Origin: Haplodiscus bocki
Taxonomy: Eukaryota
DNA length: 64,000 nucleotides
Direction of reading: 5' to 3'
Assembly (NCBI GenBank): GCA_965655095.1
Contig: OZ296649.1
Location: forward strand, 103,974,001-104,038,000
The notes under the pieces are model-generated. The model worked only from the letters and a program-made list of their open reading frames with translations, did not search any database and had not been told where the DNA came from. Below, piece after piece: positions 1 to 64,000 of the stretch. A program made the position numbers and the translations under genes. The first letter of the stretch is position 1, and every line of letters starts with the position of its first letter.

Positions 1-22
1 CTTTTCGGATTAACGAAGGCAT
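1..22 (-). CDS. First codons of the protein-primed DNA polymerase B ORF of copy A (runs off the window)
   Basis: Reverse complement of 1-22 reads ATG CCT TCG TTA ATC CGA AAA = MPSLIRK, identical to the start of the copy B pPolB pseudogene at 27814 (MPSLIRKE). Confidence 0.85.
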
Positions 23-130
23 TCCAATATTAGAAGTTTGACAAATTAGTCTGAAATAAACGTGAAGATTGAAGCAACTTGACTGTAGCAATGCAATTGA
101 AACAATGGCAAAAAAATTACAGCAATTTTT

Positions 131-790
131 TTTATATTATATTCGCCAATTACGGAAAATTCCATAAAAGGAAAGACCAACCATAAAAGGTAAGACTAAC
201 CATAAAAGGAAATACCGCAAGAGCTGTCAATCATTCTCTTTCATCTTGAAAGCCGTACATATAACAAAGAATATCTAAATAAAGTGATGATACCGCTTGT
301 CTGTGAAAACCTTTTATGCGGAGCAAGTTCCCCTAATATGGTGACAGATTGTCTGAGAAAATTATTCAAGTGGGTTTACAATTCCAGACAGCTTGTCTGA
401 GCAAACTACTCAAGTGGAACAAATTCCCTCGATAAGGTAACTGCTTGTCTGATAAAATAACTCAAGTGGAACAATTTCCCCTGATAAGTAGACTGACTGT
501 CTGAATTATTTACTGAATTGGATCATTTTCCACGGCTACAGAGACAGCTTGTCTGAGAATTTTAATTTGATTATCTTGTTTATTCAGGTCTCAACTGTCA
601 ATCAAAAAAGACGTCCATATAAGGAACAAATATTGAATTTTGCGCAGAATGTGTAGTGTAGTGGTTAAAAGCTTCCGATTTGGGCAATTTTCAACATAAG
701 TCCTTGTAGTGAACCAATCAAACCTTTTAACCACTAAACCAAGGGTTCATATCTAACTATCTAAGGAGAAATAGTTGAATCTGATTGGTT
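131..790. promoter_or_regulatory. Divergent pPolB/accessory-gene promoter with five CArG boxes, CCAAT and TATA-like elements
   Basis: Perfect CC(A/T)6GG at 162-171, 181-190, 200-209 (three 19-bp tandem units), 332-341 and 615-624. CCAAT at 146-150 and ~714, ATTGG at ~784. TATA-like run at 131-142 oriented toward pPolB. Confidence 0.7.
295..565 (+). repeat. Degenerate ~52-bp tandem repeat (about 6 units, core GACAGCTTGTCTGAGAAAA...CAAGTGGAACAA)
   Basis: Recurrent (g)cttgtctga core. Inverted homolog in copy B at ~27370-27540 and an orphan copy at ~61710-61870. Confidence 0.8.
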
Positions 791-889
791 AAAATTATTA
801 CTATCATTGAAATTCGAAATCCGCATTAATTTCTACCACTAAACCTCCGATATTTTCATTTTGCAGAATTTACTGACTAAAGAAAGTTG

Positions 890-1516
890 ATGTGTGTCAA
901 AAAGCAAATTCCAAGTTTGTGCAAACTTTATTCATTTTACGAAGAAATACCAGAGGCGTTTTTGGACGGAACTGACGTAGATAGTTATTTTTACCACAAC
1001 ATTTTTGACATTTCCCAGTCCCAGCATCGAATAGTGCGAGTTAGCAGAGGCTCCAACAAAAAATCAATTGCAATCAAGTTGTTCCAGTTTTGCGATTTCA
1101 AGACACAGCAACGTTATATCCTCCAGGAAGAAGTGAATGTCTCCAAAAGAGGACTCACTTGCTTGGTCGACAATCTGCGCGATTTTCTCAAAACTTTTGA
1201 TCAGGCTAGCAAGTGCATACAGATTCCCCTACGGAGGCCCAAAGTTGAGATTGGATCTACAAAGTCAAAAGACAATCTCTTTGTTCATCAATATAACGAT
1301 AGCATTGAACATCCAAATAGACAAATTCGTTTATCATTCCGATTTGGAAACAACATTTCTTGTGTATTCTCCCTCAAAAAGTTTGAACTACACGGCAATC
1401 AATTTATTCTTACAGAAATTGTCAACCTTAACCATCGTGCAATTCACCTTCTCTACAAGAACCGATATTACGTTGCAAACAAGTGTGAAATAATTGAGAG
1501 CAATTACAATTTGTAG
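890..1516 (+). CDS. Accessory protein with two putative PC4/PUR-like ssDNA-binding repeats
   Basis: Intact ORF (ATG at 890) with two beta-rich-then-helix units (HRIVRVS...IAIKLFQF...VNVSKRGLTCLVDNL; RQIRLSF...FSLKKFE...VNLNHRAIHLL). Decayed homolog at 26415-27021. Fold is inferred. Confidence 0.6.
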   Translation: MCVKKQIPSLCKLYSFYEEIPEAFLDGTDVDSYFYHNIFDISQSQHRIVRVSRGSNKKSIAIKLFQFCDFKTQQRYILQEEVNVSKRGLTCLVDNLRDFLKTFDQASKCIQIPLRRPKVEIGSTKSKDNLFVHQYNDSIEHPNRQIRLSFRFGNNISCVFSLKKFELHGNQFILTEIVNLNHRAIHLLYKNRYYVANKCEIIESNYNL

Positions 1517-2412
1517 CGCATTCACCCCTGATTGTGGGTACAACAAGAGCACAATTATTCTCATTGGGGACGTTTATTGTCCAAATACAAAGTGTTCAGG
1601 TAGACTTTGCCTGCACAAAAAGACTTTTCAATCACCTGGCAGAAGCGATTATCAATGTCCGCAATGTGGGTCTGTGTGCCAGGTGCGCAATATTCCTTTT
1701 GAAGATCAGAGAAATTCCTTTTTCTTGTCGCTTGGTCAAGGGGTTTATATTTTTGAAGAGAACCCAAAATCAGTTCAAGATGTCGTTGGAGATGTCTATT
1801 GTCCTGGGAAGTATTGTCTCAACAGAGAGACATGCGAATTTGTTGGTGGTTATGTAACAACTCCGAGATCCATTTATGGTTGTGGAAAGTGTGGTGCTTG
1901 GTTGTTTGTTCACAAAGCTCCTTTTGCATTACAAGAGCACGTAAAGACAACAAAAACAGACAAAACACGTTTTTTCTTTGCCAGAAAAAGATGGACTTGG
2001 TACCCAACAAACAACTATTACTTAATGTTCCATTTCAATCAACCAAATATAGAAAGAAAGAGTTGTGTGTGGACAACAAAGTACGAGAGACTATCGGAGA
2101 TGTGTATTGTCCAACATGTAGAAATGAAAAGTGTGTTTACATTTCTACATTTCAACGAATAAAACGACTAGTTTTTACGACTGTAAAAAGTGCAAAGCCT
2201 GCTGCAACGTTTTGAATATTCCTTTTAAGGACCAAAAACCGACAATTATCTTGTTTGGTGGTGACGGTACCTATTGTTTTGCAAGAAAAACGAGTCGCGA
2301 CTACGAAAAAGAAAAACCATCTGCATTTTTGAAGAAATTTCTTCGCCAATCAAAATCAAGCACATCCGAACCTGAACCAAATAAGGTTAAAATGACTCCA
2401 AATATGGAATAA
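1494..2412 (+). pseudogene. Cys-rich zinc-ribbon repeat protein (three GDVYCP...CxxC...N/KxPF units), frameshifted
   Basis: IGDVYCP, VGDVYCP and IGDVYCP units are spread over the ORFs starting at 1494, 1799 and 2131, implying two frameshifts. Shorter homolog in copy B at ~25830-26420. Confidence 0.7.
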
Positions 2413-2432
2413 ACGTACCCGTTTCCTATTGG
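2346..2432 (+). promoter_or_regulatory. Putative promoter for the acidic-protein and EGF genes: two CArG boxes between CCAAT boxes
   Basis: CCAAATAAGG 2377-2386, CCAAATATGG 2398-2407, CCAAT 2346, ATTGG ~2428. Decayed counterpart CCATATGTGG at ~25823 in copy B. Confidence 0.6.
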
Positions 2433-2533
2433 CTGATGATTTGAGCGGCATATTCATTTTTCAAATCAATTTATTCAATTTCAATCTACAGTCAACCGCT
2501 CAAATTTAATCAGCGATATTACACAAAATCATC

Positions 2534-3117
2534 ATGATCTTCTCAGTTTCCAGCGACGGAATCCAGTGGACTCTCAATTCTGGTCCCGACTCTGTTACTA
2601 TTGCAGTATTCGATCTCGACCAAACTATCACAATCAGCTCACAAAAATACCCCTAGCTGCCTGGCAATTGCTGTTGTCTCAAAGGCAAGATTTCTCGAAT
2701 AATCATCTGTCACGAGTCCCAATCACTAAGAACCAAGAGGGAACAATGGATATGAGAGACGAAGTACTCTCCAGTGTGGGGGCTCGAGACCTGGACACTG
2801 GCAGCTATCAAGTCTCCGATCTCGAAGACATAGAAATCAACAGGGAAAATCTACAAACGGACATGGACGCGGTGTTCAGACCAGGCATAGACACCCCCTT
2901 TTCTCCAACAACATTTGAGGATTTATTGATGGGCGAGGGATCAGTTGAAAACCCCATTGTGTTGGATGATGAGAAAGACAAGGAGAATGCTCCTCCTCCT
3001 CCAACAACACACGAGTCTGTCAGACCCACCGAACCTCCCATGTTGCAGAGAAAACGAGCTTTTGGAGCACGAACGGAAAATGTACCCGATTATGTTTTTA
3101 GAAAATTGTTTCACTAA
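2534..3117 (+). pseudogene. Acidic, largely disordered accessory protein with KEN-like, SIM-like and RxL-like motifs (one frameshift near 2640)
   Basis: ATG 2534 gives MIFSVSSDGIQW, matching copy B MNFAVSNEGIQW. It shifts into the 2566 frame, which carries PIVLDD, DKENAPP and C-terminal RKLF. Confidence 0.65.
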
Positions 3118-3192
3118 GTATTACTGTGTTTGTGTTTTGATATAATTAACGTGTTTCATTTTATCATAACCTTTTTCAAAAACTAGTCAGAC

Positions 3193-3456
3193 ATGTGTGA
3201 GATAAAAGCAGTTGTAGTATCGTTCTCAATAAATTTACTAGTAGCAGCAAGTTTCTGCATATATCAAGCCCAAACTGAGAATAGAGTGGGACACCATAGC
3301 AAAATCAAAAGTCAAGGTCCTTGCGAAAACGAGTACAAGAAGTATTGTTTGAACGGTGGTGAGTGCTATTATCTAGTTGACGAAGATAATGTAGGCTGTT
3401 ACTGTAAACGGTTATATGGAGGAAAACGATGTGAAAAGTACATGTGGTGGGACTAG
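3193..3456 (+). CDS. Secreted EGF/TGF-alpha-like growth factor
   Basis: Hydrophobic N-terminal signal segment followed by a six-Cys EGF domain CENEYKKYCLNGGECYYLVDEDNVGCYCKRLYGGKRCE with EGFR-ligand spacing and the YxGxRC motif. Intact 87 aa. Confidence 0.92.
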   Translation: MCEIKAVVVSFSINLLVAASFCIYQAQTENRVGHHSKIKSQGPCENEYKKYCLNGGECYYLVDEDNVGCYCKRLYGGKRCEKYMWWD

Positions 3457-3494
3457 GTTAGAATTTAATATTCAAAAAGATGAAAAATTTTTAA

Positions 3495-3915
3495 TTTAAA
3501 ATCTAACACGTTGTAGAATTTTTCATTCAAAATCTGACGCGTTGTAAACTTTTTTTATCAAAATCTGACGCGTTGTAAAAATTTTGCTTAAAAATCTGAC
3601 GCGATGTATTTTTTCAATTGGAAATCTGACACGTAATGAAATCTTCAATTCAAAATCATGCTTCTTAAAAAAGCACAAAAAATGCAAAATATGTCGTTTT
3701 CACGGAGTAAAATGAACCGAAACGTGATTTTTGAGTGCAAACAATTTTTCGAATTCTGACAACACGAAAAAATTTTACTTCAAAATCTAACGCGTTGTAT
3801 TTTTTTTCAATCCAAAATCGGACGCGTTGTAAAACTTTTAAATCAAAATCTGATCCGTTGTATATTTTTTATTTTAAAATCTGACACGTTGTTTAAGTTT
3901 TTATCCGAAATCTGC
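3495..3915 (+). repeat. ~30-bp tandem repeat array (AAAATCTGACGCGTTGTAAAATTTT)
   Basis: About 10 degenerate units in two blocks around a unique spacer (~3660-3745). Inverted homolog at ~24340-24780. Confidence 0.9.
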
Positions 3916-3977
3916 TTTTCAAAGGGTATTTTCAGATTCTCGCTGATTTATTATCAAACTGCTACCAACATCAAAGA

Positions 3978-4175
3978 ATGACTTGTGGGATACTGACCGC
4001 TTGGTGTAAAAGATTTTTTTACGAGTGTGTGATATGTGTTTGTCTCACTTTTGCTACTATCTTTTTCTTTATTGCCTTCTTTATGGGGCTTGGGTTCTTG
4101 ATGGGTGTGATGACTATATCATTTGCGCTACCCATTGATTTATTCAAATCTCTTTGGCTTTCAGAAAATGGTTAG
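3978..4175 (+). CDS. Small hydrophobic membrane protein (1-2 TM)
   Basis: 65 aa, long hydrophobic stretch; positional homolog at 24094-24303 on the minus strand in copy B. Confidence 0.6.
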   Translation: MTCGILTAWCKRFFYECVICVCLTFATIFFFIAFFMGLGFLMGVMTISFALPIDLFKSLWLSENG

Positions 4176-4770
4176 TGTACAAAGATTTTAATTTAAAAGA
4201 CACTAAATTACTAGTATAATTACCATGACCATCTAGAAAACAATATACAATTTTTATCAGTTCTAATTCAAATTTTGTCTTTTTAACTTGTTCAATTCTG
4301 TCTGCAAACACGTATCCACTAGTTTGCGTCGATTTAGTCTTTCGGAAGGAGCTCAACAAATGTTTTTTGTACTTTTTCCTCAAGAGTCTCTTTTTCGCGA
4401 TGCTCGGCATTCTCTCCACTCGTCTGTTTTGCTGGTTGAAATGAACTGCCTTCTGCAAATAATCAAAGAGCTGTCCACTCTTGATAACAATTTTGCCATT
4501 GAAGCGGTACTTGAAAAGCGTAAACAGACAGTCCACGTGTTGGTAGTTGAAACAGAATGCATCCAGTTTCTGTAGCAACTCTTTAATGTTGCCTATTAGA
4601 ATAATGTGATATCTGCAATTGGGTAGGAAACACATCTTGTCATCGTGGCCAGCAATACAGTATTCTTTACTCACAATAAACTTTTCATAAGTGTTTGCAG
4701 AAATAAAGAGGCTGTTTTTTGAATAATTTGTATAAAAGCCAGGAATCACTTGTAACATTACAGCTGCCAT
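4144..4770 (-). CDS. Conserved accessory protein of unknown function (weak HUH-like motifs)
   Basis: Intact from MAAVMLQ (ATG 4770); homolog MAAVIIQ... at 23521 in copy B; basic NLS-like KKRLLRKKYKK. Confidence 0.75.
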   Translation of the reverse strand: MAAVMLQVIPGFYTNYSKNSLFISANTYEKFIVSKEYCIAGHDDKMCFLPNCRYHIILIGNIKELLQKLDAFCFNYQHVDCLFTLFKYRFNGKIVIKSGQLFDYLQKAVHFNQQNRRVERMPSIAKKRLLRKKYKKHLLSSFRKTKSTQTSGYVFADRIEQVKKTKFELELIKIVYCFLDGHGNYTSNLVSFKLKSLYTNHFLKAKEI

Positions 4771-4849
4771 CCGCTGAAGCACCTTTCTGTTGCGTCGTTT
4801 TCTGAACAAATGAATCTGAAAAACAAGATACTTTTACTTTTTGTACAAA

Positions 4850-5000
4850 CCTACCAAAAAAGGAAACAGGTTCCATATATGGAAATATCAAGTGACAATG
4901 CCCAAAAAAGGAAAGAATCTCCTTGTTTGGACCAGTCACGTGACAAGGATCAAAAGAGATACGGATATAAGTAACGAAATGCAGCTCAAAATCATTCTTT
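4850..5000. promoter_or_regulatory. Divergent promoter with three CArG boxes, a GTCACGTGAC E-box and TATA/Inr
   Basis: CCAAAAAAGG 4854-4863, CCATATATGG 4873-4882, CCAAAAAAGG 4902-4911, near-CArG 4921-4930, GTCACGTGAC 4935-4944, TATAA 4966-4970, TCATT ~4992. Copy B keeps CCTTTTTTGG (23411-23420) and GTCACGTGA sites. Confidence 0.7.
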
Positions 5001-5054
5001 AACTTTCATTCACCAAAGTAACTTTCAGTTACCACCATTCTATCTCGTTCACCC

Positions 5055-5633
5055 ATGGCTTACAACACTACTGCTTCCTTGGACAAGCTAACTTGTACCG
5101 ACTATGTGGACTTTGGCAAATGTCAAGACAGATTTGGACGATTTTCTTGGTCCAAAAACGATTCCAACTACCTGGATGTAAAACTCAAAATATTCAGGAA
5201 AGATGACAAGAAAGAATTCCAACTGGTCCAAAAGCTTACAATAGGAGAAGCAGATTTCAACCAGTTTATGAGATTGAGGAATCAGCTGGTCAATGCAGCA
5301 GAAAACTTTGCTAGAGAGGAAAATTTGACCCCAGTGCTGATACCTACAATGTCCAGAGACATGGATGAACAACTCAAACTGGCTCACAAGGTAGTTGACG
5401 TAGTGTACCGAACAAACAGAAAGATTTGTGTGACTCTGCTGCGGTACAATGTGGACAAGCCTGAGAGTTCTTATGCTCAGGTCCGATTATTTGCAAGGAA
5501 GAAGGAGGATGAGAAATTTCAACAAGTTGTCTATGTGAATTATAAACTTGAAGATTTTATCTATTTACTTGATGTAATGAATTCTGTATATGATAAAGTC
5601 ATTACTAATCAACCCATTTGTAATGTTTTATAA
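5055..5633 (+). CDS. Tandem PC4/PUR-like DNA-binding protein
   Basis: Intact 192 aa with two repeats (YLDVKLKIFRK...LTIGEADFNQF; YAQVRLFARK...VNYKLEDFIYL). Homolog at ~22650-23225. Confidence 0.7.
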   Translation: MAYNTTASLDKLTCTDYVDFGKCQDRFGRFSWSKNDSNYLDVKLKIFRKDDKKEFQLVQKLTIGEADFNQFMRLRNQLVNAAENFAREENLTPVLIPTMSRDMDEQLKLAHKVVDVVYRTNRKICVTLLRYNVDKPESSYAQVRLFARKKEDEKFQQVVYVNYKLEDFIYLLDVMNSVYDKVITNQPICNVL

Positions 5634-5685
5634 AAACTAATTTCATCTGTTTACTCTTTATCATCATTTTTCTAATCGAGTCAAG

Positions 5686-6105
5686 ATGAGTTGGAACATT
5701 GGAGATAATAGAAACCTCTTTCTCAAGTTAAAATTAAATTTGGGACTTTATCTTGTTGTACTTACAACTCCAAAAACTTCTCCCAAAAAACTTACACTAA
5801 CTGTAGTTGAAATGCAACAATTGCCAGACATTGAAAAGACTGATTCCAAAGAAGAAATATCATGCCTAAACTCGACAAAATATAATGGTAGGAGAAAAGT
5901 ATGTGTGAACTTCCAGACGGATACAGACAAGTTGAATATTGTCGTGTACCGTTACCGAAACAATTTATACCTCAAAGATAATGAACTTGATGTGAAATTG
6001 TCAGAATACCACTCACTTCTGGCAAAACGAGTCTATTTCTTGAGCTACATTGACATATTCTACAAGCGGTGCATTGTACTGGATGAAACAACTGTTCATA
6101 ATTGA
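5686..6105 (+). CDS. PC4-like accessory protein
   Basis: Intact 139 aa, RKVCVNF...LNIVVYRY...LDVKLSEYHSLL pattern. Homolog at ~22185-22600. Confidence 0.55.
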   Translation: MSWNIGDNRNLFLKLKLNLGLYLVVLTTPKTSPKKLTLTVVEMQQLPDIEKTDSKEEISCLNSTKYNGRRKVCVNFQTDTDKLNIVVYRYRNNLYLKDNELDVKLSEYHSLLAKRVYFLSYIDIFYKRCIVLDETTVHN

Positions 6106-6122
6106 AACAAACTCTGTCAAGA

Positions 6123-6527
6123 ATGGATGTTCGCTTTCTAATGAGCATTTTTCGATTGTACCCGGGATTGAAATCGTCATTTGCCCACAATATTGTTCGC
6201 AAAAACTTTTTCCTAAGTGCATGTTTCTGTTGGGATTCAAGACTTTCTCTAGGTGAGATGGACCAAAAATTTAAATTTGGTGGAACCATTGGTTATGGGA
6301 ACTCGTACTTGGAATTATTATTTCGTCATTTCAAAATTTTTAGACTACACGCAATATTACATGATGCGGCTGGAGCAGTGCGGGCACATAGTGGTAAAGG
6401 ACCTGGTTACTGTTACATGACTGGACGAGGACCAAATTCATGTTTGCTTGGTCACGTGACTGGATTACTCTTTTGCATTTACGTAAAAATCTTTCTGCCC
6501 TCCATTTTCAATTCAGTTGATTTTTGA
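6123..6527 (+). CDS. Putative phospholipase A2-like protein (parvovirus-type motif variant)
   Basis: GGTIGYGNS...HAILHDAA resembles the YLGPGN...AAxxHD loop and catalytic dyad at similar spacing; GYGN and LHDAA are retained in copy B (~21950-22050). Confidence 0.5.
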   Translation: MDVRFLMSIFRLYPGLKSSFAHNIVRKNFFLSACFCWDSRLSLGEMDQKFKFGGTIGYGNSYLELLFRHFKIFRLHAILHDAAGAVRAHSGKGPGYCYMTGRGPNSCLLGHVTGLLFCIYVKIFLPSIFNSVDF

Positions 6528-6533
6528 AACAGT

Positions 6534-6990
6534 ATGTCTTTCATTGTACTAGATATTGAGCTAACTGAGAAAAACATAATTAAAGAACTGGGACTTTATA
6601 TTGATGGTTCTGTACAAGGATTTTCATTTTGTCCACCAAAGTCTTTTAAACCTAATAAACAGACGACATGGAACACAAGTCATCTACATGGAATTGCGTG
6701 GATTAGTGGAAAGTTGGATTATGGGAGGCTGTTTGCTGTCTTTTACGACATAAAAGTAATGAATGCAGAAGTGTTTGCTAAGGTGCTCGAGAAGTGTAGA
6801 CTTTTGACCAATCTTCTTGGACGAAATGTAGAAAATTTGGATGACTATGGTTGCCCGAGAATCCAAGATCTTGTCAAAACGGACAGTTCGTGGATCTGAT
6901 CTATTTACCCTTTCCTACACAAAACAAGGCTTCACTGTGCCGAGAGGAAAGCGAAGGTGTATGGAGACTGGGCTATGAAATCTTGTAAAT
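6534..6990 (+). pseudogene. DEDD-family 3'-5' exonuclease-like protein (premature stop at 6897-6899)
   Basis: FIVLDIE...IIKELG...HLHGIAW motifs. Reading through the TGA gives ...LHCAERKA, and copy B has Cys at the stop position (WICSSYP). Confidence 0.75.
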
Positions 6991-7089
6991 CTTGTACGTG
7001 TTTATTGTATTTGTCATTACTACTAACTTAATTCTTTCAACTCGACATGATTTCTTTATTCATTTTGAGAAATTGAGCTTACGAAACAG

Positions 7090-7350
7090 ATGACTGATCA
7101 AGAAGATAATATTAATCTAGGTAAAATTGTCTTTGAAGACAACAATCAAGAGAGAAAATCTTGCACCTGTTTGGGACAAACCTGTTCCAGATCTCTAATT
7201 GTGTTTCTGTCCCAACTTTTTCTCATTTTGTTAATCATCTTTGGTTGCTTTTGGAGAATTCACCTTTCAAAAACTTGTGACGAATCAACTGTTTGGGTTG
7301 GAATTTTGTGCAGTGCGGCAGGATACATTTTACTCTCGCCAAGATTATGA
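7090..7350 (+). CDS. Small two-TM viral membrane protein upstream of the ATPase
   Basis: Two hydrophobic helices, C-terminal SPRL; stop overlaps the ATPase ATG (ATGA at 7347-7350). Confidence 0.75.
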   Translation: MTDQEDNINLGKIVFEDNNQERKSCTCLGQTCSRSLIVFLSQLFLILLIIFGCFWRIHLSKTCDESTVWVGILCSAAGYILLSPRL

Positions 7351-8266
7351 ACAAGTTAATTTCTACAAAAAATCGAGTCTTTATTTCATTGGTCGGTCCT
7401 TCAGAGACTGGAAAATTGCAGCGTATTTACAATTGGCTAAAAATTGGAACATTTCAAGCAAAGTTTGACAAAATTTACTTTTTTATCAACATTCCCAACC
7501 TCTTTACGATGTTATGCAAAAGGAAATTGAAAGTCTCGAATTTGTTCGTGGAGTAAACTTTGAATTTATTGATTCGTTAAAAAATAACGGTACAAATTAT
7601 TTGTTAATTTTTGACGACTCCTGTGAAGAGATTTGCAATTCAAAGGCTTTTGATCACATTGCCACCGCTGGGAGACATCGGGGTCTGAGCACAATCTACA
7701 TTAAGCACAACCTTTTTCACCAGAGCAAACTAGGAAGAGACGTTGAGTTACAAAACACTCACATTGTTCTCTTCAAGTCTCCCTGTGACGTAATGCAAGC
7801 AACTACCCTTAGCACACAGTTGGATCTTGGTTCAGAACTAGTTGACTGGTATCAAGATACAACGTCTGTTCCCTTTGGTCATTTGTTTATTGATTTGTCA
7901 CCACGTACAGACGATCGATTACGTTACTGTACAAACACCGGATCCGTTCACTCAAAATTTTATATCCCGGAACGACTGAAACAGTCAAAATGTTTGGACA
8001 ATGAACACACAAAATCTCTCTACTCTCCAAGTGTTCCAATCATTTTCCCACAAATGCAAAAGTCTTTTCCTTCAGTCATGCCCAAAAGAGTTTATCCGGT
8101 TTCTCTGCGAATGCATAATAAATCTGCTCAAAGGAAACGTGCAAAGCATAAAAAGACATCACGTGGTAAAATTTCAAAGCGAGGTTCGACTACTGTCTCT
8201 AAAACGTACAACCTGGAAGCAAAGAAGGGACATTCTGGCGTCCGAAAGAGGATTACAGCTCATTAA
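7347..8266 (+). pseudogene. A32/FtsK-like genome packaging ATPase (frameshift near 7485)
   Basis: Walker A GPSETGK, Walker B LLIFDD, GRHRGLS and QN motifs split over two frames. Confidence 0.9.
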
Positions 8267-8303
8267 AGTTTTTACTCCTCCCGTCATTAACCATTTATCT
8301 TGA
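8001..8303 (+). CDS. Conserved Polinton small basic protein overlapping the ATPase 3' end
   Basis: FLCECIINLLKGNV...LSLKRTTWKQRRDILASERG pattern, typical of the ORF after the ATPase in this family; amphipathic C-terminus. Confidence 0.6.
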   Translation: MNTQNLSTLQVFQSFSHKCKSLFLQSCPKEFIRFLCECIINLLKGNVQSIKRHHVVKFQSEVRLLSLKRTTWKQRRDILASERGLQLIKVFTPPVINHLS

Positions 8304-8304
8304 T

Positions 8305-8715
8305 ATGGACCAGTTTGTCCTCATTCCTGCTTCTGTGTACAACAAAAGTTTGATTACTCAGTCAGTTACAAAGCAAGAACTTCCAAAGTATCAACCTTCA
8401 CAAAATCCCACGTAGCAAATTGATTCACTTAAAAAGGAGATAGACAAGAAATTATTTTCCAAAGCAGACTCTCTAGTAGACAAAATTTTGTCTTGTCCAC
8501 GTATCAAGCTCTCAACTTCACAAACTTTTTTTTTGGATGGTGTAGAAACTGGAATTTTCCTGTCGGACTTTGCTCAACAACTGCGTCGTAAGAACGCAGA
8601 CGTTCCAGAAATTTACTTTACTTTACTTGACGCCGCTGATATATCTCGGACTCTGATTCTGAATCAGAATGCCAAAGCTAAAGAGAGAGGAAACTGGGTC
8701 CCTTTCAAAATCTGA
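8305..8715 (+). pseudogene. Conserved Polinton ORF upstream of integrase (stop at 8413-8415)
   Basis: MDQFVLIPASVY...NPT*QIDSLKK...GNWVPFKI in a single frame; homolog at ~19630-20045. Confidence 0.75.
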
Positions 8716-9605
8716 ACGTCAGAAGCTGCAAAAGCTGTACACACAGGGTGGTGCTGCTTATGGATCTGTGCGCAACTTAGTGAAAGCTAGCAATCTGTCA
8801 GTATCAAAGGTGAGACAATTTTTGCATTCAAAACCTTCCTATACAAAATTTACTCCTGCCACACGTAAGTTCAAGCGCATGAAAGCATTTGCTAGATTCA
8901 AAAATGAAATTTGGTGTATGGATTTGGCATACGTTGATAAAGTAGCCAAAAATAATAACGGTGTAAAGTATCTTCTAGTTCGCCAAGACCTGTTTGATTG
9001 AACTGTAGATGCAAAAGGAATGAAAACAAAAGATTCCAAGGAAACTGTTCGTGCATTTTTGACTATGATTACAAAAAAAATCGACCCAAAAGATTTGGTT
9101 TGACAAGGGAACAGAATTTGCTGGAGAGTTTAAAAAATTATGCAAAGCTGAAGGAATACAATTTTACTCTACAATGAGTGAGACCAAAGCTGCATTTGCT
9201 GAACGTACAATACGATCCCTGAAAAATATACTTTACCGTTACATGGAAGACAATGGAGACAAGTACATTCACAAATTGACTCAATTCGTTATAACACTAA
9301 ATTCTCGAAGAAATTGCTTGATAGACTTGATACCAAAGAATGTAAAGAATTCCGACTTTTTGTCCATTCTGTACAGCAAACCACTACGAGAAATTAGGAA
9401 ACCCAAGTCTAAAGTTGGAGATAGAGTTCGCATCTCGAAGTATGACTCACCCTTCAGGAAGGGTTATAAGCCACAGTTTACAAAAGAGGTTTTCGAAATT
9501 GTTGCAATTTCTTCCAAAAAACCTCCAACATACACAATAAAGGATGAACAAGATGAGACTATCCGCGGTAAATTTTATCAGAAAGAGTTGATCAAAGTCA
9601 TTTAA
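8669..9605 (+). pseudogene. Retroviral-like (RVE) integrase (stop at 8999-9001, frameshift ~9080)
   Basis: WCMDL, DKGTEF and AERTIRSLK catalytic D-D-E segments; C-terminal GDRVRISK...FRKGY...YTIKD domain; no chromodomain follows. Confidence 0.93.
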
Positions 9606-9607
9606 CA

Positions 9608-10412
9608 ATGGAATCGTTTACGATAGAGTTGGTTTCAAATGCATCTGCGCAACTATTTCCAGACAACACATTGAGCTGTTTTACACATTTTTTGCCAGAG
9701 CAACTGAATCTGGATGGTCAATGGGAGGTTGCAATTTCAGAAATATCCTACCCATCAATGTACCAAAATGTTACGAAGGGAAAATTTATGTTTTTTGACA
9801 AGAAACTTTCAAAGTCATCAGAATTCTATTACCTGGAACCTGGTCTTTACCCTTCCATTATGGATATTATTGAAGCCATGAATATTCTCATTCAGGAAAG
9901 ACGCAATCACAGCGAAAACTGTATCAAAGTTAAAGTGTCTCGAAGAACGCAGAAAGTTGAGATTTACCTTGCAAATGAAGGATCCGGTCTTGCATTCTTT
10001 AGTACGGATCTGGGACACATTTTCGGAAGTAATGTTGGTAATGAATTTGGAGTAATGTTGAGAAGAAAAGGGCCTCACAAACCGGAATTTGCTTACGACA
10101 TTGTTCTTATACACTCTCTCATGACATACACCGACCTGATTGAGTACAATATCGTTGGCGACACAAAAGCTCCATTGCTGCGTTGCTTTCCTTTTATTTC
10201 GAAGCTTAAGTCTGGAGACATTATAACTACTGGACAGTACATGAACTATCAGACATTTAGCAACCTGCAATTCAGACCACTGCTCAAAAAATCTTTTCAT
10301 AGTATTCACATTGACTTGAGAGACACGAGCGGTGAAAAAAATACCTTTTGCATCTGTCGGTATCACTCGTCTTGTTTTGATGTTCAAAAAAGCCTCCAAC
10401 ATTCATTTCTAA
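9608..10412 (+). pseudogene. Minor capsid protein (penton), frameshift in the poly-A at ~10335-10341
   Basis: FTIELVSNAS..FPDNT...WEVAISEISYP N-terminus; YTDLIEYNIVGDTKAPLLR; SIHIDLRD C-terminal motif. Confidence 0.88.
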
Positions 10413-10430
10413 TCTAAAAGACGTTACAAG

Positions 10431-10796
10431 ATGGTTGCTTCAAGAGAAGTAGAGATTCCATACCATAGAGGTGTTGGTCGACAACGTGGACGGGGGTTCG
10501 GTGCTTTTGCACAAGGTATTGGAAGAACTGCAATTCCATTTTTGCGTAAATATATCGTCCCAGCTGCAAAACGCGTAGGTGCTGACTTGTTGTAATTTGC
10601 TGTGCCAGAAATTGCAGAGGTTGTTACTGGTAGAAAGAGTTTCAAGATAGCTGCAAAAAATGGGAGAAGACAGACTCTGAGAAAACCTTTGGGTAGTGGT
10701 AGCAGAAAAAGGACTGCGAGCAGAGTCATTCCAACAAAATCTGCAAAACAAATCAATCGGTCGCGAAGAGACATTTCTACAAACATTTCTCATTAA
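10431..10796 (+). pseudogene. Basic core/membrane-lytic-like protein, first copy (stop at 10593-10595)
   Basis: QRGRG-F adenain-type cleavage motif followed by an amphipathic helix FGAFAQGIGRTAIPFLRK; Arg/Lys-rich tail. Confidence 0.8.
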
Positions 10797-10798
10797 TC

Positions 10799-11184
10799 AT
10801 GTCGAGAAATTCTCGGTACCAACCTTTTGTGGCAGTTTCTGGAAATCTTGGAGGGAAAGTCCCAGTAGTTGACGATGTCTTGTCGTCCCATGAACAAGAG
10901 ATCTATCCTACAACCTCACTTGATGAAAACTGCATAGAGGTTGAATTTCAAACGGATTGAAACTATTACGTTGATTTGAGACAGTCTTTTTTGGCATTGA
11001 AGGTCAAATTTGTCAAAGGACGCGCTTACGATACATACGAGAGTAAAGAAAAGAAAAAGGAGCACAAAGATGAGTCTGTTGTTTTTACTGAAACAGGCGA
11101 TGACAACAGCGAAGAAGAGGAAATAGCTCGAGTTACCTATGTAAACAACATAATGCATTCGATAGTTTCAAATGTTGAAGTGTA
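10799..11184 (+). pseudogene. 5' fragment of major capsid protein, truncated by the duplication junction
   Basis: MSRNSRYQPFVAVSGNLGG...NVEV, colinear with the N-terminus of the 11987 ORF; in-frame TGA at ~10958. Confidence 0.88.
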
Positions 11185-11594
11185 GCACCGACTTAGGTCA
11201 CATTTTTGGTAACAATGTGGGAAACCAATTTGGGGTACTGATGAAAGGAGAAGGTCCTGATGAACCACAATTTTCTTACGACATTGTTCGTATCCATTCG
11301 CTAATGATTTACAGCGATCTAGTAGAGTACAACATTGTTGGAGACACAAAGGTTCCCTTGCTGCGATGCTTTCCCTTTATCTCAAAGCTAAAGGGAGGAG
11401 ACATTATAACAACTGGACAGTACATGAACTATCAGACATTCAGTAACCTACAGTTTAGACATCTGCTCAAAAGTTCTTTTCATAGTATACACATTGATCT
11501 GAGAGACACGTCTGGTGAAAAAATACCCATTGTGTCTGTCGGTATCACTCGGCTTGTTTTGATGTTTAGAAAGGTGTCCAGCATTCATTTTTAA
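11185..11594 (+). pseudogene. Duplicated 3' half of penton from a diverged subfamily
   Basis: STDLGHIFG...VSSIHF, paralogous to 10001-10412 with many synonymous differences. Confidence 0.88.
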
Positions 11595-11612
11595 CACATA
11601 CGATACTACAAG

Positions 11613-11984
11613 ATGGTTGCTTCAAGACAAGTAGAAATTCCATACTATAGAGCGGTTGGAAGACAAAGGGGAAGGGGATTTGGGGCTCTTGCGCAAGTTA
11701 TTGGGAGAACTGCAATTCCCTTTTTGCGTAAATATGTGGTCCCAGCGGCAAAACGCATAGGTGCTGACATGTTGGAGTTTGCTGTACCAGAGATTGGAGA
11801 GGTTTTTAGCCGTAGAAAATCTTTCAAGACGGCTGCAAAGAGTGTGGGAAAGAAAACTCTGAAAAAACAATTGGGGGAAGGTAGCCGCACAGGAGGTAGT
11901 AAACAGAGGAGAATCATTCCAACAAAAACTACTTAGCAATCCAGTCGGTCGCGAAGAGACATTTTTACAAACATTTCTCGTTGA
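11613..11984 (+). CDS. Basic core protein, second copy (early TAG at 11934-11936 trims ~16 aa)
   Basis: MVASRQVEIPYYRAVGRQRGRGFGALAQV..., paralog of 10431-10796. Confidence 0.8.
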
Positions 11985-11986
11985 TC

Positions 11987-13339
11987 ATGTCAAACAACAA
12001 TTTTCGGTACCAACCTTTTGTGGCAGTGTCTGGAAATCTTGGAGGGAAAGTCCCAATTGTTGACGATGTCCTGTCCTCACATGAACAAGAATATTATCCA
12101 ACTACCTCACTTGATGAAAACTGCATAGAGTTTGAATTTCAAACGGATCGGAACTATTACGTTGATTTGAGACAAACGTACTTGGCTTTGAAACTGAAAC
12201 TTGTCAAGGGTCGTGGTTACGAAACTTACAATACCAAAGAGGTAAAAAAGGAGCAGAAAGAAGAGGCAAAAGCAGAAGAGGAAGAGACGGCGGAAGATGA
12301 GGAGGCTCCAGTTCCTCTGATTACTCATGTAATCAACATATTGCACCCAATTTTTTCCAATGTTGAAGTGTACATCAACAATCAACAAATTTACAACTCC
12401 AATGGATTGTATGCGCACAAATCTTACATTTCAAACAACTTCAAGGGAGCCATCTCTGAATACAAGGGAGTTTTGCACTGCGAGGGGTACGACTATGAAG
12501 AAATTCCTGATGAAATTATGGAAGCGCCTTTGGCTGAACCTTTTTTCACAAGGAGAATGAAAATGCTTAGCAGACCTGATGGCTTCAAGTTGTATGGTAA
12601 ATTCGGGGTTGACTTTTTCTCCACTTCTGAATTGTTATACCCAAATATGAAAGTTAGGCTACGACTAATCAGAGCCAGACCTAATTTCTACATGATTAGC
12701 GACAACCCCAACGTTAGTCTTGGAATTGTTGATTGTTCACTTTACACTCGTCGTATTGCTCTCGAGGATGATTATCACAAGAAACGAATGGACATGCTTG
12801 CTTACACTCCTGTAGAGCTCAACTATTTGGAAAATCTTGCAAAGATTTTTATCATTCCTGCCAGACAAAAGCAGTTCATTCAAGAAAACATTTTCAACAA
12901 TGCTCCAGTTCGTCGGATTGCTATTGCAATGAATAAAAACTCTGCATTCACTGGATCTTATACTGAAAATCCTTTCTGGTATCAACAATTTGATCTCAGA
13001 CAAATTAGAAGACTCAGAGGAGGTCAGCCAATTGTAGACTTTGATGCTGCTGATAATTGTTGCCTTTATGTTACTACAATGAAAGCAATGAACTTTCAAG
13101 ATGATATCCCCTCAATTCCAATTGATAGTTTCAAAGACCACTATGTACTAGTGTTCGACTTGACTTCGATGCAGGATGCTACTGAAAACTGTCATTACCC
13201 AGAACTAGTTGGAGAACCATTGAGGCTGGAGCTAAACTTTACTTTTCCACTAGAACACGTTACTGAACTCATTGTATTGGGAGAACGAATGTCTTCAGTT
13301 GCAGTTGACAAGTTTGGTGTTGTTTGAAAAAACATCTAA
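11987..13339 (+). CDS. Double jelly-roll major capsid protein (hexon-like)
   Basis: ~450 aa; IEFEF...YVDL..TYL, FSNVEVYINN and VFDLT motifs. TGA at 13325-13327 removes only the last 4 codons (copy B ends VVGRNI). Confidence 0.92.
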
Positions 13340-13340
13340 A

Positions 13341-13733
13341 ATGGATAATGTTTCTCTCCAGCAGATAATCAACCGTATCCCATTACTCAAGTATCGGTAC
13401 CGTGGTTCTTTTCCCTCTGACTATGTTCCAACTCTTGAAAATGACACTTTTGCCATTATAAACACGCAACCCAGCAATATGCAGGGTGAGCATTGGATAA
13501 TGGTTGCAAACTCTCGTCAAGAATTGTATTTTGCAGACTCTCTTGGTCGTAAAAAGTACAGTTTCCTCAAGCAGCATTATGAACAGATGATACCAGAACC
13601 ACTACAGTCCCATCCCAGCGTTTGCGGTTTCTACACGATATATGCAGCTTTTCGTCTCTTCAAATTCCGACAAGAAGAAATTACAGGATTTCACGATGTT
13701 AATGTACTTTCATTCAAAAGTAATTACCTGTAA
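13341..13733 (+). CDS. Adenain-like cysteine maturation protease
   Basis: GEHW, FADSLG and LQSHPSVCG supply the His, Asp, Gln and Cys catalytic set. Intact. Confidence 0.93.
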   Translation: MDNVSLQQIINRIPLLKYRYRGSFPSDYVPTLENDTFAIINTQPSNMQGEHWIMVANSRQELYFADSLGRKKYSFLKQHYEQMIPEPLQSHPSVCGFYTIYAAFRLFKFRQEEITGFHDVNVLSFKSNYL

Positions 13734-13869
13734 TTTTCCAAGTTTTCTATTGTAAATGTGCAGGTTATACAATGTATTCGCTAATATTTATACACTCTAA
13801 TTAACTTTTTAAAACATTAATACAATCTTTTTACATAGCATTAAGTCATATCAGTATAAGGGAACCGTA

Positions 13870-14581
13870 GGCGTACGGTAGCACGCGTAATAAATCTTCC
13901 GCACGCGTAATAAACTATCCGCACGCGTAATAAATCTTCCGCACGCGTAATAATTTATCCGCACGCGTAATAAAATATGCACGCGCACAAAAATCTCTCT
14001 CGAAATAAGGAAGGATTCACCCGCGGAAAACCTGTTTTGCTTCAGGGATTCACCCGCGAAAAGATTGACATAATCTTAGGATTGGGGTGCGAAAAACCAT
14101 GTGAATCCCTATACTACTTAGGGGGGCTTTCCCTATCTTAATACAATAACCCGAACTACGCCCTATCTTAATACATTGACCCGAACTATACCCTATCATA
14201 ATACATTGACCCGAACTTAGCCCTATCTTAATACATTGACCCGAACTATACCCTATCTTAATACATTGACCCGAACTATACCCTATCTTAATACATTGAC
14301 CCGAATACACTCGGATTTTGGCACGTCAGCCAATCAGAATCGAGTATTACGTCACTCGAGTCGTTAGCCAATCAGAATCGGTCACTCGGCAGCCAATCAA
14401 CTTCAAATATTACGTAACACGAGACGTCAGCCAATCAGAATCGAGTATTACGTCACCCGAGAGCTCCCTGCTTGGGTGGAGGTCCCTTCTCGGCTCTCGG
14501 TTCGAGTCGGCTCGCTATAGCCTATCTTAATACATAGGGACCTCCGGCCCCCCCGTCTGATCTGCTCACTCTTCTACTACT
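13870..14581 (+). repeat. Right terminal inverted repeat of copy A, with internal tandem arrays
   Basis: 20-bp GCACGCGTAATAAATCTTCC x5 (13880-13985), 30-bp CCCTATCTTAATACATTGACCCGAACTATA x6 (14131-14310), AGCCAATCA x4 (14321-14460), terminal CTACTACT. The CCCTATCTTAATACATT motif is shared with both TIRs of copy B. Confidence 0.85.
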
Positions 14582-15695
14582 TTGAGGTCTCTCACGTAAT
14601 AAGATAACCTATAGCGATCCGAGCGCCGAATGGAGCCAAAAACCGGTGTCTTAGGGTGGAGTTCTCTTATCGGCTCCTTTGTTAATACGTGGGTCAATGT
14701 GATAAGATAGGGTTTTCCGGCACCGTGAGTTTATCGGCACCACCTGAAGATTTTACCTCAATGTAATAATATACTCCAGTGGATTAGGATAGAGTAAATT
14801 ACCTCAATGTATTAAGATAGGGTTCGCCCAAAGTTTTTCGGCAGTATGGAACTCTTCGGCGCTGTGAGACTTTTCGGCCATAGGAGACTTTTGGGCACTG
14901 TTAAATTTTTTGGCAACACCCGAAGATACTTCATCAATGTATTAATATACCCTAATGTATTAAGATAGGGTAAACGACCTCAAGGTATTAGGATAGGGTT
15001 CACACCAAGCTTTTCGGCACTGTCAGAATTTTTGGCACTGTGTGGTTTTCCGGCACTGTGAAACGATTAGACAATGTGAGACTTTTCGACACTGTGGGAC
15101 TTTTCGGCACTACCCCAAGATACTACCTCCTTGTATTAAGTTACCATAATGTATTAAGATAAGGTAAACTAACTCAATGGGTTGAGATAGGGTTCACCCC
15201 AAGGTTTTCTGCACTGTGAATGTAGGTGCCCCAAATAGCCCATTGTATTAAGATATCCCAATGTATTAAGTTACCCCAATGTATTAAGATACGGTAAGCT
15301 ACGTAGTTGTAGTAAGATAGGGTAAACGAACTCAATGTATAAAGATGGGGTTCATCCCAAAACTTTCAACATTGGGAGACTAGGTGCCCGAGATAGCCGA
15401 ATGTATAAAGATACCCCAATGTATTAAGGTATCCCTATTAATCTAGGGTACTCCATGATATTATGGGTTTTGCGTGTCGAAGAACGTTTTGTTCGAATGG
15501 GTGGTCCAGTAGTTTAGTGTGAGCACAAGAAGCGGTGGAGGAAAAAGAGGGGTCCTAAGTGGATTTGGACGTCGGAGGATGGAATCAGAAGTTTTTTAGG
15601 AGGCCGGCGGATGTTTTATAGCGGCTGCAGATGTTTTATAACGCCTGAAGATAATATATTACGGCTGCCGATACTTTATCAAGGTAACTGACATT
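14582..15695. repeat. Left TIR of copy B (outermost ~35 bp missing)
   Basis: Reverse-complement similarity to 32228-32910 (e.g. CGATCCGAGCGCCGAATGGAGCCAAAAACCGG vs CCGGTTTTAGGCTCAATTCGGCTCTTGGATCG); internal 20-bp CGGCACTGTGAGACTTTT and CAATGTATTAAGATAGGGT arrays. Confidence 0.85.
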
Positions 15696-15815
15696 TTTTG
15701 TCTGACTTTCTGTGATAAAATTGATTTAACGTTTAACAAAGGAAATTAAAGAGTATATAATTGAACAAATACTTCATAAAGACTTCACATTAACGCGGGA
15801 AAAGTTAAAAAAAAA

Positions 15816-16209
15816 TCACAAGTAATTGCTTAAACAAGAGAGTACTTTAAAATTTTGAACCCGAGTTATTTCTTCCTGACATAACTTGAAGAGATGAAAA
15901 GCTGCATAAATGATATTGAATCCGCAAACACTGGGGTGGGACTACAATAGTGCTGGCGTTGTATGCATGTAATGTCGTTGGAGAAAACGGTACAGTTTAC
16001 GTCGAAGAGAGTTTGTAAAAAACTTTTCATGACCAAAACTTTGCAATTGATATTCAATGCTCGCCCCGCATGTTTCTGGGCTGCGTGTTGATAATGGCAA
16101 AAGTGTCATTGTCAAGAGTGGAAACATAGTGAGAGGGAAATAAACCAAGGTACCGATACTTGAGTAGCGGGACACAATTGATTGTTCGTTGCAGAGAAGC
16201 AATATCCAC
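15816..16209 (-). pseudogene. Adenain protease remnant (copy B)
   Basis: VDIASLQRTINCVPLLKYRY...FAIINTQPRNMRGEH; multiple stops. Confidence 0.88.
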
Positions 16210-16210
16210 T

Positions 16211-17560
16211 TTATATATTCCTTCCGACAACAGCAAACTTGTCAACTGCAACCAAAGACGTTCGTTCCCCCAATACAATGAGTTCAGTAACGTGCTCTAG
16301 AAAAGTTAAGGTCAGCTCCAGTTTCAGTGATTCTTCAACTAGTTCTGGGATATGACAGTTTTCAATGGCAACTTGCATTGACATCAAATCAAACACTATT
16401 ACATAGTGGTTTTCGAAATTATCATTTGGAATAGCGGGGATATCACCTTAAAAAATCAATGCTTTTATTGTCGGAACAGGTAGGCGATAATTGTCAGGGG
16501 TATCGAAGTCTAGGACTGGCCGACCTCCTCTGAGTTTTCTATTTGTCTGAGGTGAAAATGCTGGTATCGGAATGGATTCTCAGTAGACGATCCAGTGAAA
16601 GCAGAGTTTTTTCTCAATGCAATGGCAATTCGATAATCTGGAGCATCGTTAAAATTATATTCTTGAGTTAACTGATTTTGTCTGGCAGCGATGATAAAGT
16701 TTTTCGCCAAAGTGTCCAAGTAGTTGTACTCCACGGGAGTATATGCAAGCATGTCCGTACTGTTCTTATGATAATCAACCTTGAAAGCAGTACGACGAGT
16801 GCTAAGCGGACAATCGACAATTCCAACACTATCGTTGAAGTTGTCATTAATCATGAAAAATTTTGGTTGGGCTCTGATTAGACATAGCCTAACTTTCATA
16901 TCTGGATTTGTCAATTCGGAGGTGGAGAAGAAGTCAACGCCCATTTTGCCATACAACATAAGGCCTCCGAATCAACTAAGCATTTCCATTCTCCTTGTAA
17001 AAAGGGGTTCAGAAAAAGATGCTTGCATATTCTAATCCAGAAATTGTTCCTAGCTGTAGCCCTCGCAATGCAAAACCCCTTTGTATTCAGAGAAAAGTCC
17101 CTGGAAGTTGTTGAAAATGCAAGACCTGTGCACATAGCGTCTATTTGAATTGTTAGTTTGGTGATTGTTGATGTACACCTGAACATTGGCAAAAACTGAG
17201 TGCAAAATGCTGATCACAAGAGTAACGACGGGAACTGGAGCTTCCTCCACCAGCACATGCTCCATTTTCTCATCGGGTTTTGCATCTCTTTTCTGCTCTC
17301 TTTTAACGTCCGTGCTGTTGTAAGTTTCTTAACCAAGATTTTCGACAAATTTCAGTTTAAAATCCAAATAAGACTGTCTCAAACCAAGGTATTAGTTCCG
17401 ATCCGTTTGAAATTCAAACGCTATCCAGTTTTCAAAATGTGATGTAGTAGATAAAACTTCTTAATCGTGGGACGACAAGACATCGTCAACTACTGGGAAC
17501 TTCCTTCCAAGTTTTCCAGATACTGGCACAAAACGTTGGCATCGAAAATTGTTTCAGATG
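16211..17560 (-). pseudogene. Major capsid protein remnant (copy B)
   Basis: Fragments LYGKMGVDFFSTSEL, FANVQVYINN, EHVTELIVLGER. Confidence 0.9.
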
Positions 17561-17914
17561 GTTAACGAGAAATGGTTGTATAAATGTCTCCACGTGACTG
17601 GCTTGTTTGGTAGCTCTTGTTGGAATGACTCTCTTTTTCCTACTACCACTACACAACTGTTTTCTCAATGATTGCTTTCCCACACTTTTTGCCCCGTTCT
17701 TGAAACTCTCGAAACCTCTTACAACCTCTGCAAATTAGTGCGCAGCAAAATCCATCAAATCAGCACCCACATACTTTGCAGCTGGGACGACATATTTAAG
17801 AAAAAAACGAATTTCTGTTCTCCTAATAACTTGCGAAAGTGCACCAAATCTTCTTCGACGCTGTCGACCAATACTTCTATAGTGGGAAACTTCTACTCGT
17901 CTTGAAGCAGCCAT
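17560..17914 (-). pseudogene. Basic core protein remnant (copy B)
   Basis: Starts MAASRRVEV; GKQSLRKQLCSGSRKKRVIPTR. Confidence 0.8.
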
Positions 17915-17932
17915 TTTGTGACTTGTTTGTTG

Positions 17933-18737
17933 TTAAAAATGAAAATTGGAAGCTTTTCTAAACATCAAATCAAGTCAAGTCATGCCCACAGATACAAAGG
18001 GTACTTTTTCACCAATCGTGCCTCTGAAGTCTATGTGAATACTATGAAAAGAATATTTGAGCAGCAGTCCAATTTTCTGCTTACTAAATATCTGATAATT
18101 CATATACTGTCCGGTATTTATAATATCCCCAGATTTTGGCTTGGAAAGAAAATGGAAGCAGTGCAGCAATGAAGCTTTTGTGTCGCCAACAATATTGTGC
18201 TCAATCAAGTCTGTGCATATCATGAGCGAATGTATTCGGACAATGTCAAAAGCAAACGCTGGCTTGTGTGGTCCTATTCCTCTCAACACCACTCCAAAGT
18301 TTTTGCCAACATTGCTTCGGAAAAATTTAACCCGAGTCCGTACTAAAGAATGCATGACACGATTTTTCATAGCAAGATGAATTTAAACTTTTTGGGTTCC
18401 TCAGGACACTTTGACTGCAATAGAACCTTCTGTGTGATGGTGTCTCGCTTGAATGAGCGTGTTGATAGGTTCCACAAAATCAGTAAACTAATGGTAGAGA
18501 CCGGGTTCCAGTTAATAAGACTCTGAAGGTTTTGCAAAGTTTGTGTCCAAGAACCTAGTTTTTCCCTCAGTTGGATTTTGGTACATTCTAAAGTAAAGCA
18601 ATTCCGAAAATGCAAGCTCCCATTGCCAATTTAGATTCGATTGTTCCGACGAAACAAATTGTAAAAGAACTGAGTGTATCGTCCGGAAATAAATTTGCAG
18701 ACGCATCAAAGACCAACTCTATTTTAAACGAGTGCAG
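17933..18737 (-). pseudogene. Penton remnant (copy B)
   Basis: WELAFSE, DIVRIHSLMICTDLIEHNIVGDTK, SIHIDFRG fragments. Confidence 0.87.
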
Positions 18738-18739
18738 CG

Positions 18740-19675
18740 TTAAATGACTTTACTGACAACTCATCGATAAAATTTGACACGCATTAACTCAACTTGATCA
18801 TCTTTTGTTGCGTTTGTAAATGGTTTTTTGGTAGCAATCGCAATAATTTCAAAAATTACTTTCGTAAATTGTGGCGTGAAAACCTTTCGGAATGGCAATT
18901 CATACTTTGAGCTGCGAACTCTATCTGCAATTTTCAAAGTTGGTTTTCGCTATTGTCTGAGAAGTTTACTGTAAAGGACGGACAAAATATCTGATTTTTT
19001 GAAATCTTTTGGTTCGAATCAATCGAACAGTTCTTTCTGGATATCATAGTTTTGACAAAATTCGGTAATTTGTGAAAGTACTTGTCTCCATAGTCTTTCT
19101 TGTAACGGTGAAGAAATTTTTCTCCTGATTGTTTTTTACGTTCAGCATAGGCAGCTTTGCTCTCACCCATTGTAGAAGAGCTTTGTGTGCATTTAGCATC
19201 ACATAGTTTTAGAAAATCTCCAACACACTCTGTCTTTTTGTCATCCCAAATTTTTGTAGGAAGAACCTTTTTTGTAATGATGGTTGAAAACGCTCATGCC
19301 GTCGTTTTGTATTCTTTCGTTTTTATCCCATTTGCATCTACTGTTCCCTCACACAAGTCTTGGCGAACTGGTAAATAATTTAGACCCAAATTTTATTTTG
19401 CCAGTTTGTCAACAAAAGCAAAATCCATACACGAAATTTCAGTTTTGAACCTTGGAAAAGCCTTCATTCTCTTAAATTTTTGTATGGCCAAATTAAATTT
19501 TAAGTACGAAGTCTTTGAAAGTAAAATTTGTCTCGCCTTTGAGACTAGTAGATTGGCAGCTTTCACTAAAATGCGCAGAGACCGACAAGCAGCACCACCC
19601 TGCATGTAATCTTTGCAGCTTCCGACGTTCAGACTTTGAAAAGGACCCAGCTTACCCTTTCTTTGGTTTTGGCAT
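18740..19675 (-). pseudogene. Integrase remnant (copy B)
   Basis: QGGAACRS...CMDFAFVDKLAK; GESKAAYAER fragments. Confidence 0.87.
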
Positions 19676-20079
19676 TTTGAGTCAAAACCAGAATTGGAGA
19701 TATTCAAGCAGCGTCAAGTAAAGTAAAGTAAATGTCGTGAACGTCTGCGGTTTTTTGACGCAGTTTTTGAGCAAGATCCGACGACAAAACTCCATTTTCT
19801 ACACAATCTAATATTCAAGTCTGCGAATTTGAGAACTCGATACGTAGACAAGACAATTTTTTGTCAAAAAAAAGTCTGCCTTGGAAACAAATTTTTATTA
19901 ATTTCTTTTTTTGAAGAGTCAATTCGGTACTTGAGGTTTTGGTCAGCTGGATACTTTGGAAATTGGTGCTTCGTAAGTGACCGAGTATTCCAACTCTTGT
20001 TGTACACAGTATCTGGGACGAGAACAAACGGTACTTTGTCAGGACGATTGACCAATGACGGGAGGAGTAACGACTTTCA

Positions 20080-21249
20080 TTACTTGCGAGCCTTTCTCGG
20101 ACGCCAGAATGTCTCTTCTTTGCTTCCAAGTGGTTATGCTTGGACATAGCCACCGAACTTCGCTGTGAAATTTAGCCGAGTGATGTTTTGTTTACGCTTT
20201 GCTGGTTTACTTTGAGCAGACTTGCTATGCACTCGCAGAGAAACCGGATAATCTCTTTTTACAAGACCGAAGGAAAAACGTTTTGCATTTGAGCGAAAAT
20301 GATTGGAACACCTGGACAGTAGAGGGGCTCTGTTTGTTCATCGTCCAAAGTTTTTAAAAATTTCAATCGATCGGAGATATAAAATTTTGATGGGATGGAT
20401 CCACTGTTTGTAGATAAGGTAATCTATAGTCTGTACCCGACGACAAACCATATAATAAAAGACCGTAGGGAACTAACGTTGCCTCTCGATACCTTTCAAT
20501 TAACTTTGATCTATGACCCAAATGTGCATTGATTGTAATGACTTGGATCACATCACGGGGAAATTTGAATTGAGCAAGGTGCCTTTTTGGATTTCAACGT
20601 CTCTTCCTAGTTTACTTTGATTAAACAATTTGTGCTGAATGTAAACAGTACCTAATCCGCGATGTTTTCCAGTGATCGCAATAAAAACAAAAGTTCTTGA
20701 ATTGCGAAAGCTCTTCACAAGAATTGTCAAAGACTATCAAATACCTTTACTGTTGTGTTTTAGCGAAACAATAAATTGGAAGTTCACACTTTGAACGAAC
20801 TGTAAACCTTCAATTCGTCTTTGCAAAACATAGTACAGTGGCTGGGAATGTTGATAGAAGAAGTAAATTTTGTCAAACGGTGCTTTAAACGTTCCAATTT
20901 TGAACCAAATTTAAACAGGTTGTGAATTTACCGTCTTCGACGGACCAACTGATTATATAAAGATGCGTTTTTTTGGAGAAATTGACCTGTTCATAGTCTT
21001 GGCGAGAGTGAGTTGTATCCTGCTGCACTACACAAAATTGCCACCCGAACAGTTGATTTGTCAGAGGTTTTCGAAAGGTGAATTTTCTAAAACAACCAAG
21101 CGTAATCAACAAAATTATCAAAAGTTGGGAAGAAAAACAATCGGAGATCTAGAACAAGTTTGTCCTAAACAGGCCCACAATTTTCTCTCTTGATTGTTGC
21201 CGTCAGAGGCATTTTTGCCCAGGTTAACATTTTCTTGTTGGTCAATCAT
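20080..21249 (-). pseudogene. Packaging ATPase and upstream two-TM gene remnants (copy B)
   Basis: GPSKTVN (decayed Walker A), GKHRGLGTVYIQHKLFNQSKLGRDVE; TM gene at 20991-21249. Confidence 0.85.
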
Positions 21250-21352
21250 CTAGTTTTTACGCTCAATGTCTCAATTTTCAGTATTGAAAAAAAAACAAAC
21301 AATTTGAATAATTTTTACGTAGACACAAACAAGACATAATACAATACAAATT

Positions 21353-23225
21353 TTACACTTTCAAGTGCTCCATTGTCCATTCACCAAACAACTTCGCACA
21401 GTGAAGTGTAGTTTTCCGTTGGAATGGGTAGCTGGAGCAAATCCACACTTGTTTATCTGATTCTACAGGCTCTTGAATTATGGGACAGCCATGATCATCC
21501 CAGTCTCCCACTTCTTTATCGAATAAACTGCTCGAAAGCTTGCATTTTGTTCTGTTCATTTTGTGAATTATTCAGCTTTTAGATCTTTTGGTCGAACGTT
21601 TTAGAGCTCATTGTAATCCAAACATCCACTGTTCCGCACAGTTCCAGTCGAATTTCTTGTACGCCAGAAAGCTTGTTCTGTGGGTCCGCACCTTTTATAG
21701 GACGAAATGGGTACCCCTGAGCAATCTCACTAAAAACATCCTAAATCCTTTATAACGTTTCAATCTGCTAGCTCAAAATCTAGTACAAAGCAAGACAAAC
21801 TGCTTCAAAAGTCAATAGACCTGAAAATGGAAGGCGGAAACAGTTTTTCGTACAAGCAGAAGCCCGGTCACGTGATCAAGCAAACATGAATTGGGTCCTT
21901 GCTCAACCATGTAACAGTAGTCACGCCCTTTACCACTATGTACACTGCTTGAGCAGCATCATGTAGTTTTTCATGTACTCAGATTACCATGGATTGACGA
22001 AATAAGAACTCCAAGTTCCAGTTACCATAACCATGGATTCCACCAAACATAAGTTTTTGATCCGTCTTATGTAAAATAGATTAAGAATCCAAACGGAAAC
22101 ATGCACTGAAGTTTTTTAATCCCAGATGCAATCGGAAATTGCTCGTTAGAAAGTCAACATCCAGTTCTGCAAAAAATTTTTTTTGCGACACTTGTGTTAT
22201 CCAGTACAACGCACCGCTTGAAATTTAAGTCAAAGTAGCTCAAGGGCAAGATTCGTTTAGAAGGAAGTTTTACAATTTCCGTCAGTTTTCGTTCAATTTC
22301 CGAATCTTTCAGATATAAGATGTTTTGGCAGCGGTATACGACAATAATCAACTTGCCTGTATCTGTCTGTTAGTTCACACATACCTCTCCTACCGTTGTA
22401 TATCGTCCATTTTAGACAAAACATTTCACTGTTTGAGTCAGTTTTGTTAATATCTGGCAGCTGTTGCATTTCTACTAGACTTAATGGAATTTTCTGGCGG
22501 AATTTCTTGGTTTTGAAAATTTTACATAACAAAATCCCCATTTTGATTCTAAGTTGAGAAAGAAGTTTCTACCACCTCCAGTGTTCCAGCTCCTCCTGAC
22601 TTGAATAGAAGGAAAAACGATTAGGAGTAATTAGTGCCTATTGGTTTTTATTGGCATTACAAATGGGTTTCTGAGTAATAACTTTAGCATATACAAAATT
22701 CATTACATCAAGTAGATAGATAATTTCTACAAGTTTGTATATCACATAGACAATTTGTTGAAATTTCTCGTCCTCCTTCTTCCTTGCCAGTAATCAGAAC
22801 TGAGCATATGAATTTTCCGGCCAGTCCACATTGTACCGCAGCAGAGTCACACAAAACTTTCCGTAGGGACGGTCCACAGCGTCAACCAACCTGTGAGCTA
22901 GTATAAGTTGTTCATCCCTGTCTTTGGACATTGTTGGTATCAGCACAGGGGACATTTTTTTTCTCCATCAAACTTTTCTGCTGCAAGGACCAGCTGATTC
23001 CTCAAGCGCATGAATTTTCTGAAATCTGCCTCTCCCAATGTAAAATTATAGACACGCCGAAAGTCTTTGTTGTTAACTTTCTTGATTACTTTAAGTTTTA
23101 CATCCAAGTATCTGGAATCGTTCGTGGAACAAGCAAATTGACCAAATCCGTCTTGACATTTTCCGAAGTCCACATAGTTGGTATAAGGGAGTTTGTTCAA
23201 GGGAGCAGTACTGTTGTATGTTAAC
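21353..23225 (-). pseudogene. DEDD exonuclease, PLA2-like and two PC4-like gene remnants (copy B)
   Basis: Colinear with 5055-6990: YVDFGKCQD, VEMQQLPDI, LHDAA, HGCP...LHCAK fragments. Confidence 0.85.
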
Positions 23226-23520
23226 AGGTTTGGTCATTGAGATAGTACGCAGGTAGTTGCGAGAAGTGATTTGTTTTTGAGAAGGAAAGTTAAGGAATAA
23301 CTTTGGTGCTGCAAGTTATCTCTTAAAAACGTTTCTCTTTTGGTCATGGTCACGTAATTTTTCCTTAATTAGTCAATGTCACGTGATGTTTCCAAACGAA
23401 GAGATTCTTTCCTTTTTTGGTCACTGTCACGTGATAAAACTTCTCTCCAAAAGCTTGTACAAAAAATTGTAAAATTTCGTTTTTCAGACTCTACTGTTCA
23501 GAGGACATTTCAGCAATCAG

Positions 23521-24130
23521 ATGGCAGCTGTGATTATACAACTGACACCCAGCGTTTATGCATGCTTCTCAAAAAACCGTTTTTTTTATTTCTGCAAACG
23601 AATAGGAAAAATATATTGTGTGAAGAGCACTGTATAGCTTACCAGGATGACAAATTAGGCTTTCTACCCAACTGCAGATACCAAATTCTACTCATAGGAG
23701 ACATTGATGGTTTGCTTCAGAAATGGGACGAATTTTGTTTCACATATCAATACGTGGACTGTCTCTATAGAATCTTCAAGTACCGATTCGACAGAAAAGT
23801 TGTTACCACGAGTCGACAAGTTTTTGATATTGTGCAATGGGCAGTCTACTTTAACCAAAGGAACAAGGGAGTGGACAAAATACCCAGCATTGCAAAAAAA
23901 GAGACTCTTCAGAAAAAAGCACAAGAAGCATTTATTGAGCTCCTTCCAACAAACAAAATCAACGCAAGCAGCTGGATCACTATTTGCAGAAAAAAATGAG
24001 CTAGATAAAAAGACTGAAGTTGAAGAAAAGTAAGAAAAACGGTAGAATAGTTTTTAAGCAGTTATGGTAGTTTTGATTGTCATTCATTACTTTTTAGAAT
24101 AAAACATAAACTAACCCTTTTTTTGCAGAG
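23521..24130 (+). pseudogene. Homolog of 4144-4770 (copy B)
   Basis: HCIAYQDDKLGFLPNCRYQILLIG...YVDCLYRIFKYRF. Confidence 0.85.
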
Positions 24131-24339
24131 CAAAGATGTCTTAAAAAATGAAGTGGTAGTGTAAACAATATAGCCATCACAGCCAGCATCATTCCCACAT
24201 CAATTAAGAAAATAACGTATGAATAAACTGCACAAATTATCAGAGAGAAAAAAGTTGTAAACTCCTCAATTTCTTTTATTTTAGCCATTTTTATGCTAAG
24301 CATTGGAAGACAATCAGGTAATCAAACTTTGAAACAAAA

Positions 24340-24780
24340 TTTTTATTACATGTCAGATTTCGAATTCAAAGTTTTTCGTGTTGTTAGGTTTTGAATTCAC
24401 AAGTTTACAACGCGTCAAATTTTGATTTGAAACTTTTACTACACGTCAGATTTTGAATCAATATTAACCAAAAATTTTGCCACAAAATATCACAAATCAG
24501 ATTTTTGAAACGTTATTCAATGCAACAAGGACGTTTTGATTCATTTTACCACGAGAAAACGACAAGTTTTGCAATTTATGTGCATTTCGGAAAGCATGAT
24601 TCTGACAAGAATTCTTTTTAAAGAAATAAGTTTTTGAAGAACACAATTCACAGCTTGTCAGGTTTCGAAACATAACTTTTTGATTTGACAGACTCTGAAT
24701 TAAAAATCCGACAAGGCGTTGGATTCTGGAACAAGCTTTTTAAAACGTGTAGGATTTACAGATAAACATTTCTAGTTTTC
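24340..24780 (-). repeat. Decayed ~30-bp array (inverted homolog of 3495-3915)
   Basis: ACAACGCGTCAAATTTTG / ACACGTCAGATTTTG units. Confidence 0.75.
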
Positions 24781-24799
24781 GAAAAAAACGTCTTATCTG

Positions 24800-25056
24800 A
24801 ATCTACCACATAAACTTTTGACATCGTTTTGTCGTTTTTCTTCTTAACACCAAGAGCAGTCACACCCTCCAATATCCTCATCTACGAGATAATAGCAACC
24901 ACCGTTCAAAAAAAACCTTTGTACTCATTTTCGCAACGATTTTTGAAGCTGCTTTTATTCTGCTTTGCGCTTTTTTCTCAGTATAGACTCTATTTATGCG
25001 AAAATTAGGTGCCACTAAAATTGCTACAAAAACAAATACTGTTTGTATCTCATACA
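24800..25056 (-). pseudogene. EGF-like gene remnant (copy B)
   Basis: Reverse strand gives MYEIQTVFVFVAILVAP, CENEYKG, LNGGCYYLVDEDIGGCDC. Confidence 0.85.
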
Positions 25057-25154
25057 TATATGACTAGTTTGAAAAAGTAGTGTGATGTTAATGAAACCTT
25101 TTATTTAATTGCAAATAATATCACACACACACACGCACACGCACAGACACTATA

Positions 25155-27021
25155 AATTTTATCAAACAAAGTCCTATAAAAAAAATTCCGGGACTTCTTC
25201 AATCCGTCTTCCAAAGAGACAATATCTGAGCAACCTGGGAGGTTCAGTGGGACGTTCAGACACTGGAGTTGTTGGACGAGATCTCTCGTTGTCTTCCTGC
25301 TCATCCAACATTATCAGATTTCCGGATGATCCTCCTTCTCCCGTCTACAGGTCGTTAAAAACTGTTGGTGAAAAAGAAGCATCTATCTCTGATTTAAAGA
25401 CAGCTTCCCACTCCACCTGAGGATTTTCCCAGAAGACATCAATTTGTTCCGAGTTCGATAACTCATAACCGCTGGTATCAATATCTTGAGCTCCGGCACT
25501 GGCAAGAACCTCCTCCTTCATTTCAAATGTTCCTTGTTGGTTGCGAGTGATTTGCACTTGGGCCATATGAATGTCCAAAAACTCTTACCTTTGGGACAGC
25601 AACTGGCAGAGGGTTCCACAGGGAGCTCAACGTCTTTTGCTGGACGAAATCTTTTACAGTCAGAATAACAGAGTCTGGACCAAAGTCATGAGACCACTGG
25701 ATTCCTTCGTTGGAAACTGCGAAGTTCATAATGCTTGAGTGTTAGGTGAAAACCTATGAAGTGAATCAAACTTTGGAAGTCTACCTCAGTGCCTTAGTCA
25801 ATGGTAGCTCAACAACTTTAGACCATATGTGGAGTGATTTTGTCCTTTTTTGTCAGGTTCGGTTGCAGTAGATTGTAGTTGGTGGAGAAAATTCTTCGAT
25901 TTGGTGGAGATGGCTTTTTGCAGTCGCGACTTGTTTTTTGCAAAGCAACATGTACCATCTCCATAAAGTCAATGTTGTCTTTTGTTTCTCGAGTGAAATA
26001 TTGAGCACGTGATAGCTAGCTTGAACTTTTACCGTCGGAAAAATTAGAGGGTGTATTGGCTGAAATGTACAAATAATCTTCCTTTTTACACTTTGGACAA
26101 AGCGCATCTCCATTAAGTTTTTGTATTTTGGTCTCCACACACAAATGGAACACTTTCTTCTGCTTTATTGGATTGAGTGAATTGGAGCAATATTTAATAT
26201 TTGTTTGTCAGGTAACAAGTTCATCTTTTTTGACAAATTGAAAGCGTGTTTCTTCTGTTTTTGTTGTTTCTAGGTACTCCGACAAAATAAATTGTACTTT
26301 GTAAACAAACGAATACGCTCCACACTTTTTACAACCACATATGGATCTGAAAAAACCTACATGAGCGTCCAGAAGCAGGCATTTCTCTTCGTTGATTCTG
26401 TTGTTGTGATCTGCCTAGATGTCATAGTTGCCATCACAAAATCGACACTTGTAACTGAAAAGATATCGGTTCCCGTAAAAACTATAAACTTCGTGATGGT
26501 TAATGTTTACAATCGCTGCAAAAACCATGAGTGTCCGTGAATGTCGATTGTTTTGATGGAAAATACACATTTGTTGTTTTGTTCGAAACGAAAAGATAAA
26601 CATATTTGACTGTTAGAAAGTTCTCGAATATCTTTATCGCACTGAGAAAAGAGGTTGTAATTTGAAAATGGGGAGATTATTTCAATTTTGGGTCTTGGTA
26701 AAGGAATCTGTGTGGGTTTGGTGGCTTATTCGTAGGCTTTTAGAAAATCACGGAAAATTCATAGTAGGACGACTATTTTTAAACTAGATATGGCTATTTA
26801 TTCATTGAGATCATATCGTTGCTGAGTTTTCTATGGCAAAATTTGAACCTTTTTATGGCGCTTTTGTTTTTGTTGGAACTTGTACTGACTTGAACAATCC
26901 AAAGATGAGATTGAAAAATGTCAAAAATCTTGTGATAAAAATACGAGCTACGTCTGTTTCGTCCAAGAAACTTTCCCGAAATTCTTCGTAGATTGAATAT
27001 AGTTTGCTCAAACTGTGACAT
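25155..27021 (-). pseudogene. Acidic protein, Cys-rich protein and first PC4-like gene remnants (copy B)
   Basis: Colinear with 890-3117: EVLASAGAQDIDT, GCKKCGA, SYFYHKIFDIFQS fragments. Confidence 0.8.
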
Positions 27022-27813
27022 AGTCAGACATTGACTATTTGTATTTCAAACAAATTTGCAAAATGATTTGATTCGTGGTCTTGAGGTAAAAGATATGCGG
27101 AGTTAGAGCTTCAACGCTAGTGAAACTTTTACCCAAGCAGATTTAATTTGTTCTCTTCAGTCAACTAGAAATGAAGCCGTGGTTTAGTGGTTAGAAGATT
27201 TGATTGGTTAACTATACAACTACAAGGAGTTATGTTGATAGTTACATGAATCGAACGTTTTAACCCCTCCATTACAGTCACTATGCAAAATTCAATGTTT
27301 GTTCCTTCCATGGTTCTGATTGACACTTTAATCAGAAAAACAATTGTTGAACTTGAACATTTTACTCACACAGTATGTCTCCTCAAGAGCGGAAATTGTT
27401 CCACTTGTTTATTTTTCTCAGGTTGTCGGCTTAGCAGGCGAAATTAGCCTGCTTGAATAATTTCCTCAGACAATCTGTCGCCTTATCCAGAGAACTTGAT
27501 CTACTTCTTTATTTTTTCAGACAATATGTCCCGATTTGAAAAAATAAAATGGTTCTTTATTCAACTTCTTCATCTGAGAAAATGTCAGCAGGGAATTGAG
27601 TGACATCTCCTTTCATTGTTATGTGGATCGACTTTTCTTTTTAAAGTCAAGCGAATCAATCTTCCTTTCTATGTTCTATACATGTGAGGAATAAACTATT
27701 GAATGCAACTTACTAAAAGTTAAAACTCACTTTTCCGATTGTATTTATACAATCAAGTTGCTGCAATCACTACGATTTTTTCAGAATTTTCTGTCAACAA
27801 CGTGTTAACGAAA

Positions 27814-30800
27814 ATGCCTTCTCTCATCCGAAAAGAATAAAAAAAATCTCCCAAAGATGTGGAACGCAGACACTTCAAAAACATACTGGTTCGACACAAG
27901 AAAAAAGGTTTAGTTGGAATGCTTTATTGTGCTAAATGTCCCAGCTTCTCAACACGTTGGCAGGATGATCTCAACTTTCACGTTGCGAACAAACATAGGT
28001 CTTTTCAACCCAACAAAATTCAAAAATGTCATTTTTTTAACCAAATTTTTACTGGTTTTTGTTCCTTACACAGACAGCAAATGCACAACACAACGCACAA
28101 AAATTATCGCAGAACAAAAATTTGGATGTGACACAGTTGGTGGGAGAGGTTGACAACGAGTGCTTCAAGGAAGAATAGGAAACATGCAAGCACTTTCTTG
28201 CAGACTCAAGGATGGAGAACGGTAGATATAGAGTCTTCAATGTCGCCATGGAGATATTGTATGCAAACACTTTGAGCCAGGAACTAGACACAACGTACGA
28301 GAAACAAATGTGCAGCAAATTTGAATATTGTATTTGGCTTTGTGCTCAATAATGTAGAAGATGGGACTTGTCGGTATTACTATGCACACGAAAAGAACAC
28401 CTTGATGAAACGATCAGAATTTGTGATGACCAAGTATGTTTTGGTAAAAATGAAGAATGTGTTTAGTAAAACTGATGTGATCGAAGCGTGCACAAACGAA
28501 CGAGCAAAAACAACTGAAAACTTTTACAAACTCACAGTTGTCACTGTTTTTGCTTTTCTACTTAGAGAAGTTTTTTGGGGTATAAAGACGCAGTACTGCC
28601 AAGGTCACTTTCAAAAGACCACACAGTTAAGTGTCTAACTTACGGAGAGATTACGAGAAAACCGTACAGTGGCAATCTAAGTCTCTTTAGAGATCTCGCC
28701 TCGAACTGGCATGAAAATTGGAGACTTGAGGAAGAACCTTCGAAAGTCTTCACACTCTCCCTAGAGAAAATTGGAGGAACCAATGCAGCAGGTTTCCAAG
28801 GTGTTTGCATGATAAATATTCCAATTGTGGAAAACTTGGTTCAAGTGAACATCTTCCTGTACGAAATAGACTTTGTTAATGAATCAATGATGGGAGAGCT
28901 TGTCAGAAAAATTGTTGGGAAACTTTCCAACTCTTCGACTATTACGTTACAACAGTCAGTTTTTTTGTCTTTGATATCAATGTACTCTCCGAAGTTTATC
29001 GCCGCCCATCGTGTTATACTTTCTTCAACAGAGCATGAAATTTGGATCATCATCTAAGGTTGTGAGGTGAAAGAGTTAAACATGTGTACTCCAAAAACAT
29101 GTATCAACTCCGTGAAACACTGTTTGAGAAATTTGACTCGTTTGGTATCCCTTATACGGAAAACCAAAAACTCTTTAGCAACATGGCCATTTTCGACTTT
29201 GAACCAATCTGTTAGGAAGATGAAAAATTCAACGATACCGAAACAACAATTTGAAAAGGGAAGCGCGTGGCAATTTCAGTATCGATTTTGTCCAACTTGT
29301 TGCCAGAACCGTTTGTCTTCTGCGCTCTATGTCCTGGTGACTTGATGTCGTCTTTCATTGAGGCTTTGGAGATTTTGGCTACGCAAAGTAAAGCTCAAAT
29401 GAAAATGAACTTCCTTCAAATTGAAACTGCAAGAAGAAGTCAACTTGCACTTAACATGTTAACTCTAAATCAACATCGCAGTCACTGCGTTGGTTTTGAA
29501 GTGGGAGACGGTAATTCCAGAAACAGCTCAACACAGTTTCTATGAATACAGAAAAACCAATTCAAAAACATGCAAGAATGTTCTGAGAGATTTTGCATTA
29601 CATTACTAGTCTTTGGTTTCAATAGCGCGAGGTGAGACATCAACCTTATCAAGAGTTCCTTGCTACCTATTTTCGCAAACGAGCGAGACATTGAACCGAT
29701 TGTTATCAAGAAAGCCAACGATTGTGTTTCCATCGAATTTGGAAATTTGCAACTTTTTGACAATTTAAACTTTTTCGGAGGTACTATCAACCATGATTCA
29801 TTCCTTACAGCCTAAAAACCTCAGAGACTGAAGGAATCTTCCATACAATTGGTTCAACTGTCCAAATAAATTCAACAACAAAAAACTTCCTCCTCACGAA
29901 GTCTATCACAAGAAACTACGAAATTGCCGTTCTCTTTAAAAAGAGTATTTTGACTACAAGAATCTGACTTTCAGTGGTTTCACGACAGAATCTGCACTGA
30001 TAAAAATCAGACCTTTTGAAGTACCAGCTAACGGAGCAGAGAACTATTCCTACTCGCTGAAAGTGTGAGAGCAGGAAAAAATGCAGTCTTTTACAGCTTT
30101 CTTTGCGTTGGTACAATAACAAAGACCACGTTCCAACATTGGACACAATGCAGAAAATGATCGAGTTTTATTACAACAAAGACATCGATAAGCTCAAGCT
30201 TGGATGTACAATACCTCAGCTGGCCAACATTTGTCTGCACAGTTCTGCCAAAGCAATTTTTATCCATTCACAGAAAGCGACGAAGACTTGCTTTCAAAAT
30301 TTTGTGAAGAAAAAAATGGAGGAACGTCAGTCCCGTTTACACGTACAGCTGTTGTAGACGCGACTCACATCCGCACGTCCACTGTTGTAATTGCATATCG
30401 ATTGTTGTAATAGATACAAGCCAACTTTAACCTTACTCAATGTGTCAACAAATGCGTACAGGACTGTACACAAGTTATGAGTGTGATGCAGATTTGCAAA
30501 GATTCAAGCCCGTCAAAACAAATCTAGAAGTTTCGAAAATAAGGTCATGTCGTACTTTCAACGAAAGGGACTGAACTGTAGAATTGGGAGTTTTTACACA
30601 TTACGAACTCTGAAAAACATTGATTGTTTCAATGCAGTTGGGTTTTGTAGACATAGCAACACAGTGTTTCAAGCAATGGGTTGTTTCTATCTTTACTGTC
30701 CCTGTCAAAAAGCACGACCTGCTCTAACTGAAGAAGAAATTCAACGTGGAATGAAGACGAGCAAAAGGAATGAAATGCGGAAACAGTATATTGCTGACAA

Positions 30801-32135
30801 AGGTTACACTGTTGTCGAAATGTGCGGATGTGAATCGTGGAAACAGTACAATTTTGATGTATCAGTGAAGGAACAATTGAGGGAATCGTTCGCATACAAG
30901 CATCCATTGGATCAGGACCAGTTATTGGAAAAGATAAATCCATGCGCATTGTGCGATTACTTAGAGTGTGAAATCAAAGTTCCAGAACATATAAAAGGAA
31001 AATTTGCAAAACTTCCCGCCACTTTCCAAAAATACCAACGTATGTAGACATGATATTGGACCATTAAGGCAGGAGTATGCTGAGAATAAATAGTTAATTC
31101 GCAACTGCGGCGACTGTTACTTTTTACCTTTGAGCTAACCAATGGCCCTATCATTACGCCCCTGCTACTATTTTACTTGGACCTGGGACTCGTGCTCAAA
31201 AACTTATCGCTTCGTTGAGTACACTCCTGTGAAATGCACTAACAGTTTTGTGCAACCCCTTTGTCAATGCTCTTCGTCAAAAAGACGAGAATCCCAACTC
31301 CAAGGTTGTTGCAGAAACCTTGAAGTTGCTTGCAAACAGCTCATATGGCTATCAAATTATGGACGGCAGTCGCCATTCGATTAAAAAGTAAACGAATGTT
31401 GAAAAGACACATGAAGCGATCAACAAAAGAATGCTCAAGACATTGGGGCATATCAGCGATCAAATTCACGTGGTAGATCTTGTGAAACCTGAAATACAAC
31501 AAAAAAAAACAAACATTGTTTGACTCTATACCCTCCAGTGCTCTAAGTTGAGAATATTGGAGCTCTATTAAAACTTTTTCTCAGAAATCGCAATTTTGAC
31601 ATGTATGAGGAGATGCAAACGGATACGGATTTACTGTATTTGGCACAGGCAGAAAATACAACTGTATAATTGTATACGAAGTAAGAAAAGGCAAGAATTG
31701 GAAACGTTACGCAGCAAAAACTACAACATTTCGTTCCCTGCAGACGCTTGCAGCAATTTCTTTCCCCGGAAATGATGTACTCAACACAGAAAACAAGATA
31801 TAAAAAAACCTGGATTGTTCAAGGAAGACTTTCGATGCACTGAAATGTCGTGTTTGTGTTGCAAATAATACTGCTGTTACGATTCTCTCAGCAAGAAGTT
31901 AATTCAGCAGAAAGGGACTAAACAAGCGAACATTTGAAGACATCGGTGGCGGACCCAAGACAAAATATAGAAAAGTTTTGAACGAGACAAAAAAGGTAAT
32001 CTCTACCAGTCGTATTTTTGCACAAAGAAACTTTGTGTAGCAACTTACGAGCAGACAAAGAACTCATTCTCCTATTTTTATCTTAAACGAACAGTCGAGT
32101 GGAATGGAATCCATATTCTTCCATTAAAAGTATAA
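27814..32135 (+). pseudogene. Protein-primed family B DNA polymerase (copy B), fragmented
   Basis: N-terminal C2H2-like fingers (CAKCP...HVANKH). Exo motifs FDFE (~29190), GFNSA (~29615), YNNKD (~30110). Pol motifs IDTSQL*PY (~30410), KLLANSSYG (~31325), DTD (~31622). Vsr-like insert GCFY..CPC...CESW (30547-31047). Confidence 0.93.
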
Positions 32136-32227
32136 ATTCTACATATACGATTTATTTGTGATAGTTTATACACTATAATTTACTTTCTTGAACTTCAAAT
32201 CCATCTTCTTACATAGAATCGAGTTTA

Positions 32228-32950
32228 GAATTGTCAGCTCCTTTGATAAATTATCCACAGCCGTAACAAATTATCCGCAGGCGCTAGAAAGTAATCGCCG
32301 GCCTCTCAAAAACATCCTGACTCCATCCTCCCAGTTTCGAATCCCCGTAGGACCCCTCATCTACCCCCTTTTGTTCACACTATACAACTGGACCCCCATT
32401 CTATTAAAAATTCTTTCGCAACAAAACCCATAAATTCTTGGAGTAAATCCTATCTTAATCCATTGGGGTATGTTATTACATTGAGGTATCTTAATACATT
32501 CGGCTAATTGGGGACCTAGTCTCATTGCGTCAAAACGCTCAAACCCTACCTGGAGTGAGTCCTATCTTAATACATTGAGGTAGTTTACCCTATTCTAACA
32601 CATGGGGGTAACCTTATACATTGGGGTGTCTTAATTCACTGCGCTCTATCAGGAATGTACTCTCACAGTGCCGAACAGCTTGAGGTGAACCCTATCTGAA
32701 TACATTGAGGTATCTTATTACATTGTACATCTTATTGCATTACTATTATCTTCAGGTAGTGCCGCAAAGCCATACGGTTCCGAAAAACCCTACTTTTTCG
32801 CATTGACCCACACTTTAACATAGGAGCCGGAAAGGTACCTCTGACCTAAAACGCCGGTTTTAGGCTCAATTCGGCTCTTGGATCGATCTGGCCTACCTAA
32901 AAACATGAACGGACCAAACCCCCTTCTCAGCGACTCACTATATTACTACT
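32228..32950. repeat. Right TIR of copy B
   Basis: Inverted homolog of 14582-15695; ends CACTATATTACTACT. Confidence 0.87.
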
Positions 32951-33900
32951 CACTTTCAAATCACTGCAGATACATCATCCAAGAATACTCTTTACTATGA
33001 ACGGTGTCTGAACTTTTTACCATGATGGCCGTACTCCGTGACCTTTAGCAAGAGGTTTGGGACTGAAGGCATTGTACGGCATCACACTAACATCTTGGAA
33101 GTTATCTGTAGCTAAACGTCGAGCAATATTTTAAAAGGCGCGATAGTTTTCGACGACTGACCAAAATTTGGAAGCTATCAGCTCCAGATATTCGCATCTA
33201 CACCGGATGGTCCATGGCACCCATGTTTCAACCGGGAAAAGTTTGTGATCGTAAAAGCCCCCATTCTATCAAGTATGGTAAAACTATGTTCATTTGGTCG
33301 GTGTTACTTGTGACATCATTAAAGTTCGCTGCCGAGGGCTTATGTTGTTTTTTCTATGGAGAACATCTTTCCTTCTCTCCTAAATGACCACCGAGGAGAA
33401 GCAAAATCACTTTGCGTTTCGCCTAGGGCCATTTTTACGTTGCAGAAACTCTCCGTTATCTGCATGTGAACGTCTTTCTTGAAATCGTTACCACTACCTT
33501 CTCTTGTTTTTGAACAAGTTGTTGCAAAGCATTCGCGACATCGAAGAAGTTTTAAAATCCAGTGATCAATCAATCATCCAATCTTGTTTCTTGGGTCCTA
33601 TCGATTGAAGCGTCATGCTCGCTTTTCACTGAACAAGGGTTGAATGAATGTTCAGCTTTGAAAAACAAAAAGCGAATACGAAATTTTGCATGTTTTCATT
33701 CATATCTCCGAAAATGACAACGAGGCTGTCGATTAAACAATCCTATGACTTGTTTTAGTTCAGCTTGACAAAGTCGGTCTCCATTGGAAAACCTTGAATT
33801 TGCCTAATTTGATGTATTAAATGTTTCGGGTGCGACCCCTCTTCCTGAGTCTGTTGATGTAGCTGCATTTGCGTCAATGCCATTCGCAAATGGAAATGCC
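32951..33900 (-). mobile_element. Decayed CRE-clade-like non-LTR retrotransposon fragment, interrupted by copy B
   Basis: Minus strand gives HGCHGPSGVDANIW...KGHGVRP...KSIL...SDLKV, resembling the GPSGLDA / LDKxxGVRPIGIGE RT N-terminal signature. It stops at the Polinton terminus. Confidence 0.6.
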
Positions 33901-34130
33901 AATCGCTGATGGAAGTAGCCGCGCCCCTTCTACGACACACTGCCTCCTCTAAAATGACGAATACATATGTTATAATGTGTTTGATCTGATATGAGAGGAG
34001 AGGGGGAAGGATGCCAAATCTGCAATAGTTCATACAATTCAACTTTTCATTAAAAAACACATCTACAGTTGAAGTAACGTATATGCAGGGAACAGTTAAG
34101 GATGAAAATGAGGTTTTTGAAAGTCAAAAG

Positions 34131-34693
34131 TGAATTTCATCAATGCAAAGATTTTAGTGTCGCAGTCACGATAAAAGCGGATGACATTTGGAAGAGTAAG
34201 GCAATTCAGCAACTTCTAGAGAGCGGTGTTGAAGAAAAGCGTTTTGGAATTTAGTAATGAATTGGACGTTGCTATATTTTTGGGGTTCGTTGCAGTTGTC
34301 GGTTTAAACTTCACGGAAATTAAATCAAAAATATATCTCCTGTACTCAGTGAAAACTTGAGGGCAGAGTTGGATTCTGATGGTTCAGGTCTGGATAACTG
34401 ACATTGTCCAGTATTGGAGACAGAAGTCTATTGGCGAGCGGACAAGTTTCTTGGAGGCATGAGTCACATTCGTTTTTGGTTAGTTAAGAGAAAACCCTTT
34501 CAACCTTTCGACTGTTACTCTTCTGAACTGTTGATTTTGAGATCAGTTCTCATCAATATTGAAAAAAATTGTGAACAAATAATTAAGTTAGCTGAATTGA
34601 TTTGAAGCTCATTATTTGAACCTAAAAATCAAGCCATTCGGGGCTTAATTTGAAGTTCATCTGTCTTCAACGAAGGTATTTTGTTCCAGTACA
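34131..34693 (-). repeat. 3' LTR
   Basis: 34385-34693 aligns with 47912-48217. Begins TGTAC on the minus strand, directly after the polypurine tract GAAGGGAAGAAAAGTGA (34694-34710). Confidence 0.8.
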
Positions 34694-35049
34694 TCACTTT
34701 TCTTCCCTTCAAATACTTGCGGCCTGTTAAAAAAGACCATCATACGTTTTAAGGAGTCTAGTATCTTTGTTGAATTGAAAAGACTGAAACTTTCAAGTTG
34801 AGTTGATGGAAAGGGACAGGATGAACCCGAGAATTCCCAAAAAAGTGAGAGAATCCCATGAGAAAGATAGGCTGAAAAAAAATTAGCCAGCTTAAATATC
34901 CCATTGCCCGAAAACGTCACGTGGTCGTGGTTGTGTGCGCCAGTCCTAAGTTGTTAGTTTTTCAGCTTGTGATGTTGTTTGAACCAGAATATACTACTTT
35001 CATTATTTGATAGAAAAACAAAAGATTAAAAATGATAGCAATTCCCATA

Positions 35050-37417
35050 CATTATGATTGATCGAGGATGATGTGAAACCGATCAAACACTTGTAGATTC
35101 ATGAGGGTCAGGAAACATTTGAAATGATTTAACAATGGAAGGATCGACAAGTTCAAGGGTGTCATCCATTTGAATGACACCGGCAGGAGCATTTCGTATG
35201 ACTGACTGAGCCATGGAGACGGAAGGTTTTGTGGGAAAAAGAACAGCACTATGTTGGGGAAAACGAAAGCGATGTCCCATTTTTTTTGAAGAGCTGGTAA
35301 AGTCATGAGGTGTGCCTTGGGAACAAGAATATGTAATTTGGCAGCTTTTTTGCGATTATCTGCTGTGACTATATTTGAAAACAGCCGATCTGATAGATGA
35401 AATTATTGGTAAGTAAACAAAAAAAGCAGGTGTAGTACTGTCCAAACCATAAAAACAGTAACAGTTAGTGAATGAAAATCTATATGGCACAAACTAGTTA
35501 AACTTTTTCAGGAGAGGGGGTTTCAAAAAATTCATGTCACTTGCAAAAGGTGCGAAAGGACGCGCTGTTTCTACAAGTCGGTTGACTTCATGCACTCTCG
35601 GACTGTGTAACAGTTGTGTCCTAACTTCTTTCAAAGCTTCAGTCCTGTTTCTGCTTGGGAATCATCAGCAGGTAATTCGTCCAGGGGGGAACTTGCATGA
35701 AAGGAGATGCTAACGGATTTGGCAAGGAAACTTGCAACTTGATCGCCGGTATCCGAGAGCAACTGGCTAAATCAGATCGGATTCTGGTCTTCTTTGTCAT
35801 GATCGGTTTATCACATTTAAGTGTGATGATGCAGATGCGACAACCATTAAATTAATGTGTTTTTGATGGTTTTATGGCATGAGTTTCACGAAAACTGAAA
35901 GCATCAGATGCAGATGACATCAACCAAATGCCAAAAATTAAGTTCATGGCTAGTTAATTAGTTGGTAACGAAACAAGAGAAGTGTCACAAACTGAAAGAG
36001 CATCAACTGAAGACTCATAGAACAAAGTGGCATTAGATGAAGATTGCACAATTCCTGTCGGAAAAGTTTCGGAACAATGTCGATACTTAGACGAACCGAG
36101 ATAGTGTTCAAACTGCACAGGAGATAGGACAGAAGCTTCCTATTGGTCCTCAGAAATAGTGAGGTGTTGAGCTTAGAGGCTCCATATAAGAGCCGCTTGA
36201 GGGTCATTGGGACAGGGCATTGAGACGAATTTCTTCCTCTGAGAGTGGAAAAAAGTTCTTGATGAGATGCCTCATGTATGTTAAGGGTCAACAAGAGCCC
36301 TTCTGGTAACGTAATGGCATCGGCGAACGGAAGAAAGTCTTAGGAAAATAACACGTCGGTCATCGGAATAGCTAACGAGAGGCAATGTGCGGCGTTATTC
36401 TGCTGAATTGCTACACATTATAAGAAGACAATTAGTGAATCCATTGGATTTAGGGACATTGGTAAATCACCTCGTAGAAGAATGCGAATGGTATTCAAAA
36501 GGTTCGCGCAGTAAGCAAACAAAACTGACCGGTTGCTTTTAATATTTGAAAGAATCATAAACAAGAGAGGAGGCAAAATATCAAAACTAAAAGTAGGCTG
36601 CTGGTTCCAGAAAAACATGTCGTTACAATCTCGAATAAAATAACAGTTCATTTCGAAAGTATCAGATTGTTGCTAGACACGGGCCCATTTGCGATTTTGG
36701 ATCGATGCCCTCTCGGCCTGAATTGCGTTCAGGGCAACGAGTTTACTTTCGACTAGGAAAAATTTTTTGCCAGTGTCAGTAAAAAATTCCGTAACCAATT
36801 GCATCAGGACGTCCTGGAGATCTTAATTTGTCCGGATACTCTAAGCACTGGCTTTTGCTTTGTCGTGGCCACCGCCAAAATTTCCACGAAGAACGCAACC
36901 ATCGGAGGTAACCATGGCAACACCAGCTCCGAAGAGGAGAACCGCGCCAAAAGCCAGCTAATCCTTCATCAGCACCACGGCGCTGTCGCCTGGGTTGGAA
37001 ATCAGAGGAGGGACCTAAAACCATTGAACTTTCATTTACAAATGTCGATAAGTCGTGATGTGATACCTGAATTTCGTGATCAGTTTGAAAAAACATCCAG
37101 TGAACATTAGAACCAGACGAATTGGATGCTAAATGACTGGAAAAATTGAGAGGGCAGAACAGTAGAGTTAGTTCCTACATTGATGAAAAACGTTAATTAA
37201 GTTGTTCAAGGTCAGGTTTCATAGAGAAGTAGTAAGTCGGAAGCGATACCAATGATTCGACGCGAACAAACTTTTTTGTTAATAAAATTTTACTCTGTTC
37301 ATTGAAGATGATCTCTTTTTCTAGAAATTCGCTAGGGTTGTTAGAGGGTTCGATATTAGAGGCCCATTGAGTTCGAACGGAAGTAGTGGTGAAAAGCAAA
37401 AGCAAGAAAAAGAACAT
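35050..37417 (-). pseudogene. env-like class I fusion glycoprotein remnant
   Basis: Signal peptide MFFFLLLLFTTTSVRT; furin site RRQRR (~36980-36995) followed by a Gly-rich hydrophobic segment GAVLLFGAGVAMV; hydrophobic segment near 35410-35480. Confidence 0.72.
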
Positions 37418-38529
37418 GTGTTTGAGATTTTAACTTTTGTTACTCAGAAAATACTTCAAAGTTGAATCAAAAGTGGAAGAGTGATCAAAAATCACAGCGC
37501 GATCATTCGTGATTTGTCAAGGCTGTCGGAAAGTCAGTTGTTCCGCGATGTTTTCAAAGTTCGCGGATGCAAAAATTTGAACAAACAAACCGTGACAAAA
37601 AAAGCGGATGGTCACTTTTCTCTGAAAATTTTTGATGGTTTTGAAAAATTCCGACCCGATAGTTCGAAATAAAAATGAAAGAAGGAGGCACATTGCATTT
37701 AGCTTTGAAAGCGAAAAGAAAAAGAAAGTTTGAGAATATGGTGTGGTTTTTTACAACGGTTCGCGGTGAGCGTTTTTGTTTGTCCGGTTTGTAAATGTCC
37801 AGAAGATACTTCGTAGTCTTTCAGCCTGAAAATGAAAATGAGCACACTTATTACTATATGTACCAGTGTGGGCATTTTGCAGGTGATGGCGTGTTTTGAA
37901 AAGATGTAGCATGGCCACGAGTTCCAATGCTGTCCAAATGGGACAACTTTCAAACGGTACAACAAACAGATATAGGCGGAGGATGTCAACGCAATTTGTG
38001 AAAACATACAATTGCCAGTTGTGCCGAAGGGAACATCAACTGCATGTCTGATACTGGTTAACAGGGCCACAAACGTATGTTGTCTGTGCCATCTCTGTTT
38101 TGTAGTGGCGTATGTGATATATCGTTTCAACCGTTATATGTAGTGGGGCCTATAACTGGGCAATAAAAGGGAGGGAAAAAGTCATTGGTATTGTGTGCTC
38201 TGAAAACCAACTGAGATATCCATTTTGTGTTCGTTTTGCTGACCGCTTTAGCACCAGAGGTCGTAGTGTTCTGGACAGTTTTTGGAAAAAGGTTGACGGT
38301 GTGACCCAAAATTACAAACCGGTGTTTTTTTGTGTTTTTGTTTTGCTCATTTCAAGTTTCTGTTCTTGGTCTTGTTTTTAATTGGACTTTTTTTGCAGTA
38401 AATGTCACTGGTTATTATGGTTTTTATCTATAAGTTTTCTTGCAATCAAAAGGGCAAAAGGTGCAGGCAGAACTAGAAGAGACTAAGGTTGAATACTTGA
38501 AAAAGGTGTAAGAATGAACAGCGGATACT

Positions 38530-40445
38530 GGCAAACGTGCTTACTATTCTTAGCAGAACTAAAAGGGGACTCGGAATAAATTCAGAGGCCCCCTGTATTT
38601 TGTTGAGAGATCAATGGTAGCAAACCACGTAATAGAACTAAAATTGAAAGCGCTATCAAAGAACGCTGAGATGTTTTTATAATGCGCCAATTTGCTCAGA
38701 ACAAAGAAAGCAAAACTTTCCTGTTTAATAGGTGCGTTTTTTCAACCAAATTTTTGCGAACTGAGACCGAGCAAAAGGGATTTCAAATCGTTTGGAAGAC
38801 AATTGACAAGATTGCCAAGAACGCAAAAAAGCAAAACTATCCAAAAGAACCAAAGAATGTAAAAAGTGCAGATAATGCAAGGATTGCAAAAAATCCACAG
38901 AAAGAATAACAAAAAGCAAAAATTGCACAGAATGCAAGAAATTGCAAAGAATGCAAAGTTTGCGAAAAATTCGAAAAATGCAAAGAATGCAACGAATTCA
39001 AAGAATGCAAAAAATACACAGACTGCACCGATTGCAAAAAAAATGCAAAGAGTGCAGAGAATGCGAGTAATGCACGGAATGCAAAGGATTCAAAGAATGC
39101 CAAAATTGCAAAGAATTCAAAAATTCCAAAAAATGCAAATGTTGCAGTGCAAATAGTGCAAAGAATGCAAAAAATCCACAGAAAGATAGAATTCAAAAAA
39201 GCAAAGATTGCCAGATTGCAGAGAATGCAAGAAATTGCAAAGAATGCAAAGTTTGCGAAGAAAGCAAGGACTGCACAGATTGCGAAGAATGCAAAAAATG
39301 CAAACAATGCAGATAATACGCAGAGTGCAAAGAATGCAAAAAACGCAGGACTGCATAAATTGCAAAAATTGCACAGAAAGTAAACAAGTCAAACAATGCA
39401 AAAAAGCAAAGATTGCAAAGGATGCATGAAATTGCAAATAATGCAAAGTATGCAAAAAAGGCGATCAATGAGAAAAAGCAATGAATGCAAAGAGGTCAAA
39501 GATTGCAAAGGTTGCACAGAATGCACAGACTGCAGCGAATGCAAAAAAGGCAAAGATTGCAAAAAATGCAAAAAGTGCATAAATTTCAAACATCGCTCAG
39601 AATGCCAGAAATTCAAAGAATGCAAACGTTGCAAAGAATGCAAAGAGTCTTGAGAATGCAAATATTGCCAAGAAGTCAAAGAAGGCAAAGAGTGCAAAAA
39701 AATGAAAACAAGGCAAGGAATGTAAAGATGGCAAAGAATGCAAAAAACTTCAAAGAATGCAAAATATGCAAAGTATGCTGAGAATGCAAGTAATGCACGA
39801 ATGCAAAGATTACAAAAAATGCCAAGAATGCAAAACATGCAAAAATGCATGGAAAGAAAACGATTGAAAGAATGCAAAGATTGCAAAGAAAGCAAAATTT
39901 TCCAAGAAAGCAAAGAAGTCAAAGAACGCAAAAAAGGCAAATATTGCCTAGAATTCCAAGATAGCCAATTGTACCGACAATGTCAGGATTGCCAAGAAAG
40001 CAAAAATTGTGAAAAGTGCATCAAATGCAAAGAACGCAAAGAATGCGAAATTTGCCGAGAATGCTAAGATTGCGGAGATCGCCGAAATTGCCGAGGTTGT
40101 CAAAATAGGCGAGGCTGAAAAAATAGGACGTCTCAAAGCGTTCGAAATCCGTCTTCTTTCGAAAGATAGATGGGTTTTCCGTCAAAAAAAATGCTTTCTT
40201 CTCGAAGTCCCTAAGGGTGGCAAAATCTCTGTAGAACGCGTCTAAAATTGTAATGTTTCCTAGGAATAACATTTCCGCCCTAGTTTTGAGGTTTTTTGGA
40301 AAAAAAGCAGGAAACTTTGAACGTTGGAAAAGTTAGAAAAAACGATGAAAAAAATTACTTTTTTAAGAAAGGTTATTTTTAGAGGCTTTTTCTCACAAAA
40401 ATGAGAAGGCGTAAAATGTAACGGACGTAGCCGGCCGTTTTGTTA
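38530..40445 (+). mobile_element. Non-autonomous insertion (Helentron/HINE-like) with central tandem repeat, nested in the Gypsy element
   Basis: Ends ...GTAGCCGGCCGTTTTGTT; 40200-40445 is homologous to 51230-51475. Class assignment and left boundary are inferred. Confidence 0.5.
38800..40110 (+). repeat. Degenerate 9-bp tandem repeat (AAGAATGCA)n, ~1.3 kb
   Basis: Clear 9-bp periodicity giving KNA/RMQ/ECK pseudo-ORFs in all frames. Confidence 0.92.
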
Positions 40446-42929
40446 GCTGAGGGTTCAAATCCAGCCTAGAAAATAAATTTTTTGTTTTTTGTTTTGTTTT
40501 TACAATGAAAAATCCGATTAGGAAAATTTACAGGTATGATGTGGAAATATGAAGCCAACCGGATGATTTTTCGAGATTTTGGAAGTCCTTTTGAATTTTT
40601 ACTGAAGTTTGTGGAAAACGATCAGGCGACGGAGTCTATGTGAGTTGAGGAATTTAGAGTTACTGGAATGAATGAAAGTGGTGAATTCAAATGACTGCGC
40701 AGCTCCGTCGTTAAGTTGTAGGGCTTCGCCCTTCTCCAAAATCATCTTGACATTGCCGTCCACGCCATAGTGTAGTCTGACAAGTCGGTAGGATCAATCA
40801 TTGTCTCTCGATGCCTGAAAGTGGATTGGAAAATCCGCCTAGTCAAGCACATTAAACTGTTCAAAAAATGAGAAAAAAGCAACTTTATCTGAATCGATGG
40901 TAAAAGATGAAAGGAAATGCCTTCACAGATGGAAAATTCGGGTTGCTCGGAACAAAACTAATCAAACAAAGTGGAATATTGCAATGTTGACTCTGAAAAG
41001 GGTAAACATCCATCAGAATTGGTAACGACTACTGAAGAGGCAATTGTCAAAAGAAAAGTTTTTCAATTTTGAAACTTTATTGATCATGATTGAAAAAAAG
41101 TGTCCGTAAAAAAGTTTGAAAACAGTTTACAATTCTTTCCACGGGTTGTTTAAGAAGTATGATGGAGCCCTTAATGTACAAGGGCATCATGGCGATTGTG
41201 AAGGAGAAGAAATTGGATGAGGAGGTAAAACTAAAAAACACAGAGCAATGATGGCCAAGAGATTAGAAATATTGACTGTGAAGAGTAAAAAATGATTTCG
41301 ACTGGACAGACCGTGCTCTCCAAAGAAGACTAAGTCAGAAAATGAGGTCAATCCTAATCAAGAACGAAAAATCACAAGGTATAGACGTGAAACTCTTGAA
41401 AGAAATTCAAGAAAAAGGATACACACTACCCTATTTTGTAGGCGGAGTAGAACAAGGATGTTTGTTGTACGTATTAAGGTTAACTACAATCACGTTAGAA
41501 GAACTGTATGAGTGAAGTGAGAGGCAAAGCTGTTGACAATGTTTTTCTCAGGGCATAACATGACTGTCCGACATGTTTTTGGCGTAGGCATCAAAGGAAT
41601 CAATGGCAAAGAGCAGTAAGTTTCCCTGAACATCAAGGACAAGAGTTTTCTGATGTGCTTAGGGGCACAATTCTATCAAATGGGTGACGATTACTCTGGG
41701 CAAAAAACGGATGCGTTATAACAGCCGGGGCCAGCACCATGTCCAGTCAAGTTCATCGAGGACGGCCGGGCATGCCGGTTTTTGAGCTTGTTTGACCAAT
41801 TGACTGAACAAAAAAAAGATTAGTGAGAAATTATCTTGCTGCAACGGTCGGTATAATAAGGGAACCAAGCGTAGGTATGTTGATATTTCATAAGAAAAGA
41901 AAGAACGCAGTACGCTGAAACAAGATACGCCATTGGAAGAGAAATGCCAAAGGAGGTTTTCGCATAGGAGGCAGTACCTATAATGGGACAAGTCGGCAAA
42001 CCCAGAGGGATCAATGCCGTGTGTAAAAACCGGACAAATTTCAGACAACTTTGGGTAAGTATGGAATTCAAACTAGAGGATTGGTTTCACCTAATACTTG
42101 AAGAGTTTGAATGATAGCTATTAGTGACTGCACGTTGGCTCCAGCACAATACTTTATTGTTCTGGTAATATGAAGATGGGAGGGGCTGGGTTTGATATCC
42201 AGGGCAGCCATGAATGGGACGCACCAGTAACGAATTCTTGTCCCACTGCATTCATTTCCAAATACACAGGGCTTTTCACTGCGAGCCATTAGTGCAGCGG
42301 CCCATAGATGGGATTGTCAGAGTAAATTTTTAAGCACGCAACAAAAACGGCAGCGTATAAAACGTCGTCGTGAAAAATTTTAGCGACGATTCGTTTTATA
42401 GGAAACCCAGTGAATGCGAGAGACCCTTCTCAAAAGGAGGAAAGTATGCTTGGGACTGACAAACATGGTTCAACTACAGTCTTGATCATCTTTTCGTTCC
42501 AAAATCAGTATTACTAATTTTTTATTGATTACTAAGAAAAAATATGGCACCAGGCGCTCTACAGAGGCTTTTCTTCAGGAGAACACACTTCAAGAAACGT
42601 TTTGAAGCATTTTGAGAATCGGTTTCGGCATTTTTGGTTTCTGATTATCAAAGAATGGTAGAGGTTGCGTTTGCGTTTGACGAAGATTTTGAAAGATACT
42701 CCGTGGGTTTTCGATTAGAGGGTGACAATCGATTGCGCATGTCGATATTAGGTTGCAATGAGAATTCCAGCAAAATGTCACAGATTGACATTGAGAAATG
42801 TCTTCAAAGGTCAAATATGAAATTTGGAGAAATTGGACCTAATTAGACTGAAATTTGAACGTATAAACGAAATATTAACAGCCTAAAAGGTTGTTGACTG
42901 CTGATGCGGTATCCTGGCCTAGCGTGTGG

Positions 42930-43320
42930 GTTAAAATAAAAAAATTTTCAGAGTTTAACCAGAAAAGAAATTGAATAAATTGGAAAAAAACTGTCGGCCA
43001 TTGTAACTGATCATAGCCACAACCAGGTTTAGAAATGGCTATTTCTTGTATGTCATGCCGCTTCAACTGTTGAATTAACGCTTGGAAGATTAGCTCTAGA
43101 GTTTTGTTCGGGGTTTATGAAGAAATTGTCTTCTGTCATCAAACTGTAAAGATCGATTCTTTGACCCATCAGAATAGGCAACCAACGAGCCAGATGGGAA
43201 AGCATTTAAGGACATTTTTTGCACTTCCTTTAGTTAATGATAGCAACAAGAGAGTGTTGAAAAAATTTTTTCCCATACCAAAATCCGAGGAAACGCAGCA
43301 AGCTATGCATGTAGTAGTTG
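42930..43320 (-). pseudogene. TARG1/OARD1-like macrodomain in the Gypsy extra ORF
   Basis: CIACCVSSDFGMGK ... YSLMTE ... IAISKPGCGYDQLQWPTV, matching the AHCxSxDxxMGxG and MPxIGCGLDxLxW motifs of this family. Confidence 0.75.
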
Positions 43321-44139
43321 TTAAAAAAATTTACTTCGAAAAACAACAAAATTTCCGTTGGACGTTTGATTCAAGAACTGCATTTACAAAACTAGAAGAT
43401 GATAAATGTATCTTCAAAATCTTCAAAGTATAAGGAGACTTGATTTTATTACCTTTCCAGGTTTTGAGGTAGAGTCTGCTGCTGTCATGTATGACTAAAA
43501 GGTTTTGGAATTGAAGCGGGACTAGAATTACATAGGTCTCCTTTGGGAGCCCGACAAAAGTGTGCAAGACTAGGTTCCAATGAATCGAAAAGGGCGTGTT
43601 TTTTTAGCTTGAGCTCTAGTGAATCTCTTATGACTATTATGTACTGGTTGAAACCGGCTAGTTTGAGGAGAGGCTCCCTGTCACTGAAAACGAGTTTCGC
43701 AATTCTTGATCGGAGGAACGTTTTGGCGGTGGCGTGAAAGTTGCCGGTCAGTAGTCACCGCCTCGGCTCGTAATCTTTGCTCCACTGGATCAACGCCAAA
43801 GGGAGTTTTCGATACTATCCGAATTTTTTGGTAGTTACCATTAAGCAATGCATCGTCAGAGCTGGCAGAAATACGGAAATCGTGAGTAGTTGAGGTCGCT
43901 CTAATGCTTGTGGCTCTGCCGCGTCAACATAGGCTTTTTCGGGTGTCACCAAGGCAACTGAGGCTCCTGGCACAGCAAGTGGACGCAAAGGATCCGGTGC
44001 AGCTGCCATCCCAACTGTTACGGGTGCTGGAGTGATCGGATAACGAAAACTAACAGAAACGGGTGGCGAGTCTTCCGTCACAGTGCGTTTTGCAACCCCT
44101 GCCGTGGGAGGTTCCAACAAAGGAGGAATACTTTGTTAA

Positions 44140-46000
44140 ACGTTGATCCACGAAAGTGGCCCAACGATGGATCTTTTTGAAAGTTTTCAAAATTCATGAG
44201 CGTTAGTTCATCAAAGTGACCTTGCGGATTGACAGGTCAAAAGCGAACTTTGTCGACGCATTTTGTGTAGTTCGTGCCAACTTTGCGGAATATGTAATTA
44301 CAGTTGGTCAGAAAATTCCAATACGGCAGAAAAGAAGCCAAATGGGTAAGGATAAACTTGCAAAATCTGATTGGGTCAGTATTTCAGGATTTAACAAAAG
44401 ACAATTTGAACAGGACTGGCTTCGGCTTTAAATTTGTAGTAAGCAATGCATCGGTTGAACATATCGCTCACTTTGAGTTTTGTTCTGGAATATTTCTTGT
44501 TCACAGCAACTTTCAGAGCAGTAACATATTCACAATTCGAAGAAGATCGTTTAGCCCAAGTGTTATTGAACCGTAGATTCAAAGGTTTTTTTGGTCCACG
44601 CCCCCGGAAAAGAACTGTAGGACTACAGCCAATTGCTAATTGATAGGACATGTTGTGAATCAAAATTGGCAAATGTACGTGTTCAAATCAATCGTTCCAC
44701 TGATCATTGGTATTTATTTTGCGAATACGTTCAAGTGCGCTATGGGAGCGTTCAACAACGCCTTGTAGATGTTTCAAACTTGCATGTTCTACTTGATTGT
44801 AGAACAATTTCGTTTATTGATGCGATAGGTCACGAAAAAAGGAAGCCCAAAGGTTAGAAAGAATTGTTTCTAGAAAAATACTATGTCGAAAAAACATTGA
44901 CGTCAGCTCGCGGCAATGGTGTTTGCTCTGATGTTTGTCAAAGGGACAGCGAACAAGCATTTAGTAAAGACTTCAAGAGCTGTTGACACAAAACGTTGAA
45001 CTGGTGTTTTTGGTGGTCCAACCAAGTCAAATTGAAGTAATTCATTGGGACAAGAAGGTAATGACGATACTGGTTGTAACAGAGTTTACGAAAATTTTGA
45101 TGGTAAGCGTTTAAGTTGTAGGCAAATGAGCTAGTATCTGATTGAAGAAATTTAAAAAAAAAAACAGTCAAGTTTGGAAAGTAGAACCTTTTTCGAGACT
45201 CGTCGACTATTTTGGCAATGCCGAAAAAACTGGCAGTTTTCGACTTATGAAGGCGGAATGTAACTACGCGCCAGAGCGTTTTTGGTTGAGAGTTTTGTTT
45301 GTATTTCCATTCACCACAAACGTCATAAAATAAACGATAAGAATTATCTTTTTGATAAACACAACCAGGCGATTAGTATTTGTTCGATGCGTTCGTAATG
45401 CTAGCGGTGTGTTTGGTGATTCATCAGGGTTACCCCGATTTTTCCAAAATATCACCTCTTGGATAACCTCATCTTTTTGTTGTTCTGTGACCAAGTCAAG
45501 AGGTTGTGTACAATTCAGTGAATCCTTGAAAATGTCTTCAAAGTCAATAGTTTTGATCAAATTTACTTGCTGAATCAATGAAAGAAAGAAGAAACTCGTT
45601 ATGACAACATCCAGATTGTCAAAACGTTGCCTTGCTAAAAAATGGTCAAAAAGACCATGTTTTTAATTGGTTGATGAATTGAGTATCAGCAACGGGTTGA
45701 ACATCTTCGGAAAATGGCGTAATTTCACTAATATTTGACAATGAAGCGTCCGGTGCATTTGCTTCCGTTTCTACTTCATTTTCACCTATAGATACACGGT
45801 CCGTGAGTTTCATCTGTAAGGTCGAGTTAGGATCGATTTGCGTGACTGGAAAAAAATCGGTATTGCAGTTTGCTTTTCGGGGAATTTCTGCAAGTAGAAT
45901 ATTAAATAAAACTCTGTCCAAGCATCTGCAAAAAATGGATAGCTGCTTTTTGACTGGAAAAACTGTAAACATTTTCGGTTATGCGTAAAAGTTGTTTTCT
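44140..46000 (-). pseudogene. Gypsy pol remnant: RNase H C-terminus and integrase
   Basis: LDRVLFNILLAEIPRKANCNTDFF (HIPGKxNxxADxLSR-like), QQKDEVIQEV, AIGCSPTVLFRGR..PLNLRF. Confidence 0.75.
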
Positions 46001-46099
46001 TTGTTTTGCGTAAAAGAACCTCTCTGGGACTGTTGCGTTTGATTTTTCTGAAAATCGTTCAAATGATTCGTTAATGTACTGTTTCAATCTTCGGTTTTT

Positions 46100-46847
46100 T
46101 TTGAAATTTCATTTAGTCAATTTTCAATTGCTTCTTGACTCGTGCCCAATTTAGTCGAAGCGGTAGCAAGTGCATCTGTAACCGAAGGTCCCATTTCGCT
46201 AAATTCGTCCATGACAGAATCGTCTGTTTTGCAAAGAATATATATTGAAAATTGTTTCCGCGCAAAAATACATAAGTCTTCCACTGGAATATTTTGGGGA
46301 TGCTCTAGCAACTCTGCACGTAGCCATCCAGGCATGTTTCTGATGAATTGTTGTCTAATTTGAATTGTGCGGGTTTCTTGAGCTGAACGTATTTCTGCGC
46401 GGCGCGCTGTTTCTTGGTCGAGCCAAGTTGGTTCAACAGTCTCATCACCTGCATGTGCATCAATTTGAGCAACATCCGGAGGATCTGGATCCGGACAAGC
46501 TTTCATTGCTTTTGTTTTTAAGTTGACCAAAAACTTCTCAGGCGTGTCTGTTTTTGAATCAAAATTTATCTTTTAGAGTTTAAGGACAAATAATTCTTGC
46601 AAATGAGGATTACAAAACCGATCCCTAGGAGCTGTTTTTGAAATTTCCAAATTTTGACGTGTCATCAACGCCAAAGTTTGAAAAATCATGAGGCTGGATC
46701 GCGAAGATGCAATTGCAGAAAGTTCGCTTGTAGATTATTACGAATTGCTCTTACCGCCAAACTACTAAATAACAAGTGTTCGAATTCGCGAAAATTATCA
46801 TTTTGTGAACCAGAATCAGAATCGAGTGTAAGTTGAGGTTGAGCCAT
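46100..46847 (-). pseudogene. Gypsy gag remnant
   Basis: MAQPQL...FLQLHLRD; KAMKACPDP...IRQQFIRNMPGWLRAELLE. Confidence 0.65.
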
Positions 46848-47369
46848 AATTAGTGATTTAAAGTTAAGATTAGGTTTAGTCAAGAGGAATAAAAGTTAAA
46901 ACAATTCAAGTTCGAATAAAAGAAAAACGGAAAATGGAAACTGTTCGAAAGTTATCGTTGAAAAATGAAAACTTACTTGGTGAAACAAGTTTGTTACTTT
47001 TCGAGAGAAAATTTCTCGAAAATTTCAAAAACTTGCTGGAGTTTTTTATTCTTTTTTTGTTAAGGCAGTGGCGATATCAACAGATGAAGAATCGAAGATG
47101 AAGGTTTCGTATCACCCAATCCACAATAAAAACTACATCGTAATTCTAGAGTTGCTTACAACTCAGTTTTAGACAAAGTGAAATGAATTCAGAAACTTTC
47201 AGAAGTAAACTACTTTGAACAGTTTTGAAAGTTTGAATAATTTGAAGAGTATCTTGCAAGCGAATAGTTGAAAAACTTGTGAAGCTGAATGGAAGCAATT
47301 GAGCTATACACGTTTTCAACATCCTAAAATTTACTACATCAAAACTGGTTTTCAACTCACCAACACCAC

Positions 47370-48217
47370 TGAATTTTCGTCATTGAAGTAAAACATCACA
47401 TCAAACGTCCGAGTGAAAGTTAAAATCCTAATGCCGCGTCGTCAACTTGTCCAAACTGGAATCAATTGAGCTTCATTGAAAAATTCTGAATGGCAGCGTT
47501 GAAATGGGACTTTTGGCAATTCAATGTTGCTATTACACAAACAGTTACAAAATTTTGCATCAGAAAGGTTCTTCAGTAGACGGTAAATGGAATTCAAGCG
47601 ATGTCTGACAATTTTGTCCCCGAAACACAACACTCACGTCAGACAATTTTGCAGTGTTGGTCAAAGTTCAGTGATGCTGCCGCTAGTTCTTTGTTTCAGT
47701 TGTGCAGCTCGGTGGATCTTGAACTGGACTTTGCCGTGGAAATAGATCTGGTGTGGATGAGGTGTGACTGGGTTCGGTGGATGACGTCAAGGGATCGCAG
47801 CGGGTGGTTGATAGGGAGCACAAGCGGGCTTTTTAGCCTAAAAAGATAGTTCTTCTCTGTGTTGCATGTCAGAATTTTTTCCGAACTTTCACAAGGTTAA
47901 ATTTTACTATTTCAGGTCTTGACAAAAGACATTGCCGCTGTTGGAGACAGCAGTTTATTGGCGAGCGGACAAGATTCTTGGATGCATGGATCACAATCCT
48001 CTCTGGTTAGTTGAGAGAGCCTTTTCAGTATTTCAATTGTTATTCTTCTGAGCTGTTGATTTTGAGATCAGCTCTCATCAATTTTAAAAACATTGTGAAC
48101 AAATATTTAAGTTAGTTATATTGATTTAAAGTTCAATATTTGACCTTAAATGTCAAGGTATTCGGGGTTTAATCTGAAGTTCATGTGTCCTCAACGAAGG
48201 TATTTTGTTTTAGTACA
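47370..48217 (-). repeat. 5' LTR
   Basis: Homologous to the 34131-34693 LTR; followed on the minus strand by TGGTGTTGG, a possible PBS. Inner boundary approximate. Confidence 0.72.
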
Positions 48218-48911
48218 TGACAAGGAGTTGCGATGACCGTTGATACCAGCAGCTTTTTCAATGGGGTTCCATTTCTGTTGGGCATATCTTTCAATAAAAA
48301 GTTCAATTTCAAAAGAACTTTCAATTCAGTGAGAAGTCATCTTTGAATGAGAATCTTTCAAAAAAACTTGAATGAATGCGAAATATAAAGCTCCTGAAAC
48401 TTGAGTAATTGACTCCTGATTAGTCGTGGAGATACTTTCCGCCGGCCGGCAAAAAACAGCGGTCGGAGAATAAATAGTCAAGAGCACCTATTGATAAAAC
48501 TCAACAAAAACCAAGATTTTTCTTCAAGATTTAAGTTTCAAGATTTGAGAAGGCATTTTCTAGTTTTTGTTCAATGCATCGTAAATTTTCAACGTCCACG
48601 CAATCATATTCTTCTCAAGTTTCCGAGAATATTTTGTTTCTCCTACTTTTGTCTGAAATTGTCATTTCGAAGTGTTTCGTGCTCATAGTCTACTACTAAT
48701 CATCAGCGTCTAGTCGCATCATTTAAAATCAGGACTGCACTATGATAATTGAAATGTTATGCTAGAGTTAATTTTTCTGGAACACAGACAAATTTGTCTA
48801 TTGGTTAGACTTTTCAAAAACATGCATCAAACATGCCAAACAAAGAGCGCCAAAAAATTGAGTAAATTAAAACAAATAGCGCTTCTAATTGCATAAAAGT
48901 ATCTCATACAC

Positions 48912-49478
48912 TCAAAGAAGGCTGCATGTCATTTTCTATCAGCTAGTTGTTCACTCCAATCCTTTGGAGGTAATTTTTCTATAATTGTACGGACCATGGT
49001 CTGAAAACGTTCTTCAACTTTCTCGAAAAGATCATGGTCACTTTCAATAAGAGGAATACTTCAGGCAGCAGCAAACTCTTCAACCTCACTCAGTGTCACA
49101 CCTCCCGTCTTAGTATAATCGCAAAACCCACCGATCGCATTGGGAGGCCCCGATTTTTCAATTCCTGCAACCAATCATCTAACTTTTGGAGCATGTTGGG
49201 GTAGGCAGAATCGTAAACAACTACGAATCCATGAGTTCCACGGAAATAACTGGGCGGAATAGTTCTGAAACGTTCTCCACACATACGATGCCAAACTTGC
49301 AATATCACCAGCTTGGAATCCAGCGCCAAACGTCTCACTCGGAAATCAACCCCGATAGTCATGCGAGGAATGTTTCTTCGCACAAGGTGACGAAACTCCT
49401 CGTTTTACACATACAATGGTCTCAGATGACTAAAATTTTCAAAAGATGATCAAGTTTCCGTCCAGCGTCTGATTTCAT
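48912..49478 (-). pseudogene. Pseudogene copy of the divergent Rab1-like gene
   Basis: Very similar to 57042-57653 including the upstream flank, but with an in-frame stop (VI*DHC) and internal deletions. Confidence 0.88.
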
Positions 49479-51099
49479 CGTTGGTAGATACACACTACTG
49501 CAAATCGAAGTACATGTAGTTTAACGAACATTACGGATGCCGCTGCAGGAAATGATGCTGAATTGAAATGGTGGGTCCACGTATGTATCATTAAGCATCT
49601 CAAATTATGAGAAACTCAAGTTTAAAGCAGCTTAACTGATGAACGACTATAAGTTTGTTTGAAAAAAATCCTTAAGGTATTAAAACGCCAATTTAGTTGA
49701 AATCATGAACGCAAGAAAATTTCTGATAAAGTAAAAAATGGAACAAGACCCCGAATGACATCTTCAACTCCACTAAGCAAGAACTAATCATTCAGAAAAA
49801 TGTGAGCTGCGTATCGAAGGTGAAACAAGAGACGCAGCGGCACTGCGATATTTTCTGTCGACCAGAACTCAAGCATTATGTGCAAGTGCGAAGTTGTTAA
49901 TTAGAACTTACCTGTTATTAGAGGCATACATCTCATAAATGTATTTTAATAGAAGATTGAATTTTATTTCAGAGATATCGCAGAAAGCACTCAAAAATGA
50001 ATCAAGAGGCTGCCAACACAATTGTTTTTGATGTAAAGATGAGTTACTTTGTTCACTTGAAAAAAAGTTCTAAGAAGAAACCTACAGCAAATTTCGAAAA
50101 TTTGGTTGTGATAATTTGCTCAAAAACAAAATCGCAAACACTGGAGAACTTAGTGCTAGGGTCCTGGCAAGTACTCTTCACGGAAAGCGGAAAAAATCAA
50201 TCGAGAAGTTCGAAAAACAATCAATTGCCCTGTTGAGGCGCACAGAGAAGAGGGAAAAATCTGAACTAAACCCGCGGCTGTTCAGTCGCTGATTGTAGTC
50301 GTAAGGCCCTTGCAACTACTTTCGAGCTCTTATGGACGAGGAATAGACCTCGGAAAGTTACTCATTTCCGAAAAACACGAGAAAAGTTGCGAGTATTCGT
50401 GCGTGCTCAAAACTTGGGAAAGTTTTGATGCAAAAAAGTGAGGCGTATGGCAACGAAGTGTCTCGTCGAGACACTGTCGCTCAATTGGAACAACTCTCGA
50501 ATTAGAAAATGCGAAAAAAATATTTTGAGCAGCAGACATTATCAGAAAAAAAAACAGAAACAGATCCATTTCTCGACGGTTTGCCAGGAAATCAATTGTC
50601 AGAAGATTTGGAAGGTTACCAAAATTCATTAGAAAGCAACACGGAAATTCAAGTGTCTATTTGAGCCTCCGAAAAATAAGCTTCCAAGCCAATAGGAAAG
50701 GGAGGTGGATCTTCAAAGAGTGAAATCTTCGATACATTTTACGCAAATCATCAGCTTTTGATGTTTCATCGCACAAAAACCTGCTCATTCCTGATAGATG
50801 GTTGTCTAATTGTCACGTTGATTTGAAAGTTGCGTCAATTGGGCATTGGATCCGCATAATACAACTGTCACGAGCGAAAACGTTGTCGAAACTAGACCAT
50901 GTTGGGATCGTTCACAAAAAAAACCAATCAACAACGTTCAAAATCCAGCACAAAATAAGCATAGACTTATTATTTTGCGCCATATTAAAAATATGGAAGC
51001 AAAATCTTCCTCTCAAATGCGCTGACGTTTTTTTCACCCGATGTTTGCCAATTGCGTTCACGCCAACATCGGCAATTTTGTTCACGTCTGAACTCGAAA

Positions 51100-51475
51100 T
51101 TATTTTTTCACCAAATTGTAGCAAATTTGCCGTAGAATGCGACTGGAATAGAAAGAATTCTCAAAACGTTCAAAATTTGGGGTTTTTTGGAGAAGTAGAT
51201 AGGTTTTTCGAAAAATAATCTTGAAACTTTTTCAAAATCGCTACATGTGGCAAATTTTTTCTAGAATGCGTCTCAAATGTTATTTTTTCTTGAAAATGTC
51301 TTTCCATCTTAGTTTTGAAGTTTTTTTGGCGAAAATCAAAAAAATTAAAGTTGGAAAAGTTAGAAAATCTGATGAACAGATTATTTCAAACAAAAACGCT
51401 TTCATCCTTCTAAAAGGCATCTTTAACAATGTTGGAGGGCGCAAAATATCCCGGAGGTAACCGGGCGTCTTGTTT
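51100..51475 (+). mobile_element. Fragment of the same HINE-like repeat family as the 40200-40445 end
   Basis: Shared TTGGAAAAGTTAGAAAA block and CCCGG...CCGGG hairpin followed by a CTTGTT end. Confidence 0.55.
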
Positions 51476-52559
51476 GAATTCTAGTTGAAAGAACAATGCA
51501 GGAAAAAAACGAAGTGAATTATAAATTTGGAGTTATGAAGAGTCGAATAGGATCGAGTATTCGAAAAACATCTCAATTTCAAAGTCAGGTTCGCAGAAAG
51601 ATTATCGAGAACATCTTCGATAGCAACATAGATTCATTGCTTTGTAGAAAAGGACTTCCCTGGTACTTTTGAGAATAATTTCGGTTTTTTAAAGGCCTGA
51701 GTGCCAAAACATAGGTCTTCCAACATGACAAACTACCGATAAAACAGACAAAACTAGCATGATTCCAATGTTTATCAGCAAAAAAAACTATCGAAAACTT
51801 TTTCGGAAAGCCACCACAAATCAATCGGTATTTCAAAATCTCCTTGTTGCTTGAACGTTATAATCAGGTGATCTGAGGTATCTATGAAAATGCAAGATTT
51901 TCAATGTGACAAAGTTGAACATACGACAAAGTGACCGCCAACAAAATTAATGTTATATATACAAGTCCATTATTTTACTGTATATGCCAAAATAACGTAA
52001 TTCAGAAGCCTGTAGGCAAAAAACAAGGACTGAGTATATGACTGGGTATCAACAAACTAGACAAATATTTCTACCTTCATAAGTTTTAAAATTTATGAAT
52101 CCTGCTAGAAATGATTTTCAAAACTAGGAAGTTCCAAAAAAACGATTTTGATTGCCCAGAAGAACCTTTTGAGTAAAGACATTTTTAGGAAAATTCTTTT
52201 GGTCGATTTTTTCGTATTCAGTGCTAAAAATTTAAGCTAGTGTCCGAAACTTTTCGAAGCCATTGCAATTTGTTTCCACAAAATAGCAATCACAAAAAAC
52301 TAGTTCAGAGGGCTACCGTGACTACTCTGAATAAAAAACGTATGGCCAAGAAAATTGAACGACAGTCCACGCGCGCACTCAGCTACAGGTCAAGCCGAAT
52401 TTGCAAATCAGCAGCGAAAGAAGTTCACACGCTTTATTTCGTAATTTCATTGACCGAAAATAAAAACAAATCGAAAGCTTTCCGAAAGTCAGCCGCTCTC
52501 CAACAACTTGACCGACTAAGCTGGGCCATAAAACAACTCGCATTTGATTTGGTACCGCA

Positions 52560-53540
52560 TGATAAAGTAAATTGATAATTCCAAAATGTTAGAGACAGAC
52601 AGAGATAACACTGTATTATTGTATAGGGATAGCTGACACTAAATATACAAGTGAGAATGATTTATGCATCTAGCATAAATGATTTTACCAATGTAATATA
52701 AAGGCATTGGGTTATTTGAAGCGGAAATCCGGCAAAGTATTGCTAATTGTACAGGGACTGCGTTACACTCACTTAAAAGGAAACTTTTCAGTCTACTTTT
52801 GAATACCTGAAGACTTACACTTGTATCTCGCATGCTTACGGGCAGCGAGTTCAACTTCAAGGAAATATGGTCAACTTCAAGGAAATATGGTGAAAGAAAG
52901 ATTTGGAGGATCATGAAACAGAGGTATCTTGCCCAAAAGAATTATTTGATTCGAACGGTTGTTCAATCGGAAATTTGCCGTGGGTAGGTTTATTCTGTCC
53001 CCAAATGCTTTTTTTCTTTTGTTGATATACTGGAAAAATAGGTCAATGACTTCATCTCAATAAGTTGCCGAATGCCAAGTACACTTTTCTATATTCTCAA
53101 ATCAAATGAACCCCTAATACTGGAACGAAAATTACCAGACTTTAAAGCCCAATTCATCTGTTTCTCTAATGATAGTAATAACGGTGAGGAAATTCGCAGC
53201 AGAAATAAAGCAGAATTTTCGAAGTCACTCAAAACAAGAGCGTCGAAAAGCATAAGAACTGTTGTCGGAAATTTATGTTGTATAGTTTTGATGATTTTGA
53301 TACCCACAGCCATTTTCTTCAACTCCTTTTTGGTTTCAGTCTGGAAATCTAGGTGCTTATCAATTGTTATACCTAGGTACTTACACTGATTCGACTTTTC
53401 AATTTTGAATGAGCCAACTACTGTTTCTGAGTCCTGCAGACGTTTATCACTTTTACAAGAAAAGGTGATGAATTCTGTTTTACTGCCGCTCAAATTCAAA
53501 CGATTAAGAGAGAAGTAATTTTCCAGTTTTACAATTATCC
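52560..53540 (-). mobile_element. 3' fragment of a CR1/L2-type LINE (RT thumb and C-terminus)
   Basis: LNLSGSKTEFITF...KYLGITIDKHLDF; LNSLPVSMRD...FKSRLKSFLL. Confidence 0.82.
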
Positions 53541-54489
53541 AGTTAGAAAAAGATGACAGTCGTGAAAATAGATTTAATCACGTGAAAAAAAGGAATACTA
53601 GTCAACAGCGGGTTAATACATCAAAAACATTTCATATAGATATTTCTCACATTTCGATCATTAGAAATATGTGAATTATCGGAAGGGCATAGCCATGTTC
53701 CGATTTGAAATCATCACGAGGTTCAAAAAACAGAAAACGAAAACTGAAAAATCCGAAAAAAAAATCAGTTTTAAGTTCAATGAACATAAAAGAAAACATC
53801 ATAGACTCAGAGCGAGGTGCCGCTGCCGAACTCATTCCCACGATTCAAGGGCTGGCAGCGACCTAGTGATTTGAATTGCCTCCAGCAAAGTAGAAGAGAC
53901 TGCTGCGCCGGTCAATCTAAGTTGTGTTCTCCATGATGCAGGAATGATCAACTTGAAAGCTGCGGAAACGATCTCCCAAGGGCACCGCTTTTCCACAGTC
54001 CTCAGTCAAACGGTTCACCAAGTGCCGCCGCGTTCAGCCATTATACTCGGCTTGAAACCAAGGACAAGTGGTTCAGTAAACCACCTTAGATTGTAATTTT
54101 GTAGAAATGGGTGCTTTTAAACCTGGAAGAACGAACTACTGGAAGTTTTATCGTTGTTTGAATTATTTGTAAACTTGTAATTTCTGGTTGTTAACATTTT
54201 GTAAACTTTGTTTCTTTGCTTCTTTTTTCTGGTTTCAAGTAAGGCTTTGAGAGGTTTCAAACTTTCGTGAAACAATTCTATGACGAAGTAATGAAAAATA
54301 AACGATGTACGGCACCACCAACGACAAATTTGTGGGGCATTTTGACGAAAAAATCAAATAAATAGTAATAGGCTTCTTCTTTCACCCACTCATATGCACC
54401 GGTGTACCAGTTCTCACTAATTTGAGATATGAAAATGAAATGGTGCATTCGGATTCTGTCTTTAGAAAGAACTTCAAATTGGAGTGGAG

Positions 54490-55080
54490 CTGACTCAAAA
54501 TTTAAGACGTCAGGTACAATGTTTGCTGTCACGCTCCCAAGGTGGACCTCTTGTCAACGCCCTCTACTTGAGTGAAGTATCCATCAGTGCTTACTATTTG
54601 AACATTAATCGTGGCCAATAGGAACAACTGGATCAGAATCAGATTGGACAGGTTAAATCAGTTTCATCTAATATGTCATTAGCCTCATGTAAGCAGCAGC
54701 AAGTTGTATCGTCTCACGAAGAAGTACTATCGTAAACAACGACGTGACATCCAACAATTCAAGAATCTCGTATAGTGTCAGTTCGACCAATTCGATCATC
54801 TGAGCTGCAATCTTTACTGCAATGAGTTTTGGATTCATCCACTTCCGCCAACAGTAGAGCCAAGAAGCATCCTAATTTGTCATACATTGGCCCAATATTG
54901 CACAATAGATCTTAACGGAAAGCCAGGCTTATGTACTTTGGTGAGGCAGTAGATTTTTACCAGAATACCTCCAAAGGAACTCAACTGGTTGCAACGCTTT
55001 TCAAAAAACTCAAATTTTTTCAAAAGTGTCTGTTAATCTGAGTTCACGCGGTCTTCTTAAGCCAGCAATGTGTCACGTGA
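54490..55080 (-). mobile_element. Penelope-like element reverse transcriptase fragment
   Basis: KIYCLTKVHKPGFPLRSIV and LLDVTSLFTIVL, matching the YGLPKxHK..PLRPIV and SLDVxSLFTNVP motifs. Confidence 0.78.
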
Positions 55081-55909
55081 ATTTTTGTGAGAAAATGTTG
55101 ATATAATTTTATGCGTAAATTTTGACTGCTGATTTAACTCAACATGATAAAACATAATTTGGCAAAATGGAAACGAAACGTTTAGTTCCATTTACACTGA
55201 TGCAAGTAAAGGAAAAAGACAGCCGTCAAGCACTGGCATATTTTCGCACAATGGATAACTGAATCGATAGGTTTGGCAGTAATTATTCGCTGAAATGGGC
55301 TAGAGGTTATGCCTCTAAATTGCAAAAACTATGCTTGGCGGTTCGAATCTCGAGCTCATTTCTTTTACTAGCAAAATTGGCAAAACATGTCTGAAAGGAA
55401 AACGCCCATCGAATTATTGTTCTTTCACATTTAAAATATGGCACGAAAAATATAGTAAAAACTGCTGAACAGGGGAGTCAAATTGAGCCACTACACGATG
55501 AGGAAATTCATTGGAACATTGAAATGAGTCGACAATTTCGTCAGCCATTTATATTGCCACTTTCTGAAAAAACGATACGCCAAAATACATTTGACTGTAT
55601 TAAAACTTTGACAGAAACTTAAAGCACTCCTAACAAATTTCTGGCCGGCAATTGGTTATGTGCATCCAAGAGCAATGAAACTAGGTTCCGATGCTTAAAA
55701 ATATGCTTTGAACCTTGATTTCGAAAAACTCAAAACATTCCATTTTTCACAGAAAAAAAGTAATCATTATCCTTCAAAAATACAGAAACATCGTCTATTG
55801 TAGAAAAAATATATAATCAGAGTCAATGAAAGTGATCGACAGCGCTGCGATATTTACCGTCGACGGTGGGTCAGAAATGGCCCGAAAATGAGCGTGCTGA
55901 TATGAAAGA

Positions 55910-56460
55910 AAAATAAGCACCCTGGGGTACGAGGAGGCCCGCTCTTAGCACAGTAAGTACATTTTAGTCAAAAACTGGTATTCTCAAAACTGATTTTCAG
56001 AGGAACATTTGGGAGAATTTTTTTCCGGACTTTGACAGAATCATTTTTGGACTTGGATTGGGCTATTTTTTTCCGGCAAAATGTCAATATTGCATTGTGT
56101 CCAGGGGAACGTTTTGGGAAAAAATTTTTCATTAACTTAGATTTTTTCCGGGACTTTGATAAAAAAATTTTTCAGACTTTGTGCGAAAAGTTTTCAGAAG
56201 GGTTGTCAAAACTGCACACCGCGTGTCTAGGGGAAATATGTAGAAAATTTTTTGAAGAACAATTTTCAAATTTATAAATTTCATCGGACTTGAGCGAAAA
56301 ATTTTAGACAGGGTTGCCAAAACTGCATTCTACCTGTCCAGGCGAACATTTAGGTAAAAACTTTTAGAAAAATTATAATTTTATCAAAAAAATTTCGAGA
56401 CTTTTAGCAAAAAACAAACGATCATTTTTATCCGAAATTGGCAAATTTCCGGAGAAAAAA
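55910..56460 (+). repeat. Repeat with degenerate internal ~120-bp units
   Basis: Recurrent TTTTCCGGACTTTG and AAAACTGCA...GTCCAGG.GAACATTT blocks. Confidence 0.6.
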
Positions 56461-57041
56461 AAGGTCTACATACTGAGAGAATAATGTTCCTTTCGACGGA
56501 AAATAATAAGAACAAAGTTTATTCAATCACCTAAGAGAAACCCTCCAAAAAACCTGATAAATTTGTATGTTTGGCGGAGAATAATAAGGAAGTTTTTTTC
56601 TATCGCCGAAGAGAAACCCTAAGAGAAAAATCTGACAAACTTGTATTTTTCGCTCAGTATTAACTATTTTTAATCAAGTTGACAATTGTAATGGCAATAA
56701 AGATATCTTATAAGTCTGCAAAAGATCGAGGGGTGTATAATATAGATCCTGCACTTTAAACCATAATTTCAGGCAGCCAATTTTGGTTCTAGAGGATGTT
56801 GATGTCACTTTAAAATAACAATAGACAATGATTTTCGATCAAGGAACAATGGAATATCGACCAAAGGCCTTCGTTTTAACCAAGGACATACAAGTACCCA
56901 TAATCCATCGTTTAGTCTAAATGGTATGCACGGAAACAATTAGTCTCTACGCTATTTGAATCTGCAACTGATGAGAATATCAAAATAAAAATTTGATCAA
57001 ACTGCTGATAACAAAAATATATTGAAGGCCAGTTTGAACTA

Positions 57042-57653
57042 TCAGAGAAAGCTGCATGTGGTTTTCTTTCCACAAGTTGGCTGTTCAATCGAATCATTTG
57101 GAGGTAAATTTTGTATAATGGCACGGACCATGGTCTGAAAACTTTCTTCCACTTTCTCCAAACGATCATGGTCAAGTTCAATAAGAGGAATACTTCGAGC
57201 AGCAGCAAACTCTTCAACCTCACTCAGTGTCACACCTTCCGTCTTAGTATAATCGCAAAACCCACCGATGAACAATTTTTCAGTATTGAGAGGCCCCGAT
57301 TTTTCAATTTCCTGCAACCAATCATCTAACTTTTGGAGCGTTTTGGGGTCGGCAGAATCGTAAACAACTACGAATCCATGAGTTCCACGGAAATAACTGG
57401 GTAAAATAGTTCTGAAACGTTCTCCACCCGTAGGGTACCAGACTTGCACTTTCACTAGCTTGGAATCCAGCGCCAAACGTCTCACTCGGAAATCAATCCC
57501 GATAGTAATTAGTTGGTCATCCAAGGAATATGTTTCTTCGCACAAAGTGAAGTAACTCCGCGTTTTACAAATGCAATGGTCTCCTATGACTACAATTTTC
57601 AGAAGATGATCAGGTTCCCGTCCAGCGTCAGATTTCATCGTTGAATAATGCAC
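57042..57653 (-). CDS. Divergent Rab1-like protein, predicted pseudo-GTPase, intronless
   Basis: Colinear with Rab1; IGIDF, KVQVW, RFRTI, YFRG and VVYD retained; G1 GDHCICKT, G3 WYPTGGE, G4 GGFCD; C-terminal CSFL. Confidence 0.88.
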   Translation of the reverse strand: MHYSTMKSDAGREPDHLLKIVVIGDHCICKTRSYFTLCEETYSLDDQLITIGIDFRVRRLALDSKLVKVQVWYPTGGERFRTILPSYFRGTHGFVVVYDSADPKTLQKLDDWLQEIEKSGPLNTEKLFIGGFCDYTKTEGVTLSEVEEFAAARSIPLIELDHDRLEKVEESFQTMVRAIIQNLPPNDSIEQPTCGKKTTCSFL

Positions 57654-58980
57654 ACTATATCTTGTAGTTGAACGAATATTAATGAGCTTGAATTCAAATG
57701 GTTAGTCGACATGTATCATTAAAACATCTCAAATTATGAACAACTCAAGTTTACAGTAGCTAAACGGATGAACGGCTGTTGGTTTGTTTGACAAAAAACA
57801 TTCCTTTTGTCATTAAAATGGGAATCTAGTTAAATTCAAGAACGCATCAAAATTTCAATAAGACCAAAATATAGGAACCAGGCCTCAAAATGACTTGTTG
57901 AATTCCACTAAGGACCAATCAACTAAATAACATATCAATTGTGAAAGTTCCGTGTCGAAAGTGAAACAACCCAAAGACTTCCTCAAAGACAGAGCCGCCC
58001 TCCACACATTAAGCGACTAGATTAGGCAAGCAAACAATTCGCATTCGATTCAGTACCCCATGATTTAAAAATTTTGTAAAATTAATTTCCGCAAATTGAA
58101 AATCAGGAGTGTTTCTTCCAACCAATGAAACCACATATAACAAACATACCATTCAGCACCGAGTGAATCCATATAAAAACAGATGTCATGTAGACAAGTC
58201 TCCAAATTTCAACATTGGAAGTATTCTGACATAGTCAGCGCGAACACGTTTAACCAAAATTTTTCCAATATGAAAATGAAACGCTGGGTTCCATTTATAT
58301 TAATCTCGATAAAAAACAAGTTGTACTGATTATTATGAGTACAACTGAGCCAGGACCTATTGAAAAACTCATTCGCACGCACATTTGAATGACCTGAAAA
58401 TTTTCGACTCCCATTCAATTACCTCTTTTCGAAATGGAACCATATGGACCGCATTGATTCTTTGAATGGACAAGCTCCCCGAAAGTCTTGCTCGAAACTA
58501 AGACAAATCTTCAAATTTCCCTAACATTTGCCTAAGACTATGAATTGTGTCAGCAAAAACCCTTCCAAAAACACTCCAAATAAATTTCGGGCCGGTAATT
58601 TGTCACGCATGTCCAGCAAATAATGATACTTAGAAGCGATGCTAGGAAAATGCTTCGAAAAAATCCTATAACTAAAGCAACTCATTTATTGAAGCAAAAT
58701 TTTATACAAATCCTATAAAATTGCTGCTTATACAGAAGCATCGTTTATTATAGAAAAAATCGATAATCAGAATCCCTGAAATCGAGGAGGGACAATTTTA
58801 GCTTTGGAAAGCCAGAAAAAGTTATCATCAGGAACATCCAAGTTCCATTTTTAGTTTGAATGGCAAGCACTTCACTAAGCTATCTAAATCTGCAACTTGT
58901 AACATTTTCAAATTAAAAATTTTATCAAACTACTGATTACACAATAGAGTTTCTGATCCATTAGAAGTCCAGTTGAACAT

Positions 58981-59580
58981 TCAAAGAAAGCTACAAGTGG
59001 TTTTCTTTCCACAAGTTGGCTCTTCACTCGAATCATTTGGACGTAATTTCTTTATAATTGTACGGATCATGGTCTGAAAACTTTCGTCCACTTTTTCCAA
59101 AGTATCCTTGTTAAGTTCAACCAGAGGAATACTTCGAGCAGTAGCAAACTCTTCAACCTCACTCAGTGAGACACCTTTCGTCTTAGTATTATCGCAAAAC
59201 CCACCGATGAATAATTTTTCAGTATTGGGAGGCCCCGAACTCTCAATTTCTTGTATCCAATCATCCAAATTTTTGAGCGTATTGGGCTCAGCATAATCGA
59301 AAACAACTGCAAACCCATTAGCTCCACGGTATAAAAAGGGAGAAATATATCTAAAACGTTCTCCCCACATAGGATACCAGACTTTCACCTCCACCAGTTT
59401 GGAATCAAGCGTCAAACGTCTCCCTCGGAAATCAACACCAATAGAAGCTAGTTGATCATCAAATGAATAATTTTCTATTGTAAAGGTGTTAAAACTTCTG
59501 CTTCGACACCAGCAGCAATTGTCACCAAGGACAACAATTTTTAGAACATAATCGGGTTTCCGTTCAGCGTCAGCTTGCAT
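58981..59580 (-). CDS. Second divergent Rab1-like protein, intronless paralog
   Basis: Intact 199 aa paralog; G1 GDNCCWCRS, G3 WYPMWGE, G4 GGFCD; same CGKKTTCSFL tail. Confidence 0.88.
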   Translation of the reverse strand: MQADAERKPDYVLKIVVLGDNCCWCRSRSFNTFTIENYSFDDQLASIGVDFRGRRLTLDSKLVEVKVWYPMWGERFRYISPFLYRGANGFAVVFDYAEPNTLKNLDDWIQEIESSGPPNTEKLFIGGFCDNTKTKGVSLSEVEEFATARSIPLVELNKDTLEKVDESFQTMIRTIIKKLRPNDSSEEPTCGKKTTCSFL

Positions 59581-60299
59581 CGTTAGGCGATGTAGTTAAA
59601 CGAAGATTATAGGCGATTCTGTAAGTGATTGGGAAGTTGAATTAACAGCGATTGACCAAAGTATTTACCATTACAACATCTCAAAGAAGTCAAACAACTT
59701 CATATTACAGGACTGATCTTCAATGACGCTTGTTCAATGCGTGGGAGAAACGTTCTATTTGATGCAAAAATGTCAAGGCATTGAACTTATCAGAAACTAT
59801 GCCAGAAAAAAGACATGACAACAAGATTCAATATTTTGGATTGCCAGATCACACACCGAAAACCAATGAATTTATTATTTCCGCCCACATTTAATATTAG
59901 GAAAATCTTCAACGAAGGTCATCCTCTCATTGCTTTCATTTCTAACGTAAACTTCTCGTTGCATGATTCTGCAATGTTTTGCAATTGCAAGGTGGGAAAT
60001 TTGCAGCAGAATGCGAATGAAATGGTACTGTCATAGATGAAGAAGTATTCAGCCTGAAATGCTTTTCGTTGATCATTCTTTCATACTCTGGACACAGAGG
60101 CGAAGCGGAACTTTGCAACACATTCTGACTGGTTAGTTGAGATTACGGATCCCGAAAGAGATTTATCACTATGATTGGAGAAGTGATTGACACTTTCAAA
60201 AATACTATTCCAACTGTCAATCACCAGCTTGTTCGAAAAAAAATCACAGGGTCTCATTCGGAAAGTTGATATGCCAATCATGTCTTATTAAGTTACCGC

Positions 60300-62520
60300 C
60301 ATTAGGCTGCCCCATGTTCAAGAAGTTTGATCAGTGAACAAGGCAAAACAAAACAAATACCTGCCACACTATTTCGGGTTTTCAAATTTGATTGTAAATG
60401 ATGTCTTTTGAGGTTACGCTATTTGCTGCCCGATGTTTGAGAAGTTTGCACACTAAACAACGTGAAAATGAACAAGTACCTGCCCCAGTCTCATTCAAAA
60501 ATTGATGTTTTTTTCAGGTTAGGGCGTTTTGCTGGAAGTTTGCACATTAACAAGTACCTGTCAGAGAGACCGTATTTGACCGTTTAGACTAGACAACTCT
60601 CTGAGCCTAATTGCTGTGGTAAACTCATTGAATAGTTTACGATTATCAATGCCCTCTAATCACAAAAAGTACAACAACGTCTGCAAATGATGGTAACTGG
60701 CATGAAGTTGAATGCACTAGTCCAAGTCTGGATGGTGGCAGTTATATCGCGTGGACGTCGGTAGCTACCCTGAAAAATCCCGAAGAATAAACTATCCAGG
60801 CCATTTCTCAGTAGCTTGTGCCGCTGAAGCATTTAGAAGTTGGCAAGCCATGCTTTTGAAAAATATTCGAACAGCGAAGTGGACTGTCGCGAGCAGTACG
60901 GACGCCATGCAAAAATTAGGATTTCTTAGGTGCCCGAAGAGGAAGCCGTACACCTACATGAAGAGGTGGAAGTTGCAGCGAAATTTGAAAATACCATATC
61001 TACAGTGGACATCAGCAAGACTCACCGGTTGCCAGCTCGGAAAACTGCCCCCACGCCTCTCATAGCTATGTTTGTTCCGTATCATGGCTTAAAAAGCGCT
61101 GAAATTGACAGATGGTTCGAAAGAGCTCAATATCTTTGAGAAAGATGAGATTTCGCCCTTGCGAGAGAAAATATTGCGAGCTAATGAAGGCAAACCTGGT
61201 ATTGAAGGAATAATATCGGACAATGGCAAAACATCATTCTTGACTAATAGTGGAAAGTTGATTGTTGACAACTTTTCTAAGTAACAAAAACGGGATCCTC
61301 TGCTAATCTCTACTGCTTGTGATAATATAAACGGGACTTTTGAATTTCCCTTCAAAAAATCAAAATGAAATACGTGACAATGGTAAAAAATATCAATGAA
61401 AACAACACCTGGCTTCTACATTCAGCCGTTAAACAGAAATTTTGTAGACTTAAGTTAGCTTGGTACTACATTTTGCAACGTGCGCTCTATTATATGTCTC
61501 AGCGAAACTTGGTTAAGGGATGCCACTCCACTGGAAATGTGACGTATCTCTAATCACAATAAAGTAGTATCCTTCTCTAGTGCCTCGCGCAACGACGGAG
61601 TTGCATTTTACGTTCGTAAGGGGAGCTCTCAATCAGTTTCTTTTGTTTTAAAAACCGACTATATACCTTTAAAAACTAGTTAAAAGGACGAAAGAGCTTG
61701 TATGTCAAAACAACTCAAGTGGAACGACTTACGAGTTCCCCTTTTATGGTGACAGACTGTCTGGGAAAATTTTTCATGCGGATTAACATCGCCAGACAGC
61801 GTGCCTGAGAAAATCAATCAAGCGGAGCCGAGTCCCCTGATAAGGCGACAGGTTGTCTGGAGAAATTAGTTTGAACAAATGACTGAAAAACAAAATAGTG
61901 TTAAAACTTGCATCAGGTCTCTGATAAAGAAAACACCTCCCATATATGGAAATCGTTGTAGCTTTGACCAAAAAAGGAAAGATTTTCCATATAAAGCAGG
62001 AATGAATCGGTTAAGCTTGTATAAAAGCAGCAACTTGCCATTCTGAAAATTGATTCTTCAAAAATCTTCCTCAACAGCAGCAACTCGCTTCTTCCAACTA
62101 CCAACGTACCCACCCACTGGTGAAATTTATCAACAATACCTTCCTGCGATCAGATTTCAGTGCTCAACCTTTGTCGAAATGGAATACCTTTTCCTATTAC
62201 AGGAAACGATGTCTGACTGTGGTTCCATGCAAATACGAAACAACAGAAAACATTAAAAGTTTTCTGGATCTACAACTGATCTTCCAAAGGTGAAACTAAT
62301 TTCCTGGAAGATATGGATACAGTAGTGCAAGAGTTGACTAAATTTGCAGACTTGTTTCATTCTACGTGACATGAACCTTGACATTCCAACAAATTCTCCA
62401 ATTACTAAGAACTATCTGAAAACCACAAAACAAAATGGTTTCTCCCTACTAACATTGAGTCCAAGGAGAGTTACGGAAAACTCATCGACCACAATTGATC
62501 ATGTGATACATTAAATGTGA
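60300..62520 (+). mobile_element. Decayed CR1/L2-type LINE 5' part (UTR repeats, ORF1, APE endonuclease), interrupted
   Basis: ACAA(A/G)TACCTG x3 in the putative UTR; ORF1-like DISKTHRL...PLIAMF; APE motifs NVRSI, CLSETW, DGVAFYV, RDMN, PRRV...TTIDHV. Confidence 0.72.
61670..62000 (+). promoter_or_regulatory. Orphan fragment of the Polinton divergent promoter inside the LINE endonuclease
   Basis: Colinear with ~280-630 (CAACTCAAGTGGAAC, GTGACAGACTGTCTG, CCCCTGATAAGG); perfect CArG boxes at 61740-61749, 61940-61949 and 61968-61977. Confidence 0.75.
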
Positions 62521-64000
62521 TCTCCACAAAAGCAAGATTCTCAAAAAATTGTCGCAGACTGAAGTGAACGGCCTCGAGTTCAGCTTGTCAGTAAATCTCG
62601 ACAACGATTAGTCAAGTGAGCGCTGGATGCGCCTCCATCCGATTGGAAGTCTTCGAAAACAAACGACACGAAACTTTCGACCTTTCAAACGGAAGTTGAG
62701 ATATTTCGAATTAGGCGTTCAAACAAGGCCATCCCGGCAACTCAACAGATAACGAAAAATCAAAAAGCACTGTTTGAACGCATTTCCATCAGTAGCTTCC
62801 AGGAAAGTCATTTCTGAAAAGAACAAATGGGAATTTTCTTCTTTCAATTTATTGATACATTCCCGCAAAATTACATATCATACTTTCCCACTGAATTCAA
62901 GCCAGCAATCAAGCAAGCGAGCGAAAACTTGCTTGCAGCTTGCAAATAACGTGCAATTTGACATTTGTTGCCAGTACAATGGAAGTACACACCGTATCTG
63001 TGTTCATGACACTTGGTATCGCAAATGTAACACAGAGCCAAAGCTTGGCTTCGCAAACATTAGCGACAAGACGCCGACTTCCAGTAGACAATCATTACAA
63101 AAATGCAAACTAAAGGCTTCATCAAAACTTGCGAACGTCAGCAAATCTTCAAAAATTAAATAGCTCTACATTGAAAACTAACAGCAATTACCCTGTCAGT
63201 GACAAAAACGTTCGATTTTGGTTGATCAACGGAACAAAACTGACATTCAAACTCCGAGAAAATATTACAGTATTTACGCAGCAAGTTGAAAATACTTCAA
63301 GCTTATAACACAAGTAGAAACAAGGTCAATTCTCAAACATCAGACAGCTCGCGGTAAAATGTCAAAATAGACCATCCCAGCAGCAGATCAGAAGCTTCAT
63401 GTAGCGAATAGTTCAATCAGCACTGGAGTGAACTAATCCGACCATTAGCAATTGCAAAAAATCTACACCTAATGAACGACGCAACTAAAAACATCGTTGA
63501 CTTTCAAACTAAAGTTCGGAAACTTTCGTCTAAAAAAGAAAAGTTGCTCCCATCTCTAAGAAGGATATCTGCGTGACAAGATTTCCAATACGCACTGGTC
63601 GGAGAGGCAATCTGACCATTAGCTTTCAAGAAATTTATTTCTGAAAAACTTTTCGTGTTTCGAATCTTCAATGAACTCCCGTGAAAATTGAAAAACAACT
63701 TCGCGCCGAATTCAAGCAAGAAAGTGATAAGTTCCGTGCAATTTGCTAGTAACCTACAAGTTGTTAATGGTCAACAAAAAGTAACCTCAAGTCTGTGCTA
63801 ATGACACTTGCTATCACAAAAGTGTCACGGCGGCAAAGATGTGCTTCACAAACACTCGCAATATTCAACTGGTTTCTAGTTCACAGTTATCAAAAGAAAT
63901 CCTGCGTAATGATTACAACAAAACTAGCAAAAGCTAGCAAATCAATACATCCAAGAAGTAACAAAAGATACCCTGTCAGTAAATAGGAATTTAAAATTAA

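Follow-up and report, generated by a model that had tools for sequence, protein, structure and literature searches.

The left end of the 64-kb window (the whole stretch of DNA analysed here) is crowded with perfect CC(A/T)6GG boxes, the CArG consensus, and the locus raises the question of whether these arose by chance and repetition or serve as sites for a host factor such as SRF. A sequence-only reading had listed 11 boxes, starting at 162, 181, 200, 332, 615, 2221, 2377, 2398, 4854, 4873, and 4902; every one was found at its coordinate, and a twelfth within 162–4911, at 1870, had been overlooked. The clustering is real and was understated. The GC content of ∼33% assumed in that reading stands as the lower end of the range, not as a flat value, the per-kb GC of the region being 33–40%. 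Dinucleotide shuffles of 162–4911 (1000 shuffles) contained 0.30 boxes on average and 3 at most against the 12 observed, and Markov models of orders 1–5 predicted 0.30–0.33. The remaining 15 C/G-pair combinations flanking a core of six A/T occurred 0–1 times each in the same region, and among core lengths of 3–10 only length 6 was enriched (12 boxes; length 4 gave 1). Outside 162–4911, the window held 6 perfect boxes against 4.0 expected, while the host genome contained 143,703 boxes in 1.50 Gb, i.e., one per 10.5 kb, making the region ∼26-fold denser. The trio at 162/181/200 is a single tandem repeat with a 19-bp unit, as had been proposed; that the boxes go beyond both chance and the by-product of a single repeat was borne out by the shuffles, the permutations, the differing cores, and the conservation described below.

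This box-rich region forms the left, non-structural half of a Polinton/Maverick (element A), whose family is present in thousands of copies in the host genome; the sequence-only reading had recognised neither the Polinton nor where its promoters would lie. The available portion of PMC10748475 gives a size of 13–25 kb, terminal inverted repeats of 100–1500 bp, and a target duplication of 5–8 bp for such elements. Element A falls within these ranges: its terminal inverted repeats are 669 bp long, 96.9% identical, and ∼19.7 kb apart, the left one lying 4.4–5.1 kb upstream of the window, and its termini AGTAGTAG, of the AG...CT type, are accompanied by a 6-bp target duplication with one mismatch. 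The elements and genes are as follows:

beginning just left of the window, reverse strand: pPolB frame, divergent from ORF890 across the gap P1
890–1516, forward strand: ORF890, 208 aa, conserved between lineages
1494–2162: Cys-rich reading frame, holding CArG box 1870
2440–3117: reading frame downstream of the gap P2
3193–3456, forward strand: EGF-like ORF, 87 aa, with a hydrophobic N-terminus and one six-cysteine EGF domain of 45 residues
3484–3914, forward strand: two arrays of 31-bp repeats, amplified in short derivative elements too
4144–4833, reverse strand: ORF4144, ∼206–229 aa, divergent from the gap P3; RAG1 Pfam match at E 0.001, below cut-off
5055–5633, forward strand: ORF5055, 192 aa, predicted tandem PC4/PUR-like fold of the ssDNA-binding type
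5641–13733, forward strand: structural/integration module, without a perfect box in this copy
∼7300–8266, forward strand: ATPase, part of the structural module
8663–9605, forward strand: integrase, in pieces
up to 13327, forward strand: putative capsid genes, preceding the protease
up to 13733, forward strand: protease; Peptidase_C5 match at E 0.005 in the window, below cut-off
13913–14581: right terminal inverted repeat of element A, ending ...CTACTACT
14615–32885, reverse strand: copy B, an older decayed Polinton, 65–75% identical
61615–62212, forward strand: fragment of a short derivative element, P1 fused to P3, 88% identical to L203

The window's own pPolB copy is broken into pieces. A homologous frame (1335 aa, 70% DNA identity) contains the pPolB motifs FDFE, DASQLY, KxxxNxxYG, and DTDS, as well as a weakly matching VSR-like insertion; C2H2 fingers are present at the N-terminus of the pPolB frame, and a Pfam search of the pPolB frames returned no PolB match. 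Taken together, the motifs point to the protein-primed family B DNA polymerase expected of a Polinton/Maverick. The homologous copy L196 gave matches above cut-off to an rve integrase (E 1.7e-9) and to a Pox_A32 ATPase (E 4e-5), which, with the Peptidase_C5 match in the window, point to the retroviral-type integrase, packaging ATPase, and cysteine protease of a Polinton/Maverick. A 445-aa ORF with no Pfam/PHROG match, a candidate for the double jelly-roll major capsid protein, sits where expected ahead of the protease. The fold suggested for ORF5055 comes from a low-confidence model (pLDDT 58, pTM 0.35) with structural similarity to Pur-alpha (Z 6.9) and T5 PC4 (Z 6.2), together with a match to PURA (E 6e-4). 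ORF890 was considered as a paralog of ORF5055 and rejected, BLASTP giving no similarity. Protein searches yielded 3502 and 1208 relatives, without gene context; none was found for ORF890 in the viral contigs searched, and those of the capsid-like ORF were two metagenome contigs, uninformative on promoters because they are only 1 kb long.

Three promoter-like gaps, which precede pPolB/ORF890, ORF2746, and ORF5055, contain or adjoin nine of the CArG boxes, and the 8.9-kb capsid/integrase half of element A contains zero perfect boxes. The gaps P1, P2, and P3, which their sequence suggests to be promoters, and the motifs around them are the following:

1–889: P1, divergent gap pPolB/ORF890, with boxes 162, 181, 200, 332, and 615
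162–216, forward strand: three CCATAAAAGG boxes with a period of 19 bp
224–233, reverse strand: Pbx-Prep/Meis decamer TGATTGACAG, with a second copy at 595–604, each adjoining a CArG box
340–560, forward strand: 52-bp repeat region with TCAAGTG, GTCTG, and GATAAG motifs
615–624, forward strand: single CArG box likened to c-fos, the box kept and the flank not
714–788: two CCAAT boxes, 714 forward and 782 reverse
1870–1879, forward strand: CArG box within the Cys-rich frame, with weak conservation contrast
2221–2435, forward strand: P2, with box 2221 (weak contrast) and the pair 2377/2398 with a 21-bp period
2426: reverse CCAAT of P2, upstream of the frame 2440–3117
4854–5000, forward strand: P3, with boxes 4854, 4873, and 4902, TCAAGTG at 4888, an E-box at 4937, and TATAAG at 4966

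A fourth P3 box, at 4921, has one mismatch here; 22 of 29 close copies have it without the mismatch. The 19-bp period is the most frequent neighbour spacing, accounting for 15 of the 32 spacings of ≤70 bp in 11 fetched stretches. The decamer, named after the motif in the available part of PMC6023610, was complete in 29/29, 19/20, and 10/30 copies of three copy sets and occurred 27 times in old copies as against 0.5 in shuffles. AP-1, CRE, MEF2, and E-box motifs showed no enrichment in P1.

If the boxes are protein-binding sites, the identity of the protein has to be considered. GACGTCCATATAAGGAAC is present at 610–627 and CGGAA at 153–157, from which a composite of the c-fos type (CArG plus TCF/ETS) had been suggested. 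This did not hold across copies: the sequence next to box 615 shows little conservation, and the ETS core is lineage-specific, standing beside the first P1 box in 17/29 copies of this lineage and in 2/20, 1/18, and 0/3 of others, against a background of 164/1700 windows (∼10%) in a test covering the 20 bp upstream of that box only. Such a test is not exhaustive because TCF sites are short and flexible, according to the accessible part of PMC516031. MEF2, put forward as a possible binder alongside SRF, found no counterpart, CTA(A/T)4TAG occurring in 0/30, 0/30, and 0/20 P1 regions (80 in total). A host SRF ortholog is present: two exons on C2 match SRF (E 3e-10 and 9e-13) better than they match Mcm1 or MEF2, and they keep KKTRGRVKI as well as a lysine typical of SRF/Mcm1, not of MEF2. 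The boxes are thus enriched and conserved matches to the CArG consensus in a genome encoding an SRF-type MADS protein. The host also has a further MADS gene (L048). No MRTF/myocardin gene was found in an RPEL search, which cannot establish its absence because it was run exon by exon; the search gave two matches, both at a single locus with a Phactr-like exon.

Copies for comparison were picked on coding sequence alone, without reference to the boxes. Thirty old copies (63–75% identity) carried 44 boxes at equivalent offsets versus 3 reversed controls, a perfect P1 box being absent in 12 of the 30, and 20 younger copies carried 5–9 boxes apiece; these counts are non-independent because the copies are related. 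The expectation that CC/GG positions outlast their flanks was upheld when one representative per 85%-identity cluster was counted: promoter boxes retained 152/184 (83%) against 186/375 (50%) of flanking C/G, and were higher in 22/24. The 28 clusters reduced to 6 at an 80% threshold, with a P1 box in three of the six first members. For box 615 in 18 old copies, CC/GG identity was 0.90 against 0.45 for flanking C/G, and core changes kept A/T in 18/24 versus 15/48 in the flanks; for box 2398, the values were 0.77 and 0.35. The contrast was weaker for boxes overlapping reading frames (1870, 2043-equivalent, 2221, and 2377; 302/380 vs. 659/939), with 0.88 against 0.81 for box 1870 in old copies, which may in part be a coding by-product. 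The single perfect box reported for copy B, at 23411, was confirmed and is equivalent to 4902.

The boxes also turn over. Cluster repeat units differ by lineage, boxes arise at new places (e.g., P1 −204/−161), and another lineage has an alternative P3 unit, a 40-bp CArG plus E-box repeat. The all-A core ranks second in frequency (10 of 67 boxes); to our knowledge, it is not optimal for SRF. The left halves of six elements contained 53 boxes in 29.7 kb, where the genome rate predicts 2.8, and the structural halves of the same elements contained 0 in 47.2 kb, where 4.5 are predicted; the former count is inflated and the zero unaffected, because four of the six elements trace to motif hits. One box within the ORF at 5641–6105 is present in 24/30 close copies, and therefore the structural side sometimes holds boxes.

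Given how the boxes are enriched, placed, conserved, and replaced, and given that the host has SRF, it is probable that they are host SRF sites in three RNA polymerase II promoters driving the replication-side genes. SRF dimers would occupy closely spaced boxes (19–21 bp and 28–49 bp apart) and act in combination with Pbx-Prep/Meis, NF-Y, and E-box factors, so that an active host SRF pathway would switch on pPolB, ORF890, ORF2746, and the PC4/PUR-like ORF5055. With SRF as an activating binder and the gaps as promoters, an early/late split may follow, the capsid/integrase genes being driven by other means or by read-through from P3. For thousands of copies to have become heritable, the element should be active in embryos, stem cells, or germ cells.

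SRF might instead bind within a muscle/heart code of NK2, GATA, and Smad factors, giving a somatic muscle or gut tropism in place of activation by growth signals or in the embryo, which we regard as possible though on the unlikely side. TCAAGTG (four times), GTCTG (seven), and GATAAG (two) occur in P1/P3 of this copy, the first two being NK2-like and Smad-like, respectively, and the clustered boxes have no conserved ETS site beside them. Cooperation of SRF with GATA4 and Nkx2-5, described in the accessible text of PMC12478115, fits such a code. Against it, enrichment in old copies was modest, mild for TYAAGTG (21 vs. 9.4, shuffle maximum 18) and lacking for GATAAG (13 vs. 9.3), GTCTG is frequent in the coding control too, one 52-bp repeat supplies much of the signal, and MRTF was not found in the exon-by-exon search. 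This reading is a tissue sub-case of host SRF driving the promoters, not an alternative to SRF binding.

The EGF-like ORF may bear on how SRF would be activated. Its best match in the PDB was EGF (E 4e-6), the 26 best matches (E up to 0.008) comprised EGF-family ligands and a single EGF-like peptide, the scores of Notch and factor IX were no better than E 0.3, and Pfam gave no EGF match. All six cysteines are retained in 4/4 other lineages; a search with this ORF had 8081 candidates, of which 150 were scored. The ORF encodes a conserved, secreted-type, EGFR/ErbB-ligand-like protein, and four GF_recep_IV matches in the host genome are candidate receptors. Poxvirus growth factors are likewise virus-encoded secreted EGF-family ligands; poxviruses transcribe in the cytoplasm with a polymerase of their own, whereas the Polinton ligand gene sits in an element whose promoters are of the host-SRF type, so that feedback could arise. 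Such a growth-factor loop is possible; the full scheme, in which the secreted ligand activates SRF in the cell of origin or its neighbours, SRF fires the replication promoters, and host SRF is competed for or rewired, appears rather doubtful.

That the boxes act in cis in replication, packaging, or nuclear retention and not in transcription, bound by a host MADS or an element protein, is distinctly unlikely. Yeast Mcm1 at origins and NFI/Oct-1 at adenovirus ends offer parallels; non-autonomous derivatives retain boxes with terminal repeats and 31-bp arrays, a P1-like cluster adjoins the terminal repeat in some copies (L035 and L038), and the N-terminal C2H2 fingers of pPolB could belong to a binder. 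However, in full elements the boxes lie 5–10 kb from the termini, just upstream of TATA/CCAAT and start codons, the derivative has a new ORF behind its fused cluster, and a fixed 6-bp A/T core within a palindrome marks a MADS site, not a zinc-finger one. Repression or silencing of the element by SRF or another host MADS protein, such as the product of L048, is compatible with the sequence and yet very improbable: repress-only sites should vanish from master lineages, and the boxes are kept and gained, an objection that fails if repression itself (latency) is selected. The least probable reading, a neutral by-product of chance boxes spread by tandem duplication and inheritance plus codon-driven matches, agrees with the repeated trio, the common ancestry of all copies, the weak contrast at in-frame boxes, and one reversed-control site also inherited in 24/30 close copies, and may hold for boxes 1870 and 2221, but for the promoter boxes it is largely refuted by the CC/GG count, by different repeat units and cores in three separate gaps, by CC/GG staying while spacers diverge, by new boxes gained at non-homologous places, and by other motif permutations without enrichment.

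Element A resembles Polintons/Mavericks (adintovirus-like, with pPolB2 carrying a VSR insertion; PMC10748475 and PMC8502044, available portions) in architecture: ∼19.7 kb, 0.67-kb terminal inverted repeats, pPolB, rve, an A32-type ATPase, and an adenain-like protease. It differs from those described in having conserved promoter motifs and an EGFR-ligand-like gene as family features; the available text of PMC8502044, PMC11131425, and PMC10748475 contains no promoter analysis or the word "promoter," and that of the first two no "EGF." No SRF/CArG sites in Polintons were reported among the literature matches listed, which covered the main texts of openly accessible papers, and no host transcription factor named for animal Polintons was found in the literature searched. 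A precedent, from the accessible part of PMC11960700, is MERVL, whose MT2 LTRs are SRF-regulated at zygotic genome activation, i.e., an endogenous mobile element activated by SRF in early embryos, with SRF motifs varying by subfamily. MERVL is retroviral with an SRF motif per LTR, whereas the Polinton is DNA virus-like, with 8–12 boxes at three putative internal promoters. As described in the available portions, the HCMV major immediate-early enhancer (SRF/ELK-1 sites; PMC7690695) and HTLV-1 (vCArG/vSRE; PMC3510432) recruit host SRF for the first transcription wave, as is proposed for the Polinton; their sites combine CArG and ETS within a single control region, whereas the Polinton has unconserved ETS, and its boxes are tightly paired and repeated in several putative promoters. 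The TALE DECA and NF-Y elements of blastula-stage zebrafish (PMC6023610, available part) recall P1, where perfect decamers and CCAAT boxes each occur twice, although the decamer–CCAAT distance is >100 bp in P1 versus ∼20 bp in zebrafish, and the nearest neighbour of the P1 decamers is a CArG box.

The motif has spread with the element. Tightly paired boxes number 6,230 in the genome versus 70 controls, all 12 distinct paired-box places fetched match the Polinton, and ∼39,000 CArG boxes (27% of the genome total), taken as the excess over the reversed control, are attributed to its spread. Short derivatives fuse P1 to P3 and keep 2–4 boxes with TATA boxes and a different ORF, of no Pfam family, behind them; in the window's fragment, boxes 61740, 61940, and 61968 (61740–61977) precede TATA boxes.

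Polintons are known almost solely from sequence, and SRF at three defined promoters would be a specific, testable switch, the gene order suggesting an early/late programme. One mobile element supplies about a quarter of the genome's CArG boxes and carries thousands of copies of an EGF-like gene, a load that bears on host SRF networks and on the reading of any SRF ChIP here. If these attributions are true, nearly all tightly paired CArG boxes of the genome come from Polinton spread, and the added boxes may be enough for SRF competition or the rewiring of growth, wound, or muscle genes.

The 162–4911 stretch belongs to a Polinton/Maverick, element A, of which it forms the left half; the element has AGTAGTAG ends, and its 6-bp target duplication carries a single mismatch. 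An open homolog of its minus-strand pPolB frame, from another copy, has family B polymerase motifs. This homolog also gives a weak VSR match and resembles the pPolB2 group described in PMC10748475. The rve integrase and A32 ATPase scored over the cut-off in homologous copies, and a protease match in the window scored below it. The putative major capsid ORF (445 aa), which precedes the protease, gave no Pfam or PHROG match. One kb of the element gave 5,915 first-look candidates in the 1.5-Gb genome, the best 40 scoring 93–100%.

Features of the element and its neighbor (window coordinates)
4.4–5.1 kb upstream of the window and 13913–14581: terminal inverted repeats, 669 bp, 96.9% identical
Start just left of position 1, minus strand: large frame (pPolB), motifs read in the open homolog
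714, 782, and 2426: CCAAT boxes
3193–3456: EGF ORF, hydrophobic leader and one EGF domain
4937: E-box
4966: TATAAG
~14615–32885, minus strand: copy B, an older Polinton

An internal duplication (9572–11184 versus 11166–12372, 78% identical), also present in other copies, spans part of the minor-capsid-like, small basic, and major-capsid-like genes. The ORF at 6102–6527 carries an LHAILHDA motif, gives no Pfam match, and resembles the PLA2-like genes known from adintoviruses.

Perfect CC(A/T)6GG CArG boxes numbered 18 in the 64-kb window, with 12 within 162–4911; all eleven boxes of the sequence-only reading were present, but its list had overlooked the one at 1870. The enrichment over a dinucleotide-shuffled background was confirmed (mean 0.30, maximum 3, n = 1000; 0.30–0.33 under Markov models of order 1–5), and it held against the host genome, where 143,703 boxes (1 per 10.5 kb) make the density in 162–4911 ∼26-fold higher. 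The reversed control occurred 104,815 times, a genome-wide box excess of ∼39,000, and the remaining 59 kb of the window held 6 boxes versus 4.0 expected. Within 162–4911, each of 15 alternative C/G-pair arrangements round the six-base A/T core occurred 0 or 1 time, and among core lengths of 3–10 only 6 was enriched; the enrichment is specific to the exact pattern. Box pairs 7–12 bp apart numbered 6,230 genome-wide versus 70 for the reversed pattern, and the first 15 paired loci among the matches listed represented 12 distinct places, all 12 matching the element. By comparison, PMC516031 gives more than one exact box in 15 of 6,875 mammalian promoters; the element has three such multi-box regions.

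These regions are promoter-like gaps: P1, separating the divergent pPolB and ORF890 (five boxes); P2, ahead of frame 2440–3117 (three, at 2221–2398); and P3, separating the divergent ORF4144–4833 and ORF5055 (three). The single box at 1870 lies inside a Cys-rich frame. A low-confidence fold model of ORF5055 gave a tandem PC4/PUR-like domain. ORF890 gave no function-assigning match and showed no BLASTP similarity to ORF5055. The minus-strand ORF 4144–4833 is conserved in the element, with a sub-threshold RAG1-family match (E 0.001) and no match in an Atlas look-up. The left halves of six elements held 53 boxes in 29.7 kb (2.8 predicted at the genome rate), a count biased upward as four of the six were traced from motif hits; their structural halves held 0 in 47.2 kb (4.5 predicted). 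The structural-side exception is one box within ORF 5641–6105 in 24 of 30 close copies.

Conservation was evaluated in copies retrieved with coding DNA alone. In thirty old, copy-B-related copies (63–75% identical to the window over aligned segments), boxes outnumbered reversed controls 44 to 3 over 107 kb and recurred at matching offsets; 18 of these copies had a box in P1. The corresponding counts in 30 window-lineage copies were 212 and 24, the latter essentially one inherited site. Twenty younger-lineage copies, found from a locus itself a motif hit, carried 5–9 boxes each, some at new P1 places. When each copy was aligned to that of the window, identity at CC/GG exceeded identity at flanking C/G both in old copies (81% versus 64%) and in younger lineages (97% versus 80%). 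With one representative per 85% cluster (24 aligned), CC/GG of promoter boxes was kept at 152/184 positions versus 186/375 for flanking C/G, higher in 22 of 24, which upholds the predicted conservation above flanks; boxes within reading frames gave 302/380 versus 659/939. The clusters are themselves related; an 80% threshold leaves 6, and in 3 of these the first member has a P1 box. P3 of other lineages is assembled from a different 40-bp unit, in which a CArG box is coupled to an E-box-like site. The younger lineages (L112–L130) include copies that are almost the same (identity up to 99.7% across 1.3 kb), with mosaic promoters; two combine a window-type P1 with coding sequence of another lineage, suggesting inter-lineage recombination.

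Short derivative elements fuse P1 to P3 and keep 2–4 boxes, with TATA boxes and an ORF unrelated to the parent behind the cluster; this ORF (120–210 aa), absent from the parent element, has no Pfam match. Window 61615–62212 is one derivative fragment; together with L201–L204, stretches from elsewhere in the genome, it forms a non-autonomous family, some members lying in 4.6-kb tandem units. Arrays of a 31-bp repeat with a AAATCTGACGCGTTGT core lie directly after the EGF gene (3484–3914) and elsewhere (L201 596–1127 and 3450–4147; L203 6641–7230), amplified in gene-poor derivatives, and are candidates for a role in packaging, replication, or the cell cycle. In two other stretches (L035 1449–1641, L038 1500–1641), the end of the protease gene is separated from a terminal repeat by a P1-like CArG cluster in inverted orientation. 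Elsewhere in the window, a 9-bp repeat, CAAAGAATG (38800–40100, ∼120 copies), is low-complexity and coding-like with open minus-strand frames, and intronless Ras-family GTPase frames (57042–57701, 58981–59595, ∼48908–49828) are present in several diverged versions (E 3e-28 and 2e-21 to Pfam Ras).

The boxes lie embedded among ordinary Pol II promoter motifs, including the CCAAT boxes, E-box, and TATAAG. Two perfect decamers, at 224 and 595, were identified as Pbx-Prep/Meis from PMC6023610; the full decamer was present in 29/29, 19/20, and 10/30 copies of three sets. The likeness of box 615 to the c-fos SRE proved local, its flank being poorly conserved among copies, and the ETS core beside the first box, scanned over the 20 bp upstream of it and present in 17/29 copies of this lineage, fell to 2/20, 1/18, and 0/3 elsewhere (background 164/1700); a c-fos-type CArG and ETS composite is not supported. 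The host SRF ortholog on C2 is split over two exons; the KKTRGRVKI extension is retained, and SRF is a better match to it than Mcm1 or MEF2. MEF2-type sites were absent from 80 P1 regions, and a low-sensitivity search of the host genome found no MRTF.

Binding of the clusters by host SRF is the likely reading; jointly with TALE, NF-Y, and E-box factors, SRF would activate the genes on the replication side, those for capsid and integrase being expressed by another route. A muscle or gut code setting the tissue of activity is an addition of rather low probability: TCAAGTG, GTCTG, and GATAAG, heart/muscle-type factor motifs, recur in P1, yet among the old copies GATAAG does not rise above background and TYAAGTG does so only twofold. 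SRF acting with GATA4 and Nkx2-5, described in PMC12478115, also favors such a code. That the boxes are non-transcriptional cis-sites seems unlikely, that they mediate repression more so, and neutral repeats, plausible for 1870 and 2221 only, are the least probable.

The domain of the EGF ORF has EGF, TGF-alpha, epiregulin, betacellulin, and neuregulin as best solved relatives (E 4e-6 to 6e-5), and was missed by a Pfam search of the ORF. The genome holds 8,081 candidates, the best 150 scored at E < 1e-42. All six cysteines were kept in 4/4 other lineages (60–84% identity), and dN/dS in five of six pairs was 0.31–0.57 over the domain and 0.30–0.51 over the ORF (0.98 in the closest pair). The nearest box is ∼790 bp upstream, so SRF-driven expression of the EGF gene is not required. 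Four receptor-domain-IV matches in the host genome are EGFR candidates. In vertebrates, EGF is known to signal to SRF, and here a feedback loop may run from the element's EGF ligand through host SRF to its promoters; the lack of conserved ETS sites argues somewhat against an ERK-TCF route.

SRF sites are described in the HCMV immediate-early enhancer (PMC7690695), the HTLV-1 LTR (PMC3510432), and MERVL LTRs (PMC11960700). The word "promoter" is absent from the Polinton papers PMC8502044, PMC11131425, and PMC10748475, and none of the matches listed in open-access literature linked Polintons with SRF, CArG, or EGF. The proposed capture of a host factor by a mobile element is of a known kind, new for the Polinton class and unusual in its box density.

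Follow-up and report, generated by a model that had tools for sequence, protein, structure and literature searches.

PseudoGTPases have been recognised only recently and few of them are understood mechanistically; most are ancient domains inside larger proteins. The class i pseudoGTPases, which include the N-terminal domain of AAGAB, the pG1 and pG2 domains of p190RhoGAP, and CENP-M, have the fold of a GTPase but G motifs that are not conserved, and are used, or have been proposed to be used, as nucleotide-independent protein-interaction modules (PMC12490416, PMC5593906). Lineage-specific members of the small GTPases in which several G motifs are mutated have also been described, namely EhRabX10, a Rab of Entamoeba (PMC8514894), and ArlEM, an Arf-like protein that is conserved across its lineage, the Microsporidia (PMC13393502); in both cases, sequence and models were the basis for regarding them as pseudoGTPases. 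In addition, the engineered mutants Rac1 G15A and RhoA G17A are nucleotide-free and are used as traps for guanine nucleotide exchange factors (GEFs) (PMC3608494).

Here we analysed a stretch of 64,000 nucleotides from Haplodiscus bocki (the window), which contains a tandem group of Rab1-like copies. The features considered below are as follows, in window coordinates:

48912 to 49478, minus strand: copy C, a Rab1-like pseudogene, nearest to A (89% at the nucleotide level)
56944 to 57041, minus strand: downstream flank of A, about 100 bp past the A stop codon, common to B (58872 to 58980)
57042 to 57638, minus strand: paralog A, an intact single-exon Rab1-like ORF of 198 aa counted from the conserved ATG
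57639 to 57969, minus strand: upstream flank of A, about 330 bp, duplicated 5' of C (49479 to 49828) and partly 5' of a further copy, D (L001)
58981 to 59580, minus strand: paralog B, an intact single-exon Rab1-like ORF of 199 aa

Read from GTG to stop, the ORF of A extends over 57042-57653 on the minus strand, with the conserved ATG at 57638. B is 69% identical to A. The motifs of A are GDHCICKT (G1), YPTGG (G3) and GFCD (G4), with the tail CSFL; those of B are GDNCCWCRS, which contains a one-residue insertion, YPMWG and GFCD, again with CSFL. The G5 SAK of canonical Rabs has become LDH or LNK in the window copies. The initial annotation, made from the letters of the window, had described two intact paralogs and one pseudogene of a tandem, intronless family. 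We located all three at the places given there, found every one of its G1, G3, G4, G5 and CSFL strings in the sequence, and observed that the coding sequence is a single ORF in every copy. Copy C has an in-frame TGA at codon 19 (49424-49422), together with 14-bp and 12-bp deletions that are also present in the allelic contig; the window allele alone has, in addition, two further deletions (2 bp and 4 bp) and a second TGA. Relative to the allelic contig, A and B contain no indels, compared with 11 gap columns in C. Apparent variants of A clustered at 57402-57449, and indels at 57307-57308, appeared in a comparison made with contigs only; they look like cross-mapped paralogs (C or D) and not like alleles of A. 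The upstream flank of A is a candidate 5' UTR or promoter common to the duplication unit. The 3' flank of A also matches D, over about 215 bp, and the roughly 100 bp common to A, B and D are a candidate 3' UTR. ORFs in the spacers gave no Pfam match. The neighbourhood of the cluster is rich in transposable elements.

By sequence and structure matches, Rab1 is the nearest canonical relative, in agreement with the Rab1 derivation first suggested. The Ras profile of Pfam (PF00071) matched A at 2.5e-28 and B at 1.9e-21. In a sequence search of the PDB, Rab1A was the best match (4.5e-39), ahead of Rab8 (3e-29, about 30 bits lower) and of Rab35. Identity to Rab1A was 38% over 172 aa, whereas canonical Rab1 is highly conserved. 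An AF2 model showed the full G-domain topology (pLDDT 85, pTM 0.82), although its 117-sequence alignment includes canonical Rabs and therefore biases the model towards the canonical fold; AF2 run on six family sequences alone was uninformative (pLDDT 41). The leading Foldseek matches of the model were all Rab1 (TM 0.77/0.89), with Rab8 and Rab11 also among the top matches. The Ras/Rab G-domain is detected by both profile and structure model; the family resembles Rab1/Ypt1 in its fold, and its best matches are to Rab1 in sequence as well as in structure. In a tree, all family members grouped in one clade with a support of 100 and a stem that was very long; this clade lay outside all sampled canonical sequences and was not nested among the Rab1 rows. 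We also considered P0090, an intronless Rab1-like sequence with only the Q-to-G and N-to-S changes, as an intermediate. However, the tree places it among the canonical Rab1 rows, and this candidate was rejected.

Five distinct intact members of the family were compared with the canonical Rab consensus. In each of them, 14-20 of 27 RabF positions matched the consensus, as against 22-38 of 121 (18-31%) of the remaining positions, whereas the G1-G5 positions matched at 4-7 of 21, which is the background level. For A, the values were 19/27 at RabF positions and 38/121 elsewhere (Fisher p = 3e-4), with 7/21 at G-motif positions, no better than background. The initial description of a kept effector face with a rewritten pocket is therefore quantitatively true for A. 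As in Rab1/Ypt1, the motifs RabF1 to RabF5 are largely retained, and the residues kept in all five members include D49, the hydrophobic positions F50 and W67, R76, I78, R84, G85, G88, V92 and D94. Those that are at least 90% conserved in canonical Rabs and gone from all five include G24 (replaced by C), D68, T69, Q72 (the catalytic Gln, replaced by G), K127 and the SAK triplet. Retention of this face differs within the family: in G, switch II/RabF3 is shortened (YRPILP) and the RabF match is the weakest. Two derived features that had been regarded as shared by the diverged paralogs turned out to be narrower than that. The YP of G3 is limited to A, B and G; the corresponding residues are HR in C and D, and HP in E. 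Similarly, the GGFCD of the window paralogs varies between alleles, with GGCCD on the allelic contig; E lacks the motif and reads AASFL, and G carries the altered form RGQCD.

The family does not conserve G1-G5 (GxxxxGK[ST], T, DxxGQ, NKxD, SAK) and, in contrast to Rab1/Ypt1, is degenerate in G1, G3, G4 and G5; a GTPase fold with degenerate G motifs is that of a class i pseudoGTPase. Unlike AAGAB, p190RhoGAP pG1/pG2 and CENP-M, which are old and broadly conserved as domains or subunits and have no lipid anchor, its members are stand-alone, young, lineage-restricted, small-GTPase-sized proteins with a CaaX box, whose loss of nucleotide binding is predicted from sequence; furthermore, AAGAB binds via a non-switch interface, whereas the family retains the switch surface (PMC12490416, PMC5593906).

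Could a non-canonical pocket nevertheless hold guanine nucleotide, making the proteins hydrolysis-dead Rabs that are constitutively GTP-bound and comparable to Rnd or RhoH-type atypical GTPases? A and D still carry Lys25-Thr26, the switch-I Thr45, the G3 Gly71 and the G4 Asp129, which may permit weak or non-canonical binding; the exchange of the catalytic Gln for Gly in all members fits a hydrolysis-dead form, and the fold is intact in the AF2 prediction. However, no member has kept the GK glycine of the P-loop, which is Cys throughout, and all of them have lost the G3 Asp, the G4 Lys and the entire G5 SAK. In E, F and G, the place of the Mg2+-ligating Ser/Thr is taken by Arg, Glu or Lys, and E lacks G4 altogether. 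Moreover, residues that would be essential for binding differ freely among paralogs and even among alleles. We thus regard this explanation as unlikely, and the family proteins probably bind no nucleotide at all.

The initial annotation had also raised the idea that the proteins are Cys-based metal/redox sensors; these would occupy what was once the nucleotide pocket. The Cys-rich P-loops (C-x-C in A, D and G; CC-W-C in B) and the Cys in the G4 remnant (GFCD, or GCCD in an allele) would be in line with such a role. On the other hand, position 24 is the sole invariant Cys of the pocket, and the others vary: E has G-I-C where its allele E2 has C-I-C (G22 versus C22), F127 alternates with C127 in A, and the G4 Cys is missing from E. 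No set of three or four ligands is conserved family-wide. These observations weaken the idea, and we consider it very improbable.

The tails of the intact copies read CSFL, CSFL, CSLL, CIML and CSFL. The CaaX-like CSFL tail that had been noticed at the outset is present in A and B, and a C-a-a-L end (Cys at -4, terminal Leu) occurs in all five distinct intact members and in the pseudogene remnants. Lys-Lys directly precedes the tail in A, B, D and E. The double-Cys of Rab1 (XXCC/GGCC), which serves RabGGTase, is absent from the family tails. Based on the CaaL box and the preceding Lys-Lys, we predict geranylgeranylation by GGTase-I, so that the family may share a C-terminal prenylation Cys with Rab1/Ypt1 while being modified independently of REP and RabGGTase. 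Such a modification would anchor the proteins constitutively to membranes.

Next, we consider whether the open frames are maintained by selection, as the initial annotation had held, or whether the copies are retro-pseudogenes or mobile-element cargo drifting neutrally, with frames open by chance. The intronless coding sequences, the surroundings rich in transposable elements and the dead copy present in each cluster are compatible with drift, and the total allelic divergence of A and B (1.0%) was not significantly lower than that of intergenic sequence (1.66%, p = 0.11). However, the GY codon model on eight sequences gave an omega of 0.214 and rejected omega = 1 (lnL -2804.8 versus -2891.7; 2ΔlnL 174). 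The allele pairs showed 14 synonymous and 9 nonsynonymous differences, a synonymous excess (Fisher p = 5e-5); between E and E2, which are alleles, dS was 0.064 and dN was 0.006. The pseudogenes C, F and H acquired stops and frameshifts at a divergence below that of the intact pairs. Around A and B we saw neither a poly(A) tract nor a target-site duplication, and five distinct members have kept intact frames, in synteny with host genes, across a species split at which synonymous sites are saturated. The neutral explanation is already contradicted by these results, and the family is clearly kept by natural selection. Pairwise omega values (NG86) were 0.47 for A/B (bootstrap CI 0.31-0.73), 0.36 for A/D and 0.42 for B/D. 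Given that such values for recent paralogs are high for a Rab, the constraint appears to be relaxed or mixed with diversifying change. Omega exceeded 1 in no window of the alignment, which has too few sequences for site tests.

Intact members were also found in a second species, a search of related species having been suggested initially. There, the order of a zgc:113208-like gene, MINDY-3/4 and a Rab-like cluster is conserved, with identical orientation. On account of this synteny with host genes in two species, we rejected mobile-element cargo. The closest named matches of the conserved neighbouring gene are about 70% identical and come from fishes and oysters alike, in keeping with an animal host. 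The neighbouring gene showed a pS of 0.86 between the species, which is saturated and indicates that the second species is very distant, and a dN of 0.075. The dN between A and E was 0.29, roughly fourfold the value for the neighbouring gene. Three of the eight copies are pseudogenes (C, F and H), and the later copies arose by duplication at the DNA level, flanks included. In its single-exon coding sequences, its tandem duplicates accompanied by pseudogenes and its elevated dN, the family thus differs from Rab1/Ypt1. We searched 1.84 billion representatives, and of the best 150 matches only three had degenerate motifs (P0001, P0076 and P0098). P0001 stands for the family, and any more divergent members ranking under canonical Rab1s would fall outside the best 150. 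The database relatives of the family come from genome assemblies only. A literature search found no account of the family or of any animal Rab1-derived pseudoGTPase. The best reading of these data is a lineage-restricted family that evolves by gene birth and death. Compared with EhRabX10 and ArlEM, it has an independent origin, in an unrelated organism, with Rab1 as the parent and an animal as the host, and it adds codon-level evidence of selection together with synteny.

Taken together, we propose, with a probability of about 0.6, that A and B are functional, selected members of a lineage-restricted Rab1-derived family, and most likely pseudo-GTPases that are unable to cycle and act as membrane-tethered, nucleotide-independent binders, C being dead. 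Local duplication and loss would drive the evolution of this Rab1-descended family. Its members have kept the fold of a small GTPase, along with the switch and interswitch surface that the RabF motifs form, but not the residues for Mg2+, the phosphates and the guanine base; this loss makes non-cycling proteins of the class i type, probably without nucleotide binding, the most likely outcome. With the double-Cys of Rab1 replaced by the putatively prenylated C-a-a-L, a membrane-tethered module may display an unchanging Rab1-like surface to at least one partner of Rab1, independently of nucleotide.

Which partners might these be? The invariant Gly-to-Cys change sits at the P-loop GK glycine, the same position as in the engineered G15A and G17A mutants. 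In both cases the glycine before the Lys is substituted, in the family by a natural change. Rac1 G15A and RhoA G17A are laboratory point mutants of the Rho family that serve as exchange-factor baits, and the likeness is one of sequence position. By this analogy, an exchange-factor trap or regulator is the most concrete candidate for the role of the family. Tentatively, and with low confidence, we extend this to a naturally nucleotide-free, lipid-anchored Rab1 mimic, which might be an endogenous trap or regulator of TRAPP-type GEFs, or else divert pathogen factors by which Rab1 is hijacked, as a decoy.

A special case of the binder reading is that the proteins are host decoys against pathogen effectors aimed at Rab1, with an arms race leading to duplication, rapid change and gene death. 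The tandem clusters, the birth-and-death turnover with its pseudogenes and the fourfold dN would all be expected from such a conflict, and bacterial modifiers and binders of Rab1 engage the retained switch II and interswitch, as in the Rab1 complexes that top the Foldseek matches. However, the alignment contains no window with omega above 1, and nothing links the family to immunity. Host decoys are therefore improbable as the specific form of the nucleotide-independent binders that we favour.

Should the family be no more than a tissue-specific peculiarity of a single, sparsely sampled lineage of animals, the finding would be modest. If the trap or decoy interpretation is true, the family would represent a genetically encoded 'dominant-negative' Rab that is maintained by selection, and exchanging REP/RabGGTase for CaaX prenylation would have been the adaptive step by which a Rab without nucleotide binding reaches membranes. 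In either case, the paralogs, alleles, orthologues and dead copies together form a natural experiment on how a switch protein becomes a non-switching binder, on which surfaces need to be retained, and on re-targeting from a double-Cys to a CaaL end. If the family proves to sequester regulators of Rab1 or effectors of pathogens, this would mean that dominant-negative Rabs can evolve within cells themselves.

The initial annotation placed two intact paralogs and one pseudogene of Rab1 origin in 48912-59580 of the window (37% G+C, without N runs), and all three copies were found there:

57042-57653, minus strand: A, an intact ORF with a conserved ATG at 57638, giving 198 aa
58981-59580, minus strand: B, an intact ORF of 199 aa
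48912-49478, minus strand: C, a broken Rab-like copy

A tblastn analysis showed no other copies in the window. The A and B proteins, 69% identical to each other, have Pfam Ras matches of 2.5e-28 (A) and 1.9e-21 (B). Their Rab1 derivation is supported by Rab1A as the best solved relative (4.5e-39), followed by Ypt1, Rab8 (approximately 3e-29) and Rab35; in BLASTP, A is 38% identical to a vertebrate-type Rab1A domain across 172 residues. We also generated AF2 models, which were uninformative with family sequences only (pLDDT 41) and gave a complete G-domain with a deep alignment (pLDDT 85, pTM 0.82), in which switches I and II were modelled less confidently. The top Foldseek matches to this model were again Rab1 structures (TM 0.77/0.89). 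The model shows that the sequence is compatible with a G-domain fold, and is silent on the contents of the pocket. The copies arose through DNA-level duplication; approximately 330 bp of upstream sequence is common to A and C and approximately 100 bp of downstream sequence to A and B, and neither a poly(A) tract nor a target-site duplication is visible around A or B. The spacers at 49500-56900 and 59600-64000 hold short ORFs only, without Pfam matches, and a 79-bp tandem duplication (75% identity) lies at 56497-56653.

A word-based protein search returned only four close relatives (P0001-P0004), all from genome assemblies. P0001 and P0003 occur on L003, a contig that is 96.9% identical to the window across 11.7 kb and has the same order, B-A-C. 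Between 48099-59814 of the window and 7822-19442 of L003, the intergenic DNA carries 1.66% substitutions and many indels. These are two haplotypes or individuals of one locus, indicating the high heterozygosity that is typical for some marine invertebrates. D (P0002), on a different contig of the same assembly, is 76% identical to A, and E (P0004), from the assembly of a second species (L002), is 56-59% identical, with a frameshifted copy, F, 8 kb away. An exhaustive profile search covered 1.84 billion representatives, and the best 150 matches listed contained canonical Rabs and two further degenerate sequences, P0076 and P0098. The former is an allele of F. The latter is a truncated gene call for G, whose true ORF begins 30 codons upstream at MNSEAG; the upstream DNA revealed an intact gene of 199 aa. 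A near-identical copy with a stop, H, accompanies G approximately 45 kb from E on one contig, and a second haplotype contig (L006) supplied E2, another allele of E. The copies in the second species are located as follows:

L002, 10001-10603 and 18629-19149: family copies
L004, 9911-10510 and 17099-17700: family copies
L006, 863-1465 and 5424-5780: family copies

In that species the family spans approximately 55 kb of one contig, where E and G are intact and very divergent (dN 0.49) and F and H are recent broken copies. With A-D, the family sampled from the two species amounts to eight gene copies. The protein tree unites the family in one clade with a support of 100; a very long stem carries this clade, which stands next to canonical Rab1-like sequences. 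P0090 (GCA_964058975.1) was considered as an evolutionary intermediate and rejected, since the tree places it with canonical Rab1. It is a Rab1-like, apparently single-exon sequence of 206 aa with an intact P-loop, Gln-to-Gly in G3, Asn-to-Ser in G4 and the tail CYYC.

In both assemblies the cluster lies, in identical orientation, downstream of a zgc:113208-like gene (89% identical across the assemblies) and a MINDY-3/4 exon, a synteny that argues against mobile cargo. Synonymous sites of the neighbour gene are saturated between the two species (pS 0.86, dN 0.075); given this and the shared synteny, the family predates a deep split. The corresponding values for A and E are pS 0.73 and dN 0.29, so that the family proteins have evolved approximately four times faster than that of the neighbour while their frames stayed open. 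MINDY-3/4 is approximately 56 kb from B in the window's species and approximately 3 kb from E in the second, and this interval seems to have greatly grown in the former. An LTR-retroelement pol (RVT_1, integrase) occupies 1-2950 of the allelic contig L005 and lies upstream of the zgc:113208-like gene at a distance of approximately 7 kb.

Selection on the open frames, proposed initially, was borne out by the substitution patterns. Nei-Gojobori omega was 0.47 for A/B (bootstrap 95% CI 0.31-0.73), 0.36 for A/D and 0.42 for B/D, and exceeded 1 in none of four alignment segments. A GY+F3X4 codon model of eight sequences gave an omega of 0.214; fixing omega at 1 lowered lnL from -2804.8 to -2891.7 (2ΔlnL = 174) and was rejected. 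Synonymous and nonsynonymous differences between alleles numbered 3:4 for A, 3:2 for B and 8:3 for E/E2; pooled, these are 14 at approximately 389 synonymous sites versus 9 at approximately 1397 nonsynonymous sites (p = 5e-5). The total allele divergence of A and B (1.0%) was not significantly lower than the intergenic 1.66% (p = 0.11). C, which is nearer to A (89% of nucleotides) than B or D is, nevertheless has a stop at codon 19 and 14-bp and 12-bp deletions, all shared with the allelic contig, together with allele-specific lesions; it shows 11 gap columns against that contig, whereas A and B have no indels. Given that C, F and H are broken and the five distinct intact members (A, B, D, E and G) are open, neutral decay is visible only in dead copies.

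Compared in one alignment with the consensus of 110 canonical Rab domains, the family has largely kept its effector face and rewritten its pocket:

RabF1-F5 (Rab-specific switch/interswitch motifs): 14-20 of 27 positions match
G1-G5 (nucleotide-binding motifs): 4-7 of 21 positions match
Other positions: 22-38 of 121 match

For A, RabF positions exceeded the rest (Fisher p = 3e-4), and the G motifs did not differ from it (p = 1). Positions with a conservation of 90% or more among canonical Rabs that differ in all five intact members include G24, the P-loop Gly that precedes Lys and has become Cys throughout, the G3 Asp, Thr and Gln (the last always Gly), the G4 Lys and the entire G5 SAK. The Mg2+-ligand Ser/Thr is missing from E, F and G. 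Within the switch and interswitch segments, all five retain D49, F50, W67, R76, I78, R84, G85, G88, V92 and D94. The core of the initial annotation, a selected pseudo-GTPase family from Rab1, is supported, and every motif string it quoted was correct, but two details are not family-wide: YP is HR in D and C and HP in E, and GGFCD is GGCCD in the allelic contig, AASFL in E and RGQCD in G. P-loop codon 22 is Gly in E (L002 10061-10072) and Cys in E2 (L006 923-934), and codon 127 of A, in the G4 remnant (57258-57260), encodes Phe in the window's copy and Cys on L003. This polymorphism between haplotypes suggests that these former pocket positions are under little constraint.

The CaaX-like tail noted initially ends every intact copy as C-a-a-L (CSFL, CSLL or CIML), directly preceded by Lys-Lys in A, B, D and E. 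By established CaaX rules, C-a-a-L directs a protein to GGTase-I; given this tail in place of the double Cys of Rab1, prenylation by GGTase-I is predicted. This route would release the protein from dependence on REP/RabGGTase, which handle nucleotide-bound Rabs. Canonical nucleotide binding and cycling are predicted to be lost, given the absence of the G3 Asp, G4 Lys, G5 SAK and catalytic Gln from every member, the missing Mg2+ ligand in E, F and G, and pocket residues free to vary among paralogs and alleles. The family would thus fall among class i pseudoGTPases, as defined previously (PMC12490416, PMC5593906, PMC13393502).

We infer that these proteins are membrane-anchored, non-switching Rab1 mimics, whose retained switch/interswitch face would bind some Rab1 partner. 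The sole invariant pocket change, Gly-to-Cys at the 'GK' glycine, aligns in the P-loop with the residue altered in Rac1 G15A and RhoA G17A, nucleotide-free forms with which active exchange factors are captured (PMC3608494). In its most concrete version, the Rab1-mimic reading would make them an exchange-factor trap or regulator. That the mimics act as decoys for pathogen effectors is more speculative, with the birth-and-death dynamics of the family in its favour. The proposal of a Cys-based metal or redox sensor in the former pocket is weak, since a single pocket Cys is invariant. Judged by its sequences, this family is a new, independently evolved addition to the pseudoGTPases; the finding is moderately interesting, and would be more so if the exchange-factor trap or decoy reading were true.
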